In this document: piece by piece, positions 1-64,000 of the stretch | Position numbering within the stretch: the first letter of the stretch is position 1 | How the letters are laid out: every line of letters begins with the position of its first letter | DNA from: Yuukianura sp. NJ FZ-2021 | Taxonomy: Eukaryota | Reading direction: 5' to 3' | Assembly (NCBI GenBank): GCA_046563655.1 | Contig: CM102287.1 | Span: 8,990,001 to 9,054,000, forward strand | Length of the DNA: 64,000 nucleotides | The notes under the pieces: generated by a model | Database searches by the model: none | What the model saw: the letters and a program-made list of their open reading frames with translations, nothing else | Told to the model about the DNA's origin: nothing | Program-made: the position numbers and the translations under genes

Positions 1-3000
1 TTGACGAAATTAGCAAATGTACATGTGTTTAAAAAAGTGTTTTTTAAAAAAAGTGTATTTTTTTTTATTTCAAATTTTTCAAAATCAAAAGTTGTTATGT
101 AATTGTGTAAAACGCTTCCGTTTTCATCTTTATCCCATCCACATACTTGTTTGATATTGCGTGTCTCCGTTGTCACTGAGAGTGAAAGTGAAAAGCGAGT
201 GACAGTGAAAGTGTTAGATCGTGCCGTGCCACACCTAGAAGATTTGAGTAGATTTATGTTCTGGCAGCGACGGAAGACAGTTTATAGGAAGTCGGTAGCA
301 ACTAGAAAGCTATGCAAGAGACTAGAAAAGTGGTTTTGGAAATCAGCTGCTAGATGTTCTGGAAGAGCCAAAGACGTAGTCAAAAAGGAAGGAAGTTTTA
401 CGGCGGAAATGAAAAGAAAGTAAATTTTCTCCTAAGCAGAAATTTCATTTTCAGTTCCGAACTTTCTATTCAATGGTAGTATGTACGGTGCTTAATAGAA
501 AATAAATGATCTTCTGTCACAAAAACGAAACGTCTTAAGCTTCCTCCATTTTTAACAAGTTCCATCCTTGTCGTTAGCAGCAAAAGTTCTTTCTGATGAA
601 GATGCTCTACGACTCTTTTGCAAAGGAAAGTGAAAATTCGTGTCTTGCGTAGAATGCAGAAGTGAAAGTTTTCATAACTCAAAGCTGGTTTTGGTGAAAG
701 TGAAAGCGAGATTTCACTGCTCTCTGGCGTGGGTTTCGAAAGTTTGTGATATCGATTCAAACAGCAACTTTTCCTGAGAAAGCTAGATGGAGAAAGTGGA
801 GCTTTCACTTTACAGTTTCACATGGAAATGTTTGGGCATGACTTTGGAAACCATTACTTGTTGTTATACAATGACACAGTCAATTTCGAAATTTTAATTG
901 CCTCTGCGTTTTTAAAATTTTGAATATTGAGAGGATTCTTGCTTAAGATGAAAGTCAATGTAAGGTTAAGTTTCCCAGCAGATTATTATAGTACTCCCTT
1001 AGCGGAACTTCTTTGCGGTAGCTGAGAATGTGAAAATTTCATATATTTTTTGAATTATTTTAAAATTTGGTGCAGTATGGGGGGCCACATGTGTTCAAAA
1101 TTTCGATAAATTGGTTTTCTCCGTGTTCGATGACACTGTAGGAGGAATTGAAAGTGATTCTCTGTGGTTTCCATTGTATTTGTGCAGATGGTGGATCCCA
1201 TAGGAAGGATTACTGTATAACCAAAACCAATGCATCAGATTCAGTTAGGATTTTCAATTGTGTCTTTTGTATGGGTGCTGCTAGTTTCGCATATGCAAGT
1301 AATACGCAGAGTGCGTAACGCATTTTCTGAATCTGTACACATGCTAGTTTCTCTTGAGGTTAGGCACAGGAGAGACGGAAATGCAATGAGCCAGAGATTG
1401 ACGATGACATATGAACCGAATCCAATGCAAAATAGAACCAAATAAATCAAAAACTGAAATTTATTTCATGGAGGGAGCAATGGGTTAACAGAATAAAAAA
1501 ACAAGCACAAATTTGAAAAAGAGCAAAATTTTTGTTGTTACAGTTTTTCATCCCCTTCTGTGATTCGTCAAAAAAGTTGATCTTGATCAACATCCACAAG
1601 ATTACTATCATCTTTTCAACTCTGCTTTAAATTATGTGATATCAAATTTCATGTGAATGATTAATTCTTTATTGTCGAAATAACTAGATTTTGATTCCTG
1701 GTAATGATAAAACAAATATAATTTAAAACCAAAAGTTGAAATTTCCAGTTTTTATTATTCGAAAAAAACTGAATTGGATTATAACATGAATTTTTTGTAT
1801 AGCAAAGTGGATTTGAGCAAAGGGCGCTTCAGCTTAAACAATTCAACTATTCACTGATTTTATAATCAACAAAAAAATGTTGGCCATAAAATGAAACTTA
1901 AAAAGGAAACACCCTTTCATACATTTTTTGTTTCACAAAATTGTTCGCAATTGTCAAAACATGCGTGGGTTAATCAAAAGACTAATCAAAATCCCAAATA
2001 GCTTCTTAAAAAATAAAAAAAAAATCACAAAAACTGACTTTAATGATTTCCCACGTTTTTGCAACTTTTTATGAGGGGGAGGGGCTTCTGTGCCCACGTA
2101 AGTTTCTTTCATTTAAGAATTTGTACCGTAAATTTAAAAATTTGAAATTTTCGTTTTTGAAAGAGTTGAAAAGGATTCCAGTTGTGAAGATTTATGGTTG
2201 AAGGGCACTTGAAATCCAGAACAAGGGTGACTTTTGAATGGAACTGAATGCACTTTCCACTTAACTAAAAAAATTGCTCTTTTGCCCCACCTTTGAAAGT
2301 GGAATGAAGGGACCACCTTGAGGAAATAGTTCAAGGGGCCCTTAATAAATTGAAATGGAGTGAGTTGAAGGGGTGCTGCAATAAATGTTGTCGCTTTTGC
2401 TGCAGCATTGGAACCACATGTGCTTCTCAGTTGTACTTTGTTAGGTTAGGTGACCCTAACAATAAGTTGATGTTGAATTATTGACCCCTGGACGATTGCA
2501 CAAGTTCCATTTGCCAGGTTGTGTCACAGACCAGGAGCAGATGGGACTTAAGTCCCCCCTTCTATGTAAGGGGACCTTGCATCACAGTAATTAATAGAGA
2601 CAAATCCAAGGGCCCTACTAAAAATAAGGTACCAGTGGTCGTACGATAATGTTTTTATAAAAAATAAGGTTATGTTAGGTTTTTGTTAAGGTTAGGCCGA
2701 GGTCCCTTGGCTCTACTCAAATGTTTAATTTATGGGTTGAAATTGGATTATGGTGTACCCATATGTAACTTTTTTGCTCATTCATTTCAACCAATTTTTG
2801 GTACATTTTTTTTTACTGTAAAAAACAATCTGGGTGATTCTTGGAAGAGGAAATCGTGTTTTGCTTTATGTATTTTTTCAAACTCTTTCAGAAAACTCTT
2901 TTGTTTGCTTGATTTTTGTGCGTCATTTGGCCTTGTGCTGTCGGCGTCAAAAATCGCAAAACAAAGTTTTTTGGAAATAAAAAAAATGAATCATGGTTCA

Positions 3001-4827
3001 TGGACGTTTTCATTCAAAAGTATTTTAAGTGTTCTTTTTATGCCAAATGTTCGCGTTTTGGTGTTTGAAATTGGCTTAACAAGGAAAAGAAAAACAGTCA
3101 ATGCAAAGTTCTGACCATTTTTGGAGAAATTTGTTATCATCAGATGGGTAGAGACATAAATTACTTTTGCTTTGTTTTCTTACAATTTGTGAGAACTTTT
3201 TTTGTTACGAGTTTTGTACAAGTAAGGATAGTGAATGAAATATAAACTGACATAATTTTATATTTTTGTCAAAGATGAAAATACAATAGGTGTAATTAAA
3301 GACGCAGTGTTTCAATTGGAATTAGGCTCAGAAGGACAGTAGTTCCTGGTGTGGTGAGGGATATCCGATTTCCCGGGTAGTCCAATCCCTAACTCCCCGA
3401 ATAATGGAGCATAATTCAGTCGAGAGAGACTTACTTCCTCATCACATCAAATACATCTGCTCCCCTCATAGCCACAAGGAAAACAAAGTCGCAAAACCTA
3501 CCGCCAGAAAGTTCCATGAGGGGGAATTCTTGGCAAAAGGCACAAAAACAGACAAACAATTCAGAAGAAAAAAAACAGAAAGAAAGTCCAGCTTTTCGCT
3601 TTTATTTTCGAAACTAAAATTTAATTAACGCTGACCAACGAGGAGAAAGGTATAGGAGAAAGTTACAATTATATTTTTCAAAATTTCGTGCAGTAATACC
3701 AAATTTTGGTTAGTTTATGCCAGGATGAAAACAGGAAAAAATTTGAGCTGAATGTTTATTTTGGATTCACGAGCATTTTTTTTTTTTTTGCAATTTTTCT
3801 GCTACTAATTTTCCGAAACATTTTTCTCCTCATGGTTTCCGGTGCGTGAGAGATGCAAGTCACACAGTTTTCCTGCACTGTGGACTGTATTTGTAACTTT
3901 CTACTGAACTTTCTGTGATCCGTATTCCATATTCAAGTGGATCCAAGTGGATCCTTCTTCCTCGACCGAACTACAGATCTTCTTTGCTTCGACTCAGACG
4001 AAAAACCCATAGACTGGGGTTCGAATCCCCCTCCACCACCGTACTCTTTAAGTTGGTGAATCGTGTGAGCCACCGTGCAGCAGTCTTGACTTGCATGTGG
4101 ACGAGGGTTGTTGCACTTGAATCAGTACAATTACAATTTACAATATAGCGGAAGCAAGAAGCAACTTTATTCCCAATTACACACCCTCTGTTCCCAGAAT
4201 AATAAAACAGCAGTTCTTTCCCCTTATCCAACAATAGGTTCAACATTTTTGCAAAAATCACACCACGCCACATTCTGAACCAATTGCATCACTCGTAAAT
4301 TTTTTCCAGCTCAGCTCGCCAAATCCAAATCGATTTGAAGTTGTTCCATTTTCTACTTTTGGTTTTAAGTGCCGTTTTATGAGGTCAAAGTGCAATTGGA
4401 ACCACTAAAGTCTAAATTGTTCACCGAAAAAGTGCCAAAGTGCAAAATTTGCAAGTTGTTATGGTCTGATAGTTTTAAGTTTTACCTTCTAAGCTCCAAT
4501 TATCACACATCCGTCTGCACATGAAAGGAATTAAGGGGGAGTGGATGTAAAAACACAGCAGAACGAGATTAATTTCTGAAAGGAAAGGAGTGCTGACCTT
4601 CTCAAAAAATTGTTCTACCGTGTCGTTTTTTATAAAGTGAAATTACTATAATTTAAGTTATTTTGAAGTTTAAGTCTAGTGAAAATCGTGAACAGATAAA
4701 CATTAGTGGTTGTGTAATTTCAGATTCGTGAAATTTTGAAAAACATTGTTCAAAACTCATCAAAATTTCTGTTTTGCTCGTGTTTGGTTTAAGCATGCAG
4801 ACAGGCAAATTTTGCGTTTTGTAGAAC

Positions 4828-7800
4828 ATGGATCTCCACTCTTTAATCGAAGGTCACTGTAAATTTAGAGATGGAAAGAAGGTAAAAGTTGTTTTCTAAA
4901 ATTTTGAGAAATGCTAAATCGTTTTTTTCCTTTAATCTACAAGTCAAATCCATTGAGAAATTCAACGTAATAAATTACAAGAATTTGCTTAAAACAAGAA
5001 AAAGACAACTTTTGAAACAAAAGATTTAAAGTGTTACTTAAATTTAAATTTAAACCGGAAAATTTTGAATTGATGATCATTTCATGTCCTTGCAAGGACA
5101 ACACGAACAACAACTTTTTCCTCAAAATTGATTTGAAAATTGAACAAATCAACATAAGCATCTCAATACTCGTTAACTAAAACCGGCCTCTCTAAACGCC
5201 TATAAATTTTTTCTGTGTCTCAAGCCACAGTTTCCTAATTGGCAATTTTTCAACTCTTTTTTTTATCTCGTCTTCAAGTGGATTTGAAGATGAAGAATAA
5301 TAATATCTAGACGTCAATGCCAACGAGATCTTAAAAGGCTGCCGTAGTTCGCTTACGGGACAGGGTAGACGCGTACGATTTGGCTGAAAATTTAACCACG
5401 TGTTCTCGAGACCTATAGGAACAACTTTTGTACAGGGCCCAGATGGGGCACCAAACGGTTTGACCCCCAGGGGTCACCAAAGGTCACGAGGTCATCCTAT
5501 GACAACCCCCCACATGTAAGGTGTCGTTGGAAAGCTCTTGACTTTGTGGTTCAGAAAATGTATGGGTATCAATACTTTGGTTCAAGCGTTTAGCCGTAGG
5601 GAGTCACTGAACGTCAACTATGAAAAATGTTGCAAAGTACCAAAAAGCGAAAAGCATTTCATGACAACCGACAAAATGACTTATACAAAAGTTGTTCCAC
5701 TCACAAAAATAAGCAACTTTTTCCTCTCGCATTTTTTTCTATGGCAAGCAGCTGATGAGATACCGACCCAGGCCGAAACTGCTAAAAGTAGATTTCAGAT
5801 AGGACATTCGCGACGGTAAAAAAAAAATGGGCAATAGCGACGGTTCTACACCTCTAGATTCCCCCAAAATACTAAAAAAAATTAATAAAGTGACTTCTTC
5901 AAACAATTTGCTGACGTTTAAGTCCAAACCGTGAGAAAGAAACAGATTCCGTTTCACCGTCGCGAATGTCCTATCTGAAATCTACTTTTAGCAGTTTCGG
6001 CCTGGGTCGGTATCTCATCAGCTGCTTGCCATAGAAAAAAATGCGAAAGGAAAAAGTTGCTTATTTTTATGAGTGGAACAACTTTTGTATAAGTCATTTT
6101 GTCGGTTGTCATGAAATGCTTTTCGCTTTTTGGTACTTTGCAACATTTTTCATAGTTGACGTTCAGTGACTCCCTACGGCTAAACGCTTGAACCAAAGTA
6201 TTGATACCCATACATTTTCTGAACCACAAAGTCAAGAGCTTTCCAACGACACCTTACATGTGGGGGGTTGTCATAGGATGACCTCGTGACCTTTGGTGAC
6301 CCCTGGGGGTCAAACCGTTTGGTGCCCCATCTGGGCCCTGTACAAAAGTTGTTCCTATAGGTCTCGAGAACACGTGGTTAAATTTTCAGCCAAATCGTAC
6401 GCGTCTACCCTGTCCCATAAGCGAACTACGGCAGCCTTTCAAAAAAAATTGAAACAATTGAAGTGACAATTCCGGGAAGAGTAAGTCACTCACACCCAAG
6501 GTCAACAGTGTCACCTTCAAATCTTGCGTGTAAAAAACACGTTTTTGTGATTTCTAAATACTTATCATGCCACACTTCGTTCACGCCTCGTCGCAGTTAC
6601 TAAAAAAATCGAATAATTAGTTGTTTTTTTTTGTTAAATTTTTCAAATTTTGTTTCTTAGGCTAAACAATTTTTTTCTTCAGTCTGTTAACAGATTTTTT
6701 TTAACTTTAAAGCATTTTTTTTATGATGAGGCCTCTTCGTGAGAATCTTTTCTTTCAGTAATTTGATTCTGAAGCAGCGTTTGCAAATTCTTGTGATGTG
6801 ATTCGTTTGATCATCAAAAAGGAGTTAAGAGGCCTGTAATTGGATAATGAGAAGATGAGTCAAGTGACAAGGAATGAAATACGACCCTCCGTTTTCCAGT
6901 TGACATGCGCTGTGTCAAGACTTAAAACAGACCACAGCATGGAATGTTTTTGAAACAAAAATTTAAACAAGAATTTCAAACCAGTTTCAAAGTTCTTTTT
7001 ATACCGCCAAAGTCCATTTTTGTGAAAATCGAGAGATGAAAACTTTATTTATTTTTGGGGAACTTTTGAAAACCTCTTTTTAGAATCTTCCACTTTTGTT
7101 AAAAAGTTCAAAAATGGATATTTCCCATAAGTCTTCATTTTTTTTCAACGAAGTTGACTTTCCATTTTAGTTTTTATACAAAGGTACTCCTTTCAACACT
7201 GGCACTCACTCAAAAGTAACAAACTTATTTTTTTCCTTTTCTTAAAACATTTCACAATTTTGGATATTTGTATTCCCAGTTTCAGTTTTTAGAAAAGAAT
7301 TGAAAGATTTTGAATAAATATGAAAAGAAAAAACCGTTTTTATGAATTTCTCACTCACTTTTCTGAATTTGTAGCATCATTTCGAAATACGATGAAAAAA
7401 AGTTGTTATAAAAAGGTTTTCATTTTTTATAATTTTTTTGGAAATCGAAAGGAAGCGGAGATGAAAGGCCGGATAAGTTTACTTGCCTCGAGCTTCACTG
7501 CTTCTCATTTTCTGATTTACTTTTGAGATTCTCAATGTGAAAAACTATAATAATGTTCAAACAGAACTAGAAATATTTTGAAAAAGTCTCATTTTTGAAA
7601 AGCGAGAACACCAAAATTGTAAGTGAGATGCGAGCATTGAATCGTAATTAAGTCGTATTCAAAATTTTCTCTTCACTTCTCAAGAAATATGTTTTTGATA
7701 GTTTCTCAATGGATTTGATTCTACTTTTGTTGAAATTCTAACTTTTTGAAACCAAAATCAGTTTTTTCGTTTCAATTTTTATTTTATTTTTTGTTCACTC

Positions 7801-10800
7801 GTGTCATAGTGGAAGTCGCGTTGGGCCGTTGTGACCAAACTTTCACCTGTAGCAGGTAAAAGCACTTTGAATTTACAACTTTGCTTACAAAATTTACATT
7901 TTGCAGCAGCAATTTGTAGGTTACGGCGACATTTGGTGACTTTTGTTTAGATTTTAGGCTAGGCTGAGATTAGTTTTACATTAAGTTAAGAAAAGAGCGT
8001 CGAGCGGATGTGTGGTTCATTACTTTTTCAAAGTAGCGCAAAATTTGAAATTGAAATTTACGTTTTTATTCTTAAGTACTTTTTTCGAAATGCAGGAAAC
8101 TATTTGTAGGCCACGCGTATGTTATTTCGACACACTCAAATTTGAATCTGTCATTGTGTGTCCTTTATGATGTGGTTGAGTGCATCTTTTTGCAAACATG
8201 CCCAAAATGGCTTCAGCCTTGACTCCCACATTTAAAAACAAGGTTAAACTACAGTGCACAAAAACTAAAAATCTTGCAGAAAGTTTAGAAAAAAAGAAAG
8301 AAATCGATTTTTCATACCTCAAGGTAAAATCTTTTGCCTTCTCAGTGTCATTTGTATTCCTTGACATTTCATGAGGGGGTAACATTGACATTATACAACT
8401 AGGTCACTATAGGCGTACTCCTGCGCAATGTTCTATTTTTTACTCATGCGCAGATCCGGGAGAGTGACTGACACGGATCTGTAAGGAGATCAATTCCAAA
8501 TGCTCCCCGGCTCGTTACACTTGAGAACAATTAACGTCATGCTGAGTATAGCGGCCTTGCCATTGACTCAGTCCCTGCATATGGTTTTTTCCTGCATAGT
8601 TTTTGTACATACACACTGCCATGTCAAAGGTTAATCTCTCGCTTTTATGAATTTCTCATGAAGATGAGACTGGCTTTTGACAAAGTAAGAGTACAGGCTC
8701 ATCAATATTCTCTGCAGGAGTCTTATGGCTGTAATAATAGAAGATAAGAGAGCCAAAACCATAAGAGCAGCACAATGGGCCATCATTTGACATCCTCCCT
8801 TCATTCCTGTCTTCAACAATGAGAAGCCTTTGAAAAGACAAATTTTATTACTTTTTTTAAAGAGTTAAGGGCAAATAGCACTCAACATTTCACAATTTGA
8901 CCTAAGAAACCTTGGACCTCGGTCAACAAAAATAAAACTTTGAAATTTCCACTGGAATGCAACGCAACGCCCCTCATAACATTTTAATAGCTTCCAAACT
9001 TCCGGTGTTTCATAAAATTTTTAAATTCTTGAACTCTTTTCATAAATTTTGGAGTTTTTAAACATTTTTGAGTTTCATTTTTGAATTATAAGATTCTTGA
9101 ATTCTCCAACTCGTCTCAAAACTGTAAAAAAAAATTTTGTAAACCCAAAATTGTTTCGTTTTTATTGATTTTCTCCCCCCAAAATGAGATGGTTTTAGAA
9201 AATTTGAAAAGAAGAGTTTTAAGGCGGGTTTCCACTTAAGATTTTTCGGTTTGTTTTCTTTTTGTTAGCGTGATGAGAGATGGTTAAATTGGGGTGGTCT
9301 CCCCTCCTTAAAACTTTCTTCTTGCCGCTTCTCTTTGTATTTTTCAAATAATAGAAAATAGGGAGAGTTCTTTCTAGACTTCTGGAATCTCTCTTCCATT
9401 TCCAAAATTGTGAAGATCATTCTCCCCTCCTTACTCAAATATTCATCATCTTCTGGAATTTATGACTTCCCTATGCTAGCCTTCTTCTTTTTACTATTGA
9501 AACGTATTTTGAAATCATGAAGTTGAGGACTTCCTAGGAGTTTGACCTTTGACTTTTTCTTCCGGTTGGATTGCAACGTAGGTCAGCGGGGCACAATGAA
9601 CTTTGAATATGTTTACATTGAAGTTTAATGCTTGGTGCGTGCGAAGTAAGGAAGACAGCAATGGTCGTATTTTATGATGCGAGACATGCGCAGTGGTGCA
9701 TGTCCGGAGGTGACAGCTGTCATGTCACACTGTTGTTTGGACACGAAAGACAAAAAAACTTGGCATACGGACAAACCATTAGGACAAATCATAATTCATG
9801 GCAATTCAACTAATGCTGATGGTTAGAACTTATGTTACAGTTAGTAAGTACAGATGGACGAGAAAGTTAAGGACGGATGGACGAAAGTTAAGGACGGATG
9901 GACGATGGACGACAATGACACATGTGTAGATGGAAGCCAAATGTCAAAGATTATTGCAATTTTGTAAGATTTTTGCAGTAAAATATGGTTGTAGTTAATG
10001 GTAGTTTATGAAGGTGTTTAATTTGACAAAGTGGAAAGTAGCAACAATTTTTTTGGGTTTTGGGCGTTTAGTTTTTGTACGAAACTGAAACTTTTTGGAT
10101 GTTCATGTAGAAGTAGAGTCGTTTGGAGAAGCACTTCTTAATGGTCGTTTCATTTGGAAGTGGATGAGTAATTGTGTCAGATCATAACTTTTTCCTGAAA
10201 AAACTCCAGAGAAAGTTTCACACGCAAAGCTCCACTGAACTTCTTCCTACTTTTTTTGTTCATTGAAGTTAGGGAAGTGGGAGAAAGTGTGAGTCGTCAT
10301 GGTGGGTTACTTTGGAATGTGGCTCGTAAATTCAAGTAGTGGTGGTGGGGCGAAGGCGGGGCAGTGGTGGGTCAAGGAAGCTGGAGCCACCATATAGAAT
10401 AAGTCGTATTGTTCATTTTTCGTCGAAACATGAAGAATGCTGGAAGCCCCATCGGTCTGTCCGCCCCTCTTTCGACTCCTTCCGGGAGTTCCTGGAGCCA
10501 TGTCTGTCACCCCTCTTACCATTTGTCATGGCTCCAACTGTAGAAAAGTCAGCAACCTTCGCACATGATTTAAATCAGCTTGTTTTAGTCGATTAAAAAC
10601 AGAAAAAAACAAGATATTCAGAAATTTATCCGAATTTTTCGCTCTTTTTGTTTGTTTGTTTTTCTTCATCAATGAAGAAGTCACTTTTAGAAATTCTGAA
10701 AAACCATCTTTTTAAAAATCAGGCACTGAAACTCTAAAAATCGATTGAAACTGGTGATTTTTTGGGTTTTGGTGTGAATTGTGAGTGTAAACACTGTACT

Positions 10801-13800
10801 TGGACTGTTGGGGTTTGTTGCAGAGGCTTAAAGGAAAAAGTTGTGTGAAGTGATGGCAGAATTCATCAATACAACTTCCATTACAGTCCAATGAGCCACC
10901 ACAAAGCATCATTCCATTTCTCCCCTCTTTTCCCTTCAAAGATCCAGAAATTGGACGAGAAGTAACAAAACCTAACATAGGCTGGTACTAACCTAGGGTG
11001 TTTTCTCCCCAAATGCTCAACTATTGCACAGAATCACAAAATGCTTCAAATGGAAACATTTCGAGAGCTTTTCACTTCGGTTCGTCTGTCAAAAACAATC
11101 GTCAACGTAACATAACTTAAGTAAAACTTTAAGTTCAACCGAAAGTATTCTCGTAGTGTCAAATTTTCCAATTTTGGGGTAAAATATTTTCAAAAGGTCA
11201 AATATTTTTAGAATCTAGCATTTCAAAATTTGGAAGAAATTTTGAAAGTTAGGGTGAAAACAGTCTGTTCATTTGGATTCCACGAGCGACTGCGGATTGG
11301 CTCCAGGCGTCATTATTTTCTGGAACTTTCTCTCGTCCGTCCATCCGTCTTTTGCTTTGCTTTTGGTTTAGTAATTTCTCTGCACCATTTCCACTATTCT
11401 CTAATTTTGTAATTGGGAAGCCCAATGGTTAGGTTGGTTTTCAAAGTTAAACCTTAGCATCAGCGTTTCTGCACAGGAGAACAATAGTCTTTCCGTGTCT
11501 TTTGGAGAAAGCACTTGATTAATTTTCCCCTCGGTTGTGTCTTTACAGTAAAACCCTTCATCACAGTCCAGCCTACTGCTTAACTATGGCGCAAAGCTCG
11601 TTAGACTTTTAGACTCCTTGCTCACAGGATTCTGCTTTAACTGAAGAGGCGGAACGGAAACATGACAGATTTACGATAGAGTCCCAACTAGTCGTTAGTT
11701 TAAGACTACACCAAAATACGAGCATAAAATTTATGTAAAAACAACCAAAATAAGATACAAAAACTACAAAAAGTTGTAAAAACTTATCAAAATTTTTTTC
11801 GTAGATTTTAGGTAACAAGATACAAAAGGCAAAAAAAGAGAGAAAGTAGAGGGAGAAAAGAAAAAAAAAATTTTTTTTTCCTTTTTTTTTTGGTAATGCT
11901 TAAATGGAAAAGAAATTAAGTCTTTAGAGGTGTGAAAATGTGATGATGAAAGGAGAAAGTAATGGTAGGGAGGGAAAGTAGTAGTTTAAAAATTTTCAAA
12001 ATTTGGAAATTCCTTGGAGATGGCGGCAGGTTTTCAATTATGAATGAGAATATTAAACTTCTAAGGTCTTTTCATTTAAGAACTTTTCTTGACAGCAGCA
12101 GAAAGTCTTTCTTACCTCCTGCATTCGTTCCTCTTCTTCATAAATTTTCTGGAAGCAACCAGAGTATAAAACGTGTCGCCTTTTTTTCTTTTGTAAAATT
12201 TTACAAAAAATGTTCAAAAAAACGACGTGCCGGAAAATTGCCTTTCTGCCACACAACTTATGAGTACGACAAGACCAATTTCATGGAAGGACAGGCGACG
12301 CATTGGCGTCTTTTTCACAAAATTTCACAAATTTCTAGTGTCACAAATTTTCATAATTTTTTTGTTACAAATTTCTTGTGACATTTTCATTTGCCCAGAT
12401 TCAAACGGGTTTCAAAGTACAAGTTTTTGGCTCGAAAATTTTAAAAGAGACATGCTTGGATACTTTTCCTAAAAAAGAATTTCAGAATTTTGGAAAAAGT
12501 GAAACAATTTTCCATTACAGTTTTGAATTTTGTTTGCTCAAAAGCTATTAAAATGCGTGTGGTTTTTGTAAGTGATGATAACTGAAATTTCTTTTCATTT
12601 TGTTGTGCTGCTGCAGGGAATGGGAACGACTAGATTAAATTGTATTCTCGTTTCAGTTTAAACTTTGTTTGTTTTGAACTTTAAGGACCTTAGGAACGTA
12701 AAACTCCTTCCGAAGTAGTGCAACTGCTGGGTGTAGACAGTTCTGGATTGTTAGAATGGGTCCATTTCGTTAATGTTCTTGCTTCGTTCTTGCAACAGGA
12801 CAGCTACGCTCCTTGATTTTAAATTAGAAAAGGAGATCCAGTTTCCTTCTTGGCTCTAACTGTCACAGATTTAATTAATTGCAAAGAACCCATTCACACT
12901 TTAATTACCCAACATTTCACTTCTGCTACACTCCTAAACCGCTTTGGATCACTGAAAACTATACAGATCTGCGCAGACTTTATTTTTAATCTGCGCAGGC
13001 AGCAAAAATTATTTGATATAGAATATTTTTGTGTTTTAAATGCTCAGCAGCTATGTAAATTTTTAAAGTTTAGAATTTCTGTGTTTTCGAGGTACAGTTG
13101 CAGCATAAAATTTTTATAAAATTTGTGTGTTTATGTCTTATTGACGTAGTTGAGCACTAAATTTTAGATTTTTCAAAATCTTTGATAAAAAAATCGTGGG
13201 AAAAAGAGTAGGAGGTCATAAAGTATTCAGCAGAAGATTTTTTCGAAGTTGAGAATTTTTTAAAAATTGGGTGATTTTTTAACTCTTGAGAGTACCACAT
13301 CAATCACTCTTGAACTTTTATTTTCTTTGATTTTTTGAATCACTATTTGAAGTTTGGTGCGTGTGTCACTCACCTTGTGCTTTGCAAAATATAGTGGAAG
13401 AGTAATTGAAAAAATTTCTTAGTCTTGTGGAAAACTTTCCTGCGAAAAAAGGAAAGTTTTCAAGGTGTCAGAAACTTTTGAAACGGAACTGAAATGTGTA
13501 AAGAAAATTGAAAGGAAAGAGGAACTTAAGAAATCTGGTTCCTTGGAACACATACTCCGCTTTGCCAAAACTTTGCCGACGTGACTCAGCTTTCTTCCCG
13601 GATTTCCCAGAATTTCGGAGTGTTTTGGCCCCGAACCTGATTCAAGCTCTACGATGAAGGGCAGGGAGCAATGATTCCTACAATTCAAGGGAAAGAACGC
13701 ACGCCGTACCGCTTTGCAATGAAAAAATTCCTCGTGCACCGTGCGTAGCACCATGCTGCTTCTATCGATTTTTTCTAACCGATAGAGAAAAACTAGTAGC

Positions 13801-16800
13801 GTAGTCACTGCGGAGCTAATTATCTGATTGATCTTGCAGGCGGCACTTTCCAAAAGGAACGAAAAAAGAAAAATCCAATTCAGTTTTTTATCTATTTGTT
13901 TTTGAAAAGTATTCAAAGTGCCGTGGGTTTTTCTAAAAACAGACGACGGGATTGGAGAAAAATTTCTCTGACTAACAGTTACAAATAGTACCAAATTTTG
14001 AAAAATTGACGGGGCTAAAAATTTTCAAACACCAGTGGAAAAAATTGTGTCCGCAAGTTGCTTAAAAATCGCACAGAACATTTGGAAACTTTAGTTGTGC
14101 AAATGAACGTATGAAAATGTCTCTGAATTTTTTCGTTTTTTCGGAATCATTTTTTTTGAAATTTAGTCTCTTCTCCCTCTCATATTTTTTATCTCACTAA
14201 CAAGGAACCCTTCAAGGACTTGTCCAATTTAATGCGCCTTTCAACAAAGAGGAGCCAGTTTGAAAAAAAAAGACAAAAAAAAAATTTCTTTTTTGTCGAA
14301 ATTTTTTGACAAATTAATTTGTGAGAACCTCATTAGGCAAAAAACGTGTTTTATTGAAGTAGGAGCTGTCGCAGGTGCAAATGCATAGCAAGTCGATGCT
14401 GTTTTTCATAAGTGTTCAAAATAACACCAACAGCAATTACTTTCACGTCAAACCCTCTTCTAGGCTCCAACTTTTTCTAAATTGCTTGTTTTAAAAAATT
14501 CCTCCAAATTGGAAGTAGTCGGGAGCTGATAGTTGTAAATTGCTTGTTCTAAATAATTCTGCTGTCATTCGTTTATTAGATCAGGGAAGTGTAGGCGTAC
14601 CAGGAATGGGAAAGATTGACGGTTTGAATTTGTCTCAGGAGTAATGGAGCTAATAAAGACACGCCAGCCTGGATTCGAACTCACGACTGAACAGTGAGTG
14701 CGCAACTGCACCGCATTCCTGTCTCTGTCACCTCCGATTTCTTGCAAGTCCATTACGAATTCAGGGCTACGAGCCAAGTGTCGTAAATGCGTGGTCTACA
14801 GAGAGCATAGGTAGAGGCGTACTCAAGCCGAATTTGAAAATCTTTGGAGATTTCGGCAAGAAATCTGAGATTTTAGAGCTACACGAGAACTTCAAAGGAA
14901 AGACTTTGAATTCCCGAAACTCCGAATTCGGTGTTTTAAGCTCGTGCATGGTTTTCCGTGTGAGAGAAGGTGTCAATGGTAAATGAAAGTTCATTTTCAG
15001 AGAAAACCCGGGTAAAAGCCGAAATCCGGGTAGAACAAACCTATTCATGGGAAAACCACTACTATCAAATCCAATTTGTTTACTTTTGCCCAACACTGTG
15101 GGACACGAGACTCTACACGACACTAATCCTTGGTGTCAATGGAGAAAGTAAATGTTTCCATTTTGGTTTTCTTAAACTGAGCATGCGCAGATTCCCAACG
15201 CCGTAATTTGACACGAAATTGGAATTTCAAATTCTCTTTCCTTAGTTTTTTTTCCCTCGTAAAATGAGTCCCTGGTGACAGTCTAAACAACCAAATCTGG
15301 TGAAAGTTACACATTGTATTTTTAGTTATAAAATGACAACTGTTTTGTGTTGTGCGGTTGGGTACAAAACTTTCCAAAAGACTAAAACGTAAACAAAGTG
15401 AAAGTTCAACAAAAAGTTATTCTGAAATTGCAAGTATAGTAAAGTGAAAAGTTATTTTAGGGTTTTCGATTTTGGGTGCATTTGTTATACTAAAATTTTG
15501 AATTTCAAATTTTGGCTCTTCTCCCAATTTGAGCATTTACTCTCTGAATCCTGAATCCTTTCGGATTTTCTATAGTGAAGTAATGAAATGGAAGGAACTG
15601 GATAGTTACTTCCTGCAACCTGATTGGCTAGCTGCCGAAAGTTCTAAGCAGCACAAAAGTTTCCAATTTGTCCAGTGGACGTAGCTGCTTTTTCTCCTTG
15701 AAAAATAGACTTTCACCAACTACCGACTTAGTTTCAGTTCAGTGTACAGAATACTGGAGTGCAAGTGCATAGTAGAGATTTCCAATTTGACCTCTCGAGG
15801 GAAAATGATTCTAGAAAAAAGTTTTTTCTTCAGAAATTTCTGCTTGAGAACTTTATGTTGAAAGATTGAGTGATGACAGAGAAAGTGTTCCCTTGAGACT
15901 TATTTCTTGTGCTGGACACGAAAATATTTGGGCTCGCGGGCATCAACTCTCAGCACCAGCAAAATTCACTTCCTCCAAATTTCACCAAAATCCGACATTT
16001 CTTTAAAGAAAAATAAGATGATTTTTTATCACGCTTGTCGGGGAACTATAAATTCAGTGCCAATTTAAACAAAACGGAAATCAATTTTTACCTAATTTTT
16101 AAAATTCTACTTTTTCTGGCTCGAATTTCTGGCGAGTAGCCTTCTCTTCCCAAATTTTTTTGAAAAGTGCAGTTTGACTTTCTCCGCGTTTTGCTTAAGC
16201 TTTTTTTTTCTAATTTTTTTTTTCAAAACAGGCAGTTTGGTAGGAAGTTAAGTATTAGTGAAAGTGATGGTTTTGTCTTAACGTGAATTGGGAAAAAGGC
16301 CCATTAGGCCCATGGATTACTTCCTTGGCACCACCCCCACTTTCACTTTACTCCTAAATTGCATTCTTCTTTGGTTGAACTGAAAGTCTACTTGTGCTTT
16401 TTCTTCTTCACTGTCGTTCTGATGCCCACTTGAGAGAGGGAGATAGTGATGGGCAATGGCGGGAGTTAGTGGTCGGAAGGAAGAACAAGATAAGAACGAA
16501 TTTATGGGCAGTTAGAGTGGGTGAAAGCATGATACGAGCCACTTTCACTTTTTCCAAAAAAAAAGACGGAAAAAAGAGGAGTTTTTGTTGAGTTTTTCTT
16601 AATTTTAGTAATTGCTACTACTATTTTATAAAATTTTGTTCAGAAATTCTTACCATTTATATTTAATTTGTGTCATAAAATGATAAAACTCAAACTCTCT
16701 GAGAAGAAAACAGCTTTGGTTTATGAAATTCACGAAAATTGGATCAAGTTCTGCTTTACATTTGATCGTCACCAAAACCTAGCCTTAACTAACGATAAGT

Positions 16801-19800
16801 TTTAAATTTGACTAGGTTAGCCTAACTTTTTTTGATCAGGTTAACTTTTGATTTTTAGAAAAGGAATTGGAACTCTGGCTTATCCATTTTTTGCGAAAGT
16901 GAAAGCCTGCTTTCACTTTTCATCGTAACTTCTTCTTTTATGGGACATTTTGGAATGGAAAAAGTGTGTAGAAAGACGCACTTTTTTGAGTTTGGTTGAT
17001 GGCTACTTTTGGCCAGGAAGCGAGAAAGTATAAAAAACAATTTTTTAAAAGAAAGTTTGCAAGCGAAGAAAACTTTTGTGCAGAGTTCCATCTTCGGTAG
17101 AAGCGGAGGCGACAAACTTTTGTTGCAGCAGCTTCTTAGCGACGCCAACGCTTTTTAACTTTCGTCCGAAATTCTTTTCTTCCTGTGCTTTCACTTTCCG
17201 CTTCCTCAATTTTCGAAAGAAAAAAAGTCTCTGTATTTTGAAAACTATTTTGTACAAGTATTTTGAACAAGAAAATTATTTCTTCAAATTTTTGTCAGCT
17301 CAATTTACATTGAAAAAGAAAAAGCTAATGAAAAAACTGTTACTTTTTTGAAATTCCAGGATTTAGTTTTTCTTCATTTTTGGTGTAAATTTCGTTTTAA
17401 AAGCTAGTATTTGGCAAGCGCTATTCAAAAAGCTACCGCGTCTGTTTCCTTTTGTCGTTTTTTTTATTTCCTAAAGCCTCTTTCACACCGGATACGACGT
17501 AACAACTGCCGACGGCAGTTGTGACGGCGTATCCATTCACACCAAACCAACTCACCGCCGGTGAGTTGGACGACGGAAGAGAAAGTTGTCGGCGGAAGAC
17601 GGGTGAGGTGTTCACATTGCCTCACGGCTGCCGCCGTCACATTTTACGCCGTCAACTCTTCCTACAGGAGGAGATGGGACCCCCAAAAGTTGAAAAGTTT
17701 CAACTTTTGGACCAACTCCGGACGGAAAGTTCCCATCTCATCCCAGCTGATCATCCTTCCCTCCTTCTTTTTACGTAATCAGCAGTACCGAAGTAGGAAA
17801 AACAAAAGTATAACATTGTTTAAGTGTTAATTAATAGCTAATTATGCTAATTAGCTATTAATTTGTGTTAATACATCACCCTATAGGGAAATACGTTGGC
17901 TACTCCTCCCAAATCATGGTAATAGAGCAATTACACATCAATAATTGTAATCATTTGGTTGTTTTCAATTCATTTACTTCATTTGTCTTCCCATATGAAA
18001 CTGAAAGGCGCCTTTCAAGAATTGTGACCAGATGAAGCTGTATCACACCGAGACCGGCGTAAAACTTTCCGTAGAAAAAATTTACGGCGTAAAATAAGCC
18101 GGTGGTGCAGTGTGAAACCCTTCAACAACTGTCTACGGCAGTTTGTTACGCCGTCACAACTGCCGTCGGCAGTTGTTGCGGCGTATCCTGTGTGAAAGAG
18201 GCTTAAGAGAGTTGTTGAATAATGGTCTGGTGATTGTTTTTGTAAATTCCTGAATCACGAAAACGTATTTCTCAAGTGGAAGTTCATTGTTTTGTTTAGT
18301 CGTGATGACTTTGTTATGAAGAGGTCCTTTGTGTATTGACTTTCGAATGCATCGGAGATTCTTTTCTCGAGAGTTGACAGTTGACATTTATTGAGTTCCT
18401 TGTTAGCATTCTTCCGTAACGGAGTCTGGATACTTGTGTCCCTATTTTTAGACTTGGAGACAATCTTCCATCTTCGGAACAAAAAACAAAACAGGATGAA
18501 CCAGATGGAAACAACTGTGAAAAAAGTGGGGCTCTTAACAAAATTAGTTCTCAAGTAAAAATTGAGTAACTACGTTTTTGTTGACAGAGTTTGAAATTGA
18601 TGAACTTCAACAAATTGTAGAAAGCAAATTAGGTTTAGCGTTAGGTTTTGGTTATGTAAGGTTCAATTTTCTTCGATTCCTAACGACCTAGACCTAATCA
18701 AAACTTCATCTTCGTGCACGTTGATCTTCGAATTTCATCTCTTGGCCCGTCGTGAACAAAAGTAAAAAATTTCCTGTTTTTTTTTTTCTGATGTAAGGTT
18801 AGTTGAAAAAAATACCTTTTGATACCATTTTTCAAAAAAATGAATCCAATGGTCAAAAGTGGACAAGTTCACTGGAGTTTGTTTGAATTTTGAAATTTTG
18901 ACTTTTTTTTTGAAAATTTAAGCTACTCTGTTTTCTAGTCAATTTTGGAAGTTCAGCTCCTTCCTAACTAATTGACTCTTGTCAACCTTTCAAATTTGAA
19001 TCAACTTTAATAAAGCTAAGGGCTTTGATGGTTTTTTTCTGGGATGAAAAATTATAGAGAAGGATTTTGTAGGCTTACAAGTTAAGGCTTCCTCTTGACA
19101 TCGACTGAAAGTAGGGCTGACGGGAAAGGATTGTGATTGGCTAAGGAGTAAAAGTCTAGCTTCTGATTGGTTGAGGAAATAGACAGGATGGTACTTCCAG
19201 GATCCAGAAGCTTGTGTTCCAAAAACTGCCAAATTGGCTGGATTGTTTGACCTGATAAAGTCAGAAGGTATAGAAGGGAGATTTCCAACTTTCACCAAAA
19301 GGTTGATCAAAGTGAAATTTCTCCCAAGAGATTTTGGGAAAGTCTTAAAGGCACAAGAAATTTCTACGGCGCATGCCATTTAAAGAGGTTTAAATATTCA
19401 AAGTTTAAAATGAAAACTAGCATTAGATTTTCTGTTTTGTTTCATTGGCAAAATTGTGGTTAGCATTTTAGATAAATTTTTAGAAAATTATGAATATGAA
19501 ACATTTCAAAAAGTTTAAAAAAGTGTTTTTCTAACAATTTTTTTTATGTATTCAGATTGTCTTCAACTTCAAGTTTACCGAGACGAGAAAGGGAAAGCCA
19601 AAAATGGACCGACGAAGGCCACACTTTCACTTCAAAATTTTCTGGCTCTGGAATCAGGTACTGGACCACTGCCTTCCAGCATAATTTTCCAGCATCAAAA
19701 TCCAGTATTTCAAAATTTTGAAAAAATGAAATTTTCAAAACTTTGTTTTTGCATTTCAGGGTTTACTCTGGACAAGGAGTCACAGACATTAGCCATCATT

Positions 19801-22800
19801 TGTCAAGACCTATCTGTCGTCCTTGCTTTTGACAACCGAGAGCGTTTGCTTCAATGGTCCGTTCGAATTGCCAATAATTTAGGGGAAGGTCAACAGTTTT
19901 TGGCTCAACTTTCAACGGTTCCGCCCAAATCCAAACTAAATGCTGGTCCCGTTCGACTACATGTGACCGAGGGAAAGTTTTGTCTCACTGCTGGACTCCC
20001 GCCAAAACTCCTAGCTCACTGGGAAATTGCCCATTTGCGGCGTTATGGCATGGTTGATGGGAGACTTGTGTTTGAGGGCGGGTCAAGGTCAGGGAAATGG
20101 GAGGGTCTGCATGTCCTCCTTCCAGAGCCACTCCAAACAGGAAATATTCAAGAAGCGCTGGAAATGGCCGCCAGAGGGCCCATTACACGGGGACCTTCGA
20201 AACGCTTTGGATATGGTAAGTCTTATGCTAAAAAGACTGAAAACTTTGAAATTTTTTGTCTAATTTTGCAAAATTCCTTAACCCCCCTCCCCAGTGATGA
20301 CGTAGTTTGTGAAAACCGTTGGTTTCATAATTACCACATTTTCTTTAGTGACAGATTCTCCAAGGAAATCGCTGCTGAACAAATTCGGGGAACTGCGAGC
20401 ACAAGCAAACGCACTGGGGCCGTTGAGTCCAAACGACTGTCATCACGGCCACAACGGCGGTGGACACGGCGCGGTGGGACAACAAGACAGTTTCGGTGGA
20501 GACTGTTACCGTGGAAGTGCCTCCATGGATCCATTTTCTAGTCGTGCAGAATGTGACGACACATTGTCACTTCATCACTGTCACTCTCCCATTGCCCATC
20601 AGCAGCAACCGCCCTTACAGCCGCAAGCGTCTGCACTGGAACGCTGTTTATCTTGTACAAGCAAGTTGGGTCAAGGCGGAATCACGGCGGGAGATTTGCT
20701 CAAACCGTCGTGGACGATGGATTTGAGTTTTAATGGGAACGGAATCGATTCACACTGCAACCCAAATTCAGATCGAGTTTCATTGAGCTCCCACGGAAGC
20801 AGTGGGTGTGAACCGCTCTACTACGATACTCCAATGACAGTGAGATCTTCTATAAGAAGAACTGGGACACCAACGGCCCACTTTCCAGGTCACGGTCACA
20901 TGGACTCTCCGAATCGACTGAAAAGCTGTCGGTCGCCCATAGGATGTCAACACGCATGCGCAGGAGCTGCTCCGTTGTACTATAACGTCGATCCGTCTAG
21001 CGGGACTTGCAAAAATCATCATCAGTTTTCTGGACCTTATGAAAATTATGACGTTCCGCGTCCAGGAACACACCCGTCTTATGGATGTTGTCAAAATGGA
21101 AATTGCGGAAACGGACAACAATTTCAAAATATCGATTGGTCGAAAGTAAGATTTTCAAAAATTTGTGAATTACACCGTATTTCCTCACATATAGAACGCG
21201 TCTTATCTGAGAAATTTTGAGAAAAGGAGAAAGAATTTTTTTTTCGTCAAAAACTGGAGATTTTTGTTAAAATTTTTAGGAATTGTCAAAAATGTTCTAA
21301 ACTCTATACTTGAAATCTTGAAATGGTTTTAATCTAAAGTATTTTTGATAATTTCGGGGTGCGTCTTATACAGGTGAGCGTCTTATATACGAGGAAATAC
21401 GGTAGAAAAATTTGTAACAAACTTTTTTTTGAGTTTTCTAACAAAAGTTTTTTGAAAATTTGTTAGAAACAGGCCATGGATCGACACTCGGTAGCTTCTA
21501 CAGCTGTATACTCAGACTGGTACGATACTCCGGCCAAGCATCCTGCATGTCCAAACTGCTCATGCGGCCACGGTCCACCGCCGCAGTTTACTTCTGCCCA
21601 CGTACACCGCAGCGATCCAATGGAGAACTACGACGTTCCTGGAAATGGACAACGAATTGACAGAGGGCCCGTCGGGCCTTCAGTGAACGGTGAAGGCAAA
21701 ATGCCGCTCGTAGCTGGCAGCGCTCCATTGAAGCTCCCTACGCCTGTACAGACACAAGCCATTTATGCTCAAGTGGACAAGTCCAAAAAGACACCACGCC
21801 CACCTCCAGTCGAACCAAAAAGAACTACGCAGCCGCTTTACGTCAACACAGAAGACACTCCGACGATTCCTGACGGCAAAACTGGCCATACGAATTACGT
21901 CAACATGGAATTTGTTGCTTCTCTTGACTTATACGAAAATGCAAAAGGGCCTTGCATTGCCCCACCAAAAGCATCCTCTGTACAAACAGTCCCTCCAAAA
22001 GTACCCACCACCCAAGCTGCCCCACCTCAAGTACCCACGACTCAAGCAGCCCCACCTCAAGTACCCACCACTCAAACTGCTCCACCTCAATTACCCAAAC
22101 AAACTGCCCCACCTCAAGTACCCACCACACAAACGGCCCCACCAAATGTGTCCCACCCTGACCCACCTCCAGAAAAGAAAGATGTTCCGCTCAAGCGTTC
22201 TTCCAGTGTTCCTTGTAAAGGTGGACATGCAAACAGAGCTTCTGCGAGTTCCAGCGATTCGGGAGTTTCCGGAGACGGCGGACTTTTTTTTGAAGACGGA
22301 AATTCCGTTACTGAAATTGGAAAGTGAGAATTCAAATTTTCAAAATTTTCAAAATTTTGAGAAAAAAATGAAATTGAGATTGTTTTTGTAACTTTTTGTT
22401 CAATTTCAGTCTATGTCTCCACGAATCGCTTCCAAGAAAATCTTCCAAGTCGTCACCCGTGTCAACTCCAAAGGAATCGGCGAATGACGAAGACGAAAAA
22501 GATCGCGACATTGAAGAAGTCTACACAGAAATTCCAGAACCTCCAGAAATCCAGCCAATTTCAACCAATACGACTCTATGCAACTCTCCTCGTCACTATG
22601 AGACAATTGCTGAAGTTGAGCCTGTTGTGACCGCTGGCGTGACCTGTGCAGGTCACCATGCTCCCAAGTTACATCGACTCCAATCTGGTCAAAGCAGTCA
22701 AAGCACAAGTTCTGGTACATCGGACATGTCAGACTACATTGAAACGCTCTCTTCTTCTTCCAGAACTTCTGATAGTCATGGACACTCATCTAGCATATCT

Positions 22801-22890
22801 GCGGTCAAAGAGGTCAAGTCAGTCCTCAAACCACGGTCAGGCAAAGAATACTCTAAGATTGATCGATCCCTCTTTACTCAAAATGACTGA
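4828..22890 (+). CDS. DOK7: Dok-7 family PH-PTB adaptor; exons 4828-4881, 7810-7855, 19556-19657, 19760-20215, 20349(or 20355)-21145, 21467(or 21473)-22323, 22410-22890
   Basis: Spliced N-terminus MDLHSLIEGHCKFRDGKK|WKSRWAVVTKLSPVA|DCLQLQVY matches the vertebrate DOK7 N-terminus (VEGQVKLRDGKKWKSRWLVLRKPSPVADCL). PTB motif WEIAHLRRYGMVDGRLVFEGGSRSG. All junctions are GT-AG and phase-compatible. Tail has many Tyr motifs (YDTP, YDVP, YVNT, YVNM). Confidence 0.92.
5334..6439. mobile_element. Long foldback/MITE with 484-bp near-perfect inverted arms (5334-5817, 5956-6439) in Dok-7 intron 1
   Basis: Arms are reverse complements with only about 3 visible mismatches; 138-bp spacer. Flanks TTAA-A-AGGCTG ... 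CAGCCT-TTCA look like a degenerate TTAA target site (Kolobok-like, inferred). Confidence 0.9.
9852..9912. repeat. Short tandem duplication (GATGGACGA..AAGTTAAGGACG units)
   Basis: Two full and two partial copies of the unit are visible. Confidence 0.7.
17475..18203. mobile_element. PIF/Harbinger (Tourist-like) MITE in Dok-7 intron 2
   Basis: TAA|AGCCTCTTTCACAC...GTGTGAAAGAGGCT|TAA: 3-bp TAA TSD, about 55-bp imperfect TIRs containing the palindrome CAACTGCCG-N-CGGCAGTTG. Confidence 0.85.
21175..21402. mobile_element. Tc2/pogo-like MITE in Dok-7 intron 5
   Basis: CCGTATTTCCTC ... GAGGAAATACGG|TA with doubled subterminal GCGTCTTATA motifs; left flank CA, right flank TA. Confidence 0.7.
21991..22148 (+). 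repeat. Coding 30-nt tandem repeat (PPQVPTTQ[A/T]A, about 5 copies) in the Dok-7 tail
   Basis: CCCACCTCAAGTACCCACCACTCAA(G/A)C units, one 27-nt variant, frame preserved. Confidence 0.9.
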
Positions 22891-23774
22891 ACACAATTTG
22901 TGAAAAAAAACAAACGAATTGTCCGTTTTTTGTAAATTTGTAAATACTTTGTACATTTAGCTCCACAATTTCTAAAATTTCGCTACACTTTTTTAAAATT
23001 AGAACTTTTACAACTTCGGGAAACTTTTTTCAAACTTTTAGAAGTTTAGACATGTGCACGCGTTTTGAACGATTGTAAATTTTCAAAATATGACACGTTT
23101 TAGCACTTATTAATCTGATTAAGTTCGTTTCAGTTTTAGTTTGTGGTGCTCCATTAATAAAAAATACATTGTACATGTAGATAGACAAAATGGCCTTGAA
23201 TTTGTGACATAACGACGCACAGACTCTACTGATCTACATTTTCTTGTAAAATGGCTTGTTTGTTGCGAAATTTCTAAGATTTTATTTCGTTTGTGCAAAA
23301 TTTGCACTGGCAAGGTCAAAGTCGCAAAAGAAGTTAAGTCCAATGAAAACTACATAAATGACCTTAGAAATTATACAAATGTGAGAATCCCTTGTTTTCA
23401 AATCAACATGGTGGGATTGACCTCTGGAGAGGTCAAGGGACAAAGTTCAGCTCATCTTCGGCTTGCTCCTAGTAAATATTATCTCAAAGAAATATGACTT
23501 TTTGGTTCACTTGCGGTTTCGAAAAAAAGCAAATTGTTGTCAGTTTTAGCGAAGATTGTTTCCGTCTCCAGGAAGGCTGGATTGGTTCGTACTGGCAGCG
23601 TCAACTGAAGCATCTTCAGCAACCTAACGTAAAGTTCAAAAAATCTGTCACACTTTGACCTTTTACAGATTAGGGATTAGCATTTAGCACTTTCATTCTA
23701 AAAAGAAGCCAGACTTAGCGATATTTAGTGCTAAAAGTTGAATCACCAAAAGTGTGTCACATGATGTTCACATG

Positions 23775-25010
23775 TTAGTTGACGACGTTAAGTGACAGTG
23801 CATGATTTAAAGACGTTCTTACCTTGAGACCCATTGCTAGTCCTATGGCCCAACACGCCACTTTGGAGTCAATGACGTTTCCTTCTTTAGTTAATCCTAA
23901 ATCCAAAGTATATTCATGTTCAATACATGTGATTGCATGCGATTTCCAGCATCTGCTAAGTAAGTCTTGGCAGGAAGTGACATGAGTCATGTCACATGAC
24001 GCATGATCGCTTGCCACGTTGCACCGCAAGGTCAAAAGTTGACTTAACATAGTTGGGAATATACATAAAAACTTACGCTTCAAGTTCTCGTTGACCTCGG
24101 AAAACGGAATCATCAGGATCTCGATAAATTCGCCTTCACTTGGTTCTGGGCTGAAACAAGCATTTTCCAAAGTGTCGCCATTGATCTACGTTGCAAAAAT
24201 AAAAAAAAATTAGATTCTGTGCAGATCGACTAAAAATTTTAGGAATGGACGCAGGCTTGGAAAGGTTGAGTTTGAGGAACCATTGTTGTTACCTTGATTG
24301 TTGCAAAACGCACGACGGCACAGGAGCAGCTCGGATCCACAGCCAGTTGCGGACTGATGTGTGAGACGTCACCTACCAATCCCGTTTCTCTTCGTAGAAC
24401 GCGGCGTGCAGCGCGTTCGGTATCGGTTTCACCTTTTTCAAATAAGCCGGTTGGGAATTCGATTGTGTAGGCGTTGAGTGCTGGGCGAAACTGACGAATC
24501 AAAACAATCACGTCAAGGTGAAACAGTCGGCGGTAAATTGCAATTGTTGTTACTCCGTCGGTATCACTGTCTGCGGTACGTGTCGTTCGACCAACGTATT
24601 CCCACGACCTAAGGTCAACATATCAAAAATTATTGCATTTAGCTAGCCTTAGACTGGTACACTAGTTAGACACTGAAATAGTTTATATACTTAGATTTAC
24701 ACAACTTATATACTTGGGTTTTATAACTTTATATACTTGAATTTATAACTTACATACTTAGATTTATACTTATCATGTATTTAGTTGTAATAGTGTTGTT
24801 GAGAATTTCTCGCTGCGTCTTATACGCGAGTGCGTCTTATATGCGAGAAAATACGGTATTTTTCAACAGTTACCTTTCTTTCCCGGTTGGATCCAAATAC
24901 TTGACGTCGGAAAATCGGAGCCATGAACCCTCATGCAGTACTTTTTCACCAAGGTACGTGCAGTGAATGGATTTCTTCTGATGGTAATTTGTTCCGTTTG
25001 TATGTGGCAT
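23775..25010 (-). CDS. NUDT5: NUDT5-like ADP-sugar pyrophosphatase homologue with degenerate Nudix box; exons 25010-24874, 24608-24293, 24185-24077, 23896-23775
   Basis: Splices to EGSWLRFSDVKYLDPTGKERSWEYVGRTTR...IVLIRQFRPALNAYTIEFPTGL...INGDTLEN...GEFIEI...IDSKV, colinear with NUDT5 (YMDPTGKTRTWESVKRTT; KQFRPPMGGYCIEFPAGL; GEFVEV). Confidence 0.85.
24683..24857. repeat. AT-rich minisatellite (TTATATACTTAGATTT-like) followed by a solo Tc2/pogo-like end in NUDT5 intron 1
   Basis: About 5 degenerate units at 24683-24772; GCGTCTTATA x2 + GAGAAAATACGGTA at 24814-24857 resembles the right end of the 21175-21402 element. Confidence 0.65.
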
Positions 25011-25591
25011 TGTTTGTATATTTAGAAAAAACAAATTTAATTTTTTTTTTAATGAAAATTGTAATAGTTGGGTTATTGAAAAAGAGAGCTGAAGGTTGAA
25101 GTGTGTTAATCGTATGTAAGTTAAGCATGGACTGGAGATTAGTTGGAAGTGGCCAGAGATGAAATAACCACTTCAAAAGAATATTTGCTAAGCCTTTCAT
25201 AATTCCAAGGAACGACAAGACACAAGTCAAAGGTCAAACTCAGATTCAGTCGTCTGTAGATACATTCTATCATATTATAAAACATGCGCCCTCCTGTACT
25301 CTGCAACATAATCTACATGTACACGGAGCATGTATGTGTATATCTATATGTGCTGCATACATGTTATGTATGTTAATACAACAAATACACAATTTGTTGG
25401 TTACTAAACTTTGCACCTACCAAAAACTGCACAAAACAACAACAAAAAGTTCACCAACAACGCAGAATTCAATGCAATCATGAATTCAAAAAAAAAATGA
25501 CTTCACAGTATTACCCGAAACCTAAAAAATGAAAAAAAAAATTGACAGTTTTTAACATTTTTTGAGTTATCCAGAAATTACCACATGTTTA

Positions 25592-26957
25592 TTATTTAAA
25601 TGAAACTAAGAGAAAAACGACTGTTTGTATAATTGTATCAACCAAAGTTAGTTTAGCTTTTCCCTCCATAAGGTAGAAAGAACCAATTTTATATCGTATG
25701 AGCGGAAGAGCTCTAAGTTTCATCTGGACTTCCTTGTGCCCGCGCCCTTTGACCTCAAACTTAGCCAGTCCTTGCCCCAGTTGCGTTTTGAATGACATTG
25801 ACAATTGGTAGAGACTGGACATGGCCATGGCTGCCGGAATGAGGAGCAGGAAGGTTGCGGCCATGAGGGACGTCAACATGGCATACGTTATGAAGTTCAG
25901 TTTCGTACCAAACCGTATCACTGCAAATGTGGACAGAGTGAAAATGAGCATGAGGATTAGTTTGTAGCATGGAATTAAAACAGATCCAAATGCAACGTTG
26001 AACACAGTGTTCATCATGTACAGGCATCTGTAGATTCTGAGACCAGTTTCAGCTTTGGCCAGGGTCAGCGGGCCAAGCGATGCGTCTTCAAGGCTGAAAA
26101 ATGGCAACATTGCAAAAGAAAATGAAATTATGAACAAAATTTTGAGTTTGGTTTTCAAAATTTTTGAATAAGTTTACTCACCACTTGCCCATCCAGAATT
26201 TGATGCTTACGATACTCGAAAACATTGAAATGAGAATAGTCATCATGTTGATCCAATGATTCAAAAAAATGATGCCATTGACCCCTAAAATTACAATCAT
26301 TTCGCAAATGGACATTTTTTGTCTAACGCCCAAAAAAATGTCTGTTATGGCACAGAATAGTCCGGTTGATCCAATGCAAACGCTGAGCCAACAAACAAAA
26401 ATTTTGAAGTATTTTCGAATTCCGAATCCCAGATTTTCATTTTTCAAAGTTGGGGTGCCGAGTTCCTGCGTTCCTAAAAAATTCAAAGCGAAAACGTAAC
26501 GGTTATACAAAACTTTTTTTTTGAAAAAAATTATCCTGCGAGTAAGAAAATTGTTCAATTTTTTCAAAATTTTGAAAAGTTAACCTGTTTCCTTATTGAA
26601 ATTTAGAATTTGGAAAAGCAGTGTTGCCAATTCGTGTCTCCTTGCCCAAATTGCTTGTTCTGGAACATAAACTCCAAACCGAATGACCGTGACGGTTGCA
26701 GCGAGCGCAATATTTTGAATTTGTAAATCCTGTGAGTTTTTCATTAAATTTCGAAGTGCAACAGACAAATGGAAAATTTGAAACAAAATGACAGACTTCA
26801 AAATGTGTTTGAATGGGAGTAGTACGTATTTGACGTGAAATGAAGCCGAGTCTTTTACAATCAAAATCAGTTCAAAAATTTGAAAAGTACAAATGGGAAT
26901 TTTATCAAAAACTGAAAAAACTTTGCCAATCACATCCAGTTCACTTGCTGTCAACAT
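25592..26957 (-). CDS. Gustatory/odorant-receptor superfamily-like 7TM protein, 388 aa; exons 26957-26585, 26473-26182, 26093-25592
   Basis: The three exons join in frame (1167 nt) with multiple hydrophobic helices. C-terminus IGSFYLMEGKAKLTLVDTIIQTVVFLLVSF resembles the GR/OR TM7 region. Confidence 0.75.
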
Positions 26958-28147
26958 TTTCCTACTTTTCTTTTCTCTCGGAATGTTCCCGTTTTTGTGT
27001 GAGTATATAAATGAATATTTTCTCTTTATCATTTCCAGATCTAGATAAAAAACTGTGAGTACAATCGCCTCAATCAAAACAAAAATAAGAGAACTGCAAA
27101 AGAAATTGAATCAAAACACTTAAGCAAAAAATTAATCATGGCAAATAGTGCGGTTATTACCACAAAATTGGCACAAACATTTTTTTTTGTGAAATTGAGC
27201 AATTCATTGTGGGCAATGAGAATGAACAATGACTCACAAATGAGTTTACCTTATAAAGTTTTGGAAGTAATTGAAATTGGCCTAAACTTAATCAAAACCC
27301 AAGTACGACCATTAGGTTTGATTAGCTTTAAATTTTTTATTCTTATGGTTTTTTTAAGCTCGGTCATTTTCTGTATTTTCTTCAGTTTTGGAGACATTAA
27401 CACACTAAAAAGTAATTTCGAAAACGTAAATTGTGTTGAGACAGGTACGGGTCCTTGTGCTTTTCAAATATATTTTTCTAGAAATTTGGGCTATGCTCTT
27501 ATCACAGTTAATCACAGTCGAGGTAATGAAAGCGCTTAGTTATGAAAAATAAATTTGAGACTTCGATTTTTTTGTCAGCTAAATTGGAAGAAAACATCAA
27601 GAAAATTGGGCTACTCAAAGCAAATTCGTGAAAAACAAATTTTCCTAAAAATTAAAAGTTTCACTTGCAATTGCAATTTGCAATTGAAAACGTATATTTC
27701 GTTCAAACCTTTTTTGAATCTTCCAATTTTTAAGAATTTTGAGGCTGAAGAAAATCAACATTTGGTGCAACGTTTTGAGTCGTCAGTTGCAGCAGTATCA
27801 CTGGATATGGTGATCAAAATTTTCATTTACAAGCAAAAACTTATATTTTAGCAAAGGCAAAAGGTGAAAGGTCACGACGATTTGAGAGATTTTTTGAGAG
27901 TTGGGTGAATTGAATTTGCTTCGCAAACTTAAAATTCATCTATCTCATTTCTTCCCTTAACTTTGACAGCAAAGTATGCACATTTTAAAATTAAAATCAC
28001 ACTAGTAAGCAGTTTCGACTCAAAAATATCGCTGTTCAACATGATTTTTCAACCGAAATATCCAAAGTTTGCACAAAATTTTGATAAATTGGATCCTCAT
28101 TTACTTGAGACGTAAGCTGTTCTTCAAAGGTCAACTTGAAAAGAAGG

Positions 28148-28181
28148 TATAAAACATCAAATTTTTCGAGTCTCTTCAGTT
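28148..28181 (+). promoter_or_regulatory. TATA box plus initiator for the 28242 gene
   Basis: TATAAAA at 28148 with TCAGTT (arthropod Inr) about 28 nt downstream; AATAAA at 29061 after the stop. Confidence 0.6.
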
Positions 28182-28241
28182 TCAGTTTGGAGTTTTTTTC
28201 TTAAAATTTTTTCGACAATTCTAAATTTCGAAATTTTGAAA

Positions 28242-28982
28242 ATGAACAAAATTTGCCTGTTGGTCGTTTTGGCAGTAGTTGCGTTGGGGTCATGCGAAGC
28301 ATTCCTGAGGCGCAATGGAAACGAGCAGCATGGAACATTTCACTTGTACAAGGTTAAGCCAAAGACGCAGCATGAAGTGTGGGCTCTGACAAACTCATAT
28401 GCTGAATACGTACGTTTTTAAATTCTTTTCTTTCGAAATTTCGAAATTTCGGTTTATATTTTTTCGAAATTTTGTAGGAGAATCACCCACCACTCTTCCT
28501 CCAGCCGGTTCAACTCGGGCAAAGCACTTACCTCCTTATGGAACACTCCAAATACGAAGTATTTGAGCGCATCATGAGAACCAATCGGATCCGATTTTAC
28601 TCCAAGGTTTATCCAACCCTAGTGGAATCAATTTCCACACGCTTGGCAGTACAAGCCGATGATGCAAGTAAGCATAAGCACTGGAATGCCAAAGGTCATT
28701 GACCTTTGACCTTTTTATGTCATAGCTTGACCTGTTTGACCTTTGACCTTTGACTTTTTAGCTTTACCTACCTGTGGCTGTAAGTTCAACAACAAAGGTT
28801 GTGTCATCACTGTAGCTCCACCAGAAGGCTACGCTTGTTATTGCTGGACCGGATGGGGAGGTGCTGAAAACCAATGCTTTGGTGGGGCAAAGAAATGTAG
28901 CGAAGGACAACATTGTCCAGCCAACTGCAAGACGCTTCAATGCTGTCTTGCTGGAAACGGCAATTGTCAAGGATACAACTAA
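28242..28982 (+). CDS. Secreted protein: signal peptide, carboxypeptidase-propeptide-like domain, 12-Cys C-terminal domain; exons 28242-28409, 28478-28667, 28762-28982
   Basis: Signal MNKICLLVVLAVVALGSCEA; phase-compatible GT-AG introns; C-terminal CGC...CVITVAPPEGYACYC...CCLAGNGNCQGYN. Confidence 0.8.
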
Positions 28983-29160
28983 ACCTGGACAAAGTTAGGT
29001 CAAGGTCAATAACCTAATGTTAGACAACCTAACTAACCTAATCCAAACGAAAGTAATGATAATAAAGTGATTGGCCATTGTACGTTTTACATTATTGTAA
29101 TATCATATGTCATTTTTAAACATTCGCGACAATGTTTTTTTGAAATTTGATGTTGGGATT

Positions 29161-29591
29161 TCAAAATCTGATCCACGGCTCCGGTTTCCAGCCTTCTGGA
29201 AGATTATGTTCTGCAGCGTACTTGGCAATACCAGCCGCTGTCTGTTCTGCAGTACAGTCACCCCACATACCTCCACAGTCGATGAATTGCTCCTCCCCAT
29301 CAACTGTTTCAAATTCAGAATTTTTTTTTCATTTTTATGAATTTTGAAAAAAAAATGATTTTTTCAAACTATTTTGAATTTAACCTCCTCTGAATATGGC
29401 CCCCATCAAGTCAGCCCCAGCCTAGATATCAATGCACCAGAAATAAGATCGGTTAGGCCCGGTTAGGCCATTTGAATCAAGTTTTCAAATTTGAAAACCA
29501 GAAAATTTACCGATTTGAATTCCAAAATACAGATGAAAACAGCAATTAAAACAGACACTGCGCACAAGCGGGAAATGATTCTCGCAGCCAT
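29161..29591 (-). CDS. Small secreted orphan peptide, 86 aa; exons 29591-29511, 29421-29385, 29303-29161
   Basis: Splices to MAARIISRLCAVSVLIAVFICILEFKSAGADLMGAIFRGVDGEEQFIDCGGMWGDCTAEQTAAGIAKYAAEHNLPEGWKPEPWIRF*; both introns GT-AG and in phase; not in the ORF track. Confidence 0.65.
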
Positions 29592-30330
29592 GACTAAAAT
29601 CTTTGACTTTTTAAAATTTTGAAATTGAAATGGTTCTAAAAAGAATTAGACTCGGCACAATCAGCAGAATCCCAAAGTGTTTCAACATTTAAATAACCAT
29701 TGATATCAGTTATGCATGTTAATTAACGTCAGTTGCTACCGTAAATGATAGAAAACTATCATTTAAAACCACATAAACTCACCATTAGCGGAAGGAAAAT
29801 TTCAACCATAACATAGTGATTGGGTAACTTGGATTAATTTCAAACTGAATACAACATTGAACAGCATATTACAAGCATTATCATGAGTATGCTTGAAAAC
29901 GATTTTGAAGTTTACCAGAAAGAATTTATACCAGTGTTGCATTCCAGTTTTTTACCATACTGCTGTGCAACTGCTTTGAATAGCAATCACCATTATAAAT
30001 TATGTTTCGAAAACAATAATTTTTCATTTTTCAAAAAAAAAATGCTGCCATCATTTTTTTCTAAGAATGGTTGCCAATTTTTTCAGGCTCGACTTTTAGA
30101 TTTTTGTGTATGTAGTTGGAAATTTTGTCCTTGAATTTCAAAAATAAAACGTTTAATTTAATTTGTGACGTAGTTTCAAAAACAATAGAACATCAAAATT
30201 TCAAAAACATGGAACCGCCACTGAAGTTTCTAGTTGACATTGAACCACTACTTGCGAATTACAGTTGAAAAATCTTTCAAAATTCATTCGAGTGTTAGAC
30301 TTCAGATACAGACACTGTCTGACTGGGAAA

Positions 30331-30725
30331 ATGGCTGCTAAAACTCTTCTGGCACTTGTTTTGCTTGCAATTTGTGTTTGTGGGGCATGGTCAGCTTGCT
30401 ACGTGAAATCACCAGGTAAATTTAGAAATTCGTCCATTTTTTTTAAAAAACTGATAAACTTCATATTTTTTTTGTAAAAAAATCAGGAGTAGTGAAACTG
30501 TGTAAGGAGAAGAACAAAAAGGTTTGTACGAGATTTCCAAATCCCGACGAATGCACGAATATTGAAGAGGACGAAGAGTCCTACCTTTCTGGCTATGCAA
30601 ATGGAGACTTCTATTGCTCATTGTACTTCAAAAAGAATTGTACTGGCCCATTTCTCGGTGCAGATCGTGAAGGCTGGGAAGAATTCCCGCGAAAAGTCGT
30701 CGCGTACAAATGCCCCTGTATTTAG
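30331..30725 (+). CDS. Small secreted Cys-rich protein (beta/gamma-crystallin-like pattern), paralogue 1, 107 aa; exons 30331-30415, 30487-30725
   Basis: Signal peptide then CYVKSP|GVVKLC...CSLYFKKNCTG...GW.EFP...YKCPCI; AATAAA downstream. Confidence 0.8.
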
Positions 30726-31173
30726 AAATTGCTCTAAATTAAACGTTTTCCCCACCCTTGTAATAAACGTTTAAACAAAAATCATTGGCGCCTGCAATAA
30801 ATTTTGATTGGACTGTCATTTCTTTGGATTTGAAATTTCTTCTTGAATCGAATTTACTTCTTTCTTAAGATACCTTCCAATTTTTTTCAAAAGAAAAGCT
30901 CCGTGTTAAATCCTGTAACAGAAATTTTATAGTACAGGAGCGCCAATTTCAGTAACCATACGTCGGCATTACCCGTACTCGTGATATTCAAGGTTGCATG
31001 AAAAGTGCCGCCTTTTTAGTTTCAAACTTCAAGGTAAATGGACAATAGCGGCCTTGATTTTTCAAATAATGTTTTACCGCGAGGAGAGAATTTAAAAGTC
31101 ATTGTAATTGTTTTGTAATTAAGTCAGTAGTTGAATTTTGACGTGCCAGAGTCAGTCAATTGGATTTAAAATT

Positions 31174-31628
31174 ATGGCTACAGTTTGTTGTGTTCTGATT
31201 GTATTGACGTTGGCGTCAACTGCATGGAGTTCGTGTTATATAAGGGACCCCGGTAAACAAGAAAAAATCAAAATTTTCAACCATAATTTATTTAAAAAAT
31301 GATTGGAATATTTTGTATAAAAATGTTTAAAAGATTTCTTATTTCTTATACTTAGTTTTTTTTTGCTTTATTGTTTATTGTAGGAACAATGCATTTTTGT
31401 GTGGAAAAGTATAAACAGAAGTGCGAACATATTTCCAGTGACGACGAATGTGTGAACCTTGAACACGACCCCAAGTACATTTCTGGACATGCGCAAGAGA
31501 CTGGCCTCGTGTGTACAATTTACACGAAACATGACTGCAAGGGAGCGTTTTACAGTGCAGACAAAGCAGGCTGGAACGAATTTCCTAAAGATAAACAACC
31601 CAGATCATTTAAATGTCCCTGTATTTAA
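31174..31628 (+). CDS. Small secreted Cys-rich protein, paralogue 2, 107 aa; exons 31174-31252, 31384-31628
   Basis: Same phase-1 intron position and same 8-Cys skeleton as paralogue 1 (CYIRDP|GTMHFC...CTIYTKHDCKG...GWNEFP...FKCPCI). Confidence 0.8.
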
Positions 31629-32195
31629 AAATCCCGCCAAAAAACAGTATTTGGACTATTTTGAGACAGGTATAAATTAAACTGCATCTGGTAGGAGTTG
31701 ACAGATCAAATTGCCAAAATAAAATTCTTCAGTGCATGAGTTTTCTATTCGTTTTTGATCCAAAAAATGGCCGTAAAGTATAAATTGTACTTTTATAAGT
31801 TTTCTTTGGAGTGTAAAATGTAAGGTATAAAGTTAATACACGGTGTTTTATAAATAGATTTTTGGACCATACGGTACAAAAAGCAGAAGTTGTGGTGAAG
31901 AAAATGATAATTTTCAAATTGAATCGTCATTTCCATGTTCCTCTGCCAAAAAATGTTTTTATTTGCTCCAGATTTTTAAAATCTTACACTTAGTCACTAA
32001 ATACTGTGCCAAAAAATATTCCATTCTAGTATGTTCTCCGTTTTCCTTCAAATCAAGTGACTCAGTTGTAGATTTACTGTTTCAACAACTATAGAGCACT
32101 TTCTCCTGTTTTGCTAAGTTTTGGAATAACTTGTGTCGTAAGAGTGAAATTTTCAAAATTTTAAGGATTCTTGAAATTTTCTAAGTTTTGTCAAA

Positions 32196-33524
32196 ATGTC
32201 AGAACCGGTTGAAGAAGTTCGACCTAGAGAAAGAAATGACTCAATGTCTGAACAAGAATTGGAAGATGCTGTGCGTATTCATCCAATATTTCTGCGTCAT
32301 AAGAATTCCATTGTTCAAGCGACCAGTCCAATTCTAAGGTCAAGACGTCCTGGACATGGACGGCTCAAGAGTCCAGGGCCACCGTCGACCTTTGACCTAA
32401 TTCTGGAAGATGAAGCTCCAGAAGCACCAGAATTGCCGTCAGACTCATCAGATTCATGCAATGAAGGAGATGGAGTCATTAGCACGTCAATTCCCCAAGG
32501 TTCGTAACCAAGAAAGTAGTTTTTTCTTTAACAGGTTAGACAATAAGTCGCTTTTTTATTTTTTCGCCCCAAAAATAATTGCAAAAATGAGAAGACAATC
32601 ACGGCAAGTCTAGTTTTCTGGAGAATTTTTGGAAACCTAATTTTTTTCATTCATTTTTATTGTTAAGGTCGGCGCAAACCTGTATATTTTTGCAGAAAAC
32701 AAGTCTAGGTGAAACTTGGGTGGAAAAAAAAGTTTGGGAAGAGATTTTCTGAAAGCGGGACTTATTGCCTAACCTGTTAATTTTTCTATTTTGTTGCTAT
32801 AGGAACCTTGCCAATTCCCGATCTTTTGTGTCATCATGTTCCGGTATCCGAAAAAATCGGCAAAGCTGGAAAAATCAAAAAAGAAATCGGTAAGCTCGGA
32901 CCAGAAATCGCAAAACATAAAATAGAAATCGGAAAAATCGAAAAATCGTTGGTCGTGTGTTCCGCAATGGCGTCTTCAAGTGGAGCCGGAAAAAGTGGAG
33001 GCAGAAAAAAATTTGTTCATTTTAAAGTTCCTGTTTGGGAGCAAATCAATGACGAAGTAGAAGTCATTCCAGTTCAGCGTCCAAAGAAGGTAAAATGTCA
33101 AAATTTTGAATTCATAATTTTATGAATTTTGAAAAAAAAAATTAAAATTTTTCAAAAACGTACAGTGTTTATTTTGTTTACTTTGTAGATGAAAGGTGTC
33201 ATCAAGCACTTGTGTCCTTCAACTCATCTGGTCGTGCAACAACTAAATTTTGAACCCGTGCCAATAAAATTTGCACAAGTAAAACTTTTTCTTCCTTGCA
33301 AAAATCAAAGTTTTTGCCAACTTTTTGAACTGAAATTACACTGACTGACGCGTCTCGTTTTTTTCGGTTTTTAGATCACCGATATTGACACGATGTTTTC
33401 AAATTCACAACTTGTGCGATGGAACCTTAAATGGCGACGTGTGAGAGGAAAGTTCATTTTTACTTTTATGATTCTCGTCGTCCTTTTATTTTTGTCTCCA
33501 ATTGTACGTTTCTTTCTGAGCTGA
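32196..33524 (+). CDS. Uncharacterised tail-anchored membrane protein; exons 32196-32499, 32803-33089, 33189-33278, 33375-33524
   Basis: Four exons join in frame; C-terminal hydrophobic helix FIFTFMILVVLLFLSPIVRFFLS preceded by a basic patch; AATAAA at 33532. Confidence 0.65.
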
Positions 33525-33615
33525 ATCACCCAATAAATTATGAAATTTTATTACACATTTTTGAAAAAATTTCACATTTTGTGCCAAGTTGAGTCAGTTT
33601 AGCTTCCTTTTGGTA

Positions 33616-33891
33616 TTAGCAAGACTTCTTAAGTGTCCATGAGTACTGCAGAGATCCATTCCCTGGAGCAGCAGCAGTTGAAGTCACAATGTCGTAACCA
33701 TAGGAACACAGCGAATCCAGAACTGCCGCTGCGTTGGCTTCGTACAGAATCAAGCCACGAATGGCATTTCCCGCGGCGTCACTGGCCAGTCGTCCGCCGG
33801 TACTTTTCAAAAATTCTTCCTGATTAATTGAACAACTCGCCCAGGCTGGACCTTCGCTCAGCGAATTTGCAAAAACAACAATCACCGGCAT
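33616..33891 (-). CDS. GTP cyclohydrolase I feedback regulator (GFRP)-like small protein, 91 aa
   Basis: MP-hydrophobic start, GP, VLDSLCSYGYDIVT...YSWTLKK parallels GFRP (VLDKLERRGFRVLS...VWCLHK); 5'UTR intron just upstream. Confidence 0.65.
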   Translation of the reverse strand: MPVIVVFANSLSEGPAWASCSINQEEFLKSTGGRLASDAAGNAIRGLILYEANAAAVLDSLCSYGYDIVTSTAAAPGNGSLQYSWTLKKSC

Positions 33892-34969
33892 CTTCTAACA
33901 AATAAAAAATAGAAAATTAACAAAAGCTAAAAAAATTAAAATCTTGCAAAAATTTGTCACTTACCTTACGTACTTCAAATAAAGTTGAGCAGTCGATTGG
34001 ATTACAGATGAAGTGTGACTGAATTCTTTTAGCTTTTGATCTGTCCTTATTTAAAACGAGAACGACATAGATAATCTGGGTTCATGCCAATGCATCCGGA
34101 AAAAAAGACATGCAGAAAAGAAATCAGCACAAAATTTTTGAAACTACCCACTGGAAATGGACTTTACTATGAAAACACGTCAATACAATTCAATTTATTT
34201 TTTGGAGAAATTTGTGAACTGTTGATGTAATTACACTGCTTATGTTTTTCCTGCTGATGTGTTTTCATTGTCTATGTCTTTGTTGCTTATTTCTTTTGTG
34301 CTGATGTGTTTTCTGCTTATGTCTTTTTTTCTGATGTTTCGGATAATCTAAGGTTAACGTTAGCACTGCAGTCTGTCACTCATCAGTCATCACGGTGATG
34401 ACTGATTTCAAAATCACAATTTTACGACAAATCACGAACTCTTGGCGTCATAAAACAAAAATTATTGTAAGGTCTGATTTTTTTTTAGTTTTCGACCGTT
34501 ATGAGACCTTTTTGAAGTTAATTTTTTTTTCCTTTTAGCTTTATGAACTTGAAATTGATGATGTTTTCAAAAGCTCAACTTTACTTTCCATACGTGGGAA
34601 GTAATATATGAATTACATTACGCCATTTCATACTTGCCTTTCAAGAAATTTGAAAGTCTTATGCCTGTGATTGATTTTGATGCGTTGTTTTCCTCCAAAT
34701 TTTTCTTGTAGTTGTAATTTTTTTGACCGCAAATTTCCTGTCTTATTTCGGACTGATCATTTTTTTGGTTGAGTAATTGGAGTGACACTGTGTCATAATT
34801 TCCACTATATAGAACGCCAATTTCTCCGCATTTTGAAATAAGATACATAAAAATTAAAAACCAAATTGTAAAATTTAGTGTACAGTTCCAACAACTGAAA
34901 ATTATGTTTCTGCGTTCAAGTGAATTTGAATTTTGAAAGTGTTATTTGCTTTGATTTTTAAACTGTGCT

Positions 34970-35520
34970 ATGCCAGAACAGAAAGTGTATTACGACGAAG
35001 TCTTTTTCATTTTACTGGTAATTGCCATCTTCGTCATCGTTCTCATACTGATAGTAAGTACATCAATACTGGAAAATGTTGAATTTTGTTGTTGAAATTC
35101 AAATTTTGAATTTGGCTTGGCCTGATTTAGGTCGTATTTGTCAAAAGATGTAGAAGGAAAACCCAGTCGTCCATTTTGAACGACTTTCTTCAGGAACTAG
35201 GCTACCGAAAAACAGGGGAATCCGAAGACGTTCGGGGCAATGAGAAACTGTCGATACGGTACAGTCGACCGCTGAGTGCAAACCGGTACTCTTCAGGATT
35301 CGGTACCTGGGGAGTCTATGGTATCGGTGGAACACGACTATCGGCTACCAGACCAACGTCTTCAGTTATCATTTCTCTTCCACCAATCGAAACGAAGGAC
35401 AAGGTCACACAGGTCATCAGCGAGGAAGCCAAGGACAGTCATAAAAGTTCACACGTTCCTCTTGACGTTCTGATGGAGGAAGACGAGGAAGAAGAATGCC
35501 CTACTACTCGTACTAACTAA
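34970..35520 (+). CDS. Small single-pass membrane protein, 157 aa; exons 34970-35053, 35131-35520
   Basis: MPEQKVYYDEVFFILLVIAIFVIVLILI|VVFVKRCRRK: TM helix plus basic stop-transfer, in frame with ORF 35176-35520. Confidence 0.7.
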
Positions 35521-35831
35521 ATAGCATTTTTTTTTTTTCAAAATTTTGAAATTCCATTTTTTAAAAGCTAAATTACATTTCTCTTCTGGAAGGTGACGTA
35601 TAGGTATTTATACATGTATTACTTAGAACGTTCAAGGTTACAAGGAAACGATATGCGTCAGTTTGTGCTCTACATGTGCAGGCATACGTGTAGCACTAAT
35701 TATATTTAAATTTAAATATTTATATTTAAATATTCACTTCATATTTAACACCGAGAATTAATTAAATACTAAAACTTTCAAAAGTGGATCTTCAGAAATT
35801 TCCACTTCAGAAACTTTCTGTGATACACAAA

Positions 35832-36269
35832 ATGCATTTTAAAATTCGTTTGTTTTTGATCGTGGTGTGGACAGGTTGGGTCAAAAGTCAATTTCTGAGT
35901 TTCGTAATTCACAGGGCTACAAATCAGCAGGCAGATTCAGGTAAGCAAATAATTTAAAAAAAAATGAACCAAACTAATCGTAAGTTAAATTTACGGTAAT
36001 TACTGATTTTGGGTTTTGTTTCAGCGTTGAGTTTCTGCGTACCGTTTCTCGGTTCGGCAATGATCCCTAGTCCATGCGTCCTCTGTAGCTGTGACTTTCC
36101 TTGGTTTCGGTGGCGTTGTAGAAGAGTCTGCGAGGTCACGGCGACAACCACGGGGTCATTGACCTTGCAACCCAGTACTGTCACTACATCAACTTCTGGC
36201 GACATTGATTACCCCACAACTTCAGATGATTATGATGAAAATAATGATTTGGGTAACGGAGCATACTAG
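35832..36269 (+). CDS. Secreted 6-Cys protein with Thr-rich/acidic tail; exons 35832-35940, 36025-36269
   Basis: Hydrophobic N-terminus, phase-1 intron, C-x12-C-x2-C-x-C-x8-C-x3-C then Thr/Ser-rich stalk. Confidence 0.6.
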
Positions 36270-37179
36270 TATTACCCCTGAATCTAATCGAACCTAAATT
36301 TTTCAAAAATTTCGTACATTTTTGCATTCTATTTTTGTCAACAGTACCTCCCTTCAGCAGCAATCCTAGTAGAATGATGGGTACCAACAGGATGGGTCAC
36401 CGTCATCCACACTCGAAAAAATTAAAATATTAAAACAAGTTTGAAAATTAAAAACTAATCGGCCAACTTAACATAGACGTCACAGTTATGACTCAGCTCT
36501 GTTCAATATTGCTCATTTTCAGAATAACGCTTAAAGGAAGTTGGCAATGGAAATTGCAATCAAAACTTTTTATTTTATAGTAACAAAATTCCAGTTTGGC
36601 AATGCTAACCTAAAGTATAGCTAAATTATCATTCTAAAATTTTATCTGTACCATCAATAATTGTTTTTTTAATCATCACGTTCATAGAATCTGTTGCAAA
36701 ACTAGAAGTTATGCTATGTATATGATACGCTTCCCTTCATCATCCTTGCAAATACAAATCCGTTAAACTGAATCTAAGCTAACACTGTCACTTGCCGTGT
36801 GTTGAATTATGACCTTACCTTAGCTCCGTTTAATGTTAAAATTTTTGGAAATGCTTGTGTCAAAAACGAATCTACAAAAAAGTTATTACTCTAATCACTT
36901 AAAATACAATCCATAATCTTATCTCGTCCCACTTCCTCTGTCGCTGTATTTTAAGTATGGACACCTCACCTTGCTAAATTTCCAACAAAAAAGTTGAGTC
37001 CTGTTCTGCCTTTGGAACGTTTTGAAACATATTGCGGCGGAGCATTGACTCATTTTGGACAACGTCCACAGTTACGCCATTTTTAAGTGTAAGCTTACAC
37101 TCTGAAAATTTAATCAATTTAGTAACTAACTCTTCATTTTGAATTAGCATAAACGGTCTCTCGGATTAGTCAAAGGAAA

Positions 37180-38068
37180 ATGTTGCCCAATCCTTGCTGT
37201 TGTGAACTCCAACTCGGAGTGAAAATAGTCGCCATTTACAACATGGTATGATCCGATCCTAAGAATTAGTTACTTTGTAACTAGAGCGGCAGCATTTAAA
37301 ACTTTGTTTTATCGTGTTCGTTTTGGTAGGTGGTTAATGTTATTGCGTTGGCTGTATCAATTCTGGGGATCATAGGGCTCTTTACCCTGATGGGATACTC
37401 CAGCTCTGATGATGGTAAAAACGGAATATGTTTACACTATGTACTATTATTTGTATGGAATATTATGGTATAATAATATGTTTTTTGCATATTTTAAATC
37501 TTTAGTGTTAAATTTTTTAAATAGATGCAGTGTACATTATAGCGGTGATATTAATGATCATTATCATCCTCATTCTGATTGCCCATTTCTATCTGAGCTA
37601 TCTACTGTACCAGGGAGCTAAAACGGTACAGGAATTTTTTGTTTACCGTAAAATCAAAAACTTGAGTGTAATTTTTTTCTTAACATTTTTTTTCCTTGGC
37701 AGCGCAATATTTCAAGATGTAAACTCTGGCTTATCGTTACCTTGGTCTACCTGATCATCAACATCGTGTCAGTTTTTACCTATCCAACTGCAAGCGAGAT
37801 TACTACAACTGTTATTGGCACACTAATCCAAGTATACCAACTTTGGGTCGTTTATGCCTTTATGGAAGAAGTAAGGAACGAAACGTTACCGCATACGCAC
37901 GCGGAAGTACATGTTGTACACACCTACCCACCACCGACTGCTGCGTATGCACAAGAACAACCGTACGGCGCAGGTCCATCAGCAATGCAGATGCCGCCAC
38001 AGCCCCAACAGTACGGTCCAACGGATCCACATTTCGCTCCAGCATATGGACATCATGACAAACTTTAA
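37180..38068 (+). CDS. Four-TM DUF4728/LAPTM-like membrane protein; exons 37180-37245, 37330-37414, 37525-37625, 37703-38068
   Basis: N-terminal CCC.L..GV..VA, LLYQGAKTRN, YQLWVVYAFMEE and a Pro/Tyr/Gln-rich tail; all junctions in phase. Confidence 0.75.
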
Positions 38069-38244
38069 ACTATATAAAAACGACATAACCTCATATACCT
38101 AAATTTATTTTGAAAATTTTCAAGAAAATTTCTTTGTTAAAGCTCAACGTTCGAAAAATCAAGGTGAGAATTGGTTGACTTAAAGCAGAAAATTTACTTG
38201 AACTATTGGAATTTAATGTAATAATAAAAGCAAAAAGTTTAGAT

Positions 38245-40779
38245 TTAAGTTAACATATTCACATCAAACTCCATTTGTGTTCCTTCTTCCTGTTCGTTAT
38301 CCTCTTCAGATTCGTCCGAATCCTCTGGACTACAATTGGACAACTCGTCTTCCGCTACTTTATTCTGTACCGCAGCATTTTCGGTTACTTTTCGTTTCCT
38401 TCTGGTTCTACCACCAACGGCAGGTGGTGATCGTGTCAATTTGCGGTTAGATTTAAATCCTGTTATTGCCCTTGCTTCCTCTTCAGTCTTGCCATGTTGC
38501 GACATGAGATGAGTGCACAGATTTAGACGTCTCATATAAACTCGATTACAAATTGAACACGTAGGGGTGCTGGCCTTGATTTCTTTGTAGACGCGATCCC
38601 CGTTCGGTAGAACACGAAAAATCGTGGGCCGTCTCATTTTCGCTGCAACCGTCGCTTCCTCTTTTGTCATTTTATGAGTATACATATAATGTTCTTTCAA
38701 CGCGCTCTTGAATGCAAATGCATTCCCACAGATCTCACAAACTTGGTCACGAATCTGCGACTTCTGGTGGACACGGTATACATGGCCTCTGAGGTGATGG
38801 GCAGCTTTAAAAGTTTTTTTGCATTGGTCGCAAGAGAAATTCCGTTCTTCGGTGTGAACAAATTGATGTTTTTTCAGAAAGATTTTGCTTGAAAATGCCA
38901 TTCCGCAGGTCTCACAAGTAACAGTCTTCAGATTGAGTACGACGTCAAGATGAGTATTTTCATGCAGTGTCAAACCACCTATAAAATTCACACACAAAAA
39001 TTGTAACAATAAGTTACAAACTTGAGAGAGCGAAATTGCCCAAATTACCTTTCGTGGTAAACGCAGCGCCACAATAAGTACAGAGGAATTCCTTCACAAG
39101 CGGTGTGTCACTATGTAGTACTTTCATGTGGTGTTCAAGACCATCTTTTGTTGTCAATGCTTTGCCACAAATGTCACAAGTGTAGTTACGCACCTTGAAA
39201 TGCTTGCACTTGATATGCTGGATTATATACGTCGTTGTGTCATACGTTTTCCCACATAATGGACAGGGACGAATCAATTTGGCCTTTGGAAACAAAACTG
39301 CTGATTTTTCAATATCCTTGTAGCCAGTATTCAATTTATGGTCTTTTTCCTGATGAACCACCCACTCCTTGAATGTATCGAAATTCACATCTTTGCAGTC
39401 GTCTCCATTACATTTGTATCGGCTTGAATCGATCAAGGCCTTTTGCTCGTCGGTGAGATCTTCAAGATGGTAGCGGAGCTCGCTGGGAATCACAGGATAC
39501 TGAAATTTTAAAAATACAAAATACTAAGCAAATAATTTATTCATGAAGAAGAAAAAAGGTGACCAATGAACTTACACGAGCACCATGTTCAATGGTCTTA
39601 TGGCGATCGAGGAGCGTCTGTGTTGCAAAACGCTGTGTACAATCCGTTTCTGAGCAAACCGCGGTCTTACGCTTTTCCCGCTCGTAGGCTCTAGTGCCAA
39701 CAGCATTTGCTCGTCGCACTCGCTTTCCCAAATCAGGATCAACGTTTCCTGAATGTTGCTTCTGCAAATAAAAATCAAATCGAAAAATTCTTACTCAACG
39801 TTTCTACTTTTGTGCCAGAATTAGAATTAAGTACTACACACGACAGTGGTACCTCTGAAATATGAAAGGTAGGCCTTACGTTCGAATCAGAATCATCTTT
39901 TGTAGTCTGCAGTAGCTTCCTTCTAAGAATACGAGCTTTATTCCGCAGATTACTGTTAGTAAGAGGAGTAGTTGGATTTTTCTTATCGCCAGAGGAGATT
40001 TTCAGTATTTTGTTTCGTTTTGCAGTTGCCGCTGGTTTCCGGTTTGATCGTCGCGGCAAAGTAGTTGCAGGTAGAGTAGCTGGCTTTTGCTCAACAGAAG
40101 TTCCTAAGCTTTCCAAAAAACTGTAAGAGTCATCTACGTCATCGTTTTCCGTAATTTCTTGTTGTTCATGCTTAGCAACATCATCAAAATTTTCACCAAC
40201 AACGCAGTCAGGAACAATCGTTTCTGGTTGAGAAACTATATCCGGAATCGATGTCGGGAGATGTTCCGGAAAGATAATCAATGGTAAGTGGGAAAATTGT
40301 GGAAGTATGACGCTAACAGGCAATGTGCCTGTTTGCTGAGTTGTCTGGGGCAAACCGCTGCTTGGCTCCAGAGTTGATGAAGGAGCAGGACAACGACGCC
40401 CCTTCGTTCTCGGTTTTCTTTTCCGGGCGGTGGAGCTGAATTGATTAGAAACCTCCTTTTGAACATTTCGTACGTGAGAGTCGGGATGTGACCTTTCAAA
40501 GAAGGCGGAGTAGAGAGCCATAAGTTTTGCAAATGGTGTTCCACAGGGAATGCAAAGATTGAGGCGTTGAGAGTCCAGTTCAGCTTGTGGGATTGATTGA
40601 CGAGACTTCAAAAGCAGCTCAAGTCCTTCATAAATGCTTCGTATGGTGCCATTTTCAGCAGCATAAGCCCCGAGCTTGCCGTCTGCTGTTAAAAACTGAG
40701 CACAACAGTTAGCACATTTAGTGACAGATACAGATACAGATGGAGACTGGATTGAACCAGCATCAGCATTGCTATCCAT
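38245..40779 (-). CDS. ZAD-like + C2H2 zinc-finger protein, paralogue A; exons 40779-39880, 39761-39576, 39499-39049, 38978-38245
   Basis: N-terminal CANC...LCIPC..F (ZAD-like), about 9 C2H2 fingers, acidic tail; GT-AG introns conserved across three paralogues. Confidence 0.88.
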
Positions 40780-41021
40780 CGCTCTTCGCCTACCTAGTCC
40801 AAAAACAAACAACAGAAGTTAGCATTATACAACTTATTTTATTTCTTAATCGTTCGTATCGTAACGTAGGTACAGTACATGTGATTTACCTAAACTTCCG
40901 GAAAGAAGCCAGTAGTTTTTGAAAACCTCAGCACTCAGCGTTAGCAGTAGTAACTACGATTGATTAGTTTAAATTGAATTTGATTCTAAATTCTAGATTT
41001 TAAAAAGTCAAAAATAAAAAA

Positions 41022-41092
41022 CAAGGACTTTACATATTGGTCCCCGCCTTCGCCCACACACATACAAATCACCCGTTCACCACAGCTGGGCA
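41022..41092 (-). promoter_or_regulatory. Conserved upstream module of zinc-finger paralogue A (copies at 46009-46075 and 50060-50130)
   Basis: CAAGGACT...T(T/C)CCCGC...CACACACA...TCACCC...AGCTGGG is retained 5' of all three paralogues. Confidence 0.55.
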
Positions 41093-41263
41093 TTTTTTAT
41101 ATAATTTTCTAAAGCAGGTTTCCAAGCAATATTTTCTAAAACATACTTTTTTTTCTAAACATATAAAGAAACGTAAGACGTAAAATCAAGCTGACTTTTG
41201 AAAGCAGTAATTTAACTGCTGGAATTCAAAATTGTAATAAAAGTAACTACTATAAAGTATAGA

Positions 41264-44200
41264 TTAAGTTAGGACATTCAAATCAAAGTCTATTTGTGTT
41301 CCTTTTTCCTGCTCGTCGTCTTCAGATTCATCCGAAGTGTCTGGACTAGCACTGGACAACTCGTCTTCCGATACTTCCTTTTGTATCGCAGCATTTCCGG
41401 TTACTTTTCGTTTCCTTCTGGTTCTACCACCAACGGCAGTTGGTGATCGTGTCAATTTGCGGTTAGATTTAAATCCTGTTATTGCCCTCGCTTCTTCTTC
41501 AGTTTTGCCATGCTGGGATATGAGATGAGTGCAGAGATTTAGACGTCTCACATAAACTCGATTACAAATTGAACACGTAGGGGTGTTGACCTTGATTTCT
41601 TTGTAGACGCGATCCCCGTTCGGCAAAACACGAAAAATCGTGCCTCGTCTTATTTTCGCTGCAGCTCTGGCTTCCTCGTTTGTCATTTTGTGAATATAAA
41701 CAAAATGATCTTTCAACCCGCTTTTGAATGCGTATGCATTCCCACAGATCTCACAGACTTGGTCACGAATCTGGGACTTCTGGTGGACACGGTATACATG
41801 GCCTTTGAGACTATGAAGAGTTTTAAAAGTGTTCTTGCATTGGTCGCAAGAGAAATTCCGTTCCTCGGTGTGAATAGCTTGATGCCTTTCTAGACGGCTT
41901 TTTCTAGCAAACGCCATTCCGCAAGTCTCACAAGTATTAGTCTTCGTATTGCGTAGGATGTCAAGATGAGTATTTTCATGCGCAGTCATACCAGCTATAA
42001 AATTCAAAATTCGAAAAAATTGTTCATATCTGTAAATTAAGTTACAAACTTAAGAAAAAAAATTGACATCATTACCTTTCGTTGTAAACGCCTCACCACA
42101 GTAGGTACAAAGGAATTCCTTCGGAACCGGTGTGTCACTATGCAGTACTTTCATGTGCTGTTCAAGACCAGCTTTTGTTGCCAATGCGTTGCCACAAATG
42201 TCACAAGTGTAGTTACGCACCTTGAAATGCTTGCACTTGATATGCTTGACTATATACGACGTTGAGACAAACTTTTCCCCACATAATGGACAGGGACGAA
42301 TCAATTTGTCCTTTGGAAACAAAACTGCCGAGTTTTCAATATCCTCGTAACCAGTATTCAATTGATGGTCTTTTTCCTGATGAACCACCCACTCTTTGAA
42401 TGTATCGAAATTCACATCTTTACAGTGGGCTCCATTACATTTGTATCGGCTTGAATCGATCACGGCTCTTTGCTCGTCTGTTAGGTCGTCAAGACGGTAG
42501 CAGACCTCGCTGGGAATCACAGGATACTGAAATTTTAAAAATAAATACAAAATATTATTTAGCAAGCAACTAATTTATTCACAAAGAAAAAAAAATAAGC
42601 CGCCCAATGAACTTACACGAGCACCATGTTCAATCGTCTTATGGCGATCGAGGAGTGTCTGTGTTGCAAATGGCTGTGTACAATCCATTTCTGAGCAAAC
42701 GAAAGGTTTCTTCCGCTTTTCCCGGTCGGAGGCTCCAGTGGCAACAGCATTTGCTCGTCGCACTCGCTTTTCCAGCACAGAATCAATGTTTCCTGAATGC
42801 TGGTTCTGCAAATAAAAATCAAATCGAAAAAGTCTTACTCAACGTTGCTCCTTTTGCCAGTGAATTAGTAGTATACTAGTACGAAATATGAAAAGGTACG
42901 CATTACTACTGGGTCTCCCCAGACGGACGAAAAAAAAATGAGATTGTGCATCGCGTTTCAACCAAAAAACAAACAACTTTTCCAAAATCACCCCGAGTTT
43001 CACAAAATCTACCGAAAAAATATTTATGCTAAGGCCGGATTACTATGGAGGGGCAATAACGACTTTCACTAATAATTATATTTATATTACAATTAAATAT
43101 TTTTCCCTTAAAATAAAAAAAAGTTCACAAAAAGAAAAAAAAAGTTTTGGAAAAAAATTTTTTTTTTGTATTTAAAAAAAATAATTTTTGTACTTAAAAG
43201 TATTTTTCTAAATTAGAAATATTTTTTTATATCTAAAAAAAGTTTTTCAAAAAAATATTTTTTTAGTTATAAAGTTTATTTTCGCTTAAAAAAACTTTAT
43301 TTTTGACGGAAGAAATATAAATGTGGAGCACTGTGAGAAAACTTTTTTTTTTAAAAAGAAAAAATTTTTCTTTGGGATTGTGTCGTCATAAGCCAGGATT
43401 CGGTGGCCACTTGTGTTCTCCCAATTGCATACCACGCGAGTCCACTGTTGTCGGTTTTGAAATTCAGAGAGGACCATGCCTTTGACAAGGAAGTTTTTCT
43501 CGTGCCAGGGAGGTGGTCCAACTGCTCGATGGACAATAGACTTGCATAGAGCGTAGGTAGCGCTAGTCTGGCGGAAAGAAGGAGAAACACACGATATCAG
43601 CAATGAAAGGGGCCAGAATTGATAACGCTGGAAAGAAAAACATGTTTCTCATTCTTTCCGCCAGACTAGCGCTACCGACACTCTATGTAAGTCTATTGTC
43701 CACCGAGCACCGAGTCCTCTCTGAATTTCAAAACCGGCAACAGTGGAGTGGCGTGGTATGCAATTGGGAGAACACAACTGACCACCGAATCCTGGCTTAT
43801 GACGTCACAACACCAACTTCAGAAAGAAAATTTTTTTTCTTTTTTTCATTTAAAAAGTTTTTTTCACAGTGCTCCACATTTATATTTTTTCGGTCAAAAA
43901 TAAAGTTTTTTTTATACAAAAAAAAAACTGTATAACTAAAAAATACTTTTTTAAAGAACTTTTTTTTTAATATAAAAAAATATTTCTAATTTAGAAAAAT
44001 ACTTTTAAGTACAAAAATTATTTTTTAAATACGAAAAAAAAATTTTTTTCAAAACTTTTTTCTTCTTTTTGTAAACTTTTTTTTTTATTTTAAGGAAAAA
44101 AATTTTAATTATAAGATAAAAATAATTATTAGTGAAAGTCGTTATTACCCCTCCATAGATTACACTTACATTTCCTAACCGTGACTGAGAACAGTTGTTT

Positions 44201-45677
44201 GAGAAAATTTACAAGCGAGTAAGAATTTTGCTAAAATGAAACAAAGGTAGGGTAAAGACGACTATCAGAGTAAGCTGGGGGTTTCGTTTCTTCGTTTGCT
44301 GGACTTCCAGTAGTTCCAGTATCGAATTCTAAATCCGGCTTGAGGAATGCTGGAGGAGGGGGGCGAGGAGGGGGGGTACGATTAAGAGGAGGAATGGTGA
44401 TCGGAATTGATGGCAGATTAGGTGGAAGAGCAGGATAACGTACAGCAGGAGGTAATGCTGGAAATGTCGGTGGCTGACGCTGCCGGCTTGTCGTAATTGT
44501 CGTCGGAAGCAAAGCTTAACAATAAAAACTAAAATTAATCCTTTTGTAATTGATTTCTGAAAACAATTGACTAACCCCTGCTGCAGCAAAGCCAACATGC
44601 CAGCCGACGTACACAGGCGTACAAGATAAGAGCAACTAGGAAAACTGTAAGCAAAAGTATGACGTCATTAGGTTCAAAAATGAAGGAATGAAGCTTAACT
44701 ATCAACAACGTTTTACATGACTTACTCAACACGGAATACACCAACTCAATTTCCCACTTGTCATTTAGAAATTTCGTTATTCTGAAACGCGCAAGAAAAA
44801 AGGTGTGGGAAGTGGGCCTTAAAAAATTGTACATCGCCAAAGAAACCTGTTTTTTTTTGGTGCATCAAAATGGAAAAGCTGCACAATCTCATTTTTTTTT
44901 CGTCGGTCTGGGGAGACCCAGTAGTACGTTCGAATCGGAATCATCTTTTGTAGTCTGCAGTAGCTGCCTTCTAAGAATACGAGCTTTATTCCGCAGATTA
45001 CTGTTAGTAATAGGAGTAGTTGGATTTTTCTTATCTCCAGAGGAGAATTTCAGTATTTTAATCCGTCTTGCAACTGCGGCAGGTTTCCGGGTAGCTCGTT
45101 GCGGCAAAGTACTTGCAGGAGGAGTAACTGGCTTTTGTTCAACAGAAGTTCCTAAGTTTTTCAAATAAGTATAAGAGTCATCCACGTCATCGTTTTCCGT
45201 AATTTCTTGTTGTTCATTCGTAGCAACATCATCAAAATTCTCATCAACAAGGCAGTCGGGAACAATCGTTTCTGGTTCATAAACTGCATCCGGAATCGAT
45301 ACTGGGAACTGCTCCGGAAGTATAATGATGGTGGGACTGAATTGGCTAGAAACCTGATCTTGAAGTTTTCGTACGTGAGAGTCAGGATGTGACCTTTCAA
45401 GAAAGGCATAGTAGAAAGCCATAAGTTTCACAAAGGGTGTTCCACAGGGAATGCAAACCCTGAGGCGTTGAGAGTCCAGCTCAGCTTGTGGGATTGATTG
45501 ACGAGACTTAAAAAGCAGCTCAAGTCCTTCATAAACGCTTCGTATGGTACCATTTCCACCAGCAGCATAAGCCCCAAGCTTGGCGTCTGCTGTTAAAAAC
45601 TGAGCACAACAGTTAGCACATTTAGTGACAGATACAGATGGAGACTGGATTGAACCAGCTTCAACATTGCTATCCAT
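41264..45677 (-). CDS. ZAD-like + C2H2 zinc-finger protein, paralogue B; exons 45677-44928, 42805-42617, 42526-42076, 41994-41264
   Basis: Highly similar to paralogue A; frame intact. First coding intron is expanded by a 2-kb insertion; internal deletion of about 50 aa after the ZAD-like domain. Confidence 0.85.
43043..44158. mobile_element. Nested foldback element with imperfect arms of about 520-550 bp
   Basis: CTATGGAGGGG...CCCCTCCATAG termini; flanking direct repeat ATTA (or GATTAC if the ends are trimmed by 1 nt); arms about 43043-43590 and 43641-44158. Confidence 0.88.
44231..44834 (-). CDS. Transposon-borne spliced ORF: single TM, Cys cluster, Pro-rich tail; exons (44834 or 44781)-44726, 44644-44576, 44514-44231
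   Basis: Two phase-1 GT-AG introns (81 and 61 nt) give ...WEIELVYSVLIFLVALILYACVRRLACWLCCSRALLPTT...PPPRPPPP...KPPAYSDSRLYPTFVSF*; start uncertain. Confidence 0.6.
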
Positions 45678-46228
45678 CGCTCTTCGCCCACCTAATTCCA
45701 AAAACAAAGAACACAATACACAAGTTAGCGTATACAACGTATTTTTTAATCGTTAGTACATGTGATTTACCTAAACTTCCGGAAGGAACGAAGGAAGCCG
45801 AAGCCAGTAGTTTTTCAGCACTCAGCGTCAGCAGTAGTAACTGTAGCAAAGAAGGTCGTACCAACGACTCCAAACAACCACGTAATAATCGACTCCTGTC
45901 TTTATCAAGTGTTATTCTTGATCTTAGTAGTATGTGTCTGATCGATTAGTTTAATTGAATTTGAATTAGATTTTAAATTATAAATTCTAAAAAGTCAAAA
46001 ATAAAATACAAGGACTAAATATTCGTTCCCGCGTTCGTCCACACACATACAGATCACCCGTTCACCACAGCTGGGTATTTTTACACAAATTTTCTAAGCA
46101 GCACTGTCTAAACATACTTCTGACTAAACGTAAAACGTAAAATCAAAATCAAGGTGACTGTTGAAAGCAGTAATATAATCCAACCGCTGGAATTCAAACT
46201 TGTAATAAAAGTAAAAGTAAAGTTTAGA

Positions 46229-49200
46229 TTAAGTTAGCATATTCAAATCAAAGTCCATTTGTGATTCTTCCTGTTCGTCATCGTCTTCAGATTCATCCGA
46301 AGTGTCTTGACTTTCACTGAACAACTCTTCTTCTGATACTTCCTTTTGTACCGCAGCATTTCCGGTTACTTTTCGTTTCCTTCTGGTTCTGGCAGCAACA
46401 GCAGTTGGTGATCGGGTCAATTTCCGGTCAGATTTAAATCCAGTTATTGCCCTCGCTTCTTCTTCAGTCTTGCCATGTTGCGACATGAGATGAGTACAGA
46501 GATTTAGACGCCTCACATAAACTCGATTGCAAATTGAACATGTAGTGGGGTTGACCGGGATTTCTTTGTAGACGCGATCCCCGTTCGGTAGAACACGAAA
46601 AATCGATTGGCGTTTCATTTTAGCTGCAACTCTGGCTTCTTCTTTCGTCATTTTATGAATATACATAAAATGTTCTTTGAGCGAACTCTTGAAAGCGTAT
46701 GCATTCCCACAGATCTCACAAACTTTGTCACGAATCTGCTGGTCCTTCTGGTGGATACGGTAAACATGGTTTTTTAGGCTTTGAGCAGATTTAACAGTTT
46801 TGTTGCACTGGTCACACGAGAATTTCCTCTCTTCGGTGTGAACAATTTGATGCTTTTGTAGGTGATAATTTTTTGAAAATGCCTTTCCGCAAGTCTCACA
46901 ACTAAAAGTCTTCGTATTGAGTAGGATGTCAAGATGAGTGTTTTCATGTAGAGTCAAGGCACCTACAAAATTCCAGAGTTAACAAAATTCCGCAAGAAAG
47001 AAAACTATGAATCCAAACAAGAACGTACCTTTCGATGCAAACGCATCACCACAATAAGTACAAAGGAAATCCTTCGCAAGCGGTGTGTCACTATGTATTA
47101 ATTTCATGTGCTTTTCAACACCAGTTTTCGATGACAATGCTTTGCCACAAATACCACAAGGGAAGTCACGCGTGTTGAAATGCTTGCGCTTGATATGATT
47201 GATTATATCCGTCGTAGAGACACACTTTCTCCCACATAATGGACATGGGCGAATCAATTTGTGCTTCGGAAATAGAACTGATTGCTTTTCAATATCCTCG
47301 TAGCCAGTGTTCAATTGATGGTCTTTTTCCTGATGAACCACCCACTCCTTGAATGTATCGAAATTCACATCTTTGCAATCGGCTCCATCACACTTGTACG
47401 TTACGCTCGAGTCGATCAAGGCCCTTTGCTCATCGGTTAGATCTTGCAGGCTTTCACGGAACTCGCTGGGAATCATAGGATACTAAAATATGAAAAATAC
47501 AAAACACTGAAGCGAACTTGAGCAAGCAAACAATTTAGTTGTGATAAAAAATAAGCTGGTCGGTGAACTTACACGAACACCATGTTCAGTGGCTTTATGG
47601 CGATCGAGGAACGTCTGTGTTCCAAAACGCTGTGTACAATCCATTTCTGAGCAAACGAATGTTTTCTTCTGCTTTTCGCACTCATAGGAACTAGTACTAG
47701 CGTATGCTCGTTGAACTTGAACTTGCTCTTCCAATTCAGAATCACTGTTACCAGAATGATGTTTCTGCAAACAATAATCAAATTGAAAAATTCTTCAACA
47801 TTGCTCATTTCCACTTGATTAGTGCCTATGAAGTATCACTAAAAGGAAAAGATTTGCCTTACGTTTGACTCAGGATCATCTTTTCTGGTCTGGAGTAGCT
47901 GCTTCCTTCTATGAATATGAGGGTCGTTCAGCAGATTACTCTTAGTAGGAGTAGTTGGATTTTTCTTCACTGCGGAGTAGATTTTCAGTATTCTATTTCT
48001 TGTAGTTTCAGAGGATTCATGTTTCTTTTGTTTCGCAAAAATCCTTGGAGCAACAGGCTTTGGCTTTTGCTGGAAAGAAGCTTTTAAAGTTTTCCAGAAC
48101 GCGTAAGAGTGATCCAAGTGATCGCTTTCCGTAGGTTCATTTTGTTGATCCGTACCAACATCATCCAAATCCTCATCAACAATGCAATCGGGAACAATCG
48201 TTTCTGGTTCAGAAACTGCAACTGGAATCGATGTTGGAAGTGGAGTTTCCGGAAGGATAATGAATGGTAAGCGTGAAGATTGTGGAAGTATGACGCTAAC
48301 TGGTAATTTGCCTCTCTGCTGATTTGCTTGAGGCAAATCGTTGCTTTCCACACGAGTTGACGAAGGATCCGGACGAAGATGTCCCATCGTTACCGTGTCT
48401 CTTTCCCCGGCGGTGGAGCTGAAGTGATCAGAAACCTCCTTTTGAAGATTACGTACGTAAGAGTCGGAAAGTGATCTTTCAAGAAACGACGAGTAGCAAT
48501 CCATCAGCTTTTGAAAATGCGTTCCGCAGAGTGAGCAAAGGGTGAGCTTTTGAGAATTAAGTTCCGCTCGTGGGATTGATTGACGTGACTTGAATAGCAG
48601 TTGGAGTCCTTCATAGACGCTTCGTGAGGTACCATTCACATCAGCATCATACGTACTGACACCGAGGCTAAGGTCTGCTGTTAAAAACTGAACACCGCAG
48701 TTGACACATTTAGTAAAGGCAGAACATGGGAATACCGTGTTGACTTGATTGACGCTAGCTGGATTTGTGCCTCTCATGGTCCTAGACATCGGATATTGTT
48801 CTACTAGTCGTGAGTTTCGAGTTTTTGGAGGAGTAGCTACAGCTACAAAGGCAGGCTGACTTGCGCCAGCATCAGTATTGTTATCCAGTTCCAACCTGTT
48901 AAAAACACAACACAAATTAGCATAAAGAATTCCTTATTTAGTTTTGGATCAGAATCATTCTTCGAAATTAATTAAGACAATGTCACGTCACATGTTGAAT
49001 TCAAATCGAATTTTACTTTTCGTTACATGATTGCACAGATCATTATCATTACCTTAACTTCTGGGTGGAAGCCAAGCCAATAGACTTGTTATTAACGTCA
49101 CGATCAGAGTCAGCAGCAGTACTGTCTATATCCCTAAAAAACGAGTAGACAATTTTGCAAAAAAATGTTCGTTTCAATTTCGTTGCTCAAAGTTATCTCC

Positions 49201-49518
49201 ATTAACTAAAGCACACTCCTCCAGTCATGCTCATGATTAGAAATCCAGCTCTTACATTTTTGTACGGTTCTGTAGAGTGATTAGTGTCTTGGGTCTGCCT
49301 GGTGGCTTCTTGTTCGCCAGGCTATTTTCTTCTACGAATCTGGACACGACTCGTTTAACTGTGTGATGCGATAATTCATGTTGAAATTCTCCAAAAAACT
49401 CCTCACGAATACGTGACGTACGTCCCCGACCCAACTTTTCATGTTCAAACCATTTTTGCACTAAGAATATACGTTCAGTTTCCGTTGTTTGAGTCTGGGG
49501 TGTTCTACTATTATTCAT
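46229..49518 (-). CDS. Transposase-HTH + ZAD-like + C2H2 zinc-finger fusion, paralogue C; exons 49518-49256, 49133-49053, 48895-47863, 47764-47573, 47482-47029, 46962-46229
   Basis: The paralogous ATG is CTG here. Two upstream exons splice in phase 2/2 without stops. The first encodes ERIFLVQKWF...IREEF..EF...SHHTVKRVVSRFVEENSLANKKPPGRPKT. Confidence 0.8.
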
Positions 49519-50453
49519 GGTGCACCAATTTTCTTTTCAATTTCTGTAAAAAAAACACTGGTTAATACGGTTAAGTCCTCATACGATTTGTAACCACCGA
49601 CTTCACTTTACAATTGGATCATTGAAGTTGCACTTAAGTTACCTCTACTCTAGTCCCAAGCCCAACGAAGTGTGAATGGTTCTCTTCAATCACCCAGAAG
49701 TTATCCAGTTTCCAGTACTGATTATTGACCTCGAGCTCGACAACGTAAATTCCAAACCTAAACAACTAAAAATCTTTTTAAAGTTATGACACTATAAAAT
49801 CAAACTTTAAAGGTTGAGATAAGGCTTAACGAACGCGGTTGTAGCCGTACGACGAACAAAGACCGGCCACCAATAGTTGCTACAACGGGTGATGGTGGGT
49901 GGCTACACTGTGCGGCAACTTGTATTGCGACTTTAGCTTAGGTTAATGTGGAGATTTCAGTTGCCAATCAAGTGTAGCCATTAAAAATGGTGGTGACTAC
50001 GCATAGTGCGGCTACAATTACAACGGTGGTCGTTCATCCTTGTGTCGCAAAGTGAAAACCAAGGACTAAAAACAAGTTCCCGCGCTCACAAACACACACA
50101 TGCATCGTCACCCCTTTGACCAGAGCTGGGCACTTTCCAAACACATTTTCTAAACGTCACAAGAACGTTTTCTAAACAAATTTTACTTTCAACGTTTCTG
50201 TAAATAACAAATGATAAATAATACAAATATTAAGCTAAAGAACGTTTTCATTATTAATACATAAGTAAAAGTACGAAAAATCGAACCTGTAATAGTCAAA
50301 TACCTGTAAATAGTCAAGTCCTACTCCTTCCTTACTAAAAAAAAAAAAAAAACACGACAGAAGAACCATTTCTACACCAATTTTAGAACAAAAAGATGAG
50401 AAAAGTACAGTGGAAGGTCAATCAATATACACTGATCAATCTAACTTGAATGT

Positions 50454-52787
50454 TTACAGCATGTGTTGTTCAGCTTCATCTTCGGCGTCTGCATGTGCGT
50501 CGTCAGGAAGAATAGTAATGCTGGATTGCGGTTGTGGTTCTGGTTTAGCTGGAAATGATTCCGATGACTTACTGCTTTGAAACGATTGGTCTCTGTTTTT
50601 GCAGTTCTTGTAATGGCGAAAAAGTCTCGGTGCTTGGGCACTCACTAGCTGTCCACATTCCAGGCATTGCTGCTTCCTCTGTCCATCTAAAATGAACTCG
50701 GTGAAGTACGACCACACTTCACTCGGTGGCCTTCCGATGCTGCCTTGTCCGATTCTGTTACGCGGTATCTTGGGAGGTGGTGGCGGTAAGTCATCATCAT
50801 CGCCTGGAACAAAGGAAAGTACATACAAAAACGTTCTGTTTTCGTTGTGTTAAGTTAGTTCACTAACCAGCTTTTTGGCTTTCGGCAGCCGTTCCAGTAT
50901 CAATGGAACCACGATGTTGTCTAGGATTAACCTCAACTTGGATTTTGTGCTTGAACTTGAGATGTGCATGGAGAGATGATGTACTGCAATCCTTGACTTT
51001 GAGAATTGATTGGACACCTTCCTGGTCACAAAGTTTGCATAGTGCAGAGTCTCCGTTTTCCTCACGCAGGTAATACTTCCATACTGGAGTTCGAGTAACC
51101 CGTTCCCCAGGTTGAGGTTCTTCTTCGGAGTAAAATTTTACAAAAACTTTCTTTTCGAGTCCTTTTGGCACAGAAGATGGACCTGATAACAAGAAAAACT
51201 TAACTTTTTGATTAATTCGTTGCACCTCAATTTCAATTTACGTAAGTAGTAGAAGCAAACCTTCAGAATCAAGATTTGTATCTCCCGTGATAAGATCTTC
51301 GTCATTTCCGAAATCGCTCGGGAACGAATTCTCTTCAGCTTCGTCTCCACCTCCTTCCGAGTCTTCGAATTCACCACCTTATTTTAGAAAATGTTAATTA
51401 AAAAGTACAATTAACGTCAATTCCAAGAACTTACCTGACCCGTGTTTCATCTTCAGGCGTTTCCGTCGTTCACGTCTTGCTAATGTTGCTCGAACGGCTC
51501 GTCGCTTTCCATATAACGAATTTTGGTTGGGCTCTTCAGTGGAAAAGTCAAGATCTCCTTCGACTGTTTCAGCTCCGTTCTCAGAAAACTTGAGTGACAG
51601 TCCACTGGCAGCAAGATCGGAAATGTTTTTCCAGTGGGCCAACACAGTTTCGTGCAGAGCATGCTCTCTATCCAGTAACTTCTTCTGCACTGTAAACAAC
51701 TCTGCGAAGAAGTAAAAACGTATTTGATGAGTTAACTTCCACCAGATCAATACTTGTCGACATCACGACGTTCGACGTACCGTTTCTGGTCATAAGAACT
51801 TGTTCGACAATTGTCATTTTCATGTCCACTTCGGCCCGAAACTTCTTGAGAACTTCTTCCAGCTGTGTAACTTTCTCTTGCAATCCGAGCTCAGTAGATT
51901 CGTCCAGCCCTTCATTAGTAGAAACTCCCCGAACTTGGGGCATGTACTGCTGACATTCTGAAAATCAAATCACGATGTAAAGTATCTTTCAAATTAATCC
52001 GCTTCCGTCAAAGAGATTTGCTTCCTGTATAAACTGCTTACCTGGATGATCGGCATGGCGCTTTGCCAAATGATTCTTCAAGCGATCCACAAGCCCAATT
52101 TGTTTCCAGTCGCATAATCTACATTTGGCTATCTCAATTCTCCCATTCGGATTTGGCTCTCGGTCAAAGCTGTCCCAGATTGGATCCCTTGGACGTGGCA
52201 TACCGATGTCGTACTCTTGGAAAAATTAAAAAAAGACTTGAAGTCAAAATCATGCAACATACTAATTAATTAAAGTCGTGCGCAGGCAGGGGTGGCAAAA
52301 TTACGTCAGTTTCAGGAAAGTGACGTTAGTAACGTTACTAACGTTTAAAACGCGTTTAAATCATAAATTGTGGAAAATCCGTTCCAGTCCTACGGCAGTC
52401 GCGTTAGCAGAAAGATACTGAGCGCAAATCTTAAGCCATGGCCTTTTGTAATTTTTCCCAATCAAACCTAACCCTTGAAAATTTTACTTGTGATTTGCGA
52501 ACTGGCTCTTCCAGATTCTGAATCTGCATGATACCAATATCAAAAATCATCGTTCGTTACAATACAATTAAATCCACCATTCAAGTTTACCACTTACCTG
52601 GCTTGGAAGTAGAAGATGTCGCCTCAATCTCAATTGCTGAGTTGTGGGTAGCGAAGTGAGCTTTCATACGGCCTGGAATCCCAATATGCTTCCAACTGCA
52701 TATCGAACATTTTGCTATTGGTTGGTTACCGTGAGGATTGGGTTCAGCCTCAAAGTGATCCCAAACCGGATCTTTGCCGCGTGGCAT
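50454..52787 (-). CDS. Multi-BED zinc-finger protein (4 BED domains); exons 52787-52598, 52215-52042, 51957-51781, 51701-51435, 51377-51261, 51182-50868, 50803-50454
   Basis: Four W..F/Y...CxxC...HxxxH/C BED signatures (DPVWDHF, DPIWDSF, TPVWKYY, SEVWSYF), a coiled-coil and acidic linkers; all exons join in frame. Confidence 0.8.
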
Positions 52788-53053
52788 TGCTAACAGTTAA
52801 AATTAACCTCGATTACAATTTTTGTAAACCTACTGTTACCTCTCATTTCTGTCATCCTCCCGTTCATTTTTCCACAAAGAATACAGCAGAGAGGACTCAC
52901 GTGAAATAAAAAAAATGAAAATGACGTATTTTTGATTGTGACAAAAGGGGTCCGGACCGGACCCCTTGTAACGTTTATTACCGGACCGTCCGGTAATAAA
53001 CGTTACAAACGTCACTCATAAACGTCAGTTTTACAATCATTTTGCCAACCCTG
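52287..53053. mobile_element. hAT-like TIR pair enclosing the first BED exon
   Basis: CAGGGGTGGCAAAAT ... ATTTTGCCAACCCTG (14/15 match) with clustered subterminal AACGTT/ACGTCA motifs at both ends; TSD only degenerate. Confidence 0.55.
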
Positions 53054-53895
53054 CTCGTGCTATTCAGTTCACGATTTACCTTAGCAGTGTTAAGGAAACC
53101 AATCAGATTAGAAGACACCTTTTACGACTGCTTCCGAAACGTAAATTACGCAACTCCCCTGGCTGTCATTGGACAATTAGCAGTGTATTTAAGTTAGTTA
53201 GGTTGACTAATTTTTAACTGCAAAACGCTCAATTCCTTTCAAAACATCGAACTCAATCAAATTCAACTTCTTTAAAAAAAAAAATACAAAATCTACGGGC
53301 AATATCTGCTCCACCCACCCCAAACCTCCCCTTTATGCATAGATGTGCAGATATAAATATATTCCTTTGCCCTTCAAGAAGAGGACGACGATAATTAAGT
53401 TAATAGTACCAAACGAATTCTAATGTTTTGAATTATAATTAATAAAAACTAAATATACTGATAAAGTTTCTGATTTAGATAAAGATCAAATACCTTAAAA
53501 TTAGACGCGAGTTGGAAGAGCGGGAGATTTAATTTTGAACTTTCTCTTCCCGGGCGTTCTTGAAAGAAATGTCGACATTTGAACATTTGATTCGTTTAGA
53601 TTAAATTAAATTTCAATTCGCCACGTGATAGTTTCGCTTACATCGGATCGCATTAACCGTGAACGGTATCCAGTTTTCGTTCACTTTTCGTTTTGCCAAT
53701 TTAGCTGAGTTTTGATTAATGATTTAATTACTAATAATTAATTACTAGCCCTTCATCTGGTCGAATCGAAATTCAACTAAGAAGGTACTAATGTAATTTG
53801 TCAACCCAAGGACAAGAAGTTTTTGAAAACTTTATGTCATCTTGCTTTTGTTTACATTTATGTTTTGATTAGGTCTTGAGTCAAGACCTAAAGAC

Positions 53896-54587
53896 GGTTA
53901 GATTATCGTTGTTGGGGTAGTTCAAATTTTTTCTAAGTTTTTTGGTCAAAATTTTCGAAAAATTTTTTTTTTCGTTTTTTTCACTTTTTATCACTTTTCA
54001 AACGTTTTTGGAACGTTGGGAGCAAAAAAATTTGTTTGGCCCCAAGGGTCCCCCCTTCTCATTTTTTTGAAAATCTGGACTCGAAAATTTTCTAAGTCCA
54101 AAAAATGAAGGGGGCACCCCTGACAATCTCAAAAATGACCCCTATGAAACTTGTTCAGAATCATCAGGAGAGTATTTTTTGTCTAATGGACTATGACCCT
54201 ACGACCACTCCTTCAGGTCAGAGGTCAACGCAAACTTTTCCCCAATTTTCCTTTCCGTTGACCTCTGACCTGAAGGAGTGGTCGTAGGGTCATAGTCCAT
54301 AGGACAAAAAATACTCCTCTCATGATTCTGAACAACTTTCATAGGAGTCATTTTTGAGGTTGTCAGGGGTGCCCCCTTCATTTTTTGGACTTGGAAAATT
54401 TTCGAGTCCAGATTTTCAAAAAAATGAGAAGGGGGGACCCTTGGGGCCAAAAATATTTTTTTGCTCCAAACGTTCCAAAAACGTTTGAAAAGTGATAAAA
54501 AGTGAAAAAAACGAAAAAAAAAATTTTCGAAAATTTTGACCAAAAAACAGAAAAAATTTGAACTACCCCAACAACGATAATCTAACC
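53896..54587. mobile_element. Foldback/MITE with arms of about 333 bp and 8-bp TSD (Merlin-like, inferred)
   Basis: CTAAAGAC|GGTTAGATTATCG...CGATAATCTAACC|CTAAAGAC; arms 53896-54230 and 54256-54587; absent from the paralogous position near 57370. Confidence 0.9.
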
Positions 54588-54659
54588 CTAAAGACCTAAT
54601 CAAAACAGAAATCAAGACTCTTGACTTAAATCCAATTTAACTTTTTTTTTATTTCAGAA

Positions 54660-56481
54660 ATGGATGATATTTTACCGGCCGAGGTATGTGGTAATTTAAA
54701 CTCTGAAGTTAACGTATTTATAGATATGCTACTTCATAAGTATGAAGTTTTAATTGTTTGCTTCTTGCAGATTATCAAGAAAATACTTGAGAAGGTAGAC
54801 AATATCAAGGATCTCAACAACTGCCGTTTAGTGAACCGGACATGGAATAAGTTGGGTTGGGAAGCGCTGAAAACATCCTACACTCCACTCATTTGCTTCT
54901 CAAATGATGAGTCCTTATTGGGGTTTCTTGACTGCTACAAAGCTTCCATTGGAATTCAATTGACCAAATTTCATTTTCAGCTGGATAAGCTCTCTTCTAC
55001 CGTTACACAGGAATTTATTACGTTTGCCGATCAATATTCATTGCAGTTGGAAGAGCTAAGCTTTGAGTTAAGCGTGAAGATTTTCACTACGGGAGATGTG
55101 GATAAACTGCAACTAATGTTATCCTTCATCTATGCATCGCCATATCTTACTCGTTTGAGTATTAACGTCTCCCAGCGGAATAGCCGACGCCGACAACAAC
55201 AGCCATCACCATTCAATAAAGCAGGATTAAGTCCCTACCTTCTCCCGTTCGTTCCGGAATCGCTGCCAAACCTTCGATCAATCCAATTTAATCGCGACAT
55301 CGCAAATGCAACTGAATCGGACGCAGACGGTCGCTGGTTTCTGCTCACATTACTCAAGAATATTTGTCCAAATCTTCGAGAAATTGTCGTCTCAACATGG
55401 AAAGACACTCAAGTATCTCTTGTCACACCACTGCTCACTCTCTTCAAAGACACGGAACACATCATTCTGCGAAACGTTTCGTTTGCTACTTACGATTCGT
55501 CTGATATTGAAGCTCTTCGAGTTAGAAGTTACAAGTTGACGAAACTGGATCTACGAATTACCTACGACTATCATAAAGCGAATGCGCGCAGAAATCCCTA
55601 CCCGAACCTCCGCCAAGTTCATTCTGTTTTTTATTCATGGATTGAACATCACTCCAAGACATTGAAGAGATTGACACTTATTTTCGAAAGAGTTTCAGAA
55701 TTTAATTTGCCGAAACTGGAAGTCCTGGAGTCACTTGAGATTGGGTTGGGAGCTTACGATGATGACGATGACGATGGTCCTCTCCTGCCATTGAATACTT
55801 CAGTAATGCCAATGCTAAAATCCGTCACGCTCAAATTTTATAATGACCGCTGGAAACTTTTCACCTTTGGAACGTTTGTCACCGTCGAGTCGTTGACAAT
55901 CCTGGGCTACCAAACAGAAGATATTCTCACCCCTTGGGAAAAAGTGTTCCCGAATCTCAATACACTGGAATTGATTTGTCTAAGGAAAAACCAATACACA
56001 AGTATTCTGGTTCGCACTAAAAACTTGCGACACTTGAAGCTCGAGTTTACAATAAACACAGGACGGTTATTGGGACCACCAGCAGAAGTATTAGATAAAC
56101 TCCCAGACTACCCAAGATTTCCTTTACTAAAATGCTTGGCATCTTACGATCGTATGTTAATTTTTTAAATTGAAACTTGAAATGATAATGTCTCACATTT
56201 TTTGTTTTTGAATGTCATTTTAGAACTGGAATCTCTTTACATCAAAGAAGCCGGATCCTCAACACTTGCTGAAATTGTCAAGATGTCTCAAGAAGGATTG
56301 CTCAAACGTTTAGTAAATCTAACGTTCGAGGGACACACGATGGTAATTGTATCTCAATCTCAATTGATCAAGTCACTCAATTATGATTAATTATCAATGT
56401 CATTTGTATTAATTTGTATAGATGACGAGCGACCAAATTGAAATTCTGAAATCCGTCCATGGGAATGTCTCGTTCTTGTAG
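54660..56481 (+). CDS. F-box + LRR-like protein, paralogue 1; exons 54660-54683, 54771-56151, 56224-56342, 56422-56481
   Basis: LPAE|IIKKILEKV...DLNNCRLVNRTWN F-box signature followed by LxxLxL repeats (LPNLRSI, CPNLREI, FPNLNTLEL). Confidence 0.88.
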
Positions 56482-57404
56482 AAGACTTTCACCGGGTTTT
56501 GTTGGTTTTTTACCAGTTTTCCAGGATTTTATATGAAATTATATGGAAGGTTAGTTTAAGTTTAACTTAAATTAAATCTAATTTGTATTTTTTATATTAT
56601 TTTGTGAACAATGTGTGTAACATTCTATTTGCCAATCTTATTTTTCATTAGGGGTAACTTAGCTTCTAAGAAATTTCAAAATTAACGTCAATTGATGATT
56701 GCTGAATCATCCGGAAACTGCAGCGTGACATTCTTGATTCCATGTTAGGAAGAAGTTCGAAAAATATTCCCGCTTTCCATGTTTAGTCCATTTCCGTATT
56801 CCATTTATGTGATAAGAATTCGACAAAGTTCGTAAAATTGTTTATTGTCTTTGTTTCTCCCTGTTGCCATTCCAGAAGATGACGACAGTAATTAACTTAA
56901 TAGTTCCAAACTAATTTTAATGTTTTGTATAATAATTAATGAAACTCAATATAGTAGGAATAATAATGTTTTTGATTTAGATAAGGATCAAGTTAATATC
57001 TAACCATAAAATTAGACGCGAATTGGAAGAGCGGGAAATTTGAATTTGAATTTAATTCCCGGGCGTTAAAACGTCGACATTGACATTTGGAATTTAGTAA
57101 TTTCAATTTGCCACGTGAAAGTTTCGCTCACATCGTTACATCACATCACGGTGAACGGTACAGTTCGGTACAGTTTTCGTTCCCTTTTGGTTCTGACAAT
57201 TTAGCTGAGTTTTGATTAATGATTAATTACTAGCCCTTCATCTGGTCCTGGTCGAATCGAAATTCAACTAAAAAGGTAATGTTCGTCAAACCAAGGCAAG
57301 GAGTTTGTGAAAACTTTATGTCATCTACTCCTACTCATCTTACTCCTGTTTAGATTTGTGTTTTGAATTTGATTGTCTTGGAATTTAACTTGTTTATTTC
57401 AGAA

Positions 57405-60270
57405 ATGGGTGACATTTTGCCGGCCGAGGTATGTGATATAGTTAAACTTTGAAGTTAATGAGGCGATTTACAGATTCGCTTATACGCAATTTCCCATAAG
57501 ACTTTTGGTGCATTTATTTCCTGATTGGTTAGGCGCTCAAAAAACTACGACCACACTTTTCGCATTAGCATACGCTGCTCCACATCCCGAGAATCGGCTT
57601 CCGGACGAAAACAGGACCCTTCGTCCACAAAACATAGGTTTTCTGGATGACGTTCCAGAAATCCACGGATTTTTGCTTTCTTTTCCTACGCATGGCAAAA
57701 CGGTTGAAGATTCGTCAAAAAGCTGATTCTCGGGATGTGGAGCAGCGTATGCTAATGCGAAAAGTGTGGTCGTAGTTTTTTGAGCGCCTAACCAATCAGG
57801 AAATAAATGCACCTTAAGATTGGGTCAGAGTTCACGAATTTTGTGTTTACAATTTACAATTTCGTATTACGTCACTAAGAGTTGGGGCAACGTGAGAATT
57901 GAGGCTAAGAAATGGCTCACCCACTTCGCCATACCTATTCAGAAAAACCGCGAATGGTTCTCAAATTTGAAATTTTACGCAGTGATTCGCGAGTTAGCAT
58001 GAGTTGTACAAAATTTCAATCGTCAAGAATCCACCCGGCAGGGTTTTGCATGATAACGTAATGTGGGATTTCTCAATTCTCAGTCGTTGCTATGTCTACA
58101 AAGCGTTTTTTAGCGTTATTTTTATTGACCTGATGTCTCACCTTAACGTATATTTATAGATTCACACAATTGAGACTGAGAGATATGGCACTCCATAGTG
58201 TGAGATTTTAATTGTTTGTTTCTTGTAGATTATCAAGAAAATACTTGAGAAGGTAGACACTGCCAAGGATCTCAACAACTGCCGTTTAGTAAACCGGAAA
58301 TGGAATATGTTGGCTTGGGAAGCGCTGAAACCATCCTACACTCAGCAGCTCATTTCCTTCGGCAATGATGAGTCTCTTTTGCGGTTTCTCGACTGCTACA
58401 AAGCTTCCATTGGAATTCAATTTACCAAGTTCCATTTTCATCTGGATAAGCTCTCTGCTACCGCAACACAGGAATTTGCTACGTTTGCCAATCAATATTC
58501 ATTGCAGTTGGAAGAACTTAGCTTTAAGTTTGGCATGAAGCTTTTCACTACAGTAGATGCGAACAAACTGCATCTGATGTTATCCTTGATCCATGCCTCG
58601 CCATATCTTACTCGTTTGAGTTTCAACGGCTCCCCGCAGTATAGCCAACTCCGGCCATCACCATCACCATTCAATAGAGCAGCTTTAAGTCACCACCTCT
58701 CTATTCTTCCGGAATCGCTGCCAAACCTTCGATCACTCCAATTTAATTACGGCATCACAACTGTCACGGAATCGGATGAAGATGTTCGTTGGTTTCTGTT
58801 CACATTACTCAGGAAGATTTCTCCAAATCTTAAAGAAATTGTTGTCTCAGCATGGAAAGACACACAAGTCTCTCGTGTCATGCCGTTGCTCACTCTCTTC
58901 AAAGACACGGAGCGCATCATTCTGCGAAACGTTTCGTTTGCTATTTACGATTCATCTAATATTGAAGCTCTTCAAGTTACAAATTACAAGTTGACCGAAC
59001 TGCATCTACGAGTTACCTACGACTATCATAAAGCGCTCCGCGCCGCGCGCCGAAATCGATTCCCAAACCGCGACCAAGTATATTCTACTTTACGTTCATG
59101 GCTGGAGCAACACTCCAAGACACTGAAGAGATTGAAGCTTCTTTTCGAAAACGTTTCACGCTTTCCTTTACCGAAACTGGAAGTGCTGGAATCGCTTGAC
59201 ATTGGGTTGGGAACTTACGATGATGATGACGATGACATCATTGACATCCCTGGCAATGGCAATGATCCTCCTGTACTGCCATTGAATACTTCAGAACTGC
59301 CAATGCTAAAATCCGTCACGCTAAACCTTTATAACGACCGCTGGAATCTTTTCACCTTTGGAGGCTTTGTCACCGTCGAGTCCTTGACAATCCATAACTA
59401 CCAAACAGAATGTATTGGCACTCCCTGGGAAAATGTGTTTCCGAATCTGAAGACACTGGAACTGATTTGTCTCAGGAAAAACCAATACGAAAGTATTCTA
59501 GTTCGTACTAACAACGTGCGACACTTGAAGCTCGAGTTTTTTATAAACATGGGAGTGCTAACATATGGATCACCAGAAGAATTAGCTAAACTCGAAGAAT
59601 TAGAGAAAGACTACCCAAGATTTCCTTCACTACAATGCTTGGCATCTTACGATCGTATGTTAATTTATTAAGAAACTTGAAATCAAGGTTGCTATAGCAA
59701 CCAATTGTATTGCTACAAGAGGTTATTCAATACCTCCGAAGTTTATAAAAATTCAGTGAAAACCAACAACTTTTTGGACCAATGGTCCAATTCCGTTACA
59801 TTACATAGTACATAATATTACATATTACATAGTACATACAAATCATTACCATAGTAAGGCACGGCAAAGCAAGTTTTGGAAAACAAAATATTTAACAAAA
59901 TTAAAAAACATCGAGTTAATGAATAACCTCTTGTAGCAATCAACAATCTTCTTGTTTACCCACCTTGCTTGAAATCATAATGTCTCACAATTTTGTTTTT
60001 GAATGTCATTTTAGAACTGGAATCTCTTTACATCAACGAAGCCGGATCCTCAACACTTGCTGAAATTGTCAAGATGACTCAAGAAGGATTGCTGAAACGT
60101 TTAGTAAATCTAACGTTCGAGGGGCACACGACGGTAATTCATTGTTTCTCAACTGATCAAGTCACTCACTTATGATTACTTATCAATGTCATTTGTACTA
60201 ATTCGTTTAGATGACGAGCGACCAAATTGAAATTCTGAAATCCGTCCATGGAAATGTCTCGTTCTTGTAG
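57405..60270 (+). CDS. F-box + LRR-like protein, paralogue 2; exons 57405-57428, 58229-59654, 60015-60133, 60211-60270
   Basis: Same exon structure as paralogue 1; the duplicated unit spans about 53360-56760 versus 56860-60550. Confidence 0.88.
57459..58142. mobile_element. TTAA-flanked insertion in intron 1 of F-box paralogue 2, containing an inner palindromic MITE (57507-57813)
   Basis: Paralogue 1 reads GAAG-TTAA-CGTAT; here TTAA occurs at 57455 and 58143. The inner element has 94-bp arms GGTGCATTTATTTCC...GGAAATAAATGCACC|TTAA. Confidence 0.8.
59684..59967. mobile_element. Small DNA-transposon insertion with 8-bp TSD (P- or hAT-like)
   Basis: CTTGAAAT|CAAGGT...ACCTTG|CTTGAAAT; internal 21-bp inverted repeat ATTGCTACAAGAGGTTATTCA; single CTTGAAAT in paralogue 1. 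Confidence 0.85.
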
Positions 60271-61127
60271 AAGACTTTCGCGGGGTTTTCTTAATTTTGT
60301 ACAGTTTTCCAGGATTTTACATGAAATTATATGAAAGGTTAGTTTAAACTTAACTTAAATTAAATCTAATTCTTATTATTTTGTGAACAATGTGTGTAAC
60401 ATTCTATTTGACAATCTTATTTCTCATTTGGGCAATTTCTTAGCTTCTAAGAACTTTCAAAATTAACGTCAATTGATGATTGCTGAATCATCCGGAAACT
60501 GCGGCGTGACATTGACATTTTTTCTTGAATCCATGTTAGGAAGAAGTTCGGAATTAAAACGGTGGAAACGAAAGATTTACGAATTCGCGGATTTTCATTT
60601 ACTATTTCACAAATTTTACAAATTTTGTCTAGCATTTGGTTTTGCTTTAGAAAACGTTGAAGGTTTGTAAGTTGCAACAGATCTTACGGCGGCATATTTT
60701 CCCCCTTAATTTGTTCAGTTTTGAAGGATTGTGCAATTTACGACCTCTGGAGTCTGGAATGAGTAAGTTGCAAAAACGGCACGTGAAAATTGCGGTTTCC
60801 TTACTAATCCAGAATTGGAATTCCAGGAATCGAAATCCCACAAACTCAAAAAAAAAATTTGTAGAGCAAACGACAAGTGATGAGATGACGAAAACGCTGG
60901 ACGCTGATGAAGTGATCGAGTGACTAATCAGGAAAGTACTTCCCGGTGATGATTGCGGAAGAAGGAAGGTCAACTACACGGATAAAACCGGCTTACAAAA
61001 TTTTATTTGTCCTTTTCAGATTCCAGAACAACTCCAGCGACAAGTATTCTGGAACTCAGCTCAGCAGCGATTAGTTCAACACGTTTTTCAACACAACACT
61101 GCCAGTTTCACCCAAAAACTGATCAGG

Positions 61128-62552
61128 ATGATCAAATCTGGAAGTACACAAGACATTTACGCCAAAACCAAAAGCCGCCAAAAACATCCGCGACGTCAAA
61201 ATGCCACCAGATCCGAATCTCCCGTGTCGTCTTCATCTCATGTGCTGGAGCCACCCAAGTCCATTTGTCTAGACGATCTCCGCGCACTTCTTCCAGAAAC
61301 TACTGCGACTGTATGTGAAAGTACTGCGACTGCGCGTAGTAACAACTCCAGTGGACTGGAACCACCCAAGAGTATCAGTATTGAAGAGCTGCAGGAACTG
61401 TTGACTCAGGACCATTTGTTGGACTCTCCTCCAGAAATTGACCTGGATGACCTCCGTGACCTTCTGGAGCCAGCAGGAGTTTTAACACGAAGAGAAGTGG
61501 AATTTAAAACTCGAGACTTACTGGCTCCAGGGGAAGATCAAACAACAATTTCCAAATTCAGGGCATGGCAAAACGTTGTTCAACCCGCTCCAGCGAAATC
61601 CAGTACATTCAGTAGTTCCAGAAGTGTTCAGAGCTTGGATATCCCATCATGGGATGAACTCAAAGCAGCAAGGTCAAAGCAACTCAAGCAGTCAAAAACT
61701 AGAAGTTTGGATGATTTGGGGTCAAAATCTGATGAAACAGTTAAGGAGAAGGTCAAGGTCAAATTAGTCGAAAAACGGGCCGATGCTGATGTAAAACTGG
61801 ATGGACCGGAAGCATTTCTTAAGAAATTGGAAGAACTTGCTGAAGGGGATAATCTGGAACAGTGGATTGCTGGATTGGATTTGCCAAAAGAATTTGACTT
61901 GCCAAAAATTCGGGAACAAATTCGCATCTTTTTGAAAGAGAAAAGCTGGGAGAAAGGAGGTACGAAATTTTTCTTAAATTGAAATATTTTTCGGTTTTTA
62001 AAGAACTGAAATTGAAATGTAAAATTGAATTTACAGGATCGGTCAAATTTGATATGATGGACGGAACGCTGACTAAAAAACTTTGGGCTTGGTTTAAAGG
62101 TAATTTAATTGGCAAAACGAAAACCAAAATTAGGAAGTCACGTTTTATAATGCAGGAAAGTTTTAAAAAGTTTTAAAACGTGCTTTTTATTTTGCCAGAT
62201 TTGAGCATTGCCAAGCAAATTGTGGTGGTAATTGGACTATCAATTGTGATCGCTGCTGTTGGATTTTTGACTATGTACCTTCTATCATTGAGTAAGAATA
62301 ACTTTTTTCTCTTTATCGTGGTCTGGGTCAGAGGTCATCATTGTTTTGTTCTGCTAAATTTTAGTTTGGCCTGTAATGCTCGGTGTAGGCACTTCTGGAG
62401 AAGCTGCTCTTGTGGAAATCGCTGTTGAAGGGTCCAAAATTAGGCAAGAGCCGGCATTTCATTTACTTCAGCTTCACGCCGAGCAAGCGAAGCCGATGAG
62501 CCATGCTTGGGCGAACCAATTTTTTCTTTGGAAATACTGCAGAACTCGTTGA
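61128..62552 (+). CDS. Uncharacterised protein with three internal PPxIxLDDLRxLL-like repeats and a late TM helix; exons 61128-61959, 62037-62099, 62199-62291, 62365-62552
   Basis: 284-aa ORF continues through phase-1 junctions into QIVVVIGLSIVIAAVGFLTMYLLSL; last exon uncertain. Confidence 0.55.
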
Positions 62553-63149
62553 CCTCTGACCTGCTCATTTTTGTTACAACGTATGTAACAGTAACACCTT
62601 GCCGTACCGACTACCGAATTATTAATTAATTATGATTGTGTAACAATAAAGTTTATACGTCAGTTTCCAAAAGTTCAAAATGAATGTCAACACGCGAAAG
62701 GCGGCGAATTTTATTTGAATTTGACATTTCAATTTTGTATTTGTTAACTGAAGTGCAATTTGACGAAAGCAAAATGCCATTGCTTTTTCGAAATTGCATT
62801 TTATTTGGACATAATAAGTAAGTTCCATAATAACCTTGTGTTTTTAAATCTCTGCTGTTAAATTAGTCAATACTAAATTAATTCTTGATATTAATTTTGC
62901 GTAAGTTAGTGCTTTAGAAAAATTCCACTTCTATATTTTTATTTTTTTTTGTTTTGCAATTGCAATGGCAATATTAACGTCGAAATACGTCACCGTTGCC
63001 ATTGTAGTTGCAAAATTCCAATCGTCATCATCTGCTGAAGGAGAGGCTCTTCATTTTTTTGTTATCAATCAAAACAGAAACTATGGAGGGATTTTAGTAG
63101 CAAAACTAATTAAAGTTTCCCCCGCCAATTAACGTTTCCCCAATTAAAA

Positions 63150-63350
63150 AATTTAACTTTCGCCAATTTATGAATTGGCGAAAATTTAAACGGCGAAAAG
63201 TTAATTGGGGGGATTTTAAACGGCGAAAAGTTAATTGGGGGGATTTTAAACGGCGAAAAGTTAATTGGGGGGAATTTAAACGGCGAAAAGTTAATTGGGG
63301 GGATTTTAAACGGGGAGAAGTTAATCGGCGAAACTTTAACCGGCGAAAAG
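63150..63350. repeat. 30-bp minisatellite (TTTAAACGGCGAAAAGTTAATTGGGGGGA[T/A]), about 5-6 copies, with an inverted partial copy upstream
   Basis: Head-to-tail units directly visible at 63182-63350; TTCGCCAATT...AATTGGCGAA hairpin at about 63159-63182. Confidence 0.9.
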
Positions 63351-64000
63351 TGAGTGTTTCCCGCAAGCTTTTGTTTCCCGTCAATAGATTTCTCCCCCCA
63401 ATTGATTTGACAAAAATACTCAGGAGTGACACCGGGCACCTGTAATATATGGGCACCCAAATTATTTCATATTTATTTTAAACATTATATAAATTAAATT
63501 AAACTAATTTTAAAACTAATTAAAATCTCCAATTATTTTTAATTAATATTTAGCACACTTAGTTTATCATTAATTAACTTATAATACATGAATGATTGAA
63601 TTTAATGTTGCCCATGTATGATGTAGGCGTTGTGACATGGTAAATGACTTTTTCATTTACCATTTTGTTTTGAAATCATATAGAATCATACAAGTTCTCA
63701 GGTTTCAAACCAATTTAACCAATTTAAATTAAGTTTAAGTTTCTAAGTTGAAGTCAGGTGCCTGGTCTAAAGAAAGTCATGTCAGTGGAAGCAACTGCTG
63801 CTGCAAGCAATTTCTGGATACCATTTTCTCAACTACCTAAAGGTCAGTGCATAATGAATTTGTAAAGGGCCCCCTAATTTTCAATCGTGTTCTTGAGCTT
63901 AACCAAAGTCAAACTTAATGCAGTATATTAATTAACTTTTCAGAGCAGCAAACTTGAATCATTATTTGATTAACCTGAGAACTTGTATGATTCTATATGA

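What the first reader, a model, noticed from the sequence alone, without database searches (positions are those of the whole stretch)
42906..44924. DNA transposon carrying an intron-containing cargo gene for a membrane protein with late-domain-like motifs
Seen: between 45-bp TIRs with a TA TSD there is no transposase. Instead, a spliced ORF has two phase-1 introns whose removal creates a clean TM helix, a juxtamembrane C-W-L-C-C cluster, a Pro-rich tail, and terminal PPAY and LYPTF. Knowledge: PPxY binds Nedd4-family WW domains, LYPxL binds ALIX (both are viral budding late domains), and juxtamembrane Cys clusters are often palmitoylated. Inference: either Pack-type DNA capture of a host gene (introns retained, so not a retrocopy) or a dedicated accessory gene of this transposon family, possibly linked to vesicle/ESCRT trafficking.
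Basis: partly seen in the sequence, partly recalled or inferred. Interest (0 to 1): 0.8.

Follow-up and report, generated by a model that had tools for sequence, protein, structure and literature searches.

The report
Small transposon carrying orphan coding segment
A small cut-and-paste transposon in a springtail genome, itself invaded by a common palindromic repeat, carries a coding-looking segment for a membrane-anchored, proline-rich peptide with no known relatives; it is a modest, rare animal example of a DNA transposon carrying non-transposase coding DNA, and its expression and function are untested.

Summary
The structural observation holds. The TIRs are 45 bp long and match at 44 of 45 positions (42906-42950 / 44880-44924), with TA on each side. 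Two tandem paralogues of the host zinc-finger gene, in the same window, show the uninterrupted target: the 2,019-bp unit entered as one piece at the TA of an intron's GTAAG donor. No reading frame in it matches a transposase.

- The genome is a springtail's.
- 1.1 kb of the interior (43043-44158) is a separate, multi-copy palindromic repeat. Public contigs contain the same element without it, so the core element is about 0.9 kb.
- "Intron 1" is not needed. It is open in frame, and a TM helix forms with or without it.

Exon 3 has the codon usage of real genes of this window (0.263 bits/codon against 0.235±0.073; 0 of 2000 shuffles reach it). AT-rich intron 2 separates two GC-rich blocks at splice-like sites. 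The N-terminal third shows no coding signal.

No homologue or donor gene was found, and no whole genome is held. One sequence variant lacks most of exon 3. PPAY and a YPxL-type motif occur at chance-level frequencies.

Best reading: a non-autonomous TA-targeting element carrying a captured, intron-containing gene fragment. The ESCRT/late-domain idea is unsupported.

The parts
42904..42905 (.). left copy of the TA target-site duplication
   Evidence: the paralogues have a single TA here, inside the intron donor GTAAG
42906..42950 (+). left terminal inverted repeat (45 bp)
   Evidence: 44 of 45 positions match the right TIR
42951..43042 (.). left subterminal region of the core element (downstream trailer of the minus-strand ORF once the nested repeat is taken out)
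   Evidence: contigs join 43037 directly to 44158
43043..44158 (.). nested multi-copy palindromic (foldback/MITE-like) repeat, arms about 81% alike, flanked by a short direct repeat (GATTAC is shared, so the duplication could be 2 to 6 bp)
   Evidence: pairs I1-I7; arms 80.7% over 564 nt; joint 43037>44158 in all 4 runs; up to 23 distinct contigs lie on one place here against 1-3 in the ORF
44159..44230 (-). sequence just 3' of the ORF's stop codon, GC 0.33
44231..44514 (-). exon 3 with stop codon: Pro-rich tail with YPAL, PPAY and a C-terminal LYPTF; codon usage like real genes
44515..44575 (-). intron 2 (61 nt, GC 0.21, GTTAGT...AAG); an alternative TAG acceptor at 44530/29 would change the frame
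44576..44644 (-). exon 2: hydrophobic helix, then RR and a C-W-L-C-C cluster; GC 0.52
44645..44725 (-). putative intron 1 (81 nt, GTAAGT...CAG), open in frame and not needed for the ORF or the helix
44726..44834 (-). putative exon 1 from the only in-frame ATG (44834); no coding signal (-0.082 bits/codon), GC 0.38
44880..44924 (-). right terminal inverted repeat (45 bp)
44925..44926 (.). right copy of the TA duplication; on the minus strand it supplies positions +2 and +3 of the host intron donor
44928..45677 (-). first coding exon of the host gene (the middle one of three tandem zinc-finger paralogues); its donor now reads GTACTA instead of GTAAGG/GTAATG
42578..42805 (-). next open host reading frame after the interrupted intron (intron 42806-44927: 2122 nt, 101 nt without the insertion); only its 5' acceptor end at 42805 is fixed, the 3' end is where the frame closes and no splice donor was placed; joining it to the first exon keeps the frame open

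Best explanation
Shown: the unit 42906-44924 is a non-autonomous cut-and-paste DNA transposon with 45-bp TIRs that duplicates a TA target. It was inserted as one piece into the 5' splice site of an intron of one member of a tandem zinc-finger gene family in a springtail genome. Its core is only about 0.9 kb. The other 1.1 kb is a separate, multi-copy palindromic repeat that landed about 70 nt 3' of the ORF's stop codon.

Inferred:
- The core has no transposase, so it must be moved in trans by an autonomous TA-targeting element with matching ends. That partner has not been seen.
- Most of the core is a captured piece of genomic DNA from a lineage-specific host gene: a TM/Cys-cluster exon, a 61-nt intron and a terminal Pro-rich exon.
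- The reading frame is completed upstream by an in-frame ATG in element sequence that shows no coding signature.
- If the product were made, it would be a small N-out/C-in membrane peptide with a cytosolic PY-motif tail.
- The family does not look strongly constrained to keep it, because one sequence variant has lost most of exon 3.
For: Insertion as one unit:
- TIRs and TA.
- The host minus the element and one TA aligns colinearly with both paralogous introns.

No transposase.

The nested repeat is separable:
- Joint 43037>44158 appears in 4 of 4 runs.
- This includes a 340-nt contig from a second study (X4 record 22) with 0 differences. That contig ends exactly at 42904, the element terminus.

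Several sequence variants of the ORF-bearing core exist among the contigs:
- A form with an in-frame 12-nt deletion at 44353.
- A form about 13% diverged (50 other letters and 4 gap letters over 377 nt).
- A form that joins 43008 to 44477.

Exon 3 is coding-like:
- It scores 0.263 bits/codon, against 0.235±0.073 for 64 windows of clear genes of this window.
- Its other two frames score 0.034 and -0.239.
- 0 of 2000 dinucleotide shuffles and 0 of 300 stop-free shuffles reach the observed score.
- 10 of 189 other open frames of 60-110 codons in the window reach 0.242.

Exon/intron composition: GC 0.52 / 0.21 / 0.50 for exon 2 / intron 2 / exon 3, with the steps at GT..AG sites.

Rarity: only 8 of 352 windows of 721 nt across the whole window, real genes included, give an ATG-started spliced ORF of 153 aa or more under the same rules.
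Against: - No parent gene or any homologue was found. There were 0 hits among 1.84 billion representatives for exon 3, none by word search for exon 3 or for exons 1-2, and none in Pfam, PDB or the Atlas.
- Capture is therefore inferred from composition alone.
- Long open frames are common for this composition: 628 of 2000 shuffles.
- Three overlapping open frames lie on the same pyrimidine-rich strand.
- The stretch from the ATG to the end of exon 2 has no coding signal (-0.025 bits/codon).
- The acceptor of intron 2 is AAG, and a TAG acceptor 14 nt upstream (in the reading direction of the ORF) gives another frame.
- The superfamily is not established. No autonomous partner was seen, and the TIR start does not resemble the Tc1 or mariner ends that I recall.
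Confidence: 0.5

Rival explanations
1. The ORF is not and never was a gene. It is internal sequence of a deletion-derived non-autonomous element. A pyrimidine-rich, partly low-complexity stretch happens to be open, and splice-like motifs can be found around it.
For: - Open frames of 94 codons or more appear in 628 of 2000 shuffles of the region, and the exon 3 stretch stays fully open in 183 of 2000.
- Three long frames overlap on the same strand.
- The N-terminal part has no coding signal.
- No homologue exists anywhere searched.
- The Atlas recognition value is 1096, below the 2300 that 91 in 100 known-family proteins reach.
- The motifs occur at chance-level frequencies.
Against: - It was reached by 0 of 2000 shuffles and 0 of 300 stop-free shuffles.
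- The sharp GC steps coincide with GT..AG boundaries.
- The locus is among 8 of 352 windows with such a spliced ORF.
Confidence: 0.25
2. The ORF is an intact, expressed accessory gene of this transposon family. It encodes a small type-III membrane protein with a palmitoylatable Cys cluster whose cytosolic PPxY / YPxL tail recruits Nedd4-family ligases or ALIX. It spreads with the element.
For: - The complete ATG-to-stop ORF lies inside the 0.9-kb core and nearly fills it.
- One variant differs by an in-frame 12-nt deletion with 0 other differences over 313 nt.
- In a diverged contig end, read by hand from a 30-letter consensus, PPAY is kept while 4 of the 6 neighbouring residues differ.
- Charges flanking the helix fit N-out/C-in (my reading of the translation by the positive-inside rule, recalled).
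Against: - One variant joins 43008 to 44477 and so lacks most of exon 3.
- The same diverged contig end appears to carry 4 extra letters just 3' of PPAY. That would shift the frame and drop the LYPTF end (hand reading, weak).
- The N-terminal third has no coding signal.
- The motifs are not beyond chance.
- There is no homology to any PY-adaptor family.
Confidence: 0.18
3. There is no single mobile unit. A resident small gene merely lies between two unrelated TIR fragments or an inverted duplication.
For: Only two TIR copies are visible in the window, and the family is low-copy in the contigs.
Against: - Both paralogous introns are colinear with the host once exactly the stretch from TIR to TIR plus one TA is removed.
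- Without the insertion the intron would be 101 nt.
- A contig from another study ends exactly at the TIR terminus.
Confidence: 0.03

Closest known systems
Pack-TYPE / transduplicating non-autonomous DNA transposons (Pack-MULE, Pack-CACTA and others in plants)
   Same: A TIR- and TSD-bounded non-autonomous element whose interior is non-transposase genic DNA with an intron kept, which points to capture at the DNA level. (PMC8903248: I saw only the start of the abstract in the listing.)
   Different: - This is an animal (springtail) genome.
- The TA duplication points to a Tc1/mariner-type or similar family, not to Mutator or CACTA.
- The defining parent gene has not been found.
- The family is low-copy.
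Turmoil-1 of C. elegans (transduplication in an animal)
   Same: An animal DNA transposon that has incorporated protein-coding fragments and may have created a lineage-specific ORF (abstract of PMC2572040 read).
   Different: - In Turmoil-1 the captured pieces lie in the inverted terminal repeats, and their donor genes (rsp-2, cpg-3) are known.
- Here the segment lies between short TIRs and no donor is known.
Stowaway-like or deletion-derived non-autonomous Tc1/mariner elements
   Same: Short TIRs, a TA duplication, no transposase, presumably moved in trans, and variants with internal deletions. (PMC3814204: listing only. The rest is recalled.)
   Different: - Those usually hold remnants of the parent element, not an exon-intron-like ORF.
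- They usually reach high copy number.
- No autonomous partner has been identified here.
Small PY-motif membrane adaptors of Nedd4-family ligases (Commissureless, PMEPA1, NDFIP; all recalled, none fetched)
   Same: Predicted architecture: a short N-terminus, one TM helix and a Pro-rich cytosolic tail with PPxY.
   Different: - There is no sequence similarity to any of them (Pfam; 0 hits).
- The motif occurs at a chance-level frequency.
- Binding is untested.

Membership tests
TA-targeting cut-and-paste DNA transposon (Tc1/mariner-type), non-autonomous | terminal inverted repeats at both ends | tested here: met
   45 bp, 44 of 45 positions identical
TA-targeting cut-and-paste DNA transposon (Tc1/mariner-type), non-autonomous | TA target-site duplication, shown against an empty site | tested here: met
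   Both paralogous introns hold a single TA at the junction
TA-targeting cut-and-paste DNA transposon (Tc1/mariner-type), non-autonomous | an autonomous relative with matching TIRs that encodes a DD(E/D) transposase | not testable with these tools
   No whole genome is held. There is no transposase in the window. The TIR is absent from metagenome and viral contigs.
TA-targeting cut-and-paste DNA transposon (Tc1/mariner-type), non-autonomous | several copies at different genomic sites | tested here: inconclusive
   At least four sequence variants of the core lie among the contigs, and one contig ends exactly at the terminus. No second flank was read. The 'empty-site' joint 42903>44925 is explained by paralogue 1.
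Pack-TYPE / transduplicating transposon | interior derived from a host gene that still exists elsewhere (parent locus) | tested here: inconclusive
   No homologue in public proteins. No other copy in the window. The species' own genome could not be searched.
Pack-TYPE / transduplicating transposon | captured segment has genic features (coding frame, intron) | tested here: met
   Codon score of exon 3 is 0.263 bits/codon, reached by 0 of 2000 shuffles. GC steps 0.52 / 0.21 / 0.50 at GT..AG sites. This holds for exons 2-3 only; exon 1 shows no signal.
PY-motif / late-domain membrane proteins | PPxY motif in a cytosolic tail | tested here: met
   PPAY at tail residues 79-82. The motif appears in 3787 of 20000 shuffles of the tail, so it carries little weight.
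PY-motif / late-domain membrane proteins | ALIX-type YPx(1-3)L motif | tested here: inconclusive
   The cited LYPTF does not fit. YPAL at tail residues 27-30 does, but such a motif appears in 3888 of 20000 shuffles.
PY-motif / late-domain membrane proteins | sequence membership in a described family, or shown binding to WW domains or ALIX | tested here: not met
   No Pfam family, no PDB relative, 0 hits in 1.84 billion representatives. Binding cannot be tested here.

The most novel reading that the evidence does not exclude
The ORF is a working gene that belongs to the transposon. In that case a short cut-and-paste element in an animal carries, instead of a transposase, a complete intron-containing gene for a PY-motif membrane adaptor. 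The gene is kept in frame across copies and moves with the element. It would be either a selfish accessory function or a mobile host-range gene cassette.
Probability: 0.1. Interest if true: 0.75.

Novelty: new member of a known kind. Interest (0 to 1): 0.3.

Why it matters
Capture of genic DNA by cut-and-paste transposons is well documented in plants. By the 2008 abstract read, it was then unknown in animals apart from Turmoil-1. A springtail element with a TA duplication that carries an exon-intron-exon segment would add an animal case. It would also give a simple system, a 0.9-kb element with few copies, for asking how such capture happens and whether new small membrane proteins arise this way.

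As it stands this is a well-delimited but ordinary nested-transposon locus with an orphan ORF. The late-domain idea that made it attractive has no support beyond short motifs expected by chance.

Tried and rejected
- No RNA holder is listed among the 5 runs found, so the splice junctions could not be tested.
- I first took the window for a nematode because of its GC content, short introns and TTTCAG acceptors. I rejected this: a Dok-7/chico PTB exon has its best hits in the springtails Orchesella dallaii (73%) and Folsomia candida (70%).
- I first read the joint 42903>44925 as an empty allele. I rejected this: the contig's 27 differences without gaps over 44925-45213 match paralogue 1 of the window (28 mismatches, 0 gaps). 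The contig with 48 differences over 42073-42386 matches paralogue 3. There is therefore no evidence here for presence/absence polymorphism.
- The summed depths are not copy numbers, as the tool itself warns. I use only the numbers of distinct contigs and the joints.
- The first codon-usage run had one training ORF out of frame. It is superseded.
- The DNA alignment on the split flanks was uninformative and was replaced.
- These searches gave nothing:
  - Rfam on the whole window.
  - Earlier findings of this scan; one search returned only an unrelated bacterial note.
  - The TIR pattern in metagenome and viral contigs.
  - Exon 3 in metagenome contigs (597 pattern matches, none confirmed) and in viral contigs (61 matches, none confirmed).
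  - The ESM Atlas and the PDB.
- Exon 3 in the alternative frame (111-aa ORF 44329-44664) has no Pfam family and a codon score of 0.034 bits/codon. I rejected it as the coding frame.
- Paper searches turned up no report of springtail transposons carrying genes among the papers listed. This is not a claim that none exists.
Full report
**Where we are.** The window has 33-46% GC, short introns, and genes with arthropod relatives. A Dok-7/chico-type PTB exon at 19756-20223 finds its best matches in the springtails Orchesella dallaii (73% identity) and Folsomia candida (70%), followed by many insects. The genome is therefore a springtail's, from a species not in the protein collection. No whole genome is held for it.

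**The ends and the target site.**
- The only long, near-perfect inverted repeat that spans the finding is 42904-42950 / 44880-44926 (47 nt, 98%).
- Without the flanking TA, the TIRs are 45 bp long and identical at 44 of 45 positions.
- A 19-mer from the TIR occurs exactly twice in the 64 kb with up to 3 mismatches, against 0 expected.
- The window contains three tandem paralogues of a minus-strand gene with a Cys-rich N-terminal exon and C2H2 fingers: 38245-40818, 41264-45752 and 46229-48933.
- The element sits in the middle paralogue. When the element and one TA are removed in silico, the host sequence aligns colinearly through the junction with the corresponding intron of both neighbours.
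- The neighbours read AAC|GTAAGG at that point, so the target TA was positions +2 and +3 of the intron donor. The host intron is now 2122 nt and would be 101 nt without the insertion. Joining the exon before it to the open frame after it keeps the reading frame open.
- The host donor now reads GTACTA. By the usual 5' splice-site consensus (recalled) this is weaker. Whether it still works is untested.
- Conclusion: the 2,019-bp unit entered as one piece with a TA duplication.

**What lies between the TIRs.** None of the 22 reading frames that I scanned in or overlapping the element matches a Pfam family above its cut-off, and none matches a transposase.

More than half of the interior, 43043-44158, is an imperfect palindrome. 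Its arms are 80.7% alike over 564 nt.

The contigs of four public DNA runs (three from one sample, one from another study) were laid on 41500-46500. They show that this palindrome is a separate repeat:
- All four runs hold a joint from 43037 to 44158 that skips 1120 nt, with 6 shared letters at the joint.
- In the run from the other study, a 340-nt contig covers 42904-43037 and 44158-44363 with no difference from the window. It ends exactly at 42904, the element's terminus.
- Up to 23 distinct contigs lie on single places of the palindrome, against 1-3 in the ORF region.
- The basic element is therefore about 0.9 kb. This copy has been invaded, about 70 nt 3' of the ORF's stop codon, by a common foldback-type repeat.

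**The ORF, checked mechanically.**
- On the minus strand, exons 44834-44726, 44644-44576 and 44514-44231 give a 462-nt CDS of 153 aa. The donors are GTAAGT and GTTAGT, and the acceptors are CAG and AAG.
- There is one strong hydrophobic segment with a Kyte-Doolittle 19-residue mean of 2.48. It is followed by RR, a C-W-L-C-C cluster and a 94-residue tail with 25 prolines, PPAY and a C-terminal LYPTF.
- 'Intron 1' is 81 nt long and open in frame. If it is retained, the ORF is 180 aa and the hydrophobic segment scores higher, at 2.74. The helix therefore does not depend on that splice.
- A TAG acceptor at 44530/29 would put exon 3 into another open frame, the 111-aa ORF 44329-44664.

**Is it more than chance?**

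*Open-frame length is not.*
- 628 of 2000 dinucleotide shuffles of 44159-44879 contain an open frame of 94 codons or more.
- The exon 3 stretch stays fully open in 183 of 2000 shuffles.

*Other measures are.*
- I built a codon table from 4021 codons of clear genes of this window.
- The other two frames of exon 3 score 0.034 and -0.239.
- None of 2000 dinucleotide shuffles and none of 300 stop-free shuffles reach the observed value.
- Only 10 of 189 other open frames of 60-110 codons in the window reach 0.242.
- GC content steps 0.52 / 0.21 / 0.50 / 0.33 across exon 2, intron 2, exon 3 and the 3' flank, with the steps at the GT..AG sites.
- Under the same splice rules, only 8 of 352 windows of 721 nt across the whole window, real genes included, yield an ATG-started ORF of 153 aa or more.

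*The N-terminal part does not look coding.*
- Exon 1 scores -0.082 bits/codon, and the whole stretch from the ATG to the end of exon 2 scores -0.025.
- Its GC content is 0.38.

I conclude that exons 2-3 with intron 2 look like genuine genic DNA, either present or recent. The N-terminal third looks like a frame extended into non-coding element sequence.

**Relatives.**
- Exon 3 has no match among 1.84 billion representative proteins at E≤0.001.
- Word-indexed searches found nothing: of 6 candidates for exon 3, none scored, and the stretch from the ATG to exon 2 found no candidate at all.
- There is no Pfam family, no PDB relative and no usable Atlas hit; the recognition value was 1096.
- There are no relatives in metagenome or viral contigs.
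- There is no other copy in the window.
- No donor gene is known. The species' own genome, the place where a donor would be, could not be searched.

**Other copies.** One search shows at least four sequence variants of the core among the contigs:
- The window's own form.
- A form without the palindrome that differs over 44158-44470 only by a 12-nt, in-frame deletion at 44353.
- A form about 13% diverged (50 other letters and 4 gap letters over 44162-44538), also without the palindrome.
- A form that joins 43008 to 44477 and so lacks most of exon 3.

I read by hand one diverged contig end from a 30-letter consensus. It keeps PPAY while 4 of the 6 neighbouring residues differ, but it seems to have 4 extra letters just 3' of it, which would shift the frame before LYPTF. 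That reading is weak. The sequences themselves are not available to me, so dN/dS cannot be computed.

The joint 42903>44925 looks like an empty site, but it comes from paralogue 1. The contig's 27 ungapped differences match the 28 between host and paralogue 1 in the window. It is not evidence of polymorphism.

**The motifs.**
- PPxY occurs in 3787 of 20000 shuffles of the tail, and YPx(1-3)L in 3888 of 20000. Both occur together in 719 of 20000 (post hoc).
- LYPTF does not fit the ALIX-binding consensus as I recall it. YPAL at tail residues 27-30 does.
- The charges around the helix favour N-out/C-in (positive-inside rule, recalled).
- None of this goes beyond architecture. No family of PY-motif adaptors is matched.

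**Verdict.**
- Shown: this is a real, low-copy, non-autonomous TIR element with a TA duplication. It carries a nested palindromic repeat and sits in the donor site of an intron of a tandemly duplicated zinc-finger gene.
- Most likely (about 0.5): its core carries a gene fragment captured at the DNA level, with an intron retained, and an ORF completed by chance upstream.
- Rivals: a chance ORF (0.25), a functional accessory gene (0.18), and no single mobile unit (0.03, contradicted).
- Closest known things: Pack-TYPE transposons of plants, and Turmoil-1 of C. elegans, whose abstract describes transduplication as then unknown in animals.
- I file it as a new member of a known kind, of modest interest until the genome and RNA of this species are examined.

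Noticed in passing
window 38245-40818, 41264-45752, 46229-48933 (minus strand): Three tandem paralogues of a gene with a Cys-rich N-terminal exon (no Pfam family) and several C2H2 fingers. The middle one hosts the element and lacks a 150-nt stretch of exon 1 that paralogue 1 has (joint with 150 letters between at 45326/45330).
   Followed up: partly
window 44925-44927 (minus strand): The insertion changed the host intron donor from GTAAGG-type, as in both paralogues, to GTACTA. Splicing of this paralogue may be impaired. All host exons examined remain open.
   Followed up: partly
window 43043-44158: A multi-copy imperfect palindrome of about 1.1 kb. The central sub-palindromes are 92-93% complementary and the AT-rich outer arms 73-82%. 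It has mirrored 120-aa and 122-aa open frames without any Pfam family. The shared GATTAC at the joint leaves the length of its target duplication (2 to 6 bp), and so its superfamily, open.
   Followed up: partly
window 54630-56168 and 58229-59671 (plus strand): Two tandem single-exon ORFs of 512 and 480 aa that resemble each other. They have only sub-threshold F-box and LRR matches.
   Followed up: no
window 19519-22890 (plus strand): A Dok-7/chico-like gene (IRS-type PTB domain) with a long Pro/Thr/Gln-rich repetitive tail. It was used here only to place the organism among the springtails.
   Followed up: partly
window 50454-51237 (minus strand): Two adjacent open frames. The second has a sub-threshold BED zinc-finger match (19.0 bits against a cut-off of 20.6). 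It may be part of a BED-finger gene or a domesticated hAT remnant.
   Followed up: no
window 63106-63477: A short-period tandem repeat that is open in several frames on both strands, visible as repeated peptide units in the ORF list.
   Followed up: no
window 41500-42835 in run X4: The run from the second study covers the right flank and the element core with identical or near-identical contigs, but shows no depth in 7 of the 8 bins over the host's left part. This may be low coverage or a structural difference.
   Followed up: no

Follow-up and report, generated by a model that had tools for sequence, protein, structure and literature searches.

A possible transposase-type HTH exon at the head of a tandemly duplicated C2H2 zinc-finger gene in Yuukianura sp.

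Results

Three tandem zinc-finger genes

A tblastn search with exon translations located three tandem copies of one gene, all on the minus strand of the window (the whole stretch of DNA analysed, 64 kb): paralogue A at 38248–40779 (gene model of 755 aa), paralogue B at 41267–45677 (705 aa) and gene C at 46229–49518, for which we built a six-exon model by reading the sequence and joining the exons with a script. The three form a lineage-specific tandem trio, each member having an N-terminal four-cysteine domain and then about nine C2H2 fingers. As the original prediction had it, A and B each begin at their own ATG and can serve as unfused controls for C. Paralogue C is the outgroup to A+B, and its exon 6 is 76–78% identical to theirs. 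When the six exons of C are joined, the ORF comprises 2757 nt and 918 codons, with a single stop at its end, and the predicted introns (5/5) all have GT and AG at their borders. The prediction had also placed an upstream ORF (49518–49256), an 81-nt exon and a ZAD-like exon in one open frame; all of these coordinates and frames are indeed present in the sequence.

The 3' half of the gene C model (all features here are on the minus strand) is that of a zinc-finger gene. Exon 4 (47573–47764) contributes 64 codons and one C2H2-like motif (zf-C2H2 E 0.039 only), exon 5 (47029–47482) contributes C2H2 zinc fingers (zf-C2H2_4 E 7.4e-11; zf-C2H2 E 1.1e-08), and exon 6 (46229–46962) contains further C2H2 zinc fingers (zf-C2H2 E 7.6e-16, with four matched stretches), an acidic tail and the stop codon. 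The exon 6 match lies above the profile’s threshold (58 bits versus 25.2); judged by these profiles, gene C encodes a C2H2 zinc-finger protein. An alignment of the zinc-finger tail was also run against metagenome contigs, and the single locus obtained, a generic one with 31% identity, was uninformative.

Exon 3 (47863–48895; acceptor aacag|G at 48895) encodes a CxxC-x53-CxxC domain (48415–48741), of which the four cysteines, C12, C15, C69 and C72, are invariant across the three paralogues (alignment A3). Thus two CxxC pairs, about 50 residues apart, lie N-terminal to the C2H2 array, and this is the layout that defines the ZAD. The description of this domain as ZAD-like holds for the layout; the profile did not follow, in that zf-AD (PF07776) matched none of the three paralogue domains at E<=10, and exon 3 of C gave no match at E<=1. 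An AlphaFold2 model of the cysteine domain, built on the three-sequence alignment, was of low confidence (pLDDT 59.4); a wide VIA-align search with this model gave 11 of 48,161 chains at Z>=5 and none at Z>=8, with no ZAD among the best 50 listed. The ESM Atlas returned unnamed bacterial clusters for this domain, at scores of 0.82 or below, and no zf-AD/ZAD. A PDB profile search with alignment A3 yielded one row (E 0.53) and no ZAD match, and a word-indexed search for a longer annotated protein containing exon 3 confirmed none of 1953 candidates.

The start of gene C

Exon 3 also contains a CTG (48888–48886) that, in agreement with the original prediction, aligns with the ATG of A and B. C has nevertheless remained intact over about 830 homologous codons, with no stop or frameshift. 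Its pairwise omega values are 0.49 (A–C) and 0.41 (B–C), at dS 0.40–0.46, the A–B value being 0.53; hand arithmetic from the pairwise distances puts omega on the C-plus-stem branch at about 0.43. These values cover the host part of C, which is under selective constraint; the candidate HTH exon described below has no comparator sequence. Bearing in mind that this constraint and integrity persist despite the CTG, C should be translated, and hence needs a start codon. The first internal Met is the ATG at 48789, upstream of the cysteine domain and inside an exon 3 insert of 39 alignment columns that only C has; this N-terminal region is the most diverged part of C.

The candidate HTH exon lies further upstream (49256–49543, minus strand). 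Its ORF runs from an ATG at 49518, preceded by an A at −3 and, seven codons upstream, by a stop in the same frame, to the donor AT|gtaaga at 49256: 263 nt, or 87 codons plus 2 nt. Predicted intron 1 (49134–49255, minus strand; 122 nt, GTAAGA to TTTTTTAG) separates it from the 81-nt exon (49053–49133, minus strand), which is bordered by the acceptor ttttttag|G at 49133 and the donor AG|gtaatg at 49053. An alternative AG occurs 12 nt downstream of the intron 1 acceptor, and its use would likewise keep the frame. Were intron 1 retained, the candidate HTH ORF would meet an in-frame TAA immediately.

The 81-nt exon had been proposed as the homologue of an apparently non-coding 5' exon in the other two genes; alignment A1 agrees, the donor included, which is conserved. 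In C the three frames of this exon contain 5, 0 and 2 stops, and the sole open frame is that needed by both of its neighbours; in A and B, the corresponding frame of their 5' exon is interrupted by stops. The joining frame is free of stops over the 62 codons that run from the start of the 81-nt exon up to the first internal Met, while the other two contain 7 and 6. The 81-nt exon has no ATG, and the only ATG in a leader that begins at this exon is out of frame. Furthermore, the stop that terminates the candidate HTH ORF falls within a GTRAG donor, an arrangement found in only 4 of 192 control ORFs of at least 60 codons. ORF length by itself is uninformative, because ORFs of at least 94 codons occur about once per kb of non-genic DNA in the window (47 in 43.9 kb). 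Nor does codon usage reveal a host-like coding signature: the log-odds of the HTH ORF, 0.046, ranks at the 5th percentile among windows of genuine CDS, and 23.5% of other ORFs score at least as high.

The DNA upstream of the trio members

A module of about 105 nt, presumably promoter or regulatory sequence, lies upstream of all three genes, at 50049–50153 in C, 46097–45998 in B and 41113–41011 in A (all minus strand; blastn, 71–73% identity). Its distance from the 5' exon is roughly 55 nt in A, 150 nt in B and 915 nt in C. The claim that C has some 0.8 kb of extra sequence between the module and the 81-nt exon is close to what we measured, about 0.9 kb, and this extra DNA is C-specific. The part of it upstream of the candidate exon (49544–50048, minus strand) matches only itself in the window by blastn, and its local similarity to the upstream DNA of A or B does not exceed that of shuffled sequences (67 of 200 and 125 of 200 reach the observed score). 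Similarly, tblastn and blastn with the HTH ORF gave only the self-match within the 64-kb window.

Directly before 49543 is the acceptor-like sequence tttttttacag. An unspliced leader from the module to the ATG at 49518 would include five upstream ATGs, each opening a short ORF. Four TGTAGCC motifs on alternating strands cluster at 49840–50016, so that 4 of the 7 sites window-wide fall in the C-specific segment. Around this segment we found no convincing TIRs or target-site duplication, and bounding it no other transposase remnant (catalytic domain). No Rfam family matched 45800–50500 at E<=1, and the inverted repeats at 49825–50030 have a folding z-score of just −1.36.

Resemblance of the candidate exon to transposase HTH domains

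Two libraries place nearly the same residues of the candidate ORF on transposase-type domains: Pfam HTH_32 matches residues 53–81 (E 0.0042; 18 bits against a curated cut-off of 33.7), and the NCBIfam IS630 transposase model NF033545 matches residues 48–82 (E 0.004; 16.6 bits against a cut-off of 100) at profile positions 23–59 of 299, i.e., in its N-terminal region. Among 101 control ORFs, none matched any HTH or transposase family of Pfam, and none matched any NCBIfam family at E<=0.01. Two of the 101 did reach E<=0.0042 to some Pfam family, and the nominal Pfam E-value is therefore optimistic. The proposal of a Tc1/mariner-type HTH is consequently upheld insofar as the resemblance exceeds that of the controls; both profile scores are far below their curated cut-offs.

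The further suggestion that the exon is DUF4817-like (PF16087, a family that we take to be linked with mariner-like transposases) fared less well: neither the DUF4817 nor the HTH_48 profile gave a HMMER match to the ORF even at E<=10, and what is left is a lead from the ESM Atlas below that tool’s own bar of 0.9. There, clusters of arthropod DUF4817 proteins rank first, one scoring 0.89 (70 aa; DUF4817 assigned to 96% of members) and the next 0.88 (104 aa; 60% of members), with arthropods the commonest phylum. The best ten family-bearing matches all belong to the DUF4817 family or clan, a level of agreement that a third of shuffled proteins reach as well.

A single-sequence AlphaFold2 model of the ORF, of low confidence (mean pLDDT 53.9), has helices at residues 13–28, 36–46 and 51–68, and a GRPK motif follows the third of these at residues 74–77. 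Foldseek with this model against the PDB gave no match at E<=0.001 and four rows at E between 7 and 9. Searches with the ORF sequence itself yielded no homologue: phmmer found none at E<=0.001 among 1.84 billion representatives and none at E<=10 in the PDB; in the word-indexed searches, none of 14 candidates for longer proteins was confirmed, and there was no near candidate at E up to 10; none of 376 pattern matches in metagenome contigs, or of 9 in viral contigs, was confirmed.

Discussion

We hypothesize that gene C is a host–transposase fusion, a reading that is plausible, unproven, and in our estimation just short of an even chance. Translation of C would begin at the ATG at 49518 in the C-specific upstream exon, the usual family start being CTG in this gene. 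That exon would encode about 87 residues, with a predicted three-helix HTH, most like the first HTH of transposases of the IS630/Tc1/mariner superfamily, followed by a GRPK linker. From the GTAAG donor that closes the ORF, the HTH exon would then be spliced to what was once a 5'-UTR exon and would now be coding, and through it to the zinc-finger exons, to give a product of 918 aa with a transposase-type HTH ahead of its C2H2 array. Such a protein would likely bind DNA as a transcription factor or repressor whose target specificity has been extended or changed, and its targets might possibly be the ends of the parent transposon family. More tentatively, we picture a fusion of recent origin, set in an insect-like genome: an HTH of the Tc1/mariner superfamily that may have arrived with the transposon’s own start codon and an acceptor-like site would have become an N-terminal DNA-binding module, as the UTR exon was made coding and the old ATG was lost. 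Since C is the outgroup to A+B, gain of the exon in C and its loss in the ancestor of A and B are each possible, at a cost of one event apiece.

The arrangement could also arise if the upstream ORF were never joined to the gene, being instead the relic of an inserted element, or a uORF in or before the 5' leader of C, with the protein starting at Met 48789 from a transcript that begins downstream of the ORF or skips it. We consider this rather unlikely, although several observations suit it. Met 48789 lies ahead of the CxxC...CxxC domain, such that no conserved part would be lost and the zinc-finger protein would be complete without the HTH; ORFs of similar length are common in the window and codon usage does not discriminate; A and B function with a short leader that begins just past the module and has no upstream ATGs, an unspliced leader in C would have to accommodate five of them, and retention of intron 1 leads at once to a stop. 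An unjoined ORF would, however, leave to coincidence the 62 stop-free codons before Met 48789, which extend across a junction and a formerly non-coding exon, as well as the agreement of phase at both junctions and the strong donor placed precisely at the end of the ORF. It would also require another promoter, the conserved module being 0.9 kb upstream, and an 88-codon uORF in good start context, if unspliced, would be expected to lower translation of a constrained gene.

If the junction is accepted, the exon might still be a real N-terminal coding extension of C that did not come from a transposase: a helical segment of orphan or de novo origin, or some other host HTH, its weak family matches being convergent or due to chance. 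The sub-threshold score of every family match, the lack of a homologue in any of the sequence searches (phmmer, word-indexed, PDB, metagenome and viral), the absence of transposon ends and of a catalytic-domain remnant, and the two control ORFs with an equally small Pfam E-value are all consistent with such an origin. We judge it improbable nonetheless: two libraries put the same residues (48–82) on the N-terminal HTH of IS630-type transposases, which no control ORF does, the ESM-Atlas matches point the same way (subject to the behaviour of the shuffled proteins noted above), and the GRPK motif is sited after the third predicted helix. We give very little credence to the idea that C, having lost its start codon, is a duplicate now silent or in decay, its fusion frame being coincidental. 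The loss of the ancestral ATG and the divergence of the N-terminal region, with its C-specific insert, would fit decay; the open reading frame has survived at dS 0.40–0.46, omega is similar to or below that of A–B, and every splice site is intact.

For the proposed fusion, the closest precedents are those of tetrapods, in which transposase DNA-binding domains have been captured repeatedly by splicing and, according to the portions of the preprint drawn on here, an acceptor-like site lay just upstream of the transposase ORF in 8 of the 9 cases examined (Cosby et al., bioRxiv 10.1101/2020.05.07.082677). KRABINER, SETMAR and the POGK-type KRAB fusions resemble the proposed C in that a transposase DNA-binding domain is spliced to host exons in one ORF; in the same excerpts, a transposon in or next to a gene of a zinc-finger family provides the new exon, as it would in C, and C too has an acceptor-like site just upstream of its transposase-type ORF (49544). 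There are also differences. The transposase piece in the proposed C is N-terminal and would supply a start codon and a donor, whereas those parts of the preprint describe a C-terminal domain that is entered via an acceptor; unlike the tetrapod fusions presented there, C would keep just the first HTH (87 residues); its host part is a four-cysteine domain followed by C2H2 fingers, in place of KRAB, SCAN or SET; and for C, unlike for those fusions, we infer both the transposon origin and the transcript from sequence.

A second precedent comes from Caenorhabditis, where F-box genes captured a Tc1/Mariner HTH; the resulting HTH/F-box family numbers 497 proteins, with clear similarity to Mos1, and the sections of that article on which we rely mention one arthropod protein (PMC12062965). 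As in the proposed C, a Tc1/Mariner-type HTH there sits on a member of a multicopy, fast-evolving host family. By comparison with that large family as those sections portray it, C stands alone beside two sisters that lack the fusion, its similarity is sub-threshold, and its host domain is another one.

Two arthropod families offer partial likenesses. The HTH-only DUF4817 proteins are similar to the 87-residue ORF in size and layout, notwithstanding the absence of a HMMER match. Insect ZAD–C2H2 genes are, like the trio, fast-evolving and arranged in tandem, with an N-terminal CxxC...CxxC ahead of a C2H2 array; the trio differs from them in its zf-AD profile result. In full-text literature searches, no paper paired a host–transposase fusion with ZAD, and the terms ‘zinc finger-associated domain’, ‘transposase’ and ‘domesticated’ came together only in a review on ecdysteroid regulators. 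Judging by the search listings, none of the papers on DUF4817 concerns fusions, and none of those combining host–transposase fusion with insects describes an insect fusion.

Systematic catalogues of host–transposase fusions exist for tetrapods (as described in the consulted parts of bioRxiv 10.1101/2020.05.07.082677), and for nematodes one family is on record in the corresponding parts of PMC12062965, so that an arthropod C2H2 example would extend the phenomenon. Should the junction not be real, the candidate exon would be just another relic ORF within a 5' region. If it is real, the steps of transposase-domain capture would be visible side by side at one locus: a conserved promoter module, an added exon with its ATG and donor, a UTR exon made coding, and a disabled ancestral start. 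Gene C would then be an arthropod counterpart of the KRAB–transposase fusions in the opposite orientation, with the transposase piece first and joined via a donor. Its two unfused paralogues would be the controls in a natural experiment on zinc-finger repressors that gain specificity for transposon ends, and the trio would offer a practicable way to test whether HTHs, once captured, redirect zinc-finger regulators to those ends.

Architecture of gene C and its paralogues

We read the minus strand directly over 46000-50400 and rebuilt the model of gene C by script; the exons and joined frame described at this gene in the original prediction are all present. The proposed start codon at 49518 (ATG, with A at position -3) lies 7 codons downstream of an in-frame stop. 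It opens the HTH exon (49518-49256; 87 codons plus 2 nt), a candidate transposase-type DNA-binding domain that ends AT/gtaaga (a slash marks the exon boundary); if its intron is kept, an in-frame TAA immediately follows the open reading frame (ORF). An interval of 122 nt, closed by the acceptor ttttttag/G, leads to an 81-nt exon (49133-49053; donor AG/gtaatg), in which a second AG, 12 nt inside, would likewise preserve the frame. Another 157 nt (acceptor aacag/G) precedes exon 3, which starts at 48895, and exons 4 (47764-47573), 5 (47482-47029) and 6 (46962-46229), likewise on the minus strand, have GT/AG boundaries. The script joins these into 2757 nt: 918 residues and a single terminal stop.

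Searching the exon translations against the window with tblastn yields three tandem minus-strand zinc-finger paralogues, A (38248-40779), B (41267-45677) and C (46229-49518 as joined above); the HTH ORF matches nothing there but itself. Homology-built models of A (755 aa) and B (705 aa) are intact, each with its own ATG, and DNA alignment places that ATG over a CTG (48888-48886) in C, the start-codon change originally proposed. The proposed homology of the 81-nt exon is also borne out: its counterpart in the alignment is the 5' exon of A and B, with the donor conserved. That 5' exon contains no ATG, and the frame matching C's coding frame holds stops. In the spliced leaders of B (45691-45997) and A (40793-41010), the ATG frame is open upstream for 66 and 25 codons, respectively; it contains no ATG through the spliced 5' exon, and is probably open by chance.

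The minus-strand intron of B carries a DNA element (42904-44926, ~2.0 kb) of foldback or MITE-like type, with 47-nt terminal inverted repeats (42904-42950 and 44880-44926, 98% complementary) and long internal inverted repeats. This element, which looks like a recent insertion, sits one base after the final base of B's exon (44928), so that B's donor, GTACTA, is partly element sequence; it may affect B's splicing.

Upstream of all three genes lies a block of ~105 nt with 71-73% identity, at 50049-50153 (C), 45998-46097 (B) and 41011-41113 (A). The stop codon of the preceding gene lies 100-200 nt upstream of this module, and the modules of A and B have a CAGCTG core. The gap from module end to 5' exon is ~55 nt in A, ~150 nt in B and ~915 nt in C. 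Within the window, the C-specific DNA has no match but itself, and it has no significant local similarity to the upstream DNA of A or B, the observed score being reached by 67/200 and 125/200 shuffles, respectively. Just downstream of C's module, four of the seven TGTAGCC sites in the window cluster at 49840-50016 on alternating strands as nested short inverted repeats (~0.01 sites expected by hand arithmetic; fold z-score only -1.36); they could be a binding-site cluster or the remnant of an element end. Directly upstream of the module is a 131-codon ORF (50454-50849, minus strand) whose translation has a CxxC...H...C pattern and a stretch rich in proline, and which has no Pfam match at E<=0.05. 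Further along, two long plus-strand ORFs (54630-56168, 512 codons; 58229-59671, 480 codons) lie in tandem; their translations resemble each other by eye, and they look like a further pair of tandem paralogues.

Resemblance of the encoded domains to known families

The HTH ORF has a sole Pfam match, HTH_32 (E 0.0042, residues 53-81; 18 bits, cut-off 33.7), and a sole NCBIfam match, an IS630-family transposase model (E 0.004; 16.6 bits, cut-off 100), which residues 48-82 match in its N-terminal part (profile positions 23-59 of 299). Our control set comprised all stop-to-stop ORFs of 70-120 codons outside recognised genes (n=101). Pfam matched some family in 11/101 of these at E<=0.05 and in 2/101 at E<=0.0042, with an HTH or transposase family in 0/101; NCBIfam matched any family at E<=0.01 in 0/101. 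In an ESM-Atlas feature search the top places go to arthropod DUF4817 clusters (0.89 and 0.88), with HTH_48 lower; these values lie under the tool's 0.9 bar and serve as a lead only. AlphaFold2, run on the single sequence, models three helices (13-28, 36-46 and 51-68) followed by a GRPK motif, but at a mean pLDDT of 53.9. HMMER gave no DUF4817 match at E<=10, and nothing was found by phmmer against 1.84 billion representatives or PDB, by word-indexed searches, from metagenome or viral contigs, or by Foldseek with the model. We judge the resemblance to a transposase HTH to be real but weak, and we think it likely that the ORF encodes a transposase-type HTH. HTH_32, the IS630 model and the controls support that resemblance; the assignment to mariner or DUF4817 specifically was not upheld.

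N-terminal to the C2H2 array, CxxC-x53-CxxC is invariant in all three paralogues. This predicted domain is ZAD-like in layout, as had been claimed, but the profile searches did not support membership of the zf-AD family: zf-AD matches none of the three at E<=10. A PDB profile search and ESM Atlas found nothing relevant, and VIA-align of a low-confidence model (pLDDT 59.4) gave middling scores only, with no ZAD entry among the matches listed.

Translation start and history of gene C

Gene C has zero stops or frameshifts over ~830 homologous codons, and omega is 0.49 against A and 0.41 against B (dS 0.40-0.46), or ~0.43 on the C-plus-stem branch by three-point hand arithmetic on pairwise distances. 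Intact and constrained, C is judged to be functional, and so needs a start codon. It could be translated from its first internal Met (ATG at 48789), which lies upstream of the cysteine domain within an insert that is specific to C and spans 39 alignment columns. Also speaking against the fusion, ORFs of such length are common (47 of at least 94 codons in 43.9 kb), making length uninformative; codon usage is equally silent, and the unspliced module-to-ATG region contains five short upstream-ATG ORFs. Against an internal start, the joining frame is free of stops over the 62 codons upstream of 48789, a stretch that crosses the predicted splice junction and takes in the former UTR exon, whereas the other two frames hold 7 and 6 stops (5, 0 and 2 per frame in the 81-nt exon alone). 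This frame looks maintained, to judge from its stop-free reading. A leader starting at the 81-nt exon has a sole ATG, out of frame. The HTH ORF's own stop falls inside a GTRAG donor, as in only 4/192 control ORFs. We regard a spliced, translated fusion of a transposase-type HTH to gene C as a tentative prediction, a serious possibility just short of probable: the sequence geometry and the HTH resemblance support the original reading in part but do not prove it.

Of the three genes, A and B are each other's closest relatives (dS 0.195, omega 0.53), with C as the outgroup. The segment may have been gained in C or lost in the A/B ancestor, one event each. A and B hold as unfused sister genes; with no outgroup beyond the trio, the proposed capture within the tandem family stands as one of two one-event histories.

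Comparison with known fusions

A survey of tetrapods (bioRxiv 10.1101/2020.05.07.082677) reports at least 94 captures of transposase domains, most of them DNA-binding; the usual route was a splice acceptor shortly before the transposase ORF, which puts the transposase piece C-terminal to the host domains. Like the fusions described there, C has an acceptor-like site (49544), 25 nt upstream of the ATG; unlike them, the join proposed for C runs through a donor that follows the first HTH and would put the transposase-type piece at the N-terminus. Caenorhabditis F-box genes are described, in PMC12062965, as a multicopy host family with a captured Tc1/Mariner HTH; in the literature as partly accessible, we found no paper linking host-transposase fusions with ZAD genes. 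If the prediction is true, gene C would be a new host-transposase fusion of unusual orientation, with unfused paralogues as built-in controls.
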